This document shows positions 1 through 64,000 of a stretch of 64,000 nt of DNA, in pieces; position 1 is the stretch's first letter, and each line of letters starts with the position of its first letter. Origin of the DNA: Amphiscolops sp. MND2022 (lineage: Eukaryota); NCBI GenBank assembly GCA_964187785.1, contig OZ076409.1, positions 30,630,001-30,694,000 of the forward strand. Reading direction: 5' to 3'. The position numbers and the translations under genes are program-made. The notes beneath the pieces were generated by a model. That model searched no databases and was not told the DNA's origin. It was given only the letters and a program-made list of their open reading frames with translations.

Positions 1-1848
1 TCCACCTCAATTCTCAACTCAAATTCACACTCATAATTTTCCTCAACAAGGCTCTTCTAATACACAACACACTAATACATGCATTTTCAAACACCAACTC
101 CACCATCACCTCCTGAAATACAAACTTCAACTTATACTCCAGCTCAAAGTAATCCAGTACAAAATGTACAAACTAGTTTAAATATTAACACTATTCATTC
201 AAACCCACCTTTCAATTACACAACTTCTAGACATCTTTCTAGACCTCCGTTGCAACCCATATTAACTAATCCATTATCATACAATGTTACAAGCACAAAC
301 TTGAGTCATACACAACAATCTTCGACAAACAATAACCGACCCAATTCCTTAAATACTTTTCCTCCTCCACAAACGTCTAATACAATCACACCTATAATAC
401 AAAACTCACAATTCCAAATACCAAACCCTCCTTCAACAAATATTAGAACTAATCCCCACTTTCATAATACACCTACCACCTCTTTTACAAAAATTTCAAA
501 TGTTCCTACATACACTACAGTACCACCAACTACAACATCTCAAAGTACCATTTCACAACCGACATATATAAACTCTTCTACTTCAATATGAGAACCTTTA
601 AAACCTTTTGATGGCTTAGATCATACTTATATACCTGAAGAATTTTTACAACATATTGAAGCACGTGTCACGATTTTCTTAGGATTACAACCAACTTCTG
701 AACATGAATATAAATTCTAGCACGCCCGTCGCATGGCTTTTATACAATGTTCCTTAACAGGCACGGCTCTTAGTTGGTACATTCGTTTAAATGATACTTA
801 TAAACAAGATTGGCACGCTTTCGTACAAGCTTCCAAAAAACAATTCTCGTCTCAAAAGAACGCTTACTATGCTCAAGTTGAAGCCCTTAACCTCTCAAAA
901 AAAGACAATGAAACGGTACGTCATTTTGCACTTAAAGTTCAACAGCTGGTTGAAAAAGGCAGGTGTAATGAGAATGCATCTACCATCAATCTCAAATGTA
1001 ATGAAATGTTTACAAAAGGACTCCCAAAAAACCTCAAAGACTTTGCAAGCAAAAGACAAGTAAAACACACTTCTACTGTCTTAGAAGCTTCTATTCCTTT
1101 TCATACATTAGTAAATTTTGTTGATGCTGAAGATATTGCAAATGACAAAATTAGAACACATGATCTTGCACTTGAAGTCAATAACATTACGAAACAATTA
1201 CACACCCAAATTCTTGAACCTTCATCACAAGAACAACTTGTGTTTACCCAACCAAAAGACCCAAATAACAAAAATAAAACTTGCATATAAAAAATATTGT
1301 TCATATTGTCACAGAACAAATCACTCCATCTCTGCTTGTTTCAAAAAAAAACGAGAGGATGAAGACAAACGAGATTCATAAGCTCGATCAAAGTCTCCAC
1401 AAAAATCATTTGTACAGTACTTCCGTTCCCCTTCTAATGAAAGAACAAAACATTATGATAATCGATATAGAAGTCGAAGTATCTCACGTAACAACTCTCA
1501 CAACAAGACCTATTCACAAAATTGATACCGTTCTACATCTAGAGATAGATTTAGCTATGACAAAAGTACTACTCCTCCACAATACTCTAGATCACGATAT
1601 GATACTTATAAACGCGATCCACGGTCTTATCGCTCTCCATCCAGATCTTCGTATAGATCTCCTTATAGACACAACTCTCGCCCTAGATATAGATCACGCT
1701 CCTATTAAAGAGACAATAATTTTACAAAATACACAAATTCATACAGACCACCCTTTAGACCAAGAGATTCTAGATTTTCTAGATCCCGTTCACACTCCAA
1801 TTCTAGAAACAAATCAAATCGATACAACCACAAGACCAATTTGAACCT
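1..1848 (+). pseudogene. gag: gag remnant: Pro/Ser/Thr-rich N-terminus, retrotransposon gag core, CCHC knuckle, Arg/Ser-rich region
   Basis: SLTGTALSWY core (733-1290), YCSYCHRTNHSISAC knuckle near 1295-1340, in-frame stops and frameshifts. Confidence 0.85.
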
Positions 1849-4740
1849 ATGAAATTTGAAGTACACATGTATCACCCAACGGCAATGGCAAATGCTGTTA
1901 CATCTACAAGTTGGTTTCATACTCTATATGTTCATACACCATCAAGTATAACAAAAAGAGATAACCCATCCAGACTTGAAATTGCATTCCTTTTAGATAT
2001 CGGTGCTTTCATCTCTGTGTTAAGTTACCCAGCATACATAACTCTTACAAAACTCTTAGATATCAGACCAAATCATACTTCTGACATTGGACTAAATCAC
2101 ACTTCAAAAACTTTAACTGTTGCAAATCAAACCGAAGTCCCTATTTTACATTATGCCAATAAAATTTTAAACACCACTACTGACGATAATTCTCGTTACG
2201 TTTCAGTACCTTTAGCAGTAGCTGATATCAAATACAATATCCTTGGTACACCCTTCTTTGAAGACAAAATACAGAATATAAACATACAAGATTTTACTCT
2301 AGAAATTAAATACCAATCGAAAACACACCCAAGTTATGCAAAATTCACAATCTCCTATCTAAAGACTACCCATCTTTTTCATACATTTACAAAATCAACT
2401 CTAAGACTCAAATACGTTCAAAACCCAAGTCTTCAAAAATTGCACACTTTCCAGTAAAAAAATATCATAATCTTCATTTTACAACCACACCACAAAATCA
2501 CTTCTTTCCTTCAGTACCACACACCTATTTTGCTACCAAATTTCGTACAAGTTTCAATTTTATTGAAGTATTCACAGATAACAAGCCAGACATTTGTGCA
2601 ACTATTATTCAGAGCACCTCCAAACATGTTGCAACATTACCTACAGGACATTTTGGATATATCGAAGTTCCAATTACAAATGAAAAACCTAAATTTTTCC
2701 AAATCAACGATATTAACACTTTAATACATAATGTTACTCATACATACCATCCTGAAATAACTGAACCAGTTCCACAAACCAATTATATTATACACTATGA
2801 TGATCCTACAACTCCCCCTCCTCAATTTTCATTACATCAAGTTTATTTGACACATTCTGACATACCATATCAAACTTCACCTTTATATAACGTCCAACCT
2901 ACTTCTCACACTTCTGAAAAACGCAATTTTCATTCTTTACCATATACTTCTGAAAATCTGAAATTCATCAACAATTTTAATTTCCAAGTCTCTGACCTTA
3001 CAGACACTGAGTACATTACCCTTTGGAATATGTTACCTAAATACAAAACATGTTATGCCACTCATAAGAACGATGTTGGTAAAATATCGACTCCCTTTCG
3101 TATTAGACTTAAACCCAATGCTCAACTTACGACACAACGTCTTTCTAAAGTCCCTATTCACTATAGAGACAAACTTAATGCACTTTCTAAAGAATTAGAA
3201 AAATGTAACATTATAAAACAAATTGGTTTTTCTCCACAAGACAAACCAGTCTATGGTACAACTTATTTAAATCCTCCCATCATAATCCCCAAAGGAGACA
3301 CAATAAAATTTGTATTAGACGCTCGCCACCTTAACTCAAATACAGAACAATCTGATGAATCTTGGCCTATTGAACCTCTCACTCCACAATTAGCAAGAGG
3401 AAACAAAAAGTACAAATCTGCAATTGATCATATGTACGCCTATGCACATACACCCCCTGATGAAGACACTAGTAAACCTACCAGTTTCTCCTCAGGAGAT
3501 AAACTCTTTGCTTTCATAAAAAGTTTCTATGGTCTTAAAGGACTTCCAAGTTTTTTTTAACAAAACAAATGTCTACTTTCTTTAAAACTCTTATTGAACA
3601 AGGTTTTGCCCTTGTCTACATTGACGATATCTTGCTTTTATCTGACTCTGAAGAACACATGTTCCAACTCGTCGAACAATTACACGTTATCAGTACAAAA
3701 AACAATCTTAAACTAGCCCCTGAAAAATCCTTTTTCATGCTTTTTAAAGACAATTTTCTTGGACATGAAATTGGTTACAATACAATTAAACCAATTCACT
3801 CAAAAATCGCAGCTATTCAAAAAATTCCTTCTCCTACTGGCAAAGTTGCTTTAATGAGTTTCATTGGCGCACTCAACTTTTACACCAAATTTATTGAAAA
3901 ACTACATATTAACCTTAAACCGTTTTACGATCTTTTACATGAGAACACTCCATGGAAATGGACAGATGAACATGAACGTCTTTTTCATAAACTAAAACTG
4001 TCTCTCACTTCTGAAACAGAACTTACAATACCAAATACAAAACACCAATTTTTATCACAGTTGATGCTTCCTTTATTGGATTAGGCGCTGTCCACTTCCA
4101 GTTAAATGACCATAACAAAATGAAAGTTGTATCGTACAACTCTCGTATACTCAACCCACAAGAACAAAAACTTTCAACGCTCGACCGAGAACTTCTTGGT
4201 ATAGTACACGCTCTTCAAATTTATGAATTTCTTAACATTGGTTCTCCCCATCCAATACATATTTATACTGATCGCAAACCTCTCTTACATTGTTTCACAA
4301 AAAAGGGTAACCTTAGTCCTCATTTCTATAGAGCTCAAATGCAATTAACCAAAATTTTCAAAATCAGAATAATCCACACTCCTGGAAAAAACCTTTCTGT
4401 TGCTGACATGTTAAGCCGATCTTTTACAAAAGCTGAATTACAACTAAACCAATTGAAACACAAACAACTTCCACCACTAATTGATTTTGCACTCTTACAA
4501 AACGGCACTCTTAAACATGTACATTACTTAATTAAACATGAAGAAATCTTACCTCACCAAAAACATGACTCTCACCCAATTGTTGCTGATTATGGTACAG
4601 ACCAATTTCCTATTCGTATTAACGATAAAGGAAACGACATTGTTGTCAAACCTTTACATTTTTCTCATTTAAATCTGTAACTCCTTTTCAAACGAAATTC
4701 AAAACACCCATTAAAAAGAACAACAAAACCCTTCATCAAC
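1849..4740 (+). pseudogene. pol: pol remnant: aspartic protease, reverse transcriptase, RNase H; no integrase
   Basis: LLDIGA (LLDSGA in D), VYIDDILL, DRELLGIV/IYTD/VADMLSR motifs across frameshifted ORFs 1849-2457, 2847-3560, 3569-4084, 4120-4680. Confidence 0.92.
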
Positions 4741-6535
4741 GTCTTGAACGTCTCTCCTTAGCTTTTTGCTTGCTAGTAGAAGGCATTGAAGAATGACTCA
4801 ACGTAGCAACAATGAATTAACTAATTGTCTCGGATAATAGCTTCGAAGCTAAACAGCAAGTACAACAGGTACGTGAAACAAAGTCAAAGATAGATCAAAT
4901 AAGTAGCAGTTCGTTCGTATGAATTGTGATTGAGTTCGCACAAGATTGAAAAAACGGTCCAATTGTTTCTCCTATATATAGTATTCACAGCATGACAAGC
5001 GAAATTATGATGGTCATGTTACTAAAAATAGCATCATTACAAGACACAACTTTCAAAGTGCGCGTAAATTTACGTGTCTAAAATGCATAAGTATTCCTTA
5101 TAAGCCAATTTGTATTGAAGTATAAGTCTTACTGATACTTTTTGCACTTGTTAATACTTGGGAAATGTATCAAGTTTCCTTATATCTAACTGTTTTCAGG
5201 ATTCCTTATAAACTGTATACTAAGGACTCAAAAATTTTTCCCCCATTTTATAAGTTTTACTAATAACCAAAATAAGTATTCTTGATACTTTGTCTTAATA
5301 ATCCTAATGCGCTTGAAATTTACATGCGTTTTTATTAGGATTACTAAAGATTAGTATAAGAAATCCTATTTGTGTATAATGAATCCTTTTTGTGTATAAG
5401 AAATACTGTTTGTCTATATGTTATCCGCGGAAATAATATAACTTATACTTGACACTAGTATAAGAAATCCTCATAATGGGGTTATTTATTAGAAATCCTA
5501 ATAAGTCGCATTAGGTTTTTTGATAGCAGGTATATAAAATCCTCCGTTTTCACCAAATATTAAAAATCCTTAAATTTTCGAAAAAGTTAAAACATACAAA
5601 TAGGTAATAATAATACAAAAAATAATACATTAGGGGCCAGTGAAAATTCCTTTGTGGAGCATTTAAGGATATTTAATAAACTTTTGAGGTTCGTGAAAGT
5701 TGTGTCTTGTAATGATCTGGGTTGTTTTAGGTTTCATGACGTCAGCGTTGCATTATTTTCTAAGCGTCTAAATATAGCATCAAAGCGGGACTGGGGAGCG
5801 GGAAGGTAGCCTGGTTTCAGGTTTGGCATGAGATATGAAAGTCCTAAAAATAGATTGGCTACATGTTTTATCTAAATAACAGATGTCATCTAAATATTTT
5901 GATGTACAATCAATTAGCTAATAATTTCATAACGGACTTAAAGTCCAAATAACTACATCATGCTAGGTACAATAGCTTGTTGAATAAATACATCCGTTGT
6001 GGACCTTAGGTCCGCACAGCTACAGCATCATATATTTTATTTGCCGGTGTGGCAGTAAATAGTACTATAGCAGACTTGTGGTCTGCGCGGCTACAGCAAG
6101 TGTACATAGTACAGCGCTGTGATTGGTCAATTAGATTGGGACGGTGTGTAAACCGAGCGTTAACAAAAGTTCATTTGAACTCGTTTCCTTATTGCGTTTA
6201 ATTGCAAGCTTACAGTACAGCTAATTTACATTCAGTTTATAACACTGCTGCATCTTTCAATCAACTAAACAGGCACAGGACTTTACTAATCAATTAAACA
6301 ATTAGCCCCGTAGATTACTATTAGCATTGTGGCCGTGTGGACTGCAAGTCCTTTATGGAGAAATTATAAGATAAGAACAATAAAATGAAAATCAGTTGTA
6401 GTTTTAAAGTAACTTGGGTATTAATCCCTACATAGGGAGTACTCCGGGTAAGGGGTTGATTCTTGAACGTTCTTGGGGAATTTGATAGTAATTCCCGTCG
6501 CAGGCGGCAGCCTGCGACAGGTATGCAATGCGACA
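4741..6535 (-). mobile_element. Probable truncated LTR of a Gypsy family with element-B-like layout
   Basis: Ends in TGCGACA (B LTR ends TGTGACA); TATATA near 4975; minus-strand ATG at 4786 gives MPSTSKQKAKERRSR, similar in position and character to the LTR-encoded Gag start MPERSSKRKARR of B. Confidence 0.5.
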
Positions 6536-6852
6536 GTCATTGTCTTCAGAAGAGGAACTCGTGAAAGACACGAGGCAAGATCAAAAGATGGAGAAGTGAA
6601 GAGATGAAGTGGAAAAAGAAATTGAAAAAATGAGGGAACTCACAGCGATTGAAATACACAACCGGAATGGAAGATGCCGGAACAGAAGGAATATGAGATG
6701 TGTTTACCTAGATTTTGAGGAAGTTTTGATGAGAAACCAAAGGTCGATTCATTCTTGGTCGAGAATGATTGTTGACTTATTGAGTTTTGATAAATGTATA
6801 GGAGTTTTGGTGATACGATAAAATGAATTGAAGACAGTTTTCTTGTGGGAAG

Positions 6853-8742
6853 TGTGTTGACCGTGATTTAGACGTAAATCATTCGGTTCAACTGCTCCGG
6901 GTCTAAAACACGTATTCTCTAAGTCTTCATCATCGGGATCGTGGTGTGCGTTGTAGGACGGTTTTTCTGCTAGAGTGTCTATCTTGGAGGCTAGGTTCTC
7001 TATCATTTTCAAAATCTCGCGCTGTCCAACTTCCGTGTCCTTAAATCTTTTGCTGACGGACTTTTCTATCTTTTCGGATAACTCATTGAAGTCCTTGTCA
7101 GACAAGCAAGGGGTATTCTCAGTCCTCGTGCTGGAGGACTCAGGTTCGTCTATTGAATTCACTGGGGAAGTCTCGCCTAGCTTTCCTTTTCGAGCTCCTT
7201 TCGGGCATCTTGTTCAAGTTTAAGTTCTCAATTTTCTTTAGAAGAAGTTTAAGTAGAATCTTAAGCAAAGAAATTTGAAGTTTTGAAACTTTCAATTATT
7301 TTCAACAAAAGACAATTGCTTGCGATAAACGACAAAATTTGACTAAAAATGGCCTCTTGGTCCCATCATATTTATACCTTCCGATAGAGGAAGCAAGGAA
7401 AAGACACGCACATACTTCACACTTCGTTCAGCCCGGCGTCCATCCGAGGCAGGGAAACCGGAAATTCAGTTCCGCTTAGTCGAACTCAGGCTTTCAGTTT
7501 GTTCATGCTTCCCGGGGAAAGCAAGCGTCCACTTCCGGCCTGAGTTGCGACTTCGCTTTCCTTCCTCTCCAATCTCCCGCCTCTTCGAGACGCCGAACTG
7601 AACAACTAGCAAAACACACGCTGTGACTCATCAAATGAAGTTAACAAACTGCACTAAATTTGGGAAGAAACGATGACAGTCAAATTCCTTTTACAGATAT
7701 TCTCTAATTAAAATAAATTAGCAACGAAATGAGAGAAATTAAATGGAAAACGTATGATAAACTGCAAAAGGGAGAGTAGAATCTTTTCTACGGTGTATTT
7801 GGTGATGTTTTAAATAAAACGGCAAAGCCTGGTCCCAGGCCATGGTCCTGGACGGACAAATTGGTTCAACAAAATACAGTGATTATAAACAGTGCACAGC
7901 ATCAGAGACATTATTTTATGGAATAATAAATGCAATTAAACGGTAACGTGTTTAGAAAATGGTATATGCATGCAATTAACCCTTGGTTTGCATTTTGACA
8001 TTGAGCCTTTGGCTCAGGCCACGGTTCAGGCTTATTTACTGATTAGACGCCATTTACATGTAAAAGTACATTGTATGTAATATTCCAATCAACAATATTA
8101 TTTAGGATCATTAGTGATAGCTATTAGAGTTATTTCGAAACAAAGTTACATATTAGCATCGACAATTTCTAATTTTACGGACAGTTCGCTGTATTTTCAT
8201 TCTCAGGCCGCGTCTCAGGCCGCGGTCTAAAATATTGCAATGAATTGGCGCGGGAATCTCAATTATTGGTATATATACAAAACTGCACTGTCGATGAAGC
8301 ACTGCATTAGCCATTAGTTTGTATACATGTATTCACTGTAAGGGAATGCTTGTGTATTGGTTTACAAATCTCAGGCCGCCTGCCAGGCCACCGCTTTAGT
8401 GAGCGCATTTGAGGCCGGCCGCCAGGCCGCAGTTCCGTTCAAGAATTGATTGACTGCTTGTCAGGTTGAGTGTTTTACGTAGTATTGATATTAGCACTAT
8501 ATTATTAACATTATTAACTGCACTTTAGCTCCGTTATTCGTAAGTACGTATTTAAATAAGTGTACATTAATATAGTAATATTAATATATATTTATTTATT
8601 TAATTGTTTCAAATTTAGCGCCTCTGTTTCTAATTGTCCCTTTGTTGTTTCTTTCTTGTTCTTTTCTCTCTTTTCCCAATTTATTCTTTGAAGACTGGGT
8701 TACACACGTTGCAGTACTCACAGCTTATGCGGGGCTGTGACA
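6853..8742 (-). repeat. 3' LTR of element B (1890 bp)
   Basis: TGTGTTGACC...CTGTGACA, near-identical to 20450-22338, adjacent to PPT. Confidence 0.96.
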
Positions 8743-9217
8743 GTCCTCGGCTTCTTTGCCCAGTTCCCTCTGGAAGAAGAAATTGGGAAATGGATCGGAT
8801 CGGGGTGTCGAACAAGGTGGGTAAGTCATCTCTCATTGAGTCATAAGAGCGCCAAGTGGAAATGCTGGACCAACTACTGCCTGACCAGTATCCTTCGGAG
8901 CTGCTCTCGGTCTCGCTGACCGGGCTTATAAATGCGTCGTCAGGTATGACCGGGCTTATAAATGCGTCGTCAGGTATGACCGGGTTTTCAGTCGTGAAGC
9001 CTTCATTTATCATCTGTGGTAATTGGCTGTCGTGTACCAAGACGATGTGCTGGTCTTCGGTTTTAATGATTTCGTAAATAGTAGGACAGCGTGCAGGATT
9101 AATTAGCTGATAATTAGGCGGCGGTGTACCTGGCCTTTGATTGGGTTGCTGCTGTTCATCTCTGTCGAGAATAAAAACATTTTCGTTTATTTGGCTGCTT
9201 GAGTTTGCGTGATTCAT
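8681..9217 (-). CDS. Putative accessory sense ORF (178 aa) crossing the PPT into the 3' LTR
   Basis: ATG-initiated open frame, in-frame 30-bp duplication, TATATA ~125 bp upstream; no recognised domain. Confidence 0.45.
   Translation of the reverse strand: MNHANSSSQINENVFILDRDEQQQPNQRPGTPPPNYQLINPARCPTIYEIIKTEDQHIVLVHDSQLPQMINEGFTTENPVIPDDAFISPVIPDDAFISPVSETESSSEGYWSGSSWSSISTWRSYDSMRDDLPTLFDTPIRSISQFLLPEGTGQRSRGLSQPRISCEYCNVCNPVFKE
8743..8761 (-). promoter_or_regulatory. Polypurine tract of element B
   Basis: Minus strand GGGCAAAGAAGCCGAGGAC abuts the 3' LTR. Confidence 0.7.
8917..8984. repeat. 30-bp tandem duplication (2.3 copies)
   Basis: TGACCGGGCTTATAAATGCGTCGTCAGGTA x2 plus TGACCGGG; encodes PVIPDDAFIS x2 on the minus strand. 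Confidence 0.95.
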
Positions 9218-9435
9218 TGTAGTGTCAACTAAGCGTCAGTCAATTTTGTAGTACAACTGATTTGCTCCGCTTGGAAGATTCGTTCACACGGTTCGTGTTA
9301 ACTCCATGAATTGTTCAGCTGGCAGACTGAACAACTCTCCTTATATAGTAGATAACTTTTGATATTAGTAATTCCTTGTTTTACGCCACATCTTCTTTGA
9401 TTTTATGCTGATTGCTATTTTTAGATTGTTTGAGA

Positions 9436-12400
9436 ATGAGTTCGACTGAAGAGGATAATGTCCTTCAGCGTCAAAGTCGAGGAGCTGGTTTTATGGAGAG
9501 TGAGTTGGAGTCTGAGTCTGTCGGTGGGTCCATCATTCGAGGTGAAAAAGAAGTTACTGGTAGTGGTGATCAGGATGAGAATGAGGAGGCTGGTGTCAGT
9601 GCTGCTGGTTCAAAAATACGTGGGTTCGGCGAGAAAGATGTGGATGATGACGAGGCCGAGTGTCCCGAGGAGACTGGATCTGTTCATTCGGATAGCAGTG
9701 ATGCCCGTCATGAACTTGACTATCTTGCCAATAAGAAAGGTAAACTTTTCTAGAAATTGATAGGTGGCCAGCCTTTTCTAGGTGTCTGCGAACGCGTTCT
9801 TTTGATCTCTACTTTGTATTTAGTGTCTGATGATGAATCTGATGACGATTATCGCCCTTCCGCTAGTACCCAATCTCAGGGCAAGAAGAAGCGTCGTGCC
9901 AGTCGTGTGCCTTCGGTCGGGAGTGTGGGGCCTTCCAGACGGGTAAAGTTGTCCGATATAATCTCTGGGACTATGCCTGTGCCGCCCACACTGCGTGACA
10001 GTTCTGGGAACGAGTGTGAGTCACCTGTCATCAGCGCATCCAAGACTCTTGAAAGTAGGTATTCTTTCTTCTTTCTTTGTATGGCGTTAGGAATTTTATG
10101 GGTGTGTGGTTTTGTGCTTTTGTCCATATTATTCCTCTGGTTGTGCACTAATTGTGATGTTATAGTCGTTGATCCTGGGTCTCAGGCAGTACCGGCGACA
10201 TCGGAGGAGAGTGATGTCTTTGTCTGTGATCCGTCGCAGGAAACCCCGGCTGCAGAGAGTGAGGCTGTGTCCGTGTTACCTGATTCTGGGGCTCGTTTTG
10301 AGAGGAGACAGCACTATCGTCCAGCAGTTGGCCTGGAGCCGTCCACCATCCACAATGAATGGGAAAAAGGTATGTGTATTTGGTTTGTGTTCTTCCATAC
10401 TCTGGTACTGGTGGTTTTATTGTTGGATGTTATCTGTCATTCTCCTGTGAGGAGGGGGGGTTTCTTCATTTGTTAGTTGTATGGTAAGGTTTTCTCTTCT
10501 GTTTAGCTGGATTAGAGTCTGTGCCTTCTGGGTCTCCAGTCATTATGTCTGCCGCACAGTGTGTGATGTTCGCTCGATGTGCTGCCCGGAGCGAACGGAC
10601 TGAAGCCATGAAAGAGACGAAGAGTTTGTCTAAACGTAAGTTGTTGTCTGTAACTCTTTTTATCTGCTATTCTATGAACTGTTTTGTCTGTGTTTTCCGT
10701 TTGGTCTGTCCTTTTACTGCTGTTTGTTTTCGGGTTTGATTTGATTTCCAGTTGTTGTGGAGAGTGTTGTGTTTTAGAATTCGAGGAGTTGTCACGGCTG
10801 TTGAAGGCAAAAGGCATTGATGCCAATGATCCTAGTCGTGTGCTAGATCCCATTGAAGTACGGAAGGAAAAACTGTTAGCCCGCGACGAGGAAAAGGCGA
10901 AACGGCAGTCTGAGCGTCATGTCCTGACAAAGGCTATGTGCCATCATGCCCTCCCGCGTTTGTTCGTGAGTCGCCGCAGTGACAAGAATCCCAACGGGTT
11001 CAACTGTGCCATCTGCCGCAAGGATGTCTCCTTTCTGTCCCGGGGTCCTCGGGGTATTTGGCGGCATTTCAAATGCAAGGGGCATTACTTGAAAGACCGG
11101 AGATATCGTTACGACCATGAGGACGTTATCTTCACAGAAGATTTTGACGCGATTCCCGTGGGTGAGATATCTGCAGAGTTGCGGGAAGAAATTGAGAAGA
11201 CGCCCCCTGTTACGCTCGGCAAAATGAACCCTTTCCTTGAGGACGAGGTGGATGCACTGGTTGGCGTCCCGTCCAATGTGCCACCTTCGACGCTTGTGGG
11301 TTGTCTTCTGGAGCTTCTTAGGAGTGGCGGTTCGCAAGTGTTCTTACGCCGCTTGTGGAACCAGTTTAGAACCACTCTGCCGGTCGAGAGCCCGTACGCT
11401 TCTGTTACCTGGAGCAAAACTGAGACTCTTGTGGTGTTGGTGCAGACACTGTATCCACGTGTGCTGAAACGTGTGAGGACGTGGCTGGGAGACAGTCCCT
11501 TTAGCCTGGTACTACAGCAGTCCTGTTCCAGTGTGAGATGTTTTGTTCGGTGTTGCACAGATGACTCGACCCGTGAGATTTGTATCGCTGATGAAGATCA
11601 GGCTGCTGTTTCCTGTGAATCCGAAATTCAATGCTTGTCTCGTGCCTTATCGTTGGTGTCAACTCGTCGTGGACCCGTCTCTGTTGAAAATTGTTCTCCT
11701 GTTCTTTTCAACGCCTACGTCGATTGGTGTCGAGCAGTCGGGCGGCCTGTGCCTCTAGTTGCTGTGTCTTTTGATGGTGATCTGTTGCGGCGTATCGTGA
11801 ACGAGGCTGGTCTGTCATGTGTGGGATCAGTGGATGCCTTCGCTGTGGTTGAGTATCTTGTGCAGCGTTTGAAGAGGGTCCGCCATCAGGCCTGGCTCCT
11901 GAATCTGCCCCAATTCCGTCTCTGCCTGGATAGTGGTGTAGTGCCATTTGCTGTTCTCTGTGATGTTCTGGAGGAGTTGTTGTCAAATTGGTCGGATATA
12001 AAGATTTGTCTTGCTAATGATATGCTGCTGATGAAGAAGTCCATTAATGTGGTGGATCTTGATTCTTTGCTGTGTTCGGACCGATTGGGACTGCCGCGTC
12101 TCGCCTTGTTGCATGTGGTATTGCTGTGTTTCCGGACTAACTGTGCGAAGCTATTTGATCCATCAGTTAGGGATTATGCCTGCAGGAACTTCGTTGACTT
12201 CTGTTTTTTCTACTGGAGTCTGCTGAGTAAGGTCAAGAAGGTGGGTCAGTTGCCTTCAATTGATTGTTGGTCTGAGTATATCGACCAGCCCTTGACAAAT
12301 TGGCCCAACGTTGCTGCTGGTGAGTGTCTCCAAGGAGAGCCTAGTATCCTAAAGGCTCTGCGTGGGTTTGACGTTACGCCTCGACGAGCTTTCTTGAAGG

Positions 12401-13194
12401 AGTGTCAGACTTTCTTGCTGGAGTTGCTCAAACAGCTCAGGGCATCCAGTTACGCCAGTTCTCGGGTCGCCCGCTCTCTCAGTTGCCTGAGTGTGGACAT
12501 GTTGCTCGGCGGAGATGCAGGTTACGTTGTAGAGTTGTTTCAGGACTTGGTCGCCTGTTTCCAGGAAGCTGGTTATTTGGGTAGTCTGGATCGAGAAGCT
12601 GCTGTAAACGAGTTCAAGTCGTTGGTGGTGGATCTTCGGCAGTTATCGACTGATGCCTCTCAGATCAAAAACGTATTTGTTTATTTGGAGGATAATGCCA
12701 GTTATCAGTGCCGCGCCCATGTGAAACAAGTAGTTCGTCTTGTGCGTGTTATTGTTGGGCCTGCTCCTGCTGCCATGCCTGTTGTGGACATCTCTATGAG
12801 TGGAACAAATCTGCCGCCTAGTGTTATCCGTTCTGGGCTGAGTGCTGTTCAGTCATTTGTTTTGCATCCAAAGTTTGTCGTTGGTGAGTTGCTGACCGTA
12901 GGGTGTCTGGAGGAGTTAAAAGTCAACCTGCCTGTTGGGCATCGGTTCCTGGCACGGACTGAGTTTGATCCTTGGACTGATGTATGCCGCCATTCTCGTG
13001 CTGGGATTTTCGATGACTTGCTCCAGTGTTATACGGCGTATTATACAGGGCAGGTTGAGGAGTGGAGGGCCCGTGTGACAACTGTTGGTGCTTCTACCAG
13101 TGCTGTTCCTGGGGGCAGTCAAAGTGGAGCTGGTTCTTCGTCAAAAGGACCGAAGAGTAGTACCCGGGCAACGCGGTCTGGTAAATCGACCTGA
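9436..13194 (+). CDS. Five-exon antisense gene inside element B; 1094-aa BED-like zinc-finger protein resembling an inactivated hAT transposase (exons 9436-9739, 9824-10054, 10166-10369, 10507-10635, 10778-13194)
   Basis: Four GT-AG phase-1 introns join into one 3285-nt frame; CAIC...RHFKCKGH finger; SKTETL...LGDSPFSLVLQQS resembles the hAT RTK...FSLxxDES segment. Confidence 0.8.
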
Positions 13195-13548
13195 AGACAT
13201 GATGATTTTGAACTTTTGCTGATGAATTGATTGACTCCTTGTATATGGACTGTTTATTTATTTGTTGCTTGTATTAGCGGTTCCGCAAGTCGGTTCCTTT
13301 GTAGTGAATCAAAATACACAGAATGATATGCTCTGGTATTATAGGGCAAAGAAAAAAATCAAAAAAAACAGAGAGGAGAAGTTGAGGCAGCTCAGTGCTT
13401 TCCTGGGCTAATTAATTCAGTATTTAGCCTCCGAATTGTTTTCATCCAAGTCGTAGAGTATAGTAGTTTGAGTGAAAGCCATTGTGAAATGAAGAGATTT
13501 TGAGATTCAGTTTGTAGGGATGCTGTCTAGGCCAGTGCCTGGGGCTAA

Positions 13549-16500
13549 TTAATTTTCTGATCTCGGGCTGCCGTCTGGGCCGAGGTCTGCTAAAACTTGA
13601 AATTCTGGGTCGTCGTCCAGGCTACCTGTTGATTGTGCCGGGCTTGTTGAGTTAGCTGTTAAGGCATTGTAATAGGCGTAATCGGGCTTCCAATTTGACG
13701 TCGGGTTTCTTCGAAGATTGTATTGGGATTTTCGGGGGGATTTAGGTGTATCTGTGTTTTCTTCGGGTATATCATCGAGGTCGACTGTTGGGTCCTGTGC
13801 CTGATCACTTGGGTAGGTTGGGGTAGGTTCGGGTTCGTATGCCAGGTTAGGGCTTGGGGGTTCAGGGTGGGTGGGGGCGTTGTCTGTTACTGGGGTTGGC
13901 AGTATGATCTCGGGTTCGGGCGATTGTTTATTTTCGGGTTGGGGTGGGCATTCGTTGTATAGCTCTTCCCACGCCATTGCGAAGAGGTCGTCGTGTTGAA
14001 TTGTTACTTCAGTATCCTGCTGGTAATCTTTGGGTGGAACTGTGATGTCAGGCAGTTTTTGGCTGCTTGCAAAGGGGCGGAGTCTGATTCTGTGCAGGAT
14101 CTGGGTGAAATTGGTTTGTAGCTTGCGTATAAGGTAATTATTGTTAGGCAGAGTTTTGACCACGATATATGGTCCCGTCCAAAGGTATTCTCTAAACGGC
14201 AGTTTCGTCGCTTGGCTATGCGCCTTTGGATGTAAAGCATAGCAGTAGTCGTTTACTACTAAGGGGTGAGCTGATGCTTTCCGGTCATAATAACGCTTAT
14301 GTCGGACGTAGGCTTGCATCAGGGCTTGTTGGCTCTGGTTGAGGATTTCTTGTGTTTGCTTCAACACTCCCTCGGCTATTTCGTGGTTGATTGTGGAGGA
14401 CGCCTGTGGCTTGATGCCATATTTGAGGTCAAGTACGTTGTATGGTACTCTTCCATGGAAAACTCGGCTGGGTTCACAGCCCAGTGACGTGTGGTATGAG
14501 GTATTATAATTTAATACCGCCATTGGTAAAAATTGGTGCCACATCGTTCGCCTCTCTCCTGTCATGATCTTTAGGCTTTCTTTGAGGGAGGCGTGCGTCC
14601 TTTCCAGAATGCCAATCGTCTGGGCATGTTTGGTAGTGGCATGTTTCAGTTGGATTCCAAGGACAGCTGTTGTTTGTTGCATTGCCTCCGATATGAACTG
14701 GGATCCTTTGTCCGTTATTATCGTCGTGGGAAGGTAACAGTGTCTTGTTATGATATCTGTGAGGACCCGCGTGACAGTCTTGGTATCGACCCTGGCGACA
14801 CTATAAGCGAAGAGGTATCGGGAGAATACATCCATCGCTGTAATGACTGCGGTATATCCTCCTGATGGGTCGTCGAACGGGACGATGTCCATTTGTAGCG
14901 CGTCTTCTGGGCCCAGTGCTACTTTAGACATATCGATCAGTGGAGGTGTGATGTTGGCATTTGGGGTCCTTTTCGTCTGCGCACATTCTGGACACTGTGT
15001 AATGTGCGTGGCTATGCGGGCGGCTAGTCCTGGGAAGTAATATTTTTCGCGGCACTGCTGGATGGTTTTGGCTATACCTGGGTGTTTCCCGAATTTGCCA
15101 TGGTGGTGTTGTATGAATTCATCGACCAATTGTTGGGGGAGCAATACTTGCAGATATTTGACTTTTCCTGTGTCGCCAAAGTATTGTCTGTACAGGAGCC
15201 CATCTTTGATGATGATGCGGTCGTCCTGAGTGAGGTACTTGGCTGCTCTGGGGTCATCATTCAGTAGTTGGGTGTCATATGGTTCTTTTAGGATTTTCAG
15301 TTTGAGGTTTCTAAGGACGGGGTCCTGGTCTTGGTGTGGTCTCAAACTGCGTGGGAAACTAGTGTCATTGTGTAGTAGACGCCGCTGTTCCTGTTCTGGG
15401 TCTTGGATGTTGTTGCAGACCAGGGGTAGGTTCTCAGGTTGAGAGATGGTTTGGTCAGTTTCGTTCATTGGATCAGTGCTTTTTTTATATGGTGAGTAGA
15501 TCTGTTTGCGGGCTTGTTGTTTCCGCTCCCAGATGTCCTCTTTGGTCTCTGAGTCGTCCTCTGGTAAAAAATAGAATTGATCTTCCTCATGGATGTCGGA
15601 AGATTGAATGTTCACCTGGATCGGCGTAGTTTGTATATCTTCTCTGATTTGGAGAAGGACTTTTTCTTTGGGGCTGATGTCGAGACGGGAGAGGAAATCA
15701 GCTGCAGTATTCATTCTTCCTGGCACATGGGCGATCTTGAAGTGAAATTGTAATACGAAATCGCAGGCATTCCAGAGGGAGGGGGGAATCATCTTGGTTT
15801 GAAAAAACCTGGTGACCGATTTATTGTCAGTTAAGACAATACTTGGTTTGGAGGAACCCCACAAGATGTGGCTGTATTCCATAAATGCAAAATAGATGGC
15901 CAAGAATTCTTTGGCGTAGATCGACATTTTCAGCTGGGACGGTGAAAAGGTCTTTGATCCAAATGCCACTGGAGCGTAAGTCTTCTTGGTGGAGGTGATC
16001 TTTTGTTCGGGGTCCTCTTCCGTCATCAAGGCATATCCGGCGTTCTTGAAGCTTGCGTCTGTCATTAGCACGTACTGGCGGTTTGGCAGTGGCTGTTTGA
16101 GCCAAAGGCCGCATGCGTTGTCCAGTGACTTGTTGATGGCTTCAAAATTGGAAATGAGGTCTTGGTCGATCTTTACCGGTTTGTCTGATTTGATCAGTTC
16201 ATGGAACGGGGCGATTTTCTCTGACAATCGGGGAATGTAATTTCTGTAGTAGTTTACAAACCCGATGTATCTTTGAAGTCCCTTCTTCGTTCGGGGGAAT
16301 TTGATGGTTTGGAGATGTTTCTGGATCTTGTGGCTCTGGGGTGCCACTCCTGCTGGGGAAATCGTTCGCCCAAGGAATTCGACTTCCTTGGCGCCGAACT
16401 GACATTTGGCCATGGTGAGCCGGAGTCCTGCAGCGCGGATGCATTGGAAAACCTCTCTCAAGTTGTTCTTCAAGTCCTCGGGAGTGTTGGTGGCGATTCC

Positions 16501-19329
16501 AATGTCATCTACGTACTGAGCGCATTTGTCCGCCTTTATGGCTTTGTCGAGATATTCCCTCATGAAACTGGAGAAGGACGAGAGTGAGCGGCTCAGGCCC
16601 TGGGCTAACCTGAGGTACGCAAATGTCCTGCTGGCAAAGTTGAAGGCTAGGAGTTGCACTGATTTCTGGTCTGCCATTTGCAGCACGTGGTAAGCTTGTG
16701 AACAATCAAGCTTACAGAACAACTTTTTGCCAGCGAGGTGTTGCGCTGCGTCGGTCAATGTGCTCACGGGATGATTGTTGTTAATGTAATCATCGGAGAT
16801 TAGGTTGTTGATCTTCCTGAGGTCGACCAGGAGACGCAGGCGGCCATTTGGTTTCCGTTGGGCGAAGATGGGACTAGCATACTTGCTGAACGGGAGGGTG
16901 GTGATGATCCCGAAGTAATGCATTAGTGCCAACTCGACTGTCAGGTCCTCTTTCAGGTTAATGGGGCACGGCAAGCTCTGTGAATAGACGGGGTCGTCTG
17001 TTTTTGGGGTGAGCTTGATTTTAAAGTCGTGGTTGATTCCGATGTCTAGTCGGTGCCTCGCGAAAATGTCATTGAACTCTATCAGGATTTCCTCAATGTC
17101 TTTTTGGTCATTTTCTGTTAACTGGGAATCATCCCATTTAAAGTTTTTGAGGAATGCCTCTCGGTCTTCAGTATTGTTATTGGGGTCCAGTTTCTGGATC
17201 TCTTCCAGTTCCTTGATTTCCCTCAGTATTCTGCTTTGAATCGGCGTGTGGGTACTAGGGTCGCCAGGATTGTCCGGTGTAGGGAACCAAAAGTTTTGGT
17301 TGTTTGATGGTTTTTCTGAGGTTTTCAGAAGCTCATTGATGTACACTAGCGCATCTTCGGAGTCGTCTTCGGTCAGCACTTTAAGTGCTGCTGTGTTCAG
17401 TGGTTTGAGTTCTTTGGCCTCTTCCGGGGACAGGATTTTGAACTCGGCGATTGTGGTGTTGCGCTTAATAGTGAAAGGTGTAGGGGTGGTGTTGGTGACT
17501 CTGATGTCGATTTTCCTGTTGGAAGCTGTTGAGATGGAGCTGGCTACTACTAGGGGGTCACCACTACAATGGTTGGTAGCTGGGTTTATGACACCGGTTG
17601 TGTCAACGTTTGATGGTGTGTCTGTGGAGCCCGTGATTGTTTGTGTCGTTTCCGGGGGAATCGTGAGTGGATTCTTGATCTGTACTTTATACAATTTCCT
17701 GTTACGTGTATATTCATCAGTTTCGATTGAATATGTGAGGTGGGGGAAGTGTAACAGGCCTTGGCTCACGTCCAGAATTGCGCTATTGTTTTTAAGGAAT
17801 GTAAGGCCAAGTATCGGGCCAGTCAGGCGTTTGGCCACGATAAAGGTTTCTTTGAAATTCCAGTCTCCGATCTCGAATTGGAGGATGATTGTTTTGGTAG
17901 GTGTCTCAATGTCGCCATTTGCGACTTGAAGTTTGAAGGGGGGAGGTTCCAATTCTTTGACTACATCTTTGGGGGACATTTGAATGATTTTGTTGTAATC
18001 TGTTTCAGAGATGCAGTTTACGAGAGCGCCAGAATCGATGAGGGCGTCCAGGGTCAAGTCCTGGAAATCCATGGGTGCGAAGAGCATTTTCTTCTTCTTT
18101 TTAAGTGATACCGCTGAGAAGATTGGTATGCACTCTTCTTTGGTGATGGGGTCTCTCGTGAGGAATTCCGCAATCTGGGCCAGGGGGTAGGACTGGGGTT
18201 CGTCCTGGGATGGTGAGTCGTTTACTACACCTGGGGGGAATCCAGATTGCGTGTTAGTTGCGGCAGAGGTGAGGGGTCGAGGGTCCTCGACTTCGTTTTC
18301 GGTCTGCCTGCTTGAGAGAGAGGGGTAGACGTTGGTTTCTCTGGTTGGGCTTTCGTTATTCCTCGGATATTCTGCAGTCTGCTGGGGGAGGTAGGACCTG
18401 GGAGTGTCCTGTTGTGGTGCGCCGTTTGCGGCACCTGAGGGCGATCCAGACTGCATGTTGGTTGCGTCAGCTATGATGTGTCGATCAAAGTCGATGTCAT
18501 CTTCTAGCTGGCTATTGAGGATGGGATGTGAGACCTGGGTCTCGCTGAGAATTGGTGGCTCCAAGAGTAGAGATCTCTTGATGCGTTTTGTTGTGGGTTT
18601 GGAGGTGATTGTCTCCGGATTGTGTGTATTTTGGGCTAGGTCCACGGCTTCGCTCGTGGTCCTGTGGGCGATGTCTTTGTGTTGGTGGCTATCTGGTGCC
18701 ACGTCCATTGTTGGGGATCGGATGATACCGGCTCTAATAGGGTTTGTTGACTGTTCCCTTGATGGAGAATGGGGAGCAGTGGCATGTGATCCTTGGTTTT
18801 TGAGTATGGGTCTGAGATTGTCTTGGGGGAGATCAACTATGATCTCTGTCACATGTTCCACGTCCTGGTCGTAATTGGGGATGGGTTGGACGGTTTTGGA
18901 CCTGTGGCGTGGCTCGGTGGAAATGTTCATCCCTGTTTTTCTGATATACTCTTCAAATGGCGTGCATTCCTGGTGTTTGAAGGTTAGTGTTGTTTTGTCG
19001 TATAGTTGAGGGTTATAGTAGGGGTCGCAGCTGAAGTCCGAGTCGTGGAAGTATGTTTCAGGGGTAGTGCTTTCTGGTAGGGGTCGTTTGGGGGTATTGT
19101 ACTCAGTCGGGTTGTCGAGGTACCACTGGGGGTAGTCCTTCTTTGTGATGTTTCGACGGTTGTATTTATGGAGCTTATGGATCTGCCATCTTCGCTGCCA
19201 GTCGAGAGATGGTTCTTCATTTCGCTCAGTGTTTCCTTCTTGGTCGTATGAATTTGGGGGTTCAGATGTTGTGTACTGTCGCGTTTCGACAGTCTCCCCA
19301 AATCGAAGATGTGGCGATTCTAGTTTTTT
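13549..19329 (-). CDS. pol: Pol polyprotein (protease, RT, RNase H, integrase), intact; frame is open upstream of ATG 18930 to the slippery site
   Basis: LIDSGA, YVDD, TDAS/KEFLAI/TDNKS/ADFLSR, H-H-C-C finger (HPG...CPEC), DDE core, WTGPY. Confidence 0.97.
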   Translation of the reverse strand, partial: KKLESPHLRFGETVETRQYTTSEPPNSYDQEGNTERNEEPSLDWQRRWQIHKLHKYNRRNITKKDYPQWYLDNPTEYNTPKRPLPESTTPETYFHDSDFSCDPYYNPQLYDKTTLTFKHQECTPFEEYIRKTGMNISTEPRHRSKTVQPIPNYDQDVEHVTEIIVDLPQDNLRPILKNQGSHATAPHSPSREQSTNPIRAGIIRSPTMDVAPDSHQHKDIAHRTTSEAVDLAQNTHNPETITSKPTTKRIKRSLLLEPPILSETQVSHPILNSQLEDDIDFDRHIIADATNMQSGSPSGAANGAPQQDTPRSYLPQQTAEYPRNNESPTRETNVYPSLSSRQTENEVEDPRPLTSAATNTQSGFPPGVVNDSPSQDEPQSYPLAQIAEFLTRDPITKEECIPIFSAVSLKKKKKMLFAPMDFQDLTLDALIDSGALVNCISETDYNKIIQMSPKDVVKELEPPPFKLQVANGDIETPTKTIILQFEIGDWNFKETFIVAKRLTGPILGLTFLKNNSAILDVSQGLLHFPHLTYSIETDEYTRNRKLYKVQIKNPLTIPPETTQTITGSTDTPSNVDTTGVINPATNHCSGDPLVVASSISTASNRKIDIRVTNTTPTPFTIKRNTTIAEFKILSPEEAKELKPLNTAALKVLTEDDSEDALVYINELLKTSEKPSNNQNFWFPTPDNPGDPSTHTPIQSRILREIKELEEIQKLDPNNNTEDREAFLKNFKWDDSQLTENDQKDIEEILIEFNDIFARHRLDIGINHDFKIKLTPKTDDPVYSQSLPCPINLKEDLTVELALMHYFGIITTLPFSKYASPIFAQRKPNGRLRLLVDLRKINNLISDDYINNNHPVSTLTDAAQHLAGKKLFCKLDCSQAYHVLQMADQKSVQLLAFNFASRTFAYLRLAQGLSRSLSSFSSFMREYLDKAIKADKCAQYVDDIGIATNTPEDLKNNLREVFQCIRAAGLRLTMAKCQFGAKEVEFLGRTISPAGVAPQSHKIQKHLQTIKFPRTKKGLQRYIGFVNYYRNYIPRLSEKIAPFHELIKSDKPVKIDQDLISNFEAINKSLDNACGLWLKQPLPNRQYVLMTDASFKNAGYALMTEEDPEQKITSTKKTYAPVAFGSKTFSPSQLKMSIYAKEFLAIYFAFMEYSHILWGSSKPSIVLTDNKSVTRFFQTKMIPPSLWNACDFVLQFHFKIAHVPGRMNTAADFLSRLDISPKEKVLLQIREDIQTTPIQVNIQSSDIHEEDQFYFLPEDDSETKEDIWERKQQARKQIYSPYKKSTDPMNETDQTISQPENLPLVCNNIQDPEQEQRRLLHNDTSFPRSLRPHQDQDPVLRNLKLKILKEPYDTQLLNDDPRAAKYLTQDDRIIIKDGLLYRQYFGDTGKVKYLQVLLPQQLVDEFIQHHHGKFGKHPGIAKTIQQCREKYYFPGLAARIATHITQCPECAQTKRTPNANITPPLIDMSKVALGPEDALQMDIVPFDDPSGGYTAVITAMDVFSRYLFAYSVARVDTKTVTRVLTDIITRHCYLPTTIITDKGSQFISEAMQQTTAVLGIQLKHATTKHAQTIGILERTHASLKESLKIMTGERRTMWHQFLPMAVLNYNTSYHTSLGCEPSRVFHGRVPYNVLDLKYGIKPQASSTINHEIAEGVLKQTQEILNQSQQALMQAYVRHKRYYDRKASAHPLVVNDYCYALHPKAHSQATKLPFREYLWTGPYIVVKTLPNNNYLIRKLQTNFTQILHRIRLRPFASSQKLPDITVPPKDYQQDTEVTIQHDDLFAMAWEELYNECPPQPENKQSPEPEIILPTPVTDNAPTHPEPPSPNLAYEPEPTPTYPSDQAQDPTVDLDDIPEENTDTPKSPRKSQYNLRRNPTSNWKPDYAYYNALTANSTSPAQSTGSLDDDPEFQVLADLGPDGSPRSEN
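19323..19329 (-). promoter_or_regulatory. Predicted -1 ribosomal frameshift heptamer A AAA AAC
   Basis: TCA AAA AAC TAG ends gag; the -1 frame reads without a stop into the pol ORF; hairpin ACTGTCG/CGACAGT downstream. Confidence 0.85.
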
Positions 19330-20435
19330 GAGTGGCTGAGGTTCTGACTTAAGTTTTGGGGTTGAGTGGTCTGCGGGAGCATGGGTGGGTAGCCCGTTTG
19401 GCTATGTGTTTGGTTGTCGTATGTTTGTTGGTGGGTTGATGGGTTGTCCGAGGGGTATTGACCTTGGGCATTTTGTGGCAACGGGATGTTATTCGGGGGA
19501 GTTGTCTTAGGTGTCTTCCACCATTGAGGTCTGTTTGCCCAGTTGGCTCCGGAATAACACTCTTGGGTCGTATGGCTTTTCTTGCCACAGGTTTCACATG
19601 GATTTGTGATTTTGGTTGGTACCCGGTTGCCTCGGTTGCGGGCTTCCCGAGCTGTTTTCCGGCAGTTCTTTATTACATGGCCTGAGTGGCCACATCCAAA
19701 GCACGGGCCTGCCGGTTTGGGTGGATTGGTGGTTTGTTGTGGGATGTCTTGTACATCGATTTGATGTACACCTGTTATGGTGGTGTCGCTTGGGGCCAGG
19801 AGTCCGTTTAACTCCATTTCACGTTCCAGGTGTTGGACCATGAGGTCGTACGACTCTGTCTCTAGTCTTGCCTGGTTGAGGACTCGTTTTAAATGGGCTG
19901 GCATTTTTGCATAGAATGAGGTTTCTATGAACTTTGGGGCGTCGTCGCCATATGCCTCCTGTGCCAATTTTTGATACTCCAAGAAATCTTGGAAGGTTTG
20001 GCGAGTAGGGTCAAAGTAAAGTTGTTCCCACTTACATCTTGCTGTAGCTATCGATTGTGGGCGTACATACCGTCTGCGAAAAGTGGCGATGATGTCATCT
20101 AGGCTGGCGCGGTTTGCGTCTGTCATGTTGCGATACGTTTGGAGCGCATCGCCTCTCAGGAGGGAGTGGAAGTAGTGGATTTGCTCCTCTTCTGAGATGT
20201 TTGGGTAGACTTTGAGGCTCGTCATAAACAGATCTTCGAAATGCTCGAACTTGTCATTGCGGCCATCGAACGTTGGCATGGTCGTTGAGAGTGCCTTTGG
20301 TAGTCTGGGCAATCCCGCATTCTGTTGTGTGGCATTTTTTAAGGATTCGAGTAGTTTGTCTACGATATCGTCTGGATATCTCATGTTGGGCGGCGGTAGA
20401 CTTGATGACCGGGCGGGTATATCCTGGGTTGTGGT

Positions 20436-20449
20436 AACTCATGTCACCA
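20436..20449 (-). promoter_or_regulatory. Primer-binding site of element B (possibly tRNA-Leu-like)
   Basis: TGGTGACATGAGTT directly after the LTR end; copy at 22665-22678 reads TGGTGACAGGAGTT. Confidence 0.75.
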
Positions 20450-22338
20450 TGTGTTGACCGTGATTTAGACGTAAATCATTCGGTTCAACTGCTCCGGGTC
20501 TAAAACACGTATTCTCTAAGTCTTCATCATCGGGATCGTGGTGTGCGTTGTAGGACGGTTTTTCTGCTAGAGTGTCTATCTTGGAGGCTAGGTTCTCTAT
20601 CATTTTCAAAATCTCGCGCTGTCCAACTTCCGTGTCCTTAATTCTTTTGCTGACGGACTTTTCTATCTTTTCGGATAACTCATTGAAGTCCTTGTCAGAC
20701 AAGCAAGGGGTATTCTCAGTCCTCGTGCTGGAGGACTCAGGTTCGTCTATTGAATTCACTGGGGAATGTCGCCTAGCTTTCCTTTTCGAGCTCCTTTCGG
20801 GCATCTTGTTCAAGTTTAAGTTCTCAATTTTTTTTAGAAGAAGTTTAAGTAGAATCTTAAGCAAAGAAATTTGAAGTTTTGAAACTTTCAATTATTTTCA
20901 ACAAAAGACAATTGCTTGCGATGAACGACAAAATTTGACTAAAAATGGCCTCTTGGTCCCATCATATTTATACCTTCCGATAGAGGAAGCAAGGAAAAGA
21001 CACGCACATACTTCACACTTCGTTCAGCCCGGCGTCCATCCGAGGCAGGGAAACCGGAAATTCAGTTCCGCTTAGTCGAACTCAGGCTTTCAGTTTGTTC
21101 ATGCTTCCCGGGGAAAGCAAGCGTCCACTTCCGGCCTGAGTTGCGACTTCGCTTTCCTTCCTCTCCAATCTCCCGCCTCTTCGAGACGCCGAACTGAACA
21201 ACTAGCAAAACACACGCTGTGACTCATCAAATGAAGTTAACAAACTGCACTAAATTTGGGAAGAAACGATGACAGTCAAATTCCTTTTACAGATATTCTC
21301 TAATTAAAATAAATTAGCAACGAAATGAGAGAAATTACATGGAAAACGTATGATAATTTGCAAAAGGGAGAGTAGAATCTTTTCTACGGTGTATTTGGTG
21401 ATGTTTTAAATAAAACGGCAAAGCCTGGTCCCAGGCCATGGTCCTGGACGGACAAATTGGTTCAACAAAATACAGTGATTATAAACAGTGCACAGCATCA
21501 GAGACATTATTTTATGGAATAATAAATGCAATTAAACGGTAACGTGTTTAGAAAATGGTATATGCATGCAATTAACCCTTGGTTTGCATTTTGACATTGA
21601 GCCTTTGGCTCAGGCCACGGTTCAGGCTTATTTACTGATTAGACGCCATTTACATGTAAAAGTACATTGTATGTAATATTCCAATCAACAATATTATTTA
21701 GGATCATCAGTGATAGCTATTAGAGTTATTTCGAAACAAAGTTACATATTAGCATCGACACTTTCTAATTTTACGGACAGTTCGCTGTATTTTCATTCTC
21801 AGGCCGCGTCTCAGGCCGCGGTCTAAAATATTGCAATGAATTGGCGCGGGAATCTCAATTATTGGTATATATACAAAACTGCACTGTCGATGAAGCACTG
21901 CATTAGCCATTAGTTTGTATACATGTATTCACTGTAAGGGAATGCTTGTGTATTGGTTTACAAATCTCAGGCCGCCTGCCAGGCCACCGCTTTAGTGAGC
22001 GCATTTGAGGCCGGCCACCAGGCCGCAGTTCCGTTCAAGAATTGATTGACTGCTTGTCAGGTTGAGTGTTTTACGTAGTATTGATATTAGCACTATATTA
22101 TTAACATTATTAACTGCACTTTAGCTCCGTTATTCGTAAGTACGTTTTTAAATAAGTGTACATTAATATAGTAATATTAATATATATTTATTTATTTAAT
22201 TGTTTCAAATTTAGCGCCTCTGTTTCTAATTGTCCCTTTGTTGTTTCTTTCTTGTTCTTTTCTCTCTTTTCCCAATTTATTCTTTGAAGACTGGGTTACA
22301 CACGTTGCAGTACTCACAGCTTATGCGGGGCTGTGACA
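20450..22338 (-). repeat. 5' LTR of element B
   Basis: Near-identical to 6853-8742, bordered by the PBS and the GGAAG TSD. Confidence 0.96.
20965..20972 (-). promoter_or_regulatory. TATA box in the LTR
   Basis: TATAAATA ~160 bp upstream of Gag ATG 20804; present in all three LTR copies. Confidence 0.6.
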
Positions 22339-22479
22339 GGAAGTAATTTTAACCTTTCAGAAATTTGATTTTGGAGTATTCAGCAAGGAAAAGCGTTGCC
22401 GAGATTTGCATTAACTGAGGAATTTTCCGCTCTTTTCCGATATTGGTTTTGTTACGAAAAGGATTGTGTCTAGAATTGA

Positions 22480-24707
22480 TTGTCATTGCGGCCATCGAAC
22501 GTTGGCATGGTCGTTGAGAGTGCCTTTGGTAGTCTGGGCAATCCCGCATTCTGTTGTGTGGCATTTTTTAAGGATTCGAGTAGTTTGTCTACGATATCGT
22601 CAGGATATCTCATGTTGGGCGGCGGTAGACTTGATGACCGGGCGGGTATATCCTGGGTTGTGGTAACTCCTGTCACCATGTGTTGACCGTGATTTAGACG
22701 TAAATCATTCGGTTCAACTGCTCCGGGTCTAAAACACGTATTCTCTAAGTCTTCATCATCGGGATCGTGGTGTGCGTTGTAGGACGGTTTTTCTGCTAGA
22801 GTGTCTATCTTGAGGCTAGGTTCTCTATCATTTTCAAAATCTCGCGCTGTCCAACTTCCGTGTCCTTAATTCTTTTGCTGACGGACTTTTCTATCTTTTC
22901 GGATAACTCATTGAAGTCCTTGTCAGGCAAGCAAGGGGTATTCTCAGTCCTCGTGCTGGAGGACTCAGGTTCGTCTATTGAATTCACTGGGGAATCTCGC
23001 CTAGCTTTCCTTTTCGAGCTCCTTTCGGGCATCTTGTTCAAGTTTAAGTTCTCAATTTTCTTTAGAAGAAGTTTAAGTAGAATCTTAAGCAAAGAAATTT
23101 GAAGTTTTGAAACTTTCAATTATTTTCAACAAAAGACAATTGCTTGCGATAAACGACAAAATTTGACTAAAAATGGCCTCTTGGTCCCATCATATTTATA
23201 CCTTCCGATAGAGGAAGCAAGGAAAAGACACGCACATACTTCACACTTCGTTCAGCCCGGCGTCCATCCGAGGCAGGGAAACCGGAAATTCAGTTCCGCT
23301 TAGTCGAACTCAGGCTTTCAGTTTGTTCATGCTTCCCGGGGAAAGCAAGCGTCCACTTCCGGCCTGAGTTGCGACTTCGCTTTCCTTCCTCTCCAATCTC
23401 CCGCCTCTTCGAGACGCCGAACTGAACAACTAGCAAAACACACGCTGTGACTCATCAAATGAAGTTAACAAACTGCACTAAATTTGGGAAGAAACGATGA
23501 CAGTCAAATTCCTTTTACAGATATTCTCTAATTAAAATAAATTAGCAACGAAATGAAAGAAATTAAATGGAAAACGTATGATAAACTGCAAAAGGGAGAG
23601 TAGAATCTTTTCTACGGTGTATTTGGTGATGTTTTAAATAAAACGGCAAAGCCTGGTCCTCCCAGGCCATGGTCCTGGACGGACAAATTGGTTCAACAAA
23701 ATACAGTGATTATAAACAGTGCACAGCATCAGAGACATTATTTTATGGAATAATAAATGCAATTAAACGGTAACGTGTTTAGAAAATGGTATATGCATGC
23801 AATTAACCCTTGGTTTGCATTTTGACATTGAGCCTTTGGCTCAGGCCACGGTTCAGGCTTATTTACTGATTAGACGCCATTTACATGTAAAAGTACATTG
23901 TATGTAATATTCCAATCAACAATATTATTTAGGATCATCAGTGATAGCTATTAGAGTTATTTCGAAACAAAGTTACATATTAGCATCGACACTTTCTAAT
24001 TTTACGGACAGTTCGCTGTATTTTCATTCTCAGGCCGCGTCTCAGGCCGCGGTCTAAAATATTGCAATGAATTGGCGCGGGAATCTCAATTATTGGTATA
24101 TATACAAAACTGCACTGTCGATGAAGCACTGCATTAGCCATTAGTTTGTATACATGTATTCACTGTAAGGGAATGCTTGTGTATTGGTTTACAAATCTCA
24201 GGCCGCCTGCCAGGCCACCGCTTTAGTGAGCGCATTTGAGGCCGGCCGCCAGGCCGCAGTTCCGTTCAAGAATTGATTGACTGCTTGTCAGGTTGAGTGT
24301 TTTACGTAGTATTGATATTAGCACTATATTATTAACATTATTAACTGCACTTTAGCTCCGTTATTCGTAAGTACGTATTTAAATAAGTGTACATTAATAT
24401 AGTAATATTAATATAAATTTATTTATTTAATTGTTTCAAATTGAGCGCCTCTGTTTCTAATTGTCCCTTTGTTGTTTCTTTCTTGTTCTTTTCTCTCTTT
24501 TCCCAATTTATTCTTTGAAGACTGGGTTACACACGTTGCAGTACTCACAGCTTATGCGGGGCTGTGACAGGAAGTAATTTTAACCTTTCAGAAATTTGAT
24601 TTTGGAGTATTCAGCAAGGAAAAGCGTTGCCGAGATTTGCATTAACTGAGGAATTTTCCGCTCTTTTCCGATATTGGTTTTGTTACGAAAAGGATTGTGT
24701 CTAGAAT
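22480..24707. repeat. Tandem duplication of 20251-22476 (gag 5' end, PBS, LTR copy at 22679-24569, TSD and ~135 bp flank)
   Basis: Direct repeat with scattered substitutions and indels; 3-nt filler TGA at 22477-22479. Confidence 0.95.
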
Positions 24708-24911
24708 AAAAAACACTCGTTTGAAAAGGAGGACTATACGGAGTTCAAAATTCAAAATGAAGATAATGTCATTCATTTTTGCTTGTACAAGATGAAAAAA
24801 CATCTGAATTACGAAGTTACCAAAAGTTTTTACCTCAGAAGAGTATTGCAATTTTTGCATGTGGTTTTAAATCTTTGCGTTTTTTGAACGATGTTCAAGT
24901 TGTTCAGTGGA

Positions 24912-25144
24912 AGTAGTATGCGAATTCCCGATCCTGATAATCAAAACCCTAAATTTAAGCATTTTTCAAAAAAATCGATAAAATTGGTGTTTTTTAACTA
25001 TTAAAAAATAAAAAAGTTTTAAGTTCGTAAAACCATTAAAAAATTAATCTTTTTCACAAATTATCAATCAAACCATCTAAAAATCAGCCTTTTTTCACAA
25101 CTAAAAAATTAACAAAATAAAAATCCATGCACAAATTTTTCCAA
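24912..25144 (+). repeat. Left terminal inverted repeat of the Polinton
   Basis: Reverse complement of ~39360-39592 with a few mismatches. Confidence 0.93.
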
Positions 25145-25191
25145 TGGAAAATTCATTGACCAAGATATAATCAGGGAAAAATAACTATTAA

Positions 25192-25605
25192 ATGAATTAT
25201 TTATCATTCAAAGAATTTGTTAATAAATATGGATTAAAAAATGAAGCAACTTCCAATGTAGAAATAAAAGAAATCTTAAAACTCATGAACACATCTTGTG
25301 GAATATATATGAGAGATGATAAATTTATAACCACCAGTGGTATAGTTAACTTACATCCAACTAAAGGAACACATTGGGTTATGTTTACGGAAAGCGCCTC
25401 CGGTACAAACCAAAACTATTTCGATTCATATGGCTGTCCACCACCACTAAATATAACAAAACAAAGTAATAATGGTATTTATTCAGAATATCAAATCCAG
25501 AAAGACGACAGTTATTGTGCAGCTTATTGTTTTTATGTGTTATATCTCACACAAATTATAGGCTTCAAAAATGCAGTTTTAAATTTATACTACCAAAATT
25601 TATAA
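25192..25605 (+). CDS. Adenain-like cysteine (maturation) protease
   Basis: GTHWV, YFDSYG and QIQ...YCAAYC motifs give the H-D-Q-C catalytic set. Confidence 0.9.
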   Translation: MNYLSFKEFVNKYGLKNEATSNVEIKEILKLMNTSCGIYMRDDKFITTSGIVNLHPTKGTHWVMFTESASGTNQNYFDSYGCPPPLNITKQSNNGIYSEYQIQKDDSYCAAYCFYVLYLTQIIGFKNAVLNLYYQNL

Positions 25606-25612
25606 ATCCTAA

Positions 25613-25807
25613 ATGAAGAAAATTAATAATTATTCAGCTCAATTTAAAATTATTCAAAAACCAATGAATACCTATGAGAACCAATTTGATGAGAAAATAA
25701 TAGAAAAAAATAATCCAAAAAATAATCAAAAAAAGAAATTATCAAAACAAAACCAAGAATTTATAAATAAGATATCCGCAAGTGGATTTAAACAATTTTT
25801 CGCTTAA
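25613..25807 (+). CDS. Small basic hypothetical Polinton protein (64 aa)
   Basis: Fills the gap between protease and penton; TAAATG start like its neighbours. Confidence 0.5.
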   Translation: MKKINNYSAQFKIIQKPMNTYENQFDEKIIEKNNPKNNQKKKLSKQNQEFINKISASGFKQFFA

Positions 25808-25810
25808 TAA

Positions 25811-26839
25811 ATGGATCTATCAAATTTTGTAACCTATGATAAAAAAAGAATCTCTTTTATTGAGTATTGCAAAATCTAAGTTGGATATTGTTGAAAATAC
25901 TTTATCCAAACCACAAGAAACTTTAGAATTTAAAATGAATAAACAAAAAGAATCTTTTTCATTTGATATTCCACTAGACTTACCAGAACAATGGATGATG
26001 GGAGTAACAAGTTTAGAAGTAATCAACACCATTTATAACATTACTGAGAAGAACAATAAAATTAAGTTTTTCGAAACAGAAAAAATGTTAAAAGAATATA
26101 AATTTGCAACTGAACTTATACCAAAGATAAAACATTTATATGAAACCTCTAAAATAGAGGAAATTAAAAAACTTATAAATGATGTTAAATTTAAAAAGGT
26201 TGTATTTCCTAAAAATTATTATGATGATTTAAATAAAATCATTGATCAAATTAATCAAAATATTAAAGATAAAACAAATATTCTTGATCTTCATGGTATT
26301 GGATCTGTATCTAATTGCTTGGGAATAGAAATACCACCAGGAGCATATGAATTAGATGATATAAGTAATACCATCCAACAAGAACTTATTAATTCTTGTA
26401 GTTCTAGTCTTAATCCTGATCTTAAAATTAACATAAAAGCAGACACAATATCAATGAAATCAATTTTAAAAACCACAAAACCCATTTATATTAATTCTGA
26501 ACTTAACACCCTTTTAGGACTTACAAAAACCGACTACACAGCAGGAACTCATAGATCAGAAAAACCAGTTATGATAACAACCACAGACAAAATTCATCTG
26601 AAATGTGATTGTGTAGATGGTTCAATTGTTAATGGAATTAGAGAACAAATTTTATTTTCATTTAACCTTAGTGCTCCTCCCGGATATAAAATTATAAAAG
26701 AACCTAATATTATTTTAAATAAAAAATAAACAAAACAAGGTTAGATAGTATTCAATTTTTCCTTGAGGATAACAATCATAACCCAGTTGATTTCAACGGG
26801 GAGACATTAACATTTACAATTCAAATCATCAAGATTTAA
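25811..26839 (+). pseudogene. Minor capsid (penton-like) protein, frameshifted in A-runs near 25845 and 26722
   Basis: IHLKCDCVDGSIVNG...LFSF...PPGYKI; continues in another frame as RLDSIQFFLED...VDFNGETLTF. Confidence 0.78.
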
Positions 26840-26848
26840 TATATATAA

Positions 26849-27250
26849 ATGAGCTTTAATAAATTTAAAAATAATTCATATTGTGTTGGTGGAAAACATT
26901 ATTCCCCCACCACAAACATTCGTGGAGATATTACAGTAAATAAAAAAACTGGTATGTCAGTAAAACTATTAAGAGGTACTTGTTCAACTTGCAAAAGAAA
27001 TAAATCATTAATTGTATCAGATCAAACTATACAAACAGAAGGATTAGGTGACTTTGTCCGAGGTATAGGAAAAGCCGCCAAGAGTGTCGGAAAGAAAACT
27101 TTAAACAATCCTGGAAGAGCATTAGAACTCGCAGCTAATATTGGTACAGCAGCAGCAAGTAAAAATTCAAAACTTATTGCCGCAACTGCTCCTGATATTA
27201 TAAAATTTATTCATCAAGGAAAAGGTCTGTACTTGGGTAAAATTCATTGA
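26849..27250 (+). CDS. Small basic protein with N-terminal Cys/His ribbon and GxG motifs (candidate virion core protein)
   Basis: YCVGGKH...CSTC; EGLG and GKGLYL resemble protease maturation sites. Confidence 0.6.
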   Translation: MSFNKFKNNSYCVGGKHYSPTTNIRGDITVNKKTGMSVKLLRGTCSTCKRNKSLIVSDQTIQTEGLGDFVRGIGKAAKSVGKKTLNNPGRALELAANIGTAAASKNSKLIAATAPDIIKFIHQGKGLYLGKIH

Positions 27251-27299
27251 TTTACAGCCTTGCTGTAAATTAAATATTATTTTTTATGAATAATAAATT

Positions 27300-28226
27300 A
27301 TGTATTCAATTCATAATCGAGATGATTTAGAAAAATTAAAAAAATTGCAAGAAACAAAATTTACTTTGAAAGCTGAAAGATTAAAAGAGAAACTAGGGAA
27401 GCAAGACTTTCATTATGATATGGAAGAAGTTTTTGAACCTGTAAAAGAAAACCAGAAACAAACCATTTCTAAACAACAAGAACTTTCCGAAAAGCAAATA
27501 CAAGCACTACGAGATTCGACTCAAACTACAACACAAGCAATCGAAAATCAGACAAGAGCAATAGAACACAGTAGTGATATTTTAAATAAAAATTTACAAA
27601 AATCTATTAAAGATGCTAATTCTAACCAAGTAGACAGTTCAATTGTTAAAACAGTTTCCAACCTCCTCAACACCCAAAGTCAATTCAGATTAGACCCTGT
27701 GGAAGGTAATCCAAATTTATTCATAATTAATCCTTTTACTAATCCTCAACAGGTATTAATCAAAGGTTCAACGATGACATTCCAAAATGGTAACACGTAT
27801 TATTTGAATGATCCGGATCTTTCAAATTTCATTACTAATACACAACACGATAAAATTAAAAACATAGCTGTGAAATATAATTTTTTACGTGATATGAATT
27901 ACGATTTAAATTATGGAGATAAAAAATCAAATAGGTATAACTTTATTAAATCTATGTTACAACCACAAATAGGAAGTGGATTAAATTTTACAGGTCAAAG
28001 ACCTGCAAATCCTGTGGTTTGTGTTTTTCTTCCATCTGATCCAGATGAACTTGTAGATCAATTAAAACTACTTTATTTTGAAAAAGTAGGAGGAAATGAT
28101 AATCCTATGCTTAGTGAACAAATCATAGCAATTGCTGATAAACTTTTACAATACCAATGCATTACAACAAATCAACATCAAAACCTAGTAAGCACATTTA
28201 CTAAAAAGGATCAGTTAGTGGACTAA
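27300..28226 (+). CDS. Conserved-type Polinton hypothetical protein with coiled-coil N-terminus
   Basis: GSGL followed by FLPSDPDELVDQLKLL...GGNDN, a motif typical of a Maverick-conserved ORF. Confidence 0.65.
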   Translation: MYSIHNRDDLEKLKKLQETKFTLKAERLKEKLGKQDFHYDMEEVFEPVKENQKQTISKQQELSEKQIQALRDSTQTTTQAIENQTRAIEHSSDILNKNLQKSIKDANSNQVDSSIVKTVSNLLNTQSQFRLDPVEGNPNLFIINPFTNPQQVLIKGSTMTFQNGNTYYLNDPDLSNFITNTQHDKIKNIAVKYNFLRDMNYDLNYGDKKSNRYNFIKSMLQPQIGSGLNFTGQRPANPVVCVFLPSDPDELVDQLKLLYFEKVGGNDNPMLSEQIIAIADKLLQYQCITTNQHQNLVSTFTKKDQLVD

Positions 28227-29190
28227 ACACCTGGCCTTGTGGATTAGATTCATTACATATCATATACTTACTCCCATTTTTATCTTCTAACCTATTTATT
28301 AATAAATAATTATACTTATCCCGCCATGCTTTTTTACACAAACATTTGAATTCATCATAAGACATATCAAAACCAGCTATGTCGGTGTATATATGTTGCA
28401 CATCTTTCAATGTTTGTTGAAATAAAATAATAATATTACTATTGTTTCTAATTGTTCTTTTAGGCAAATCAAAATATGACTGTGATAAATAATAAACATC
28501 CAGATCATTATGTCTTCCCCTGGTAAAAAATGGATCTGTTAATTTCTGTGAAGTGTCCAACATATCATCAAATACAACACAACACTTTTGAAAATCTTGT
28601 ATTGTTCTATCTTCTAGATCTTCGTCCACTGAAATATCTTCTATTTCTGTTTTTGTATATTGTCCCGGAGATCTAGTTATTATATGTATTTGTTTTTCTT
28701 TATTATATAATCGAATTAATTGTAATTTGTTTCTTAACAAATGAGTTTTACCACGAAATGATGGGCCAACTATCAAGGTCCTATTACAATTATTATCAAT
28801 ATTATCAATATTATCATTTGTAATGATAATATTTGTATAATTATTATTATCATAATTTTCATTATGATTTATAATTTCATTATTTGTATAATTATTCTTA
28901 TCATGATTTTCATTATGATTTATAATTTCATTATTTGTGTACTTATTATTATCATGATTGATAATACATCTTTTTAAATGTTTTGATAAATAAATTTTAT
29001 TGAATTCCTTATTACAGAATTCACATTTTACTTTTTTATTGAAACATTCTATACATGTACTATACAATTTACCATTTTTATATTTGTAAAAATCTGTTTT
29101 CAGTATATTACACACTTTACATTTTTTTTTATTCTCACAATCGGAACAGAGAGAATTTTCATTACTTTTTCCACAAATTATACACTTCAT
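28201..29190 (-). CDS. A32/FtsK-like packaging ATPase 1 with N-terminal Cys-rich region and Asn-rich repeats
   Basis: GPSFRGKT Walker A, VVFDD Walker B, RGRHN, LSQSYF. Confidence 0.88.
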   Translation of the reverse strand: MKCIICGKSNENSLCSDCENKKKCKVCNILKTDFYKYKNGKLYSTCIECFNKKVKCEFCNKEFNKIYLSKHLKRCIINHDNNKYTNNEIINHNENHDKNNYTNNEIINHNENYDNNNYTNIIITNDNIDNIDNNCNRTLIVGPSFRGKTHLLRNKLQLIRLYNKEKQIHIITRSPGQYTKTEIEDISVDEDLEDRTIQDFQKCCVVFDDMLDTSQKLTDPFFTRGRHNDLDVYYLSQSYFDLPKRTIRNNSNIIILFQQTLKDVQHIYTDIAGFDMSYDEFKCLCKKAWRDKYNYLLINRLEDKNGSKYMICNESNPQGQVFSPLTDPF

Positions 29191-29210
29191 TTATTTAGTA
29201 AAAAATTACT

Positions 29211-29290
29211 AAATCACTAAGCAAATTCACTAAGAGCATGATGTTTTAGGTGACAAAAAAAATGCTCTTAGTGAATTTGCTTAGTGATTT
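29211..29290. repeat. Perfect 29-bp inverted repeat with 22-nt spacer
   Basis: AAATCACTAAGCAAATTCACTAAGAGCAT / ATGCTCTTAGTGAATTTGCTTAGTGATTT. Confidence 0.93.
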
Positions 29291-29366
29291 TACTAAGAAA
29301 ATTACTAAGAAATCAAACCCATTTTTTTGGGTACCGGAGGACACCTTTGCTGTAAATATTTCATTT

Positions 29367-30386
29367 TCAACTATTTGCGATGCCAGCTTTACCGTAACTA
29401 ATTGCTTGTTCCATTATTATATTTTTAAAATCTTCTTTAAGTTTGTCTGAAATTAATGGTTGTTGCATTCTATCGATGTAATTGTCTATTATGGCTTCAT
29501 TTACTTTAATTTTATTTTGTTTACAATAATATACATAATAATAAGCTACATTAAAAGGTGTTTTTTCACTTGTTTGATCTGACATATCTTCTAGGAATAT
29601 TTTAAGTTTATTATATTCTTCACCTGTAAAGGAATAACTTTCATATTTTACATAATCCTCAGGACTCCATTTATGTTTAGTTGTATCATATACTACTTGA
29701 TACTTTTGATTGAGTATTTTATACTTTCGTGATCTAGTATCAAATTCAATTACATCAAATTCTAATTGGTCACGATATTGTTTCCAATTAGGTTGTTTGA
29801 TACTATAACAACTCATCATTGTTTCGAAAAATGTATCTGGATTATTTATTGTGATATATAACTTAAAACAATTTTCTCTAACAACAGGTAGAACATCCTT
29901 TGCATAATGTGCTAGATAAATAACTTGTATATTATGATGTCTTCCAAACCGGAATAAGTCTTCTACTTTTGTTTTGAGTTGCTTATAAGCACCCGCATCA
30001 TCTAAAATGATTGTTTTACCAGCAAGTGATTCAATGGTAATGTTTTCTAACTGCAACAATTGTATAAATCTACCCGGGAATTCGGCTTCATCTCTACCGA
30101 ATACTATAAAATCGTATTTAGTTTGATCTAAATAATACTTCAGGAAACTAGTCTTACCTGATCCACAAGTACCATACACCAAAAAATGACAATTAGTTTT
30201 TGTGATTGGTTTGATTTGTGGCTCGTCTTTTGGTTGATCAGTTAGATGGGACTTTTTAAATCCCTTGAATTGTTTTAGTTTTTGGTATAATTTTTCGTAA
30301 TGTCTAGGTCTAATATAATACCAATAAATATATAAAACTATTATAAAAATTACACATAATAAACCTATATAAAATTTTTTATTCAT
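29367..30386 (-). CDS. A32/FtsK-like ATPase 2 with N-terminal hydrophobic anchor
   Basis: GTCGSGKT, IILDD, FGRHHN; N-terminus FYIGLLCVIFIIVLYIYWYY. Confidence 0.85.
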   Translation of the reverse strand: MNKKFYIGLLCVIFIIVLYIYWYYIRPRHYEKLYQKLKQFKGFKKSHLTDQPKDEPQIKPITKTNCHFLVYGTCGSGKTSFLKYYLDQTKYDFIVFGRDEAEFPGRFIQLLQLENITIESLAGKTIILDDAGAYKQLKTKVEDLFRFGRHHNIQVIYLAHYAKDVLPVVRENCFKLYITINNPDTFFETMMSCYSIKQPNWKQYRDQLEFDVIEFDTRSRKYKILNQKYQVVYDTTKHKWSPEDYVKYESYSFTGEEYNKLKIFLEDMSDQTSEKTPFNVAYYYVYYCKQNKIKVNEAIIDNYIDRMQQPLISDKLKEDFKNIIMEQAISYGKAGIANS

Positions 30387-30400
30387 TTATTAGGAAATAA

Positions 30401-31255
30401 ATGAGTGAAAAGAAGAAAGAAATTGCTAAAGAAATATTCTCCCCTGTAATTAAGAAGTTTCAAAGAATTCAAATACAAACTCACTATAAAGATGAGTGTT
30501 GGAGTATTGATCTGATAGACCGATCTAGCTTAGCAAAATACAACAAAAACTACAAGTTCATTTTTACAAAAATTGACAATCATACTAAATATGCATGGGC
30601 AATTCCTCTTAAAGATAAATCAGGAAAAAGTACAACAACTGCATTTAAAAGTCTTTTTGAAAAAGCAAAAAGAAAACCTGATAATATTTTGTCAGATAGA
30701 GGTAAAGAGTTTTGTAACAAAACATTTTTGGAGTTTCTTAAACAAAATGAAATACAAATTTATTCAACTCAATCAGATTTGAAAGCTGTTTTTGTTGAAC
30801 GTTTCAATAGAACACTTTTGTACTTAATCAAATAACCCATGTATATTGAAGGCAAAGCTTGTTGGTTGAGTCATCTTGATGCTGCTATGGAAAAATATAA
30901 TAATCGTGTCCATGGAACTACTAAGATGACACCTTTTGAAGCTAATAATCAACCAATAGATCCACCTACTTTTGTTAATAAACCGAAACAACTCAAATTC
31001 CAAGTGGGAGACTATGTAAGAGTTCCTGATAAACGCAATTTATATAGTAAACGTTATACAACAAATTGGAACCGAGAACGTTTTAAAATACACGAAATTA
31101 TTCCAACTAACCCAGTTTCGTATGGTTTAGTAGAGGAAAACAACGAACAAATAGAAGGAAAATATTATGAACAAGAACTTTTAGGAAGTGTATTCAATTT
31201 TAAATATAACAACAAAACGTTAGAAAGTATGAATATTTTCCATCGTTATGAGTAA
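30401..31255 (+). pseudogene. Retroviral-type (rve) integrase with one in-frame stop at 30833-30835
   Basis: WSIDLID, SDRGKEF, VERFNRTL, YNNRVH...MTP, FQVGDYVR. Confidence 0.92.
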
Positions 31256-31324
31256 TTATATTTAAATAAATAATGTTAATTCATAAATTTGGTTATAGTG
31301 CCGAGAGCCTAGAAAAAAATAAGA

Positions 31325-31975
31325 TTGAGAATCTTGAAAAAGAATTGTAATTTACAAACCAAATTAATCAACTTAAAACTTAATGATATGCAAAGCACCA
31401 TAAATGGTATGACTGATAACCTACAAAGTGTACAAGAAATTAATTTTGATGATGGTGAAACCAAGGTAGTAGTCAATGCAAAGTTATTCTTAGACATAAA
31501 TAAAATTATAGAAGACTTGAAAATCAACCTGAAATACTTAGAACAAAATGTTAAAAATAAATTTTTAGGAAAAAAAGAAAAAATTTTGGATGCTGCCAAG
31601 TTAGTGGAAGAACAACAAACCATTTTACGTAATCATTTTGAGAGAAACCATATTTCGGAATTGGAAAAAAGTAAAAATCAAGCAGTCAAAGATACCATTC
31701 AATCACTATACAACAAAGGATTGTTTGATTCATTTGAAAATAAAGACCAAATCTTTAATGAGTACTTATATTTTAGTGATGAATACTTGTTGGAAAAATA
31801 CGGAAAAGAAATAATGACATCAGATGGTGTGTATTATTTATCTGATTTAGATTATTCAACGCGAGAAGATATTTTGAAGTGCTTAAAAATAGATGAATAC
31901 AAAGATATTGTTGACCTTAAATATAGAATGAAACTAACCGATACTGAGCTCAATTTCATACTTTTTGAAAACTAA
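31325..31975 (+). CDS. Hypothetical Polinton protein, coiled-coil; true start uncertain
   Basis: 216-codon open frame in AT-rich DNA. Confidence 0.55.
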   Translation: MRILKKNCNLQTKLINLKLNDMQSTINGMTDNLQSVQEINFDDGETKVVVNAKLFLDINKIIEDLKINLKYLEQNVKNKFLGKKEKILDAAKLVEEQQTILRNHFERNHISELEKSKNQAVKDTIQSLYNKGLFDSFENKDQIFNEYLYFSDEYLLEKYGKEIMTSDGVYYLSDLDYSTREDILKCLKIDEYKDIVDLKYRMKLTDTELNFILFEN

Positions 31976-32029
31976 TTGGTAAAATTTAAACTAAATACTT
32001 TATAAAATTAAGTTTTTATTTAAAATCAA

Positions 32030-32527
32030 ATGAGTGAAAAAATGTACCCATGTTTACAACCAAGTGATAGTCTTGATTTGCGATTGAAAGAAAGAAATAT
32101 TTTAAATAAGTCAATTCAAAATATAAAAGATATTCAAAATTTTTATAATCATGAAGCTAAAAAGTATAAGAAGAAATCTAAAATATATAAAATAATAAAC
32201 GGTTTAATTCAATCTATTGATGGAGTTTCAGTACTAGCAGTATCATCAACATGTGTCACTTTGAGTGTCACAGGAGTTGGACTTGTTGTTGTACCTATAG
32301 CAAGTGGTATAGGTGCAGGTTTATGTATAATCAGTAAAATTGCTGGAGAGTACCTGAAAAGAAAAGAACAACACAATATTAAAATATATACTCTTGCTGG
32401 TAGAACACTACATGATTTCTGTAAACTACATTCAAATTGTTTAGAAGAGAATAAAATTGATCTGAATGAATACAACAAATTAAAACAAACTTACGATGTG
32501 TATAAAAACAAAAAAAAACTAAACTAA
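32030..32527 (+). CDS. Polinton membrane protein with Gly-rich hydrophobic hairpin
   Basis: GVSVLAVSSTCVTLSVTGVGLVVVPIASGIGAGLCII flanked by basic helices. Confidence 0.65.
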   Translation: MSEKMYPCLQPSDSLDLRLKERNILNKSIQNIKDIQNFYNHEAKKYKKKSKIYKIINGLIQSIDGVSVLAVSSTCVTLSVTGVGLVVVPIASGIGAGLCIISKIAGEYLKRKEQHNIKIYTLAGRTLHDFCKLHSNCLEENKIDLNEYNKLKQTYDVYKNKKKLN

Positions 32528-32680
32528 ATTCTGAGTTTACTTTTTTAGGATAAATTTATTTAGTAAAAATATTATGAATATAAATTTTAAATCATCATCA
32601 TAAATGTTTTTTCTATACAAACCAAAGGTTTGCAAACTAAAAGTTTGTGCAGAAAAAATTGAATATTTTTCTCTATATAA

Positions 32681-33915
32681 ATGGAATTATTTTCATTGTA
32701 AAATAAATATGCTATGGATAAACGTTTTCAAAAAATTGATTTTATTAAATACTCACCTAGTAGTTTAGCTACAATTATTAATAGTAATTCAAATATTTCC
32801 ATCATCTTCCCAAGAGAAGATGCATATATTTGTTTACAAAACTCATACATATCATTAGAATTTGAAGTTCTTAAAAATGATGATACAAGATATGCAGATG
32901 GTGATCAAATAAGCTTGGTCAACTTTGGACCTCCTGCTTTATTTAGTGAAGTTAAGTTAACTACTAGTTCAGGTAAACATTTAGAAAAAGTTGATAATCT
33001 ACACCCAACTTCATTGATGTATAAACTTTTAACATCTAATCAACAAACAAGTCAATTGATGTATGGGTTTGAAGAATCACAAGCAACTAGAAGACAAGAA
33101 CTAACAACAAACAAAACAGAAAAAGGAACCTTTTTTGTGAGAATAAAATTAACTGATATATTTGGATTCGCTGATCAAGAAAAAATAACTTATGGATTGA
33201 GTTACAGTCTCACATTAAAACGTAATAATAATATTGATCCTATTATCAGGGACAATGGTGGGGATGCTGCAAAAATGAATATAAAAGACATCTCCTGGTA
33301 TATTCCACACTACACACCATCAATGGAAAACCAACAACTCGTGATGGATCAATTATTAGACAAAGATCCAACTGAATTATATTACATGCAACGGATTGTA
33401 TTTAGAAAAGATGTTAACACGAATAATAATTGAATTGGACATTTGAATTAGGTAATAGTGGAGAATCAACGCCAAGTTTTATAATTGTTGGATTTCAAGC
33501 TAGAAATAAAATTGATTCACAAACACATGATAATGCATTATTTGATAGGTTACCTATTTCAAATGCAGTTTGTAAAATAGGATCAGAAAAATATCCCGAT
33601 GATAGAATAGAATGTGATTATGATAGAGACAAATATGATCAAGCATAAAGTGAAATTGAAAATTTTTATTTGTTAAAAAGTGAGACTAATCTACTCAATC
33701 CATTTATTGATTTGCATAAATTCAGGACAAATTATAAGTTTTATGTATTTGACTTATCCAAACAAAAAGATAATATTGCCAGTCAACCTATTAGATTAGA
33801 ATTTAAATTTAATGCTGCCATTGATGTAGCAGACTATATAGCTTATGCCCTAGTCCTAACACCCAAGCAGATAAGTATCAGTAGTGATGGACAAAGGCAT
33901 TTTGATTTATTATAA
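32681..33915 (+). pseudogene. Major capsid protein (double jelly-roll type), disrupted by stops and a frameshift
   Basis: Fragments 32714-33433, 33430-33648 and 33670-33915 total ~400 aa; SYISLEFEV, LFSEVKL, ISWYIPHY, FIIVGFQ, YVFDLSKQ motifs. Confidence 0.82.
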
Positions 33916-34059
33916 ATAAATATAACTTAAATATATCAATTTAAAAAAATTATAATAAAATAGCTTTGCTGATATGATAAATAATTTTATAAAAAATATA
34001 CACATTTTATAAAAAATGATAATAATTATAAAGAAATTTATAAAATATTATATTTATTT

Positions 34060-37000
34060 TTAAAAAACATGTGCTCGATCACTTATCAACTTCACAAGTT
34101 GTTGATGGGTGAGTGCTTGTTTCCAATACCAAACATTGAAACAAATTTCTTCATCTGTTTTCTTGCTACCATCATCATTTATAGTTAAATCTTTATAATA
34201 CAAACCAATTAGTTTCAAACAAAATATACAAGGACAATCACCTTTTTGTGTGTCTTTATCCCATGGTAAACTTTGTATTGGATTTATATACAAACGTTCA
34301 TCGTCAAAAGGATTCAAAGCTAGTTTGTTTTGTTTTTCAACTGTAAGGTTGTGTAAATTAGATCTGATTGATATATTTGTAGAACTTGATGTTTCTGAAT
34401 TAAACAATGAATTTTTGTAGTGTTCACATTTGGGAGCTTTTTGTATTCCTTTTTGTTTCGCTTTTTGAATATTATTGTAACTAAAAGAATATGACTTTGA
34501 TCGCAATGCTGTGAAAGTATCTAACACCAAAACTGGACTTGTTTCCATTTTCATTTTTCCTATAACTTTCTTGTTAATAGGATTATATATTTCATGCGAT
34601 TTATCCAATTCACTGAAATCAAATTCATCTTTGTTTTCTTGTAAAAAGTTTATTAGTTCTTGGTGGTTTGTATCAAAACTCAGAATAAAACTATCAGTGT
34701 CCATGTAGTGTAGTTGTATGGATTGTTTCCAATATGGTTGTAATTTGTTATAATAAAATTCATATATTAATAGTTTTGATAGTTCTAAAACTGTAAAACC
34801 TAAATAAAATGGTTCATCAAAGACTGTTTTTTCTTTATCAAACTTGTACACACTAAACTTAGAATAATGATCCACAATGCCTTTGAAACCTAACTTGGAT
34901 TGTCTTTTTATTATTTGATCTATTTGAGAATGATCAATGAATTCTAGATTGGTTCTATCTCTTACATTTTCCATAGTCTTCCCAAAGAAAGCATTATTCA
35001 TTAATTTATAAAGATCCTTTTCAAAGTTTGTTTTCGCTACTGTGCGTTTCTGAGTATTATGATCGATATATTTACCTAACCATGGACTTTGTTTAAACTT
35101 ATAGATAGTATGTATCTTCGTTACTTTCATCCCTTGGTCAAGATAAAACTTAAACATCCTATAATGTATCATATATTTCGATTTATTGGGTACATCACAC
35201 ATAAGTTTTGATATTGGTTTGTACTTAGGTTGATTTACACTATTCATATAACCTGAGAATATGTCTGGATCTGCTTTTGTTTGATACGGACAAAAAGGAA
35301 AGTTTTTCGTTTTTTCTTTAATTTCAGCTGGATATTCTAAATCACATTCTATAAAGAATCCATATTCATTATCATCAGGTATTTGTAATAAATCTTCTAC
35401 TAATTGCTCTAGATTGTAATTATCTGTTTAATTACACGGATTAAGAGGTAATATTTCGAATTCGCCAGTTGGATGATATTGACTCATTGCCCATCCATAT
35501 AGATTATTTGCATCGATATATAAGATTTGTTTATTTTCATCAGATTGCTCGTGACGATCTCCCATAACACTTGAAATTCCTCCACGGATATTATTTTCAA
35601 GTAGTAGCAGTAGGTTTTTATCTTTTATGAAGTCTAACTTTATATCAGTCAACTTCAAACCTGCTTTCCATGTATAACCAGGTAGAGAGTAACAATACAA
35701 AGGATTAATTTTATATTCTCGTGTAGAACTTTCCACAAAGTTTTCAAATACATCAGCTAACTGAAGAACATCCATTTTTAAGTATAACAGTTAATTCTTG
35801 TCCGTTCTTTATATTATTTTTATCAATTAAATCTTGGGTTCTTTTTATATCATCATCTGATGGATAAGATTGTGTTAATGTTGACCAATAATCTTCTTTG
35901 GTTAGATTTAATGGTTCCTGAAAGTTATCAAGATTTAAGTATTCATATGGATAAGCTAATTTCTTTTTGAATAAATCATCACTCATTCCTTCCAATTTTG
36001 TGATAGGAAAATTGTCTAAACTCTTAACTAATTTATCTAAACTGGAAGAAAGAAATCGGTATGAATCTAAGAATCTCAAGCAACCTACTTGTACACTAAC
36101 ATAATTTTCCAGTGATTTTGGAATTATCGTTGGATTATAGTTTTGATTGTATGCTTCGGTTAAAAGTTCTTCAAATATAAGATGACAATCATAACCACTG
36201 AAATTATGGAAAAATATAGGAAAAAAACTTGATGACCTTTGCTGGCTTTGAATGTTACATATATTATGAGCTGCTCCTCTGTATTTTCCTGTTAGATGAT
36301 CATGATCTCTAAACTTAGTACATTCGGTATTATCGAGTGAATTTTCACAGAGCCAGCATATGGTGGATTGTTGAAATGATTCTTCTTCTTCAGGAGTTAT
36401 TTGTAATTCTAAGTTTGTTTTAAAATTATTATTTGTTTCTAGTTCTAACTTTAACTTTTCCTTTACAAACCACTTGGTACAATCTGTTCCAAAGTATGAG
36501 CTGTACTTGCTTTCAAATGGTGAAATTTTATAATATCCTACTGCAATTGGAATTTGTTTAAATAATACTTTGGGGTTATTTTGAGTTTGATTATTACATT
36601 CAAAATCTGCATATACTCTTATTGGTACAGGAACTTTCATATAATAATCTTCGAACTTTAACTGATCCTTCCAACTGAATGTGATTTTAGTTGGTTGCTG
36701 TTTTTGACAACGATCTATATGATCAATTAGAACTAGTTGTGAACTAAATGCTGTTAAACATCTTCTACATACGTGTTTCATATGTGAGTCTTTATTTATT
36801 AAACAATGCAACTTTGTTATTAAGCAATAGTGATTTTGATACAGCAATAAATCTATTTGTGGTTGTAAGTAATTTTTGTTAACGTGGATTGGTGTTAGTA
36901 CAGTTCCAGTGAGTTCAAATACATTTATACACAGTCCGATATTTAAATTTTCAAACTTGGGAGTATCTTTGACTTTCATAGGGAAATCTAAACCTTCTAG

Positions 37001-37860
37001 GTTGAATTTATCAAAATGTTTTGAATAACTCGATGTTATATTTTTATTATCCTCAACAGGATATAAATATGCTAGGATACACCATAAAAAACAATATTGA
37101 TCATTATTCTTTATATTTATTATTGATTGGCTGTTTTTATATTTTGGTGGTAACTCAATATATGAAGATGCTTGAATATCATTAACTTTATATATTTCTA
37201 ATATAACTTCTTCTATTTCTTGAAACACAAAACCTGATCCTTCTAATTGTTCATCATCTAATTTCTGTATTAATGTGTTATGAGTATCTTACGTATTATG
37301 TATGAGATTGTATATGTATGTATATAATGTACGTGATTATATATTAGATCTGATTTTATCCATCTTTTAAATACTTCTTCTTCTCCATTGATTATTTTTG
37401 AAAATTTAGCTAGATAACTCAATTGATATTTAAATCGGGGAAAATAATTTTTACTGAGTAATTCATTTATGCGATGTTCAAGATTCTCACTTGGATTTAT
37501 TTTAAGTTTAATGTATGTATTTTCATTCATAATTATTTCTACTCCATTACCGAACGTGTTTTGTATATTGTTTTGTTGACGGTTTTGACGGTTTTGTAAA
37601 TGAATTTCACTTTGGAAATGTCTTGTTTTATCAGATATATATCTATTACAATCTTCACACCAAACACGTCGTTGTTCGGTTTTATTTTTATGTTCATCTG
37701 AATTTAGATGAGAACTTTTTTCTAATAAGGGCATACATGAACTACATTTTTTACAATAATATTGATTTAATTTTTTTTGATGACCTATTGAATTTATATG
37801 ATCGGATTCATAAGATTTTTTATAATTTGAATTAGAAATAATACAATTCTCCATTTCCAT
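34060..37860 (-). pseudogene. polB: Protein-primed family B DNA polymerase, fragmented; N-terminal zinc fingers and endonuclease-VII-like insert
   Basis: YADFEC, FHNFSGYD, FLDSYRFL, YIDANNLYG, KLMNNAFFGK, YMDTDS; DHDHLTGKYRGAAHNICN. Confidence 0.95.
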
Positions 37861-38009
37861 TTATTAAGGAAAAAATAGTTTAATTAAAATTTTTCAATAA
37901 ATGTTTTTCAAAAAATTGGTGAAAAATATTTTAATTTGTGGTGTTAAGGTATTAAAATTTGCCACAGATTTGAATGATAAATATTTCATTTAAGAAAATT
38001 TTTAAAACC

Positions 38010-38565
38010 TGAGATCAGAAACTCAAGACCTTTCCAATGATGTATCACACATGGCAATATCTTAAATTTTTATAATCTTTACATGTTTAAGGGTTTCAGG
38101 TTTGAGATGGTATAGTTTCAGTTGTGGGTGCCCGATCATGAAAATATTCAAAATCTGTGATCTCCAACTCAAGACCATTCCAATGATGTATCATACACTG
38201 TGATATGTTGAACTTTTATAATCTCTACATGTTTAAGGGTTTCAGGTTTCAGGTGGTATAGTTTCAGCTGAGGATGTCCGATCATGGAGATAATCACCAT
38301 CTATGATTTCTTTTTTATGACCTATCCAATGATGTATCATACACTGTGATATGTTGAACATTTATAATCTCTACATGTTTAAGGGTTTCAGGTTTTTCGA
38401 AGTTTCAGTTGGTATACGTTTGTACTAGGTTTTCGAATTGTATCTAGATAGATAGCCCTTGTCAAGACCTTTTCAATGGTATATTATACTTTGTTGTAAC
38501 TCAAATATTTGTTGAGTTATGGCGTTTTTCCTGACCTATTAGTAATCTCTACATGTTTAAGAGTG
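38010..38565. repeat. Diverged tandem array, ~146-bp period, about 4 copies
   Basis: Recurring GACC(T/A)TTCCAATGATGTATCA and TAATCT(C/T)TACATGTTTAAGGGTTTCAGGTTT. Confidence 0.85.
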
Positions 38566-39359
38566 AAAGTCTAAATGGAAAAAGTTGCCACTTGAGTGCT
38601 TTTCAAGTGGTTTTTGACCTTTTAATCTTTTTCAAAATCACTTTTCTCGAAAACTATATTAGGTAGAAACTTGAAATTTTCAGGGTAGACTACTTATGGT
38701 ATGAGCTAATGATTGGAACCGAGACCGCCAACCTCCAACTAATACCATGGTAAGATGGTAAGTGATATGGTTAAACATGTGGAGATTGGGTATAGCAAAG
38801 AAAAAACCCAATTTTTACACTCGTTTTGACACCTGGTAATCAATGGGTTGATTGTATAGCTCAGAAAAAAATGTGTGTACCTTTTGATTATTGAAATAAA
38901 TCGAGTATATATTTTACCACCGCAAAACAATATATTACAACTATTCCATCAAAGTCTCTTTGCCAGTTTCATTTCTTCGGCCATGCTGTTTGCTGTGACT
39001 GTAGAGAGAAAAGTGAAAAATGGAAATTTGGTGCATTCCGAATGCACCTCAAGGTCAGACGACCGTCTGGTGCGTGAAATTCTGTTTGAAATTTATATGG
39101 TGGTAATTTTTCCAACAGTTGTGGTGTCCACTTGTGCGCATCAGTGAATTTATCTATAATGAAAAATGTGTTCATCAATTTTTATATGTAATTTTTTAAT
39201 GGGTAAAAATGAAGAAAAAAAACTCGTTTTCAATTTGGACACTTGTGTTTTCTACTTGAACGCATTCGGTAAGTATTCATTTTTTCTTCACGATGTGGTA
39301 ATAATTCTATTATACGTCGATGGAGGTTAGTTCAATTTTTGTTCGTGACAAATGTTTCT

Positions 39360-39592
39360 TTGGAAAATTTGTGCATCGATTTTTATTTTGTTAATTTTTT
39401 AGTTGTGAAAAAAGGCTGATTTTTAGATGGTTTGATTGGTAATTTGTGAAAAAGATTAATTTTTTAATGGTTTTACGAACTTAAATTTTTTTTATTTTTT
39501 AATAGTGAAAAAACACCAATTTTATCGATTTTTTTGAAAAAATGCCTACATTTAGGGTTTTGATTATCAGGATCGGGAATTCGCATACTACT
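39360..39592 (-). repeat. Right terminal inverted repeat of the Polinton
   Basis: Ends CGCATACTACT, followed by TSD AGTGGA. Confidence 0.93.
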
Positions 39593-40511
39593 AGTGGAGT
39601 TGTAGATTTGGAGATAAAAGTAAAAACTTATAATGAGAAGCCTCCAATGAGAAGATAAGGAAAATTCAGTAAAAAAGGAGTATCTAGAAGAGTAAGCCTC
39701 TTCCGAAACCAAAAATAGGGAGAGTAGTGAGTGTCAGAGTTTGAAGACCATTATTGTGGATTTTTAGTACATCTTCAAGTGTACGATAAGTTTCGAATTG
39801 ATGAGTGAGAATAGAAAAATGATCAGTGTTAGGGGCAATTCAACATAAGGTCGAAGTAGCTTGAAGATATCCGTGGCGATTCTATCGGTGGGGCTAGAGA
39901 AGGCCTTACTGCAATCGTTTTGATTGACATTTTGTAGTACATAGGCGGACTGAAAAGAAATTGCGATGAGAGGGCGTGCATTTGGAATAAAATCTTCATA
40001 AGGTTAGCATGAAATGCGTTGAGGAGGATGCAGTTTAGGTAATGCATAGTGAATTCTTTGTATAAGTTTTAATGACAGAAGACGGTTTGGCAATATTGAA
40101 AATCAAATGGGCAGTCGAGTGATGTTTGTGTATAATGGGAAATGAAAAGTGAGCGGGCATGATCATCAAGAGGAGAATCAACAAGTTTATTGAGTTTCCA
40201 ACAAGGGTGGTGATGTGAATAAGTAGGAAATCAACATTTAGATTACGCTAATCATGCGGAACAAAAAGAGGACGAGTCGGGTCAAGATAGGGACTTAGAA
40301 AGTAATATTGTTTGACAGGATCATAGTTGCGCATTGTGCCGATTTTGATTAGGTTTATTTAAAGAGTAATGATCATAGTAGACAAAAGGTAAAGTGAAGT
40401 TTTGCTTAAGAAAATGACGTTTTGAGGGTGTTTTTAAGGACGAGGGTTTACTTTTTTGGTGTGTTTTTTCAACAGTAGAAAAAGTAGGTAAATCATTCGA
40501 ATTGGTACTGA

Positions 40512-41058
40512 TGTAACGGCACCCTGTGCCGACGAAATTTTCGAAGTTTGACGATTTTCTGTGTTTGACGAATTTCGTTCAAAGTTGACGTGGCCCTCAA
40601 ACATGTGTTCACGAAGTACCAGTCCCGCAAAATTATAGAGAGGGTGGATCAACAAGGCCAGCGAAGCGGAAAAAAGTGACACAACGACAAGAGAAGTGCG
40701 TACAACGTCACGAAATCGAAAAATCGTAAGCCTATGCGCTAATTCCCACGGTATCCATCAAGAATCAGACGGAATCAGCATGTCCGAGTATTGCAGCGCC
40801 CGGAACCAGGGTTGTGTCGAACCCAAGAACCAGTGCCATGCCACCCAGTGTGATTTTAGACTTGCCAAACTGGATTTTCGTGCCCCTTCGATGTGTTAAT
40901 CAATTGTTTGATGAATTCTTTACTCGAGAGCTACCTCTGTTAATGTTAATGTCATTTATGATGGATTTCCATCTGGACCATCATATCCCGGATCATTACC
41001 TATGGCTTCAGTTCCTCCGCCCTGCGTAGCGGATAAACGCTGAGCGCTTTTCGTTACA
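40512..41058 (+). repeat. Probable 5' LTR of element C (end may be 41069)
   Basis: TGTAACG...CGTTACA terminal inverted repeat just upstream of a PBS; no second copy to confirm. Confidence 0.65.
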
Positions 41059-41074
41059 TAGGAACTTCATTTTT

Positions 41075-41091
41075 TGGCGACCACAGAGGGA
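41075..41091 (+). promoter_or_regulatory. Primer-binding site, tRNA-Arg-like
   Basis: TGGCGACCACAGAGGGA, close to the complement of metazoan tRNA-Arg(UCG) 3' ends. Confidence 0.7.
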
Positions 41092-43615
41092 TCGTCTTTG
41101 GGAAGCTTTCCTGCATGGTTTTAAAATATCTGACCCTCCGGTGTTCAGCGCCAAGATAGTTTCGACTCTGAAGGAGAAGCCAGAGTTTTGCTCCTATTTT
41201 AACCGATTGCAAGTATTCTTGGCCGCAGGAACGGAGGAGACCCAGAAAACCCGAAGAAAATGCGTTTTCAGGTTCGAAAATGGCATTTTGAGGTTGAAAA
41301 ACCGTAAATGCTTGTGTTCGAATGTCATGTTATGTACAGCGGGTATTTGTTTTACAGGTAATGGCTTTCACAGCACGTGGCCACGTGTGTTAACAGGTAT
41401 TTGCAGCTATTTTCAGCATTTTGAGCCATGTAAGACAGGTACAGATGAGCGACAATCCATACTCCACCAGGGCGAAGGGGATGCGAAATGGAGTGAAATT
41501 TGGTGGACAGAGAGAACAACTCCTAACAAAGCTAATGGTCCAAACCGCAGGTCTCTAGCTGGTCTGGACATGGAGAAATTGCGTGGCGAAGATGCACCCC
41601 CTGGGACCAGCAATGTCGCCCAGATGGAACATGGTTCGCGGAAATTTTGAGATTGCACCTTTTTTCATGGGGAATCGTTGGTGCAGGTCAGTGACTCTTT
41701 TTTGCAATGTAACGTCACCCAATGGATCGCTTTTGAGTGAAGAAAACGGAGATTTTTGTAAAATAAAGGACCAATTTTTGTGTTTTTCGAGCATTTTTTG
41801 GTTGGAGTAAAGGCACTCCGTAAATCCAAGTTAGCATTGTCAGTATGGTGGCAAAAGTAGCCTTGAACCTTGAGGGAACTGAGAAAAATAATGCTCAAAG
41901 GTTCTCGGAACACTTTTAGGCGAAAGAGTGGAAATTTGCAGTAAAAAAGCGCGAAAATTGGGAAAAAGGGTGGAAAACATCCTAAAATCACTATGGCACC
42001 TAGGTGTAGAAGCCTGGGGCACTGTTGTAAAGGAGTTTCTCGGGTGAATCACAACCCCAGAGTTTTGGAAATAGCTTTTGCTGATCGATTGACTGGTATA
42101 AAGACCAGAAAAAGGTTAAATTCTTGCAATTTCGACTGTTTTTGACCCTTGTAGAGTATAGTGTGAAAAACCCTGTTAACCAAACCTTAAATCAACCTTC
42201 AGAGCCTAGGCGCTCTTGTTTTCTGTTTTCATAATAAAAATAACGCAATGTGGTGAAAACCGCATGCAAAAATTCCCGTTCAGTGCTGAGAAAAGTGGAA
42301 AAACGCACTGAATTTGGCCAAATTTCCACAAAACCGGACTGTCCAATTGTTAGGGTCGGGTCATTGATTCCCGAGCCCTAGCTAAAAACTGGTTGCATTT
42401 TCGTAACAACCGTCAAATAAACGTTAGTGCCGAAAATTTGGTGAGCCTAGCGCTAACCAAAGTGGAGAAAAGCTCTCTGACGTTTTGACATCAGAAGGAG
42501 CTGAATTAGCTGAAAATTTCTGAAACTGTAGGACCGACAGTGCCTTATACCTAACGGACACGGTTGATTGAGGGCTTGTGGCAGTGCTGTGACTAGTGGG
42601 GCAACGCGTTAACCCCACTGACCCTGCCGTACCATTTGTAGTGTCGATCCTCTTAGCCGATTTTTAAAAAAAGTGTCAAAAAAGACCGTTTTTTCTAAGT
42701 TCGTGTCCACGCCTAGCCCAAGTTCCCGGTAAACTCGAGAGCTTCCATTGAGTTGTGATACCAGCATTGTGGGTGCCCACTGGGAACGTGCATCAAGTTT
42801 CGTGCCAATCGCTGCAGTGTTCGTTGAGAAATGGACGGAAACGTACTGCATAAAAACAGGCACAAAAAAGGCCGTTTTTCAAATTTTTTGGGAAGACCCG
42901 GATACCTTAGCCGAAGAATGAGAACAGTTTATTGCTCACCAACGCAACTGATACTAGTTGGCACTCCGCTAGCGGAAAAACCAGACCGCTGACTGCAACC
43001 AGTGCTCAGAAATTGTGTGATTAGTGTGAATTTTGACCCCTACTGATACATAGGAGTACCGCACGTCTGTACCAAGGCGAAACAGTGTACAGGCCTCGGA
43101 GCCTAAATCGGTGGTCAATTCCGTGTACGTACCTACGTGTGTGTAGAATCCTCTGGTCAATCTTGAGCCAAATCCGACCCTTGAGTGACGAATACGTGCC
43201 ACTTGTGTTGTTTTTAATCTTGTTCGGGTAAAGTCAAAAACTGTTGTAAACCCTTCCTGAACGTTTATAGATAGTTTAAACCCAATCTGAGTTCGTTTTC
43301 CGGACTTGTGTGTGAAAACCTACTGCGTGTGTAATTTTGAGCCCGCTACAGCCCTTGAAAGCAATTTTGACTTTCGCGAAGCGTTCTGTAATTGAAAATT
43401 GCTTAAGTCCACACCGAGACGACAGGAGGCCTAACATAGTCCGAGACATTTCCGTGGCCCCTGGGAACGGACTGGGTGACCTCAGGACACCTCGTAGTCA
43501 GGTTGGACGCTAGTCACACCGGCAACGCTCCGAAAAGTAGGTACGGACGAGCGGCAGTACGGCCCAGTGAGTCGAAACTGGAGATACTGTTGCATCATCT
43601 TGCGACGTATCTCGG

Positions 43616-46100
43616 ATGAATAGGGGAAGCATCATGTTCTGGACAGGCGTAGCAACCGTAGTCCGACTGTTCACGCATAGCACTGAGGAAGGTAGCGAAC
43701 CCAATGCGTCTGACGCTACCGATTCGAGCGAGCTGCAAGAGATAAGCTCGACCCAGCGCGAAAGTTCAGACACTATAAGTCAGGTGAGTCTGAGAGAATG
43801 GCCACCTACGAAGTCATTATCGACCGGTTCCTCCTTTTCAGAAGCAATGAGGGATCGTGTTACTGCCTTCTCAGCAACGCCGAGAAGACAAAATGCTATG
43901 GCCTTGAACTCACCCCTATCGGAAGAACTTATCCGCACAGGACAATGGATCCAAGACAACAGAGGTGAGTTAGCTTTGCTTCAAACGGCTGGATTGTGGC
44001 CCAACTCCAACCACACGGCCGTGGAGGTGACCCCTGTGCGTAGTGGAACACCCAAAGACAACGACAGCCCAGCTAGCAATGATACCGATGCAATTTTGGA
44101 AGGCATGACTTTTGTCGGTGGAATGAATTATGCTAAGTATCGCCTGGATGCTTGTCGAGCGAAAACCTCTGGCAAGCAAAAAACGCGTCCTCCAACACTG
44201 TGTGTGCAGGACGAAACGGTTCGCGATGGTGCCACGTCCACTACCTCATCACGATGTTTTCGGCCTATCGGGCTGTCGAGGAAGCCGCTGCTGCACGGAC
44301 TGCAATGTTGCAAGCGGAAACTGAAGCCCGACGAGCCTTAGCACGTCTGGCCGATACCCGTGCCGAATGCAATGAACAGCACAATGTCATGACTGCAGAA
44401 TTGGAAGCCCTGCAGGACTTCGTGAAAGGTAGCCTGAGGAGCGCGACCCAGCAGACCACAGTACAAGCTGCGAAAGTAGACGCCATGGGCTATCTATTGG
44501 AAGAAATGAAGGACTTACTTCTCCAGCGCGAACTCCGCGTGGAAGCACGACTGGCTGAACTCAGTGATCAGATACGCACTCAAAGTGGAGCACCCACAAG
44601 TGTATCTCACACAAGGACCGTTGAGACAGAGCACACTGAAACTGCCGAACCTATTGCATCCACGAGTAAGATGGTGCCCATGCGCACCCCCAACCCGTCA
44701 ATAACGCCAAAGTAGTCGTACCACCACCAATAAATAAGAGGACCACAAAAGTGCACGTATGCATGCCCAACCCACTCAGTGACATCTCAATACCACCGGC
44801 GACGTCGCTGACCCAAACCCGGGATCAGGGAGTAGACACAATGCCGATTACATTGTCGACTCTTGACTTGACCGACACTAGGGCAACTGCTGGTTCACAC
44901 ACTAGCAGCACAGAGGACGAAGTCTACGCTACCGCCCGGATGAGGACTGGAACCAATTCACTGTTCTTGACTGCGAGCGAAGGAATGCTCACAGGCAAGC
45001 CTTGTGCCAGCAGTACTCGCCAGAAAGATAATGCGAATGGTGAAATATCCGTGCAAGCCACTAGAGGCAGTCAAGATAACTCTCCAGCCCCTTGTGAGGG
45101 AAAAGAAGTAATATTCCCAGAGCAGCTGCAATTCACAGCCGCCATTTCAAAGGCAATGTCCAAAGAACTGGCCCCTTTGCTGGCTGGACGTGACCAAACG
45201 CAAGCTAAGCCTAGCGTCTATAGGGGATCCAAGGAAGGTTCCATTGATGGTTGGATCCTCGTGATGCGGCGTTATTTACAGCGCAAGCAAGCCAAGGCAA
45301 CCCCCGATGATAAAGCTTGGAGCATCATCGGACACTTGGAAGGTGAAGCTCGCAATTACTTTATCAATAAAGCCGAGTCCGAAAGGGACACCCCTGAAAA
45401 AGTATTCGAATTGTTAGCTAGTCGATTTGGAACTGGAGGCAACCGCATGCAGGTGCGCCAGGTTTTCACCACCCGGCTACAATCCGACAAGGAAGACTGA
45501 ATGCAGTATTTGGACACCCTGGAAGGACTTCGAAGCCAAGGCTTTCCTGAAGAGCCCGTCGCAACCAAACGTTACGAAATCCTCCAGCGCTTTATTGAGG
45601 GTATTGGTGATCCCGTCCTACAAAGGAACTGTCCATGATCCATGCGTCTGAGACCACTGTTAGCGAACCTCCTACGGTAGAAACTTTGCGATTCACGACC
45701 TGACAATTGCAACGTACTAGACCTAAGTCTGTACCGTATGATCCCAGATATGCCATGAGATCAAGGCCGCATCCCTTTGCACCACTACCACCCAACAAGA
45801 TGGTGCTTCCTCAAGGGGTTCTACCACCCCCTCCTGTAAACAACGCCCTAGCAAATGCGGCGGCGGCACCACCTGTAGCACGCCTTCCAATAGGCGCTTG
45901 CTTCAACTGTGGTCAGACTGGCCACTTCGCTCGAGATTGCCCCAATCGCGACCAAGCTCGCAAACCTGCAGTTGTGCCAGAACCAGAAGATGTAAAAATA
46001 ACTGCTGAGGACGTGACTGATGGGATTCTGGACAACTATCCTGGATTTCGCCAATGCGCTCACTGTGGCATCTTCAACCATGTTGACTCACTGTGCACTG
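43616..46100 (+). pseudogene. gag: gag of element C (coiled coil, capsid-like core, CCHC knuckle); boundaries approximate
   Basis: PSVYRGSKEGSIDGW...HLEGEAR core; CFNCGQTGHFARDC; stops and frameshifts. Confidence 0.82.
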
Positions 46101-49100
46101 GAAATCTTGTGATTCCAAACGAAGAACTTGCTCACAATCGCTGGGCAGAGGTAGAGTCGGCCGGGGTCGCTGCCCAAACGGTGCCATTAGAGGACGACCG
46201 TGTGCTAATGCTACACCCAGCGGAACCACCTGCGTTCTACACTCCACTGACTATCACTTGCGGCGCAAAGCAAGTCCAAACTTGTCTAGAGCCAACCACG
46301 TTCGACCCCCAGGGACAAACGTTGATCTCTATTCACCTAATGTTGGCTGCAGAACAACAGCGTTGGCCAACATTAACGTTAGCCAAACTGTGGGTTGAAC
46401 TACAAACCTTATACAAACGCGTGGAAATACCCCGTCCCAAGGAATGGTACGCCCCTGGGGACTCTGACACAGTCACAACCAATTCTCCCGTGCCCATCTG
46501 CGCCACCATGGATGGAGTAGATGTGATGTTCGAGGCCTGTGTAGTGGTGGATGTCTTTCCTCCTGGAATTTGCTTGGGTGCGCAGGAACTCAAGTGTTAC
46601 AACATTAATCATCAAGAACCTACTGGTGAGGCACGGATAGACGAGCGCGCCTCATTTGTAGTCTCCTTCGTTGTGCCCCAGGCGGCACCAATCCCTTTGA
46701 GAGGCCTTGTCGACACAGGCTCTGGCGTATCTATCCTAACCTTTCCAGCTTTCAACCGTATAGCTGCCCAAACAGGCACTGTACTGAAACCGTACCAAAT
46801 CGACTTGTATGCCGCCAACGGCAAAACAATCAAGACCTTTGGACTGGCAGAGCAGATCCGCTTCCAGTTAGGAGGCTACCAACTCGAAACCAATTTCGTC
46901 GTAGTGGATGATGCCATGGGCGTAGAAGACTTCCTATTACGTCGTAACTTCCTCCGAGCCTATCAGCTGCTCGTGGATCTGACCTCCATGAAGACTGTGG
47001 TCCGCGCGCCAGTGAAACCTGTCTGGCATCATGCACATACACAGGTAGGTGATCCTTCCGTAGCCACTTCCGTTGCTTTAGATAGCGATTTGGTTCTGCA
47101 GTCATTCGAACGAACAGTGGTCAAAGCGAAAGTGGTCACTGACGACCTTGAATCGTTGATATTCCAAAATGTGATGTTGAATGCGGGAATAGTCGACACA
47201 TCGCTGCAAAACATTGTGTTTTTAGAGGACAGCGTTGCCACTGTCAGTGAAACAGGCCATGTTATTGTCAGCGTGCTAAACGTGACCAGTAACCCACAAC
47301 GGATTCGAAAGGGAACTCAGCTGGGTAACGTTGTTCCTGTGTCATTGGTCTATCGAGCCATTCCACAACAGTCTGTGCCCAAACCAGCTTTACGAACTCA
47401 GGTCGATAATGACCAATTTGCGTTTGTTAACAAACTTTATGAAAAGATGAATTACGATACTGATTCACAATTAACTTCTTCTTCTGAATTTGAGTTTTTG
47501 TCCTCAACAGACCCTACCGAGGAAGGTTTTTCAGAACGTGAGGTACGTAAGCGTACGGATCCCGAACTCATGGCTCCAGTGCATGGACCTGAGTCACAGC
47601 TTAAAGAGGTCGGTCCAGAACTTTTGGGGTCCTAAGGCCAGCGCCTCATTAGAAAACATTACGATCGAAGCTGACGATTTGTTCATGCAACACAAGGCTG
47701 ACATTGGTCGATGCACCATAGCCAAACACCCCGTTGAACTAGAACCAGGCGCAGTACCCCATGGCGAGGGAGCAAGACGTATGTCCCCTGAAAAGGCAGA
47801 ACGTGCTAATCAGGAGGTACGTAATTTGCTCGCATTGGGTATGATTCAACCCTCCTTGTCACTTTGGGCAAGTGGGATAGTCATGGTCAAGAAAAAGAAT
47901 GGCGAGTTACGCTTTTGTTGTGACTTCCGTCCTTTGAACGAAGTCACCGTCAAAGACACGTATCCATTGCCTCGGATGGATGAAAGCCTCGCCAGGCTGG
48001 GCAAAGCTAACATCTACACCAGTATAGACCTTGCTTGGGCTTTCTGGCAAATCCCTGTCCGAAAAACCGACCGTCAAAAAACTGCATTCCCATGCGAGCT
48101 AGGACTGTTTGAATGGCGACGCATGCCCTTCGGGATGTGCAATGCCTCTGCCACCTTCCAAAGAGCAATTGCACGGGCCCTACGTAAGATCGTGAATCGT
48201 GAAGGTAGCATGGTGATGGCCTACATCGATGACATTGTTATCGCCACAGAAACAGTGGAGGATCACATGGTACGGCTTCGCGAGGTTTTTGATTGCTTGC
48301 GAGAAGCCGGCTTCAAAATGAGAGTTGCTAAATGCGACTTTATGAAGTCTGAGATCAAGTACCTTGGACGCGTAGTGTCAGCAGAAGGAATAAAGCCGGA
48401 TCCCAAGGCTGTCTCGAAGCTACGTGACTGGGAAATCCCGCGTAACAAAACAGAGATGCAAAGCATTCTAGGCTTCGCCAACTAATACCGTGAGTTTATT
48501 CCTTGGCACGCCAAATTGGTGGCTCCCCTGCATGCGATCACCGGCATCAAAGCCACTTTTGCTTGGGGAACGGAACAACAATTGGCTTCCAACGAAATAA
48601 AAAAAGCACTCGTCGATGCCACCGCTCTGGCGCAACCGGATTCCGAAGGAGAATTTGTGCTGGACATTGATGCCAGTGCTATTGCAATTTCAGGAGAAAG
48701 GCGCCTACGCCCCATCGTCTATGGCAGCAAAAAACTTACTGCCACCCAAGCCAAATACGGAGCACCGAAGCTAGAAATGTACGGCATATCATTTTATCGT
48801 CAAACCACAGTTACTTGTGTCCACGAAAGTTCACGCTGAGAGTGGATAATCAAGCACTTTCATGACTAAAAACGTATTCCACGGATCAAGTTCTTATTGG
48901 CAGATGGATCATGGCATTGGAAAAATACCATTTCCGTGTCGAACATCGACCACGAACGCAACATCGCAATGCCGATGGTTTGTCCAAACGCACCAATGAT
49001 TGCCGATGGAGAGAACGACAGCTCGAAAAACTACCACCAGTTGTAGATCGTTGGAATTTTTTTCCCAGGACGAATACGAACGACTCCCCACCGCACCCTG

Positions 49101-52100
49101 GTTTGATCAGCAAGGACGAGTAATTCCCAATCATCATGAGTTGCCAATACACCTGAAGAATCTACAACCAAATCCCCTGATCTGGTTCAACGCGTGATTC
49201 GTCGCTCAAAACGAGCAAAGAGGCGGGCTAAGCGGACCGAAGCCTTACACAGTCCACTACCCTCACCGCCACCTCCCATCCTGCACGCCCACGAAGACTT
49301 CTATCCTGAGTACCCAGAGGAATGGATAGATGTCACTGAAGAAGCCCGACATGACTACTTACTGCCCACGCATGCAATCAACATTGCCTCACGTACTACC
49401 TATGACGTGGCTAATATCGAAGGCGCAACACTGCACAATGCGCCTACCCACATCAAGCAGGCAGTAATGGCCATTCGCAGTGTGAATACTGAGCTTCACG
49501 AACACACCCACACTGTCCACGGGATCAAGGACCTAGTATTGGCCCAGAACCGGGACGTTCATGTCCTAGCGATCAAAAGGCTATTCCACGGAGAAGGCAT
49601 AAATCAAGACATCTTTCCCGAAAATGTTCGTACTTTTGCCCGCAACTTCTTCAAAAAAAAGCAGGAGTTACTGTTCCTGAACTCAAACAGTGTTCTCTGT
49701 GTGAAATATCCGGCTTCACAACGTCCGCTGCTTGAGCGACCCTGCATGACTGTGATGCCTCAGTTATACCAACATGAGATCCTTTTTCGTGCACATGATG
49801 CCATGGGACACCAAGGCATTAGCAAGGTAGTGGCTCGCATACAAGAACGCCATACCTTGCCTGGGATACGCCGCACAGTGGGCGAATACGTCAGCCAGTG
49901 TCTCACGTGCCAACAGGTCAGAGACAAGCCTGGAGACGTACGCTTCCACCTCAAAAACATTCAAAGTGGATATTTTAATGAGTTTGTGCAATATGATCAC
50001 ATGAAAATTTGTCCCACTGTTGACGGTATTACCGGGATCTTGGTCATAATTGACCATTTCTCGAAATTCGTCGAAACTATCCCTTGTAGTCATGACGAAT
50101 ATGACGCCATCACCACCTCCTGATTATTGCTCCAGAAGTGGTTCGCTCGCCATGGTACACCCACCCGGATGCAATCGACAATGCTCCGAATCTTACGGCG
50201 GAAGTTTCCACTGAATTCATGAAGGCCTCTCAGGTCACAAAGGTAACCTCCATAGCTGGCCATCCACGTACGCAAGGCTTAGTGGAACTCCAAAACCGTA
50301 CTTTACTCACATTATTACGTGTTTTCTGTTCGCGTCGAATGCGCGACTGGGACCAGCACTTAGATGAGGTCCTTGGCGCGTATAACTCAACACGCCATGC
50401 AACCACAGGGTTTTCACCCTATATGTTAACCCGGGGCACAGAAAATGCAATACCTCTTACATATTTGTACCCTGAGTTTGCCACTCAGTCTTTTCCTACA
50501 CATGATGCGTATGTAGACCATGTGTTGGCACGCCAACAGGAAATTCATGACCTGGTGCGTAGAAACATACACAAAGCCACTACGACAAAAGCCTAAATAC
50601 GATCGCGCAATAAGAGCCAAAGCCTACGCGAAAGGCGATTTAGTGTGGGTTTTCTGTCGGTACGTTCCCCAGAAAGGTTCTCCCAAATTAATGCGCGCTT
50701 GGCGTGGCCCACACTGTGTGGTGCATACCTTACAAGATGTACGTGTTTACATCCTTGACACAGGTCAAAAGGTCCACTTTGAGCGTCTCAACCCCTTGAA
50801 TTTGTCGCCACTCCCCTTGACACCGGCGACGTAGCCGTGGTCATGGACCCGGAGCCTGAACACTCCATAGAACCTATTAATGGTGACTGTTCCAAACTTT
50901 CCTATAAATCTGAGCAATTGGTTTCAGAGGCTTCGAATGCTTCGTTACCTTCTCGTCAGCGTCACTGGATGGGCACGTGATTGCGTACAAAGCTGCGCGC
51001 GGGAGGAACCTGACAGCATTACCAGCAATTCGACTACTCCACTTCCGACACAGACGAAGAGACGCATGACGAGATGCTTCCCATCCCCATCTCTTCCCCA
51101 CAACAAATTCACACCCAACCCCATCCTGAAGCAATCACCGACCCATCGGCACCTGATCTTTTATCAGATGTATCGATGCTCAGCGGTCTCCCGCAACTGT
51201 TTTCCGATCATAAGCCAATGCGCTCACCTTCACCACACATTTCACAGTCGAATAAAACTCCGGAGCTATCCCCAATGGGTACCTCTGCTCCGTTGCTGAC
51301 TCAACCTTCCTTAACCGACTACCTCAGCAACTTTCCTCTTTGGCCGGATCGCGATAAAGATTCTACTATGCCATCTTCCCGTCCATCTTCACCCTCAGGA
51401 TCTATTCCCTCGGTTACGTCACCACAATCTCCACCCACCGCTCCTTCTATCAAAAGGGGGAGGGAGAGACCTCGAAAGAAGACTCATCAGCAAAAAGCCA
51501 AGGGCAAAACAGTGCCCGAAGAACAAAAATTAAAACCGAGCACCCAGACGGAATCTCAGAACCGATACCAACTGAGACACAGACGACAGCCCAGATACAA
51601 ATGTGGCACATGTGGCCTACGCGATTGCGTATGCGTGCTGGCAATGAACGAAAAGCGGGATGTTCTCACTGGAGTCCGGGGAGTCCCCCAGGAGGGACGG
51701 CAGCATACCGAACTAGTTCATCGCATCATTGTACGAGCAGAAAAAACCTTCTCTGGGGTTGAACGGACTGAAAAGTATCCAGTCGAGACAATTTTGCAAC
51801 AAATCGCTGAACCAGGCGTTGCAAAACCACTATGTCCCAGGTTCAAAGAATGGACCAGTGATGGCAAAGGCTTAGAGTTTACGCTAGTCACCTGTTACTT
51901 GATCGGTATGGAGTGGAAGTGGAACCAGGCGGCATCTACAGCCCAGCCCCATACTGGTGGCTCATGGTAACCGCATCCCGCGTTGACGCGTTAGTGAATC
52001 CGCAACATTTGCTATTATGCTTAGAGAGTCTCAGGACTTCCACGACAAAAAATCTGATTCTTTGTTTCCACTTAATAGATTGGTATTGAGGCACGGTGAA

Positions 52101-52881
52101 ATTGCGTTGGTGGTTAGAGCTAATCATCACAGGTTTCACTGACTATCCGCGAATCCGTTTGCTGGACGAATGGATCCATACTTTCGAGGAACCCCTACAA
52201 GTCAAAGCAGCGATAAGCACGCTGGACATCTGGGTTCGAGCAAACGTAGACAACCAAGCACTACCATTTTCTGTATGGCAGGATCTAGCCAGCATACAAG
52301 GTCGTACACCACGTGTGTGTATACCTGCGAACAATGGACTTGGTCGAGAGATAGTGTATCCAGGTAATCTGTGTCCCGACACGGTAGAATATATCTCATA
52401 GGATACTACTGATTTTCTACAAGCTGAAGGACACATTGCCTTGACATGTCCAGCGCACTTGGAAACGAGTTTGGCAGCGCTACGCTACATCTTGCGGGCA
52501 TGCGGCAAGGAGCAAGTGTTCTCATTACGCCCGCAAGTCGGAGAAATACTTCCTCTGACCCCCACGATTACCAATAAACCCACCCAAACAAAACACCTAC
52601 TGATCACACGCGCGAATCAACGTGCGCCGTTAATAGCTGATGATTTTCTACTATGCTTGAGGAAGTTAGTGGCATGGCTAGAGGATAGGGGAATTCCTCA
52701 GATCCATTTCCCCAAACTGGATCCCGAAAGACCAGTATACTCACTAACTAACCTGTATCGGGTGATGATGGACTTATTCGTAGACACGAACATACACGTA
52801 GTACTGCACAATCGCGTGTACGTGTCTATTGTAGGCATTGAAGTAGGTGTTAGACCACCATGTTGCCATCTCCTAAACTGA
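46101..52881 (+). pseudogene. pol: pol of element C (PR, RT, RH, IN) with a long C-terminal extension
   Basis: LVDTGSG, MPFGMCNA/YIDD, DIDAS/ADGLSK, HDAMGH...CLTC, IIDHFSK, WRGPH; then KRGRERPRK, CGTC..CVC and macro-like segments. Confidence 0.9.
52402..52881 (+). pseudogene. Macro-domain-like segment (Poa1p/TARG1 type)
   Basis: DFLQAEGHIALTCPAHL...RPQVGE...LLIT...LLCLRKL...GIPQIHFPKL...LFVDTNIHVVLH follows the TARG1-type pattern. Confidence 0.6.
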
Positions 52882-53119
52882 AAGTAGCATGAACTACGGT
52901 TGTTCCAGACAGTTTCACTATGCTGTACACTCTATTTAAACATTAGTTGCTCACTTAAACCCTAGAAAGAATGCCTTCAGCATTCCTGTATTTAGTTTAT
53001 CATTGACTTCAGTGATGTTTTTCATTGACGAGTTCTCTTATGGAACTCGTTTTAACAAGGCACCAATCAGCATCCCTATAATGGCTTTAAAAAGTATCTC
53101 TTTTTAGACCCATGATAAG

Positions 53120-55147
53120 ATGGCATACCATCACACGGCCTCTGCAGCTGCTATGCCTGTCCAACCCCCACCCAATGAAAACGCTGCGCGAACTCAGCGA
53201 GTTAATCAGGTGCAATTTATTGAGGAGAGACTGCGCAACGGCATTTCGCCGGCAGCTGTGGCTGGGATCACTGCTCTCCTAGCACAGTGGGAGACACAGC
53301 CTACTCTACTCAGTGTAGCTGTAACTATAGTAGCAGATGTGGCAGGTACAAACGTACCATGACCTGTCGAAATGGAGTATGGGATGGCTATCACATAACC
53401 CACCCTTTCCTTGATGACATATCCACTGCAGTGAGAGGTCCCAGTGTACAAACGACTGTCGAACAAGAGGCTACCCTGCGTATTCCACTTGCAAATGTGC
53501 CCATGCCACAACTTTTGAACCCGGCACGTCTGGTTATTCAGCCTCAACCACAAATACACCCGCAATCGGGAACTCAGCCGATGTATTTGCCCTATGCGCC
53601 CTATGCCAGTGCTCCCGCTGCCCATGCGCCGCATATGGTTCTCAGCGCCACTCCACGATTACAATCAGAAGCAGGCACTTCCAGTCCAAGGTCCAGTGCC
53701 AGAGTGCAATCAGTGCAGTCTTCCGCACCACCTTCCATGCGATCAGGCGTAACTGCACCTGACATGTCGCGCTGGACTCCCAGTGAACAAGCTGCAATCC
53801 AAGCATTGCAGGCAGTGGCAAATTACCCCGAGTCCAGGGATTTCGTAGAGACGGTCGCGAGACAAATGCCAGGATTGCAGAATCTTTTAGAAAGCAGGGG
53901 ACAACAAGAAGGTTGTCTGACCACGAGAGAAGGTCAAGGTCCAATCACCGACCCACTCACTCCTTGTACCAGCGCGAACAGAAATCGAGCGCCCTCGCCA
54001 ATACCTGGATTGTCGCCCGTATCTGATGAAGAACTTGGCCGTAAAAGGGCATCGCCACATTAGCTGGCTCAATCGGTTGGCAACAATGACAACCCAACGA
54101 GCCGTCCTTCGCCAGACAAGCGAAGCAATGTACTTCGATCTGTGGTGATACAAGAACCACCAAAAGTAGGCTACCATGGCATCTCCGAACCCCAGATGAC
54201 GATGAAAGAAGTGATGAAACGATATGCTCCAAGCCCTGCAACTGTGCCAGAGAGCACCGACAATTCAGTGCACCCGAGCTCCTCGACAGCAAAGTCTGGG
54301 AAGAAATTCACGGGCCCACCGTATTTCTCACAATCGGATAATGTATCAGTGTAAGTGGTAACGGGAGATGCTAATCGCATTTAGAAGTCGCCCCCAAGTT
54401 AAACGACCGACAATACCGTGACCGCCAACGAGTACCGCCGACTAACACCCACCAGGCACATTTGCGAAAGCTGTCAGTAATCGTCCATGTGACACGAACT
54501 TTGCGCCCCTTCGACGCAGATACAGGCGAAGCAGCGTGGGAACAACGAGTATTCAGACGACTCACGACGACTCATGACAATTATCTTTGTCCTATGCAAA
54601 ACAACTTACATGAACAATGCAACGCCAGATATTCACTGCGACCAGGTGAAACCTGGGAAACCCACAGCCAATACTCTAGAAACCTGAAAGCAATGAAACC
54701 ATTTTCGAAAGAAGCAATTCAACGCACACGTTACTGCGTGATGATTGATTCAACGGTCCCATGCGACCTTCCTCTCGACAACATTATTCCTGGCGTATTG
54801 GTCGTGACTATGCCTCTATCGCGACTGCTCGAAATGGCAGAGGTGGCTATAGCCTTATTCTCTCCCGAAGGTCCCCAGAGCGAACTTCCACCCAGTCGCA
54901 TTATTTTTGCCAATTTGATGGACCACATGGCCTGTGAAGGTCTTTTGGAAAATCTACCTCATTTGCTGCGCGAGATGTCAAACAACGAAACACTCAGAAA
55001 GGAAGTAATCAAGTTGTTACATCGAGTGGCAACTGCAATGGAGCGTACGGCAGAGTTGCTCCGCACACACCTAGAAGTGCCGGCGATGTTCGTTTCTCCC
55101 CCTGGAATCTTGTATTGGGGAGGAATGTTCCAGCAGTTCGTCTACAT
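53120..55147 (+). pseudogene. Additional sense ORF of element C, disrupted; C-terminal SGNH-hydrolase-like region cut by element D
   Basis: ATG at 53120; fragments 53287-54063 and 54462-55147; VMIDS, VVTMP, IIFANLMDH, MFVSPPG pattern. Confidence 0.5.
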
Positions 55148-55458
55148 TGATATACCAGATATATGTTGTGTAGTGCTGTATCGTCCCCCCAACTCCCCTT
55201 ATGTCTAGACTTCTAGACTTCATAATAAATGTACTCCGTCTCATCAATGTATCTGATTAATATTCTAGATGTAAACTTAATGTACCCACTTAATATTCTG
55301 TACAATGCACTTTGATTTAGACACAACTAAAATTCATTCTTCACCAACCAGTTGTCTTCCCTTAAGACCTAATATCTGCAGCTCTGTTAGTGTCTCTTAA
55401 AGTACTAAGATCATTTGGACACTCTATCTCAGTAACACCGATCTATAAGAACAAAACA
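55148..55458 (+). repeat. Probable 5' LTR of element D (3' boundary uncertain)
   Basis: Begins with TG where the element C ORF breaks; AATAAA near 55224; PBS-like TGGTGCGACC at 55470. Confidence 0.55.
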
Positions 55459-55547
55459 AGTACTTTAACTGGTGCGACCATTTCGTTTCTTTCCTTTTCT
55501 ACAATCACTTTTGTAATCTAACTTTTTCTTTTAATCCCAAATTCTTC

Positions 55548-55803
55548 TGTACTAATCACCTAATGTGATTCGACCTCGTAGTCGGTACAAATTCAATACT
55601 TCTTCTGTACTAATCACACATTGTGGTTCGACCAAGTAGTCGGTACATTAAAGCTTTCTGTACTAATCACCTTTTGTGATTCAGCTACGTGCTGGTACAC
55701 TCTCTTCTTCTGTACTAATCACTTTTTGTGATTCAGCTACGTGCTGGTACACTCTCTTCTTCTGTACTAATCACCTTTTTGTGATTCAGCTCCTGCTGGT
55801 ACA
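55548..55803 (+). repeat. Five tandem structured repeats (predicted three-way junctions) in the 5' leader of D
   Basis: TGTAC-T-AATCAC-loop-GTGATT-C(GA/AG)C-loop-G(TC/CT)G-GTACA at 55548, 55606, 55659, 55711, 55763. Confidence 0.9.
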
Positions 55804-55933
55804 ACCGTTTCCTTTTCTAACCTTTTTCATACTTCCCCTCTTTCATATCCTTACCCTTTCACTTTTGTTCCACTCCTTTTCAACCCCACATTGCTTCACC
55901 TCACTTTCTTTTCACCATTTTCCATACTATTTC

Positions 55934-56080
55934 ATGCCTTCTTTGAACGACTCCGTTTGTATTTGTCTCATCCTCCTCTACATTTTTGGTCTTTGTGCAA
56001 TTGTTTTGCTTCTTGTTGATAAATTTATTCTGCCTTTTATTCCTCACGCTTTTGAACAATACAGAACTTCCTCACTTTAA
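55934..56080 (+). CDS. Upstream micro-ORF 1 (48 aa, one hydrophobic helix)
   Basis: MPSLNDSVCICLILLYIFGLCAIVLLLVDKFILPF... Confidence 0.45.
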   Translation: MPSLNDSVCICLILLYIFGLCAIVLLLVDKFILPFIPHAFEQYRTSSL

Positions 56081-56089
56081 TAATTCTAT

Positions 56090-56203
56090 ATGTTTCTAAC
56101 CGAAAATCTTGCCACTATTATTCTTTTCGTCTCCTATATCTTTGCCATGATGGTCTTTCTAATGCTTCTTATTGAAAAAATCGTCCAATCTCTTTTCAAC
56201 TAA
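56090..56203 (+). CDS. Upstream micro-ORF 2 (37 aa, one hydrophobic helix), similar to micro-ORF 1
   Basis: MFLTENLATIILFVSYIFAMMVFLMLLIEKIVQSLFN. Confidence 0.45.
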   Translation: MFLTENLATIILFVSYIFAMMVFLMLLIEKIVQSLFN

Positions 56204-56318
56204 CTTTCCTTTATTCCCAATTTCCCTTTCCTTTTCCCCCTCACCATCTTCATTTTTTCACTTCTTTTCTTATCTCCTTTCCCATTCTTTAATCCTATTC
56301 TTCTTTTCCTCCCTTTGT

Positions 56319-56555
56319 ATGCACCTCCTCTTTCTTCACCCCAATCCTCTCCTTGCTCTTTTTCAACTTCTTTTTCTTTCTCTTTTCCTCATAACTACTT
56401 CGATATATTTTTATCCATCCTTCCTCTTCTTTTACACTTATCTTCCCCTCAAAATCAGCCGGTACTTTCACCCTCTTCCTACTGAACCATCTATTCACCC
56501 TGATGTAATTATGGATTGGATTTGGCTCCATTTCCATCCTCGTAAACACTCCTAA
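56319..56555 (+). CDS. Upstream micro-ORF 3 (78 aa, hydrophobic); its stop overlaps the gag ATG
   Basis: TAATG at 56553-56557. Confidence 0.4.
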   Translation: MHLLFLHPNPLLALFQLLFLSLFLITTSIYFYPSFLFFYTYLPLKISRYFHPLPTEPSIHPDVIMDWIWLHFHPRKHS

Positions 56556-59500
56556 TGACTGATTCAAATCTCCTTCTCCCCCTTCCTTTCGCCCCAAACC
56601 CCTCTCATCGTATTACTCGTGATATTTCACACACTCTTCTTCAATTCTTAAACAATCTTATCTATAATTCAACCACTCCTCTTTCTTTTGAAACCTACCC
56701 GGAAGATATTTACACTACTCCACTAATTCGTGAACATCATGATTCTTATTTATATTATATTGACACCAAATCACTTCTTCCTACTTCGGATGAACCTCCA
56801 TTTTCTATTCCGTTCACTTCTCCCTCCACTCACTGTGATACTTTTCAAAAGAATATCCATCCCAATAATATTAAAATTCCAATTGCCCATGTATTTACAA
56901 CTTTTTTAAACAATCTCCAAGAAAAAAATAACCTTCTACCTCATCATGTTTTTAACCCTTCCTCTATTCAAGCACTTCTTCAAAAGGAATCTCTTTTTGA
57001 CCTTCCCAATATTGAACAATTTCGCACTATTGAAAATAATCCTCACCATTGGCTTCTCACAGATATATTCCAAATTCATCACTTTCAATATCAATTTTTT
57101 CAAAATCTTACCCTCAATAAAGATACCAAAGAACAAATTCAAATATATTCCCTTTTTCTCCGAAAATTCTTTAGACATAATTACCAACTAGTTTGGCATT
57201 CAAAATTTCAAACCGCTTGTAAAAACTTCCCACAACAATTCACCACTGATGAACTTCTACCTTTCCTTGACACTCCTGATCACCAACATCCCCATTATTA
57301 TAATCTTCTTGACTTTCCTCCTTCTCATTTTGAATATCTTGTCTATGATACTAATAGTATTGATAAAAGCCTCAATCTTTCTCCTCCTATTCGCCCTTAT
57401 TTTCAACCATCCAATATTCCTCCTTCGAATGAAACTATTTCTACAGCCTCTATTCAAACTCTCCCTTCCTCATCAAATAATATCACAAATCCTACTTCAT
57501 CTTCAACTCAACGTAATTTTCCTCCTATTCCTCAAGATACAACTTTGAATCACAATAATCCCCCTTCTACTTCTCAAATCACAACGATTCATAATCCTCC
57601 TCTATCTAATTCACCCAATCAATATACAACCCCTTCTAACACCCCACCTGCTGTTATTGCTAATCCCATTCAACATTCAACATTCCAAATTCCTTCATTA
57701 AACCCAATTCCACTTTCTTTAAATACCACTATGCCTGTTCAAAATTTTCCCCAAAATCCTCCATCTTTCTCTAATCAAAGCCATTCTAATCTTCAAACAA
57801 CTTCTTCTACAACCCAATCTACATCATATAACCCTTATATTTCTCTTTATCCTACCTTTCAAAATTTCCCCACTAATTCCTTTCAACCCCCTCCAAATCC
57901 ACCTAATTCACTCCCCCCTACTTCCACACTATCATTCAACCCTCCTTCTTCTTATCCTTCCTTTCCGTTTCCAAATACTCCTTCTGTTCCTTTTGCTGCC
58001 CTTTCCGATCCTATTAAACTTTTTGATGGCTTAGATCATACCTATCCTCCAGAAAAATTCTTAGCCCACCTCAGCGCTCGTGTTACATTTCAACTTGGAC
58101 CTCAACCTGTAGATTTGCAATCATATTTAACTTGGCATTCTCGCCGAATGTCTCTTCTGTATTGTTCCCTCACAGGAACTGCTTCCAATTGGTATGACCG
58201 TCTCCCACAAGTCTATAAAGATGATTGGTCTTCCTTCCTTCAAATTTTTAAGAAACAATTCTATTCTCAAAAACACGCATATCATGCTCAAATTGAAGCC
58301 CTTTCTCTTCTTAAAAAGGATAATGAAAATGTTCGTCATTTCGCTCTTAAAGTTGAAACCCTTGTAAAACAAGGCTGGTACAATGAATATCCTTCAACGA
58401 TTAACCTTAAATGTAATGAAATTTTTACCCGTGGCCTACCAAAAAAATTAAAAGACTTCGCTAATAAACGTCAAGTTAAACATATTTCAAGCTCATTAGA
58501 ACCTTCAATCCCATTTCATTCTCTAGTTAATATGGTTGATTCCGAAGATATAACTCTTGAAAAAATTAAAACTCAAGAACTTTCTCTTGAAATTAACAAT
58601 TTGTCTAATACCTTCCAACAAAATACAACAATTCAAGATTCTCCTCCAGAACCACCACAAGTTCAAGCTATGGATCCAAATAATAAATCAAAACCCCAAT
58701 TCAAGAAATATTGTTCATTTTGTCATAAAAATAATCACTCTGTTTCAACTTGTTTCCGCCGTCTCAATATGCTTAAAGAATCAAAACCACAATCTAGATC
58801 TCCAACCCCCACGTTTTATCAACATTTTAAAAATCCTTCCAATAAACCTCACTATTCTCGTCACCGTAGTCGAAGTTATAGTAATCCTCCTCGCAAATCT
58901 TCTCGCGACACTCGATATCAATCTCGTTCTCATTCACGTTCACATTCACGTCCCAGGTATAATACTAAACCCTACTCCCGACCATATTCACCTTATCACA
59001 ATCGTGATAGATCTCGATATGATAAACATTATTACCCTACTCAAAATAAATCATATTCTTCTACACGCTCATATTATAACTCTAATTCCTCTCGCAGTCC
59101 ATCTAAATATTACCCTCGCTCTCGCGAACGTTCCTCCAATTTTAACACCTCTACCTTCAATAGATATAATTCTCCTTATCGTCCTCCTTCTAAACCACGT
59201 AATGATCGCTATCGTAGTAGATCTCATTCAAATTCACACAACTATTCTCAAACTCAGTACAAGCCCTCTATAAATCTCACACATCCTTCTACACCACCTC
59301 CTCAAACAAATTCTCATACAGAATCCTTTTTTGAAATCAACATGTATCACCCTACTATCTCCTCCCCCCAATCTTCTTCTACTTCCTCTGAACAAGCAAA
59401 TGCTATTACACCTTCCACTTGGTTCGTTAATCTATATGTTTTCAAACCAAATGAAGATACCTCCATTCCTTCTAAACTAGAACTCTTATTTCTTCTTGAC

Positions 59501-62500
59501 AGTGGTGCATCCATCTGTGTTTTAAATTTACCTACTTTTACCTTTTTAGCTAAACACTTCTTAAAATGTTCAACACATCCTCCACAACAAAACGAATACA
59601 AAACGTTAACTGTTGCTAATAAATCCGAAGTACCCATACTTCATAATCTAATACTTACACTCCATACTTCTCTTAATGGAAATACTCGTACCCTTGTTAT
59701 TCCTTTTGCAGTCGCAAATATTAAATATAACATACTTGGAACTCCCTTCTTTGAACAATATGTAAAAACTCTTGATATTGAAAACATGTTCCTCACATTT
59801 AACACTCCACACGAATCTCGTATTAACACTCTCCCTTTTACAGCCCATAAGGAAAAGGATTACCCATATTTTTCATATATATACACAATTAATGTCAAAA
59901 ACAAAATTTATTTTAAACCCAATGCATCGCAAGTTATTCATTTTCCTATTCAACCAACACTTCCGCTAACATTTAAAACCTCCGACAATGAAGTTATATT
60001 CCCTTCTACACCTCATCCATTTTTTAATACACGCTTCAATTCAACTTTCAATTTCCTCCAAGTCTATCAAAATGTTAAAACCGAACCTTCAACATGTTCT
60101 GTCATCATTCAAAATATTACACATCACTCTGCTACCCTTGCTCCTGGATATATTGGATATATTGAAGTTCCTGCTACAAATATTCAACCCTCTCGTTATA
60201 AAGTAAATGATGTAAATTCCTTAATACATTCCATATTTCATTCTTACTATCCTGATATTTCTGAACCGAAACCTCCCCGTCGACGTTCTTCTCTCCGCAA
60301 TCCTCAAATTGAAATAAATAATTTGCAACCTTCCCAAATCTTAACAAGACCCCTTCCACCTTTGCCATATTCACCAGATACCCAACAATTTCTTAATAAA
60401 TTCAAATTTCAATATTCAGATGTTTCTGATGAAGAATATTTACAATTGTGTTCCATTCTTGTTAAATACCGCACATGCTATGCAACACATAAAAATGATG
60501 TTGGTCAAATAGCTACCCCTTTTCGAATTCGCCTTAAACCCAATGCTAAACTTCAAACCCAACGCCCTACCAAAGTTCCCATTCACTATAGGGAAAAATT
60601 AAAAAAACTCCTTGATGAATTAGAAAAACACAATATTATTCGCCAAATTGGTTCCAACCCCTCTGATAAATCCATTTATGGTACCACGTTTTTAAATCCT
60701 CTCATCATTATCCCCAAAGGAGATACTATTAAAGTTGTTTTAGACGCACGTCATCTTAACTCTAATACTGATCAATCTTTTGAATCTTGGCCTATTGAAC
60801 CTTTAGCTCCTCAGCTTGCTCGCGCTAACAAAAAATTTAAATCTGCTATTGACCTTATGTATGCTTATGCTCACGCTCCATTAGATGAAGAAACTATCAC
60901 TTTAACCAGTTTTTCCTCTGGTGACAAACTTTATGCTTTTATTCGTGGATTTTATGGTCTTAAAGGCCTACCTAATTTTTTTACCAAACAAATGTATTCC
61001 TTTTTCCAAAAACTTATTGACCAAGGCTTTGCACTAGTTTATATTGATGACATCCTTCTTCTTGCCCATACCAAACCTCATATGTTAAATTTAATAGAAC
61101 AACTCCATCAAATTTGTCAAACAAATAATCTTAAAATTGCTCCTGAAAAATCTTTCTATATTCTTCTCACTGTTAAATTTCTTGGCCATGAAATTGGCAA
61201 TAATACCATTAAACCCATTTCTTCCAAAGTTGATGCTATTCATCAATTAAAAACACCTAATTCCAAAACTGAACTAATGCGCTTCATCGGATCAATGAAT
61301 TTTTATTCTAAATTCATTAACAAATTGCATATTTCTTTAAAACCTTTCTACACTCTTCTCCATGATGACATTTCATTTGAATGGACTCCTGAGTTAGACA
61401 AACTCTTCAATCAAATTAAACTTTCTCTTTCCAAAGATGCAGAACTTGCTATTCCCAATACTACCCATCCCTTTTACATAACAGTAGACGCCTCTTTAAT
61501 AGGTTTAGGCGCAGTCCTATTTCAACCAAATTCCAATAACAAAATGCAAATTCTTTCATATAATTCTCGTATTTTAACAACCCAAGAACAAAAACTCTCT
61601 ACTTATGATAGAGAACTTTGTGCCATTACTTTTGCTCTTTCCCAATATGAATTTATTATCATTGGCTCCAAATTCCCTATAACTGTTTTTACAGATCATA
61701 ACCCTATTCTTTTCCTCTTCACACGCAAAGGTAACCTTACTCCTAGACAGTATAAAGCTCAAATGTTATTAACCAAATTTTCAAACTTGCAAATTATTCA
61801 CACCGCTGGTACAAATCTTACTGTCGCTGACATGCTTAGTAGAGATTTCTCAACTATTAATGCTAAAACTTGCCAACTCCACCATAAAACTCTTCCTCCT
61901 CATATTGATTTTCTACAACTTAAACAAAACAATATTTTGAAACCTGTTCATTATCTTGTAAAACATGAAGATGTCCTTCCTACACAAAAAAATGATTCTC
62001 ACTTAATATTAGCCGATTATGGTGATGATCAATTTACACTTCGTATTCAAGATAAAGGCAATGTTGTTAAATATACTCCTCTTGACTCCTTTTCATTTCA
62101 ATCTGTTTCCTCATTCTTAAACAAATACAAAAAACCAGTCAAAAACAAAGTTAAAACTCTCCTTCAACAAAACCCTCTTTTAAACGAAACTGATTTATAT
62201 GACACAGACGATCCTGTTCTTAAACGAATTCCTCAGCAATCTTCACAAACATCTCATGAACTTCACACTCTTTTTACAGAAGTACAACATCACAATTTCA
62301 ACGATATTACCTTGTCACACGATATTTTAACCAACTTTATAAACTCCCCTCCTATTATTAACCATACTTTACACAGTAACGCTATAACACCAACTTCCCC
62401 AAAAACCATCAATACTCAATCTTTGCCATTTTTTGACCCTTCCTTCTTTGCCCACCGTAAGGCATTTGATAATTTTTTCCTTCCTTCTGACACCTTATTA

Positions 62501-64000
62501 ACATTACCCATTTTACTTCAAGCTCAAAAGGATGATCCTGTTCTTTCTACAGTATATACATGGTTAAAACAAAAACAGAAACCTCACTCCTTGACCCCAA
62601 TTATTAAAGCAAATTCCTTTTTATATACATATTATAAACAATTCCAACACCTATATATAGACCCAACCTCTCACCTCATTCAATATTATACTCCCAATTC
62701 TCGAATTTTTGAAGAAATTTTTATTAAAACCCAACCCTCTATTAACCAGACACGTATATGTTTACCATTTAAACTTTTCTACGCCGCATTCAGTAAAACA
62801 CATTCTCATGGCCACTCCGGTGAAAAACTTTCTATTAAAACTTTTAACCAATTCTATTTTATTCCCCATCTACCTTTATGGTTTTCAATCTTTATCCATG
62901 ACTGTATTGACTGCCAGACAAATAAGCATTTTCCAATTAAACCACAAAATATTTCTCCTCCCCTTCCTTTTTATGAAAACGCTACTCACTTCAATTACCG
63001 GATTTCTATGGACACCAAAGGTCCTATTTCCCCATCTTCTCAAAACAACTCCTATATTTTTGTTATTATTGATGCATTTAGTCACTTCGTTGTTACTAAC
63101 CCAGCTCCTAACATTAATTCAAAATACGCAATTCAAACTCTTCTCCATCACTGGATCACAAAATTTGGCCCCCCTCAATATCTTGTCACAGATCGAGGTA
63201 CCGAATATATCAATCAAGACATGGCTCATTTTTGTTCTCTCTTTCACATTAACCATTCACCTCGAACTCCCTATTCACCATGGACCAATGGTTTGGTCGA
63301 AGTCCAAAATAGAAATCTTGGAACTCACCTCCGAATATTTTTACAAAATCCTCCTACTAACTGGTCATTTCAAACCCAAATGTATGCATATGCTCATAAT
63401 ACAACACCTCTCTCTCAACTTAAACTTTCTCCATATCAAATCGTTTTTCACACCCATCCTCGCATACCTCTTACCTTTTCCCTTAATTTACCTCGAGAGG
63501 CTCAAAAACAATGTATTGCAACTTATTGTGAATCTCTTCCTCCTCATTCACATTATAGTACCCAAAACCTTAACCCATTTTTTCATTCCCTTCTTGACAA
63601 ACCCATCTCATCGTGGCTTTTAGCAGCTGAAACCGCAATGTTAGAAATATATTCAACTGTTCATCGTCATATAAATCACAAACTCAATTCTCAAAGTTCT
63701 ACATTTGAAACTACCCATTTGAAACAACTACCTCTTAATACCTTCGTTATACATACAAACTTTAAACCAGTTACGTTTTCAAACAAACTTAAACCTCTTC
63801 GAATTGGCCCATATAAAATCCTTAAACATCTTTCTGAAGTAACATATGAGCTTCTTTCACAAGATGGCTCTACATTTCAAACTCATCGAAATCATATTTT
63901 GCCATACTACCCTAAAGAACCCATAATTTTCCCATACATTAAACATTATCATTCCACCCCTTCTCTTATCAACAATCCTGATACTGATCCTTACCAAGAC
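56555..64000 (+). CDS. gag-pol: Single-frame Gag-Pol polyprotein (at least 2482 codons, 3'-partial)
   Basis: One frame carries FDGLDH, CSFCHKNNHSVSTC, an RS-rich tract, LLDSGA, YIDD, VDAS, HSHGH...CIDC, TDRG and GPY; missing from the ORF track, as expected if no stop occurs before the window end. Confidence 0.93.
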   Translation, partial: MTDSNLLLPLPFAPNPSHRITRDISHTLLQFLNNLIYNSTTPLSFETYPEDIYTTPLIREHHDSYLYYIDTKSLLPTSDEPPFSIPFTSPSTHCDTFQKNIHPNNIKIPIAHVFTTFLNNLQEKNNLLPHHVFNPSSIQALLQKESLFDLPNIEQFRTIENNPHHWLLTDIFQIHHFQYQFFQNLTLNKDTKEQIQIYSLFLRKFFRHNYQLVWHSKFQTACKNFPQQFTTDELLPFLDTPDHQHPHYYNLLDFPPSHFEYLVYDTNSIDKSLNLSPPIRPYFQPSNIPPSNETISTASIQTLPSSSNNITNPTSSSTQRNFPPIPQDTTLNHNNPPSTSQITTIHNPPLSNSPNQYTTPSNTPPAVIANPIQHSTFQIPSLNPIPLSLNTTMPVQNFPQNPPSFSNQSHSNLQTTSSTTQSTSYNPYISLYPTFQNFPTNSFQPPPNPPNSLPPTSTLSFNPPSSYPSFPFPNTPSVPFAALSDPIKLFDGLDHTYPPEKFLAHLSARVTFQLGPQPVDLQSYLTWHSRRMSLLYCSLTGTASNWYDRLPQVYKDDWSSFLQIFKKQFYSQKHAYHAQIEALSLLKKDNENVRHFALKVETLVKQGWYNEYPSTINLKCNEIFTRGLPKKLKDFANKRQVKHISSSLEPSIPFHSLVNMVDSEDITLEKIKTQELSLEINNLSNTFQQNTTIQDSPPEPPQVQAMDPNNKSKPQFKKYCSFCHKNNHSVSTCFRRLNMLKESKPQSRSPTPTFYQHFKNPSNKPHYSRHRSRSYSNPPRKSSRDTRYQSRSHSRSHSRPRYNTKPYSRPYSPYHNRDRSRYDKHYYPTQNKSYSSTRSYYNSNSSRSPSKYYPRSRERSSNFNTSTFNRYNSPYRPPSKPRNDRYRSRSHSNSHNYSQTQYKPSINLTHPSTPPPQTNSHTESFFEINMYHPTISSPQSSSTSSEQANAITPSTWFVNLYVFKPNEDTSIPSKLELLFLLDSGASICVLNLPTFTFLAKHFLKCSTHPPQQNEYKTLTVANKSEVPILHNLILTLHTSLNGNTRTLVIPFAVANIKYNILGTPFFEQYVKTLDIENMFLTFNTPHESRINTLPFTAHKEKDYPYFSYIYTINVKNKIYFKPNASQVIHFPIQPTLPLTFKTSDNEVIFPSTPHPFFNTRFNSTFNFLQVYQNVKTEPSTCSVIIQNITHHSATLAPGYIGYIEVPATNIQPSRYKVNDVNSLIHSIFHSYYPDISEPKPPRRRSSLRNPQIEINNLQPSQILTRPLPPLPYSPDTQQFLNKFKFQYSDVSDEEYLQLCSILVKYRTCYATHKNDVGQIATPFRIRLKPNAKLQTQRPTKVPIHYREKLKKLLDELEKHNIIRQIGSNPSDKSIYGTTFLNPLIIIPKGDTIKVVLDARHLNSNTDQSFESWPIEPLAPQLARANKKFKSAIDLMYAYAHAPLDEETITLTSFSSGDKLYAFIRGFYGLKGLPNFFTKQMYSFFQKLIDQGFALVYIDDILLLAHTKPHMLNLIEQLHQICQTNNLKIAPEKSFYILLTVKFLGHEIGNNTIKPISSKVDAIHQLKTPNSKTELMRFIGSMNFYSKFINKLHISLKPFYTLLHDDISFEWTPELDKLFNQIKLSLSKDAELAIPNTTHPFYITVDASLIGLGAVLFQPNSNNKMQILSYNSRILTTQEQKLSTYDRELCAITFALSQYEFIIIGSKFPITVFTDHNPILFLFTRKGNLTPRQYKAQMLLTKFSNLQIIHTAGTNLTVADMLSRDFSTINAKTCQLHHKTLPPHIDFLQLKQNNILKPVHYLVKHEDVLPTQKNDSHLILADYGDDQFTLRIQDKGNVVKYTPLDSFSFQSVSSFLNKYKKPVKNKVKTLLQQNPLLNETDLYDTDDPVLKRIPQQSSQTSHELHTLFTEVQHHNFNDITLSHDILTNFINSPPIINHTLHSNAITPTSPKTINTQSLPFFDPSFFAHRKAFDNFFLPSDTLLTLPILLQAQKDDPVLSTVYTWLKQKQKPHSLTPIIKANSFLYTYYKQFQHLYIDPTSHLIQYYTPNSRIFEEIFIKTQPSINQTRICLPFKLFYAAFSKTHSHGHSGEKLSIKTFNQFYFIPHLPLWFSIFIHDCIDCQTNKHFPIKPQNISPPLPFYENATHFNYRISMDTKGPISPSSQNNSYIFVIIDAFSHFVVTNPAPNINSKYAIQTLLHHWITKFGPPQYLVTDRGTEYINQDMAHFCSLFHINHSPRTPYSPWTNGLVEVQNRNLGTHLRIFLQNPPTNWSFQTQMYAYAHNTTPLSQLKLSPYQIVFHTHPRIPLTFSLNLPREAQKQCIATYCESLPPHSHYSTQNLNPFFHSLLDKPISSWLLAAETAMLEIYSTVHRHINHKLNSQSSTFETTHLKQLPLNTFVIHTNFKPVTFSNKLKPLRIGPYKILKHLSEVTYELLSQDGSTFQTHRNHILPYYPKEPIIFPYIKHYHSTPSLINNPDTDPYQD

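Follow-up and report, generated by a model that had tools for sequence, protein, structure and literature searches.

Dead transposases that have lost catalysis and kept DNA binding are familiar as host-domesticated regulators, examples being ZBED, DREF, BEAF-32 and DAYSLEEPER. Amongst retrotransposons, plant Gypsy elements carry antisense ORFs between pol and the 3′ LTR (Grande gene23, RIRE2 and Retand TRP28), which are conserved across the lineage and suspected to be nuclear regulators; both accounts describe their origin as unknown and similarity to other transposable elements as lacking (PMC7264820; PMC11963269). A comparable strategy is that of VANC, which is encoded by VANDAL (Mutator-like) elements and directed at family-specific short motifs in their non-coding DNA, within systems displaying fast repeat turnover and variable introns (PMC5735166); it is found in DNA transposons, with an origin proposed from MAIN-like proteins (PMC13547354). 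In animals, bdelloid LTR elements harbour captured ORF3 genes with accessory enzyme folds, namely a DEDDy exonuclease and a GDSL esterase, and these retain their catalytic residues, with no transposase mentioned in the available part of the source (PMC5408684).

The window analysed herein comprises 64,000 nt of Amphiscolops sp. MND2022 (GCA_964187785.1, OZ076409.1, positions 30,630,001-30,694,000, forward strand), and contains a full-length Ty3/Gypsy LTR retrotransposon of 15.5 kb on the minus strand (6853-22338). The 5′ LTR (20450-22338) and 3′ LTR (6853-8742, about 1,890 bp), bounded by TG...CA, are 99.4 % alike, with 11 mismatches over 1,889 aligned bases, and the whole is flanked by a 5 bp target site duplication, GGAAG (left copy 6848-6852, right copy 22339-22343). 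A PBS-like sequence beginning TGG adjoins the 5′ LTR (20431-20449, minus strand), and a purine-rich tract precedes the 3′ LTR (8743-8765, minus strand). Between them lie the gag frame (19320-20438, minus strand; DUF1759, E = 1.8e-6; Retrotrans_gag, E = 0.003) and an open pol frame of 1,950 aa (13549-19401, minus strand) with the domain order protease, RVT_1, RT_RNaseH, Integrase_H2C2 and rve, whilst a TATA-like box at 7369-7376 (minus strand) marks the putative sense promoter. Judged from its sequence the element is young, and the Gypsy family carrying the antisense gene is large and recently active, with copies of the gene spread across all 13 large contigs of this genome.

The antisense gene (9436-13194, plus strand) lies between pol and the 3′ LTR, and is predicted to consist of five exons that are spliced to encode 1,094 aa without an internal stop. 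Exon 1 (9436-9739) supplies the ATG and an acidic, Ser-rich beginning, with both ATG and donor kept in the three relatives that aligned; exon 2 (9824-10054), predicted from GT-AG borders that maintain the frame, has its donor kept in 3/3 and includes a basic KKKRR stretch, a possible nuclear signal. For exon 3 (10166-10369) the donor is kept in 3/3 and the acceptor is clear in one of three, and for exon 4 (10507-10635) the acceptor is kept in 3/3 and the donor in both relatives that aligned. Exon 5 (10778-13194) encodes the entire hAT-like part and a C-terminal tail. It falls within a frame of 838 aa from stop to stop (10678-13194, plus strand), on the opposite strand to gag and pol, and all three peptides that the first-pass annotation had singled out belong to this frame, with WSKTET at 11410 and the QQS end at 11523 as given. 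The third, VKQVVRL...GPAPA, is present at approximately 12721-12771, some 140 codons before the stop, and the frame runs on to 13194 instead of ending at 13100. The full protein is also longer than first described, with an N-terminal 290 aa that are 19 % acidic and 16 % Ser.

That annotation also described the frame as intact, and 55 of 62 matches within the same genome (74-100 % identity) are indeed free of internal stops. Because of this, and because sequence divergence between subfamilies is mostly synonymous, the frame is not a product of chance; an ORF arising fortuitously opposite another gene is ruled out by dN/dS values of 0.058 and 0.070, the longest opposite frames being only 101-162 aa. 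Together with a pN/pS of 0.17 for variants common to 28 young copies, these substitution ratios indicate that the gene is under purifying selection.

With regard to context, the gene sits antisense behind a Gypsy pol, between pol and the 3′ LTR in the manner of aORF-3R genes, at each of 20 sampled loci (relatives 25-76 % identical), loci that were chosen through the gene and not through pol. None of the window's remaining Gypsy elements has a homologue. Trees of the reverse transcriptase and of the antisense protein share their deepest split and the group containing the window's copy, with starred support, such that the gene co-descends with the reverse transcriptase by the matching of deep clades. 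Stable capture of a hAT-derived gene by a class I element, as first suggested for this locus, is thus supported by its fixed context, its co-descent and the selection upon it. TRP28 (PF04195), as found in Retand-type ORFs, is absent from the last-exon frame in Pfam comparisons, and, unlike for the plant ORFs, the donor here is identifiable by fold.

Evidence for that donor comes from a structure model of the antisense protein (pLDDT 80.7). Six Hermes entries match it with Z scores of 13.0-14.1 (387-423 residues aligned, rmsd 4.7-5.7), the next-best fold amongst 48,161 chains compared being the ISCth4 transposase at Z 6.5, and the top 10 Foldseek matches are likewise all Hermes (best E = 1.7e-3). 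Structural alignment pairs model residues 88-641 (88-640 for 2bw3) with Hermes 99-609 and keeps the domain order of hAT transposases (Hermes, PDB 4d1q/8edg; Tip/ZMYM1-like) between the dimerisation region and the C-terminal segment, with an RNase H core split by a helical insertion. On the plus strand these parts correspond to a helical region where the dimerisation domain would lie (11245-11487, inside the 2bw3 alignment), an RNase H-like core (11488-11769; model strands 181-187, 191-200, 203-213 and 241-243), the insertion domain (11770-12699, from model and alignment) and the C-terminal hAT segment (12700-12879, from alignments). Colinear vestiges of hAT motifs, FSLxxQ, LxNW and V.S, are also retained. 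Sequence statistics, by contrast, do not reach significance: there is no Pfam match at E ≤ 1 for the last-exon frame of 27 family members, a sequence search of the PDB returned no named family, and hhalign gave E-values of 0.09-0.12 against Tip-group and 0.63 against Ac-group profiles, with none of the hAT families compared (PF05699, PF14291, and the Tip and Ac alignments) reaching a significant match. ESM scores are 0.82-0.89, under its 0.9 line. A hAT origin, as originally proposed, is therefore supported by the modelled fold and colinear motif vestiges, and not by sequence statistics.

The protein also shares with hAT transposases an N-terminal zinc finger in which Arg directly precedes the first His. 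This finger, which begins at 10999, is of the form Cx2C x16 H x5 H (11005-11085, plus strand; C codons at 11005 and 11014, H codons at 11065 and 11083), with ligands invariant in 24/24 members. It is a C2H2 finger, and possibly, rather than definitely, of the BED type designated earlier: no zf-BED Pfam match is seen in 13 members, ESM lists zf-BED clusters at 0.86-0.88, and the nearest solved finger is that of TUT1 (Z 4.2, rmsd 1.6, 45 residues aligned). When the N-terminal part was folded alone the best match was unrelated (Z 5.7), the matches listed include neither a hAT nor a BED chain, and the region in the dimerisation place gave no clear match alone. Beyond the hAT plan, the protein has the acidic N-terminus, an insert that follows the finger and additional helices at the C-terminus.

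The catalytic machinery, which had been predicted to be dead, has degenerated at most positions, as mapped by secondary structure, weak alignments and spacing rather than by residue-level superposition. The places of Hermes D180 and D248 are occupied by Q186 (11515) and N244 (11689), with Asp occurring at these positions in 0/24 and 3/24 members, respectively. The RW pair of hATs is replaced by P329-F330; Arg is found at 329 in 0/24 (P14/S6/D3/E1), and Phe at 330 in 22/24, with W344 corresponding to the Hermes LDNW. No C or H column that might represent CxxH is evident at 258-282 of the 24-member alignment, by eye. In the Tip-group hATs used as a control, the three catalytic-centre positions are present in 43, 46 and 46 of 46. 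The third site is ambiguous, as the equivalent of Hermes E572 is either V608 (12781) or D610 (12787) depending on register, followed by a deletion of 6-8 residues. The ERxFS string is absent, as noted before, but under the second register the position is acidic in 17/24 members (5/24 for 608), and D610 may be a third residue kept in the close clade. Loss of CxxH, of RW and of the first and second catalytic Asp nonetheless supports a catalytically dead protein. Conservation follows a corresponding pattern, with the finger (0.93/0.73/0.40) and dimerisation region (0.90/0.75/0.42) best conserved and the RNase H core worst (0.66/0.35/0.24), the opposite of Tip-group hATs, where catalytic parts lead.

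The ends of a DNA transposon are similarly missing. No hAT-type TIRs with an 8 bp TSD are found around the gene, in agreement with the first reading; the 25 longest of 100 inverted pairs within 8743-13600 are 14-25 nt in length with 70-93 % identity, the longest being an A/T run, and none makes a convincing TIR pair. Ordinary hATs of the same genome possess both features (L116, L117 and L118). A recent independent hAT insertion is ruled out by this absence, the fixed position and co-descent. The donor lineage was not found, because a search with the N-terminal profile for longer proteins returned nine family members only, with no ordinary hAT; scans of JGI metagenomes and IMG/VR revealed no relative.

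Within the 3′ LTR, in the putative U3, lies an array of [CG]AGGC[CT] motifs (7836-8428, plus strand), comprising a single site at 7836 and pairs with a 12 bp spacing at 8015/8027, 8204/8216, 8372/8384 and 8411/8423, with a matching array in the 5′ LTR (21432-22024, plus strand). CAGGCC occurs eight times in the LTR, compared to at most three in 500 shuffles. The array is 460-1,050 bp upstream of the TATA-like box and 310-910 bp inside the LTR, not at its tips. Each clade's LTR contains a clade-specific 6-mer in 5-11 copies, often as pairs 11-12 bp apart, resembling VANC in that a family-specific short motif is repeated in the element's non-coding DNA. This 6-mer tracks the predicted DNA-reading loop and helix of the finger (11041-11064, plus strand; model R28-R35) across about six classes, a link confounded by ancestry and linkage because finger class, LTR and clade co-vary and U3 adjoins the gene. 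The motifs predicted for these classes are CAGGCC, GGGACG, GGGACT, GGACGT, TGACG and ACGGAR. The position of this helix matches Hermes R63-R70, which precede H71 of its finger (PMC10368747), and the residues varying between classes are those contacting bases in the Hermes BED. Finger-to-motif rules set in advance gave the correct outcome for 17 of 22 exact cases; one of the four, G..E[FI].RH to ACGGA[AG], was too loose and missed five of nine. For the KGEPE class, CAGTC was dropped in favour of the weaker GGGACT, picked after the fact, and its elements have only 3-6 copies of this weak motif; for the ME[ST]RGA class the comparison covered upstream DNA only. Two natural swaps combine a gene of only 65-72 % identity with pol and LTR that are 92-98 % identical, and in both the gene that came in carries an unchanged reading helix. 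The tracking of the finger helix by a clade-specific LTR 6-mer is, at the sequence level, new here. VANC shares no domain with the antisense protein (no Pfam match to DUF1985 or DUF287 in the last-exon frame), and binding and demethylation are demonstrated for VANC, whereas for the antisense protein LTR binding is putative.

We judge it an even call that this dead, hAT-derived protein is a self-encoded, sequence-specific regulator of its own LTR, serving as an activator or anti-silencer. The fuller scenario, in which a Gypsy lineage domesticated a whole hAT transposase as a transactivator or anti-silencer, with finger and LTR sites co-diversifying into at least six lock-and-key specificities, falls slightly short of even. 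In such a scenario, hAT ends and catalytic centre would have been lost, with the gene retained and inherited with the Gypsy element since. The gene would be transcribed antisense and spliced, and the protein would dimerise via its hAT dimerisation region, allowing two fingers to recognise paired 6 bp motifs within the element's U3, spaced by one turn of the helix, in the way that subterminal repeats are recognised by hAT BED domains. The dead core would act as a scaffold, the acidic N-terminus would contact transcription or chromatin factors, and the likely outcome would be activation, or shielding from silencing, that is specific to the family, as VANC provides for VANDAL elements. Of the roles initially envisaged, LTR-binding regulator or anti-silencer gains circumstantial support from the motifs; integration targeting gains none.

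An unlikely alternative is that the protein acts elsewhere, on host genes or silencing machinery, or without sequence specificity, with the LTR motifs being host factor sites or by-products of duplication. Agreement between motif and finger does follow ancestry and linkage, several pairs in c50c and c50d sit inside tandem duplications of 39 bp units, and there are counter-cases: L174 has a different helix, though its LTR is 84-89 % like that of c50b, and the KGVRE and RGA.E classes share TGACG, TGACGT being a common host bZIP site. Nevertheless, CAGGCC pairs persist in c75b, with altered number and spacing, where the remaining LTR barely aligns, and the helix is kept in both swaps. Somewhat more doubtful is action after reverse transcription, whereby the protein would bind cDNA or host chromatin and aid nuclear entry or steer integration. 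The conserved DNA-binding parts and the basic stretch of exon 2 would suit this, and nuclear import was raised for antisense ORFs by Vicient and Casacuberta (PMC7264820), but the sites occupy an enhancer-like part of the LTR and not its tips, and copies occur on every one of the 13 large contigs.

More doubtful again is that the protein binds the LTR but represses, through self-limiting copy-number control or as a decoy for a host factor. All binding-related evidence fits this equally, and fission-yeast CENP-B homologues provide a host precedent of dead transposases policing retrotransposons (PMC5418596), with self-control strategies reviewed elsewhere (PMC6719617). Against it, the family is large and young, and one would expect selfish copies to lose a pure repressor. 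The composition of the N-terminal 290 aa is also less fitting, as acidic, Ser-rich stretches are found more typically in activation or histone-binding regions. No result, however, constrains the direction of effect, be it to activate, protect or repress. Finally, it is very improbable that nuclease or transposase activity persists through a rearranged active site, or that the protein is of non-hAT descent with a shared RNase H and helical layout. Such a reading could draw upon D/E at 610, other invariant acidic residues (D22, D46, E94, E155, D405 and E551), the non-significant profile matches and the structure-search tool's warning that helical proteins can attain Z near 13; yet the ends of strands 1 and 4 have no invariant acidic residue, conservation is lowest in the RNase H core, the Hermes scores far exceed those of every other chain with domain order kept, and there are no TIRs.

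Given a conserved dead transposase whose finger varies with the LTR sites, one mobile DNA seems to have tamed another's enzyme as a regulator of its own. The donor of an antisense accessory ORF can here be named, with the domesticator being another transposon rather than the host, and the gene, unlike host-domesticated transposases, being multi-copy and mobile with a specificity that apparently diversifies by family. With approximately six finger helices available in nature and a 6 bp site predicted for each, the family provides a test set for specificity, co-evolution and anti-silencing. If the proposed regulator is real, VANC-like sequence-specific self-protection, known from plant DNA transposons, would extend to retrotransposons, hAT-type fingers would have a natural recognition code, and a class II recognition system of finger and subterminal-type repeats would have moved into a class I promoter.

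The antisense gene resides within a full-length Ty3/Gypsy element (6853–22338, − strand) that possesses a pair of LTRs of ~1,890 bp each (11 mismatches in 1,889 positions), a 5 bp TSD (GGAAG), PBS-like and PPT-like sites, gag, and an uninterrupted pol whose protease, RT, RNase H and integrase follow the Gypsy order. The three peptides singled out in the first-pass annotation lie where it placed them, all within a single open frame (10678–13194, + strand). Predicted splicing joins five exons through four GT-AG introns into a 1,094 aa frame without stops, the N-terminal 290 aa of which are acidic and Ser-rich; the ATG and first three splice donors are conserved in all three relatives, despite diverged introns. 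Between the 3′ LTR and this ATG is a short tandem repeat (8922–8981) of two and a half units, each of ~30 bp, near which a strong donor-like site (~8822) may mark an untranslated first exon. Whilst the hAT core occupies one exon (10778–13194) in the window's clade, it is divided over at least three exon-sized frames in six loci of distant subfamilies (L101, L103, L107, L123, L127 and L139), with breaks after a WS..E motif and near profile positions 406–440. Introns have seemingly been either lost or gained here, in an antisense gene that passes through reverse transcription.

The hAT origin initially proposed is borne out by fold, but not by sequence. Pfam returns no match for the antisense frame or for 27 aligned members, a PDB sequence search none for the protein, and profile comparisons of the family give E-values of 0.09–0.12 against Tip-group hATs (46–49 proteins) and 0.63 against Ac-group hATs (11 own-genome frames). 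ESM neighbours are hAT-type clusters (score 0.81–0.89), and are leads only. With a predicted structure of 10960–13101, built from 27 sequences (pLDDT 80.7), a search of 48,161 chains places Hermes, a hAT transposase, alone above Z 8 (Z 13.0, 395 aligned, rmsd 5.0), the runner-up being the ISCth4 transposase (Z 6.5). Six Hermes entries match model residues 88–641 at Z 13.0–14.1, and the top ten Foldseek rows are all Hermes (best E 1.7e-3). The N-terminal 177 aa, modelled separately (pLDDT 81.6), match nothing clearly in a structure search, residues 1–52 resembling the TUT1 finger (Z 4.2); the C2H2 finger (11005–11085) may well be of BED type. Judged by its predicted fold, descent of the antisense protein from a hAT transposase is highly probable.

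Catalytic sites were mapped using model strands, weak hhalign alignments and spacing from Hermes anchors, where we take D180, D248 and E572 to be the catalytic residues. Across 24 members (the window protein, 16 database proteins and seven distant loci), Asp is found at position 186 in none (Q7 R7 E4 K2, four others) and at 187 in three, position 244 is G20 D3 N1, the RW pair is replaced by P/S/D/E and then F, and the alignment has no CxxH column; the four zinc ligands of the finger are invariant in all 24. As a control, the same sites in 46 Tip-group hATs retain D in 43, D, E, C, H and R in 46 each, and W in 41. The dead enzyme of the first-pass annotation thus stands for the first two Asp, CxxH and RW, whereas the third site depends on register: V608 is acidic in 5/24, and D610 in 17/24 (0/7 among distant loci), with no helix at either in the model. 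These residues suggest that the protein is very likely catalytically dead. A still active or non-hAT protein, for which D610 and the absent sequence matches might speak, is very improbable given the Hermes-like fold and the lost sites.

Searches of the 1.07 Gb own-genome assembly with five subfamily queries gave 62, 52, 104, 97 and 150 rows, which are unmerged and not copy numbers. In all 20 loci picked across the range (25–76 % identical), the antisense gene lies directly behind Gypsy pol (45–98 % identical), and in a further class of seven loci the upstream DNA is 69–91 % like the LTRs of those 20. For 20 rows (f1, lacking RT, was left out), the RT tree and the antisense tree share the deepest split, the window group and the e/f/g group, each of which is starred in the two trees; for the d group, only the RT tree has a star. 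Together with the absence of any TIRs found around the gene, this upholds the earlier suggestion of capture by a class I element. Intact Ac-group hAT transposons with TIRs, 8 bp TSDs and their own subterminal repeats (L116, L117 and L118) occur in the same genome, as does one frameshifted Tip-group copy (L115). Tandem arrays are probable at G000:C10:2574504–2603923 and C149:24162–52913, with copies every ~13.6–13.8 kb and elements probably sharing LTRs. Database proteins P0031, P0186 and P0190 have best own-genome identities of only 50, 39 and 33 %, and therefore the family is probably present in other genomes also.

The two closest antisense pairs display dN/dS values of 0.058 (880 codons) and 0.070 (893 codons), most others being saturated; pol gives 0.04–0.08. 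Among 28 young copies, shared variants comprise 36 synonymous and 19 non-synonymous changes (pN/pS 0.17), and private variants 41 and 42 (pN/pS 0.32). The gene is almost certainly a stable, functional component of the element. Measured against the window protein at three depths, identity is 0.93/0.73/0.40 for the finger, 0.90/0.75/0.42 for the dimer region, 0.66/0.35/0.24 for RNase H and 0.72/0.44/0.26 for the helical part, whereas Tip-group hATs best conserve the RNase H and C-terminal parts (0.46, 0.50; dimer region 0.41, helical 0.30). The features kept by selection would seem to be DNA reading and self-association.

Elsewhere in the window, a tandem duplication (20251–22476 and 22480–24707, 99.2 %) spans the gag start, 5′ LTR and flank, and is either real or an assembly artefact; it gives a third LTR (22679–24569), followed by GGAAG again. 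A Polinton/Maverick-like element with many broken frames (24912–39592) has 243 nt inverted ends (95 %, AGTAGT termini, 6 bp TSD AGTGGA), a Pox_A32 ATPase (29370–30386, −), a double-jelly-roll capsid (32702–33430, +), an endonuclease VII (35756–37288, −) and, by eye, a polymerase-B-like frame (34063–35427, −). Three decayed Gypsy-type elements (1–4700 and 57000–64000, ~71 % alike, and about 40000–56000) all lack the antisense gene. Frames at 51014–55205 have no Pfam match, and tandem repeats of 52–58 bp units occupy 55542–55811.

With regard to the LTR, CAGGCC occurs eight times in the window copy, against at most three in 500 dinucleotide shuffles, the highest count of any GC-rich 6-mer in shuffled LTRs being six. 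With one base relaxed, the sites form four pairs with 12 bp spacing, which lie in the inferred U3 and are followed downstream by a TATA-like box. Other clades harbour GGGACG, GGACGT, ACGGA[AG], TGACG and, weakly, GGGACT, often as pairs 11–12 bp apart. The clade motif tracks the five finger residues at positions −8 to −4 relative to the first His, a stretch that contacts bases in the Hermes BED domain (R63–N67 and R70, before H71; PMC10368747). Four finger–motif rules were fixed beforehand and 40 new loci then read: RG[PA]RG fits in 11/11, RGEPE and KGVRE in 1/1 each, G..E[FI] in 4/9 (the five misses have TGACG, one merely twice) and near matches in 4/5, with 12 loci outside any rule and one without a finger. 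The two motif-less loci of the CAGGCC class, g3 and L166, have both lost the LTR. Gene–LTR linkage is broken by two natural swaps, the window's element versus c76a (pol 98 %, LTR 95 %, gene 72 % identical) and c50c versus c50d (pol 97 %, LTR 92–94 %, gene 65 %), with helix and motif common to both members of each pair; c50a and c50c, 96 % identical in pol, differ in helix, U3 and motif. Such exchange of the antisense cassette between elements by recombination involves L091–L092 (G000:C6:70992200–71008200) and L099–L100 versus L109–L110 (pol 97–98 %, gene 65–72 % identical).

Against a link between finger and motif, finger classes number only about six, with one clade apiece, U3 is linked to the antisense gene, L174 has a different helix on a c50b-like LTR, and host factors could use the candidate sites. 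That the motifs are unrelated to the protein is unlikely, and it is fairly probable that the protein binds its own LTR motif, a candidate target. The most likely mechanism overall, with about an even chance of being correct, is that an antisense transcript would be made and spliced, the protein would form a dimer, its paired fingers would sit on paired U3 sites, and the acidic N-terminus would activate or shield the element, family by family. Alternatively, the protein might serve integration or import, which is rather unlikely, or repress the element, which is slightly less likely again.

A literature search, with most subscription journals and Repbase outside its reach, found no hAT-derived gene described in an LTR element. 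The phenomenon is real and unusual: this gene would work like the antisense accessory genes of LTR elements, displays features similar to VANC, the anti-silencing protein of VANDAL DNA transposons (PMC5735166), and very probably descends from a hAT transposase, while itself standing outside the active family.

Follow-up and report, generated by a model that had tools for sequence, protein, structure and literature searches.

What is a tandem array of small, foldable modules doing in the leader of a large retrotransposon? The window analysed here (the whole 64-kb stretch of DNA) holds five such modules just behind the primer-binding site (PBS) of an intact, env-carrying Ty3/gypsy element of about 18.9 kb, called family A, in a genome of 1.07 Gb that, judging by its errantivirus-type elements, is probably an animal's. 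Answers to this question touch on how such elements recognise their own RNA; according to the available sections of PMC4974528, no clear definition of the packaging signals of LTR retrotransposons exists, even in yeast.

The element that carries the array begins with a 5' LTR at 55148..55467 (+), whose start was placed by the divergence of the flanks among 11 copies and whose sequence is 100% identical to that of the 3' LTR (L189:3739-4058). The end of the 5' LTR was inferred from the 4-bp target duplication of one insertion; judged from this single duplication, the family A LTR (55148-55469; L189:3739-4061) appears to end in TA, unlike the LTRs of families B and D, which have CA ends. The PBS (55470..55480, +) is complementary to the 3' end of genomic tRNA-Leu(UAA) genes, six of which stand in tandem at 270-nt spacing at locus L231. 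Two short hydrophobic open reading frames follow in the leader, sORF1 of 48 aa (55934..56080, +; no Pfam match) and sORF2 of 37 aa (56090..56203, +). The N-terminal 30 aa of sORF1 are near-identical across five subfamily representatives, and similar short ORFs are visible in the leaders of families B, C, D and E. The layout is like that of sORF1 and sORF2 in the MDG1 group as the available part of PMC11952523 describes them, but the family A sORFs are shorter and without the N-terminal Gly myristoylation motif.

The Gag-Pol open frame (2640 aa) starts at 56555 and continues beyond the window (56555..64000, +), encoding in order a 290-aa N-terminal extension, capsid, one CCHC knuckle with an RS-rich tract, RT, RNase H and integrase. 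The extension (56555-57424) has no Pfam match and is 37-42% identical across families A-D; structure prediction from 4 sequences gave a pLDDT of 44 and no confident model, with Atlas scores all below 0.8. Four post-pol ORFs lie beyond the window, encoding 453 aa (L032:790-2148), 938 aa (L032:2248-5016), about 504 aa (L191:5604-7115) and 308 aa (L189:1505-2428). The 938-aa product is a fusion glycoprotein that matches Pfam Monjiviricetes_fusion (E 1.7e-27), and no Pfam family matches the other three ORFs, of which those of 453 and 504 aa have homologues at 34-39% identity in families B, C and D. A direct repeat of ~45 nt (L032:2150-2245) stands directly upstream of the env start codon. A crude pattern search of the family A LTR and leader found no donor-like splice site that would leave the array out of a spliced env RNA. 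The window also contains a second Ty3/gypsy element on the minus strand (6853-24000). Its LTR is present in three near-identical copies, and its 838-aa ORF on the plus strand (10678-13194) has no Pfam match.

The five units of the array lie on the plus strand at 55548..55589, 55606..55647, 55659..55699, 55711..55751 and 55763..55803, that is, 78-333 nt downstream of the PBS start, with the gag start 750 nt further on. The first-pass annotation had described each unit as three stems (P1, P2, P3) with a G-U pair in P2 of unit 2, had placed the array just after the PBS, and had noted a switch of the P3 arms from CGAC/GTCG in units 1-2 to CAGC/GCTG in units 3-5; all of this was found as described, and the switch alters two pairs. 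Since unit 4 is a recent duplicate of unit 3, five units do not amount to five independent observations; the class of units 3 and 4 is the source of the variation between 4 and 6 units among close copies. A sequence-blind search for the 5-bp/1-nt/6-bp/4-bp geometry of the units returned exactly these five matches in the 64-kb window, none on its minus strand and none in each of five block shuffles. Rfam 15 covariance models searched over 55100-56600, including hammerhead, twister, pistol, hatchet and HDV-like families, gave no match to E 10, in agreement with the initial impression that this is not a known RNA family. G accounts for 6 of the 121 unpaired nucleotides of the array and 36 of the 150 paired ones.

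How the units fold depends on whether they are taken singly or together. For isolated units, the predicted minimum-energy fold is the three-way junction (-9.6 to -12.3 kcal/mol, ensemble share 0.20-0.35), and the array region has a better fold than any of 200 dinucleotide shuffles (z -5.99). For the whole array, ViennaRNA finds a minimum free energy of -70.3 kcal/mol, as against -58.2 kcal/mol for the five-junction fold, by pairing P1 between neighbouring units, and the intra-unit P1 probability is 0.01. The palindrome GTAC stands on both P1 strands of every unit, so that the 3' strand of unit n can pair with the 5' strand of unit n+1. Coaxial stacking is not part of the ViennaRNA energy model, and folding during transcription would work in favour of P1 within a unit. 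The outer pair of P1 does not decide between the registers: long linkers fit both, and of 17 short linkers, 10 fit unit n, 3 fit unit n+1 and 7 fit a shifted register. The 5' P1 strand of unit 1 and the 3' P1 strand of the last unit are conserved like the other P1 strands, which is compatible with closed units and no proof of them. The predicted P2 and P3 hairpins are thus firm, whereas an invariant P1 that can also pair between units leaves the closed three-way junction unproven. This part of the earlier description therefore stands for isolated units and not for the whole-array fold, and P1 adds no covariation to it. In 4 of 5 units the minus strand folds to a mirror structure about equally well, and we infer from context and a modest G-U excess that the plus-strand RNA is the molecule concerned.

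Whether base pairing in the array is under selection was addressed with the positionally equivalent units 1, 2 and last in 69 parsed loci out of 71 young ones, each with 3-8 units, a variant being counted as inherited when present in 3 or more copies. In the stems and the junction U, one of 93 columns holds an inherited variant, a change from U-G to U-A. Inherited variants occupy 14 of 31 loop columns and 15 of 27 linker columns (together 29/58), 46 of 147 columns in sORF1 and 158 of 203 in the flanks, the last figure being inflated by low-complexity alignment; loops and linkers do drift freely, as had been claimed. Private substitutions per site per copy are similar, 0.0030 in stems and 0.0039 in the rest, and inherited stem variants are rare, so stems mutate normally after insertion and the changes are not passed on. 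This amounts to purifying selection during replication and not to a mutational cold spot or hairpin repair.

Homologous units add compensatory changes to this conservation. In a survey of P3 in 604 units from 160 loci, some of which may overlap, the matched arm pairs CGAC/GTCG and CAGC/GCTG occur in 129 and 113 loci, CAAC/GTTG in 10, CGAT/ATCG in 8 and CAGT/ACTG in 7; 9 loci have the G-U intermediate CGAC/GTTG and 2 its A-C mirror. Through CAAC, the two P3 types of the window are connected by single steps, and the P3 evidence comes to about four compensatory events, not hundreds. In alignment A2, which comprises 69 of 171 distinct units, 96.5% of cells are paired and the covariation score, inflated by relatedness, is 0.211 as against 0.118 in shuffled alignments, none of 500 shuffles scoring as high. 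The invariant columns of A2 were imposed by anchors and are no evidence; invariance rests on the comparison of young copies. Position 3 of P2 takes U-A, U-G and C-G, but 12 loci have a C-A mismatch class that is inherited. In the sample fetched without a unit pattern the counts at this position are U-A 113, C-G 7, C-A 1 and U-G 24; in a biased subset, from which paired units with a match to the fetch patterns were missing, they are 23, 19, 15 and 14, with no association. P1 shows no covariation across A2. Covariation among homologous units is seen as five matched pairs in P3 and not in P1, which never covaries. Taken together, stem conservation, covariation score and matched P3 arms bear out the proposal of selection on base pairing: the array is a real, selected RNA-pairing array.

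In the genome as a whole, a half-unit pattern of P1 and P2 has 1223 matches, compared with 4 for the reversed control. A model built from the 69 units matched only the five units in the window; in 27 other stretches, among them the rest of the element and sister families, it found nothing except two matches with E >0.5, and in 46 older family A loci it found 190 matches clustered in arrays. Subfamilies whose Gag identity is as low as about 60-70% still have arrays, with 3-8 units per copy and with pyrimidine-rich, G-poor spacers of about 0 to 10 nt between units. These data bear on the extremely improbable reading of the array as a neutral minisatellite, in which template switching or homogenisation between units would maintain the complementarity of the arms. 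The unit number is indeed unstable, and template switching is able to introduce paired changes in hairpins. However, loops stay position-specific and the units are therefore not homogenised, the arrays have persisted over the divergence just given, and the private stem-breaking mutations, which arise at near the usual rate yet are not inherited, largely refute this reading.

Insertions without an array provide a further view of its importance. There are 241 exact family A LTR-PBS junctions; 40 insertions were fetched from the 43 among the first 100 that had not already been seen or Gag-matched. At least one unit is strictly matched in 36 of them, 2 have decayed units, and 2 have no array, having lost it by different deletions. 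Six family B insertions (L238-L243) are array-less as well, each with a different downstream junction and with the PBS extended by primer-tRNA-like sequence; they are likely to be faulty plus-strand transfers. The eight array-less insertions (6 B, 2 A) all have different junctions and none was seen amplified, which, as they are few and mostly miss more than the array, fits a requirement in cis only weakly. Outside this genome, no relatives were found in viral contigs by protein or pattern or in metagenome contigs by protein, and the 7 matches of a protein search are all close to families of the same genome. One metagenome pattern match was rejected, being single, inside an apparently bacterial coding region and at the estimated chance level. 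All array evidence comes from one genome.

Within that genome, related lineages have different arrays in the same place. Families B and C, with a Gag capsid about 61% identical to that of A and the same PBS, have a different structured array at the same leader position (L097-L108, L159-L178, L031:7720-8010; about 150-460 nt after the PBS). Its module is a bulged helix. Across 48 leaders with 237 units, three matched forms of the closing helix predominate (112, 89 and 23 units). The base 5' of the helix matches the bulge base (G-C in 117 and C-G in 115 of the 237 units), a pattern that suggests a 2-bp pseudoknot but reflects one or two events. In 42 of the 48 leaders the last module has the same strands in circularly permuted order. 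Family D has a third array, made of internal-loop modules with ACCG/CGGT versus ACTG/CAGT (L179-L186, about 250-600 nt after the PBS) and followed by a long irregular hairpin; each D module has on its minus strand what we take to be a GATA-type word. The L3 loops of A resemble the B bulge, by eye only. The family A model finds no match in the leaders of B, C, D or E, which leaves the three motifs without demonstrated homology. The array of family A is a new motif family, and two further motif families stand beside it.

The array and the Gag of a locus are of one type in 135 of the 138 family A loci in which Gag is present, in all 47 B/C loci and in all 10 D loci, a match expected from linkage alone; for the three A-array loci L085, L218 and L264, Gag of B or D gives the better score. 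Despite the different motifs, the four families A-D have similar CCHC knuckles. The env-carrying relative E (RT 45% identical) has short leaders and no N-terminal Gag extension, and no such array was found in its leaders; the array is therefore not a general need.

The same comparison weighs on the idea that the repeats act as DNA. Clustered transcription-factor half-sites forming an enhancer or insulator would resemble the 5' UTR repeats of gypsy, ZAM and Idefix in position and tandem layout, as these are presented in the part of PMC8872304 available, and P1 with the base of P2 is invariant in sequence, both strands folding alike. Five matched P3 arm pairs are nevertheless unexpected for sites in duplex DNA; spacers that vary from about 0 to 10 nt and the circular permutation of the B module in 42/48 leaders also argue against a DNA element, which makes it very unlikely.

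A compact catalytic or nuclease-blocking RNA, either a new self-cleaving ribozyme or an xrRNA-like barrier that stops 5'-3' decay, would account for the small multi-helix fold with its invariant core, and the match of the B 5' dinucleotide to the bulge before the closing strand gives that module a pseudoknot topology that we regard as reminiscent of xrRNA. In class 1 xrRNAs, which are built on a three-way junction, 5' nucleotides pair into junction bases and the P3 loop pairs downstream. By comparison, the A junction has one unpaired U, and its L3 loop is free in sequence and length and has no downstream partner. The Rfam search to E 10 speaks against this class of RNA too, which leaves it highly improbable. 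Self-cleavage in particular was set aside as without support, the junction having a single unpaired U and the loops varying freely, and a cut beside the PBS would destroy the template.

Two further explanations concern the fate of the RNA in the host cell. Translational control, by an IRES-like element or a shunting or scanning gate serving the two sORFs and the gag start, would suit a long, pyrimidine-rich leader in which a conserved sORF begins 130 nt past the last unit and two sORFs precede gag. It is quite unlikely, since a freely varying number of 3-8 units and three unrelated sister motifs are ill-suited to conserved ribosome docking. An export, stability or read-through element (CTE/RRE-like) of the 19-kb unspliced RNA, read by an accessory ORF product or by a STAR-family or branch-point protein, is fairly unlikely. 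It would draw on the same stem conservation and P3 data, and the arrays do occur in the clade that shares the 453-/504-aa accessory ORFs and the Gag extension. In addition, every family A unit contains the word TACTAAY, which we take to be a branch-point or Quaking-type (STAR-protein) word; it is present in all five units of the window and shows no inherited change in units 1, 2 and last of the 69 copies. This word, however, is predicted to be paired in both P1 registers, i.e. buried in stems, and is not kept in B or D modules, and known export elements are usually single large structures further 3'. A related reading of the units as 3' splice sites (branch point plus YAG) was rejected, as AG is missing from several unit classes.

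We tentatively prefer, at a little below an even chance, the reading of the array as a multivalent, lineage-specific packaging or dimerisation signal read by a protein of the element. The lineage-specific motifs favour an element-encoded reader over a ribosome or host factor, and the position favours Gag and packaging, as in Ty1 (available parts of PMC6844567 and PMC4974528). Under this proposal the array would fold into modules within genomic RNA, each presenting the reader, most likely Gag, with a fixed helical junction made up of the invariant P1, the single U and the AA/UU base of P2. Repetition of units would add avidity, and the pyrimidine-rich, G-poor spacers may hold the modules apart. 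The GTAC cores could allow P1 to exchange partners from unit to unit or from one genome to another, which would join Gag loading to dimerisation, and lineage-specific motifs would let co-resident families package their own RNA. Features of packaging signals that the array displays are its location between PBS and gag, a structure conserved in replicating lineages and self-complementary sequence. Retroviral zinc knuckles usually bind exposed G residues; the array loops are G-poor, and exposed G-rich loops for nucleocapsid binding were not found in them. These G-poor loops, the similar knuckles across A-D, the array-less family E, the missing donor-like site, the three A-array loci with better B or D Gag scores, the lack of covariation in P1 and the inherited P2 C-A class all count against packaging.

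A bolder form of the packaging reading, possible but on balance doubtful, is a lock-and-key address code in which each co-resident lineage would have its own RNA module, amplified 3-9x after the PBS, and its own protein reader, possibly the 290-aa N-terminal extension of Gag, which is common to A-D and absent from E. If true, self and non-self RNA would be discriminated at packaging, and there would be at least three new RNA motif families, one of them a pseudoknotted module that survives circular permutation. The candidate signal is of practical interest as well, being a repeated 42-nt module pre-dissected by evolution, with two different counterparts in the same genome. Three motifs in one host permit a direct cross-binding test of own-versus-neighbour RNA recognition, and orthogonal small RNA-protein pairs would be useful as tags.

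How does the array compare with known systems? The env-carrying Ty3/gypsy errantiviruses of metazoans share the gag-pol-env layout of family A (PMC13524379, available part). The survey that describes them excluded LTR pairs more than 14 kb apart, as its available text states, and the family A element is 18.9 kb long; its main text, as far as available, has no UTR, tandem or secondary structure terms and does not treat leaders (PMC13524379). The family A PBS word is absent from the 7 supplementary files of that survey. Word searches of open-access papers, which may miss spelling variants of 5' UTR, returned no covarying RNA-module array in a Ty3/gypsy leader. In Drosophila, 19 of 49 LTR-element 5' UTRs are tandemly repeated, and the repeats of gypsy, ZAM, Idefix and Tirant share position and tandem layout with family A; the available part of PMC8872304 describes them as DNA enhancers, silencers or insulators and does not report compensatory pairing. 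Some gypsy-type tandem 5' UTR repeats so far read as DNA enhancers or insulators may deserve re-examination as RNA.

The nearest analogues are structured RNA repeats of other kinds. Coronavirus SL5, as presented in the accessible text of PMC7373990, has repeated motifs in the viral 5' region that are implicated in packaging, but it conserves loop sequence, whereas family A conserves stems and junction and leaves loops free; no homology is claimed. The Xist A-repeat consists of short structured repeats in which, as in family A, pairing within a repeat competes with pairing between repeats, and it differs in having another sequence and in serving as a silencing domain of a lncRNA, without homology (PMC6917512, sections available). 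A further comparison is with the Ty1 5' packaging region with PAL1/PAL2 and with retroviral Psi/DIS. In the available sections on Ty1, packaging and palindromic dimer signals lie between PBS and gag (PMC4974528; PMC6844567), and these systems, like family A, have cis structure near the PBS and self-complementary sequences able to pair within or between genomes. Ty1 and Psi/DIS are single composite domains, whereas the candidate signal of family A is an array of near-identical modules in variable number, with G-poor loops, and is replaced wholesale in sister lineages. The array most probably represents a familiar type of signal in a new architecture.
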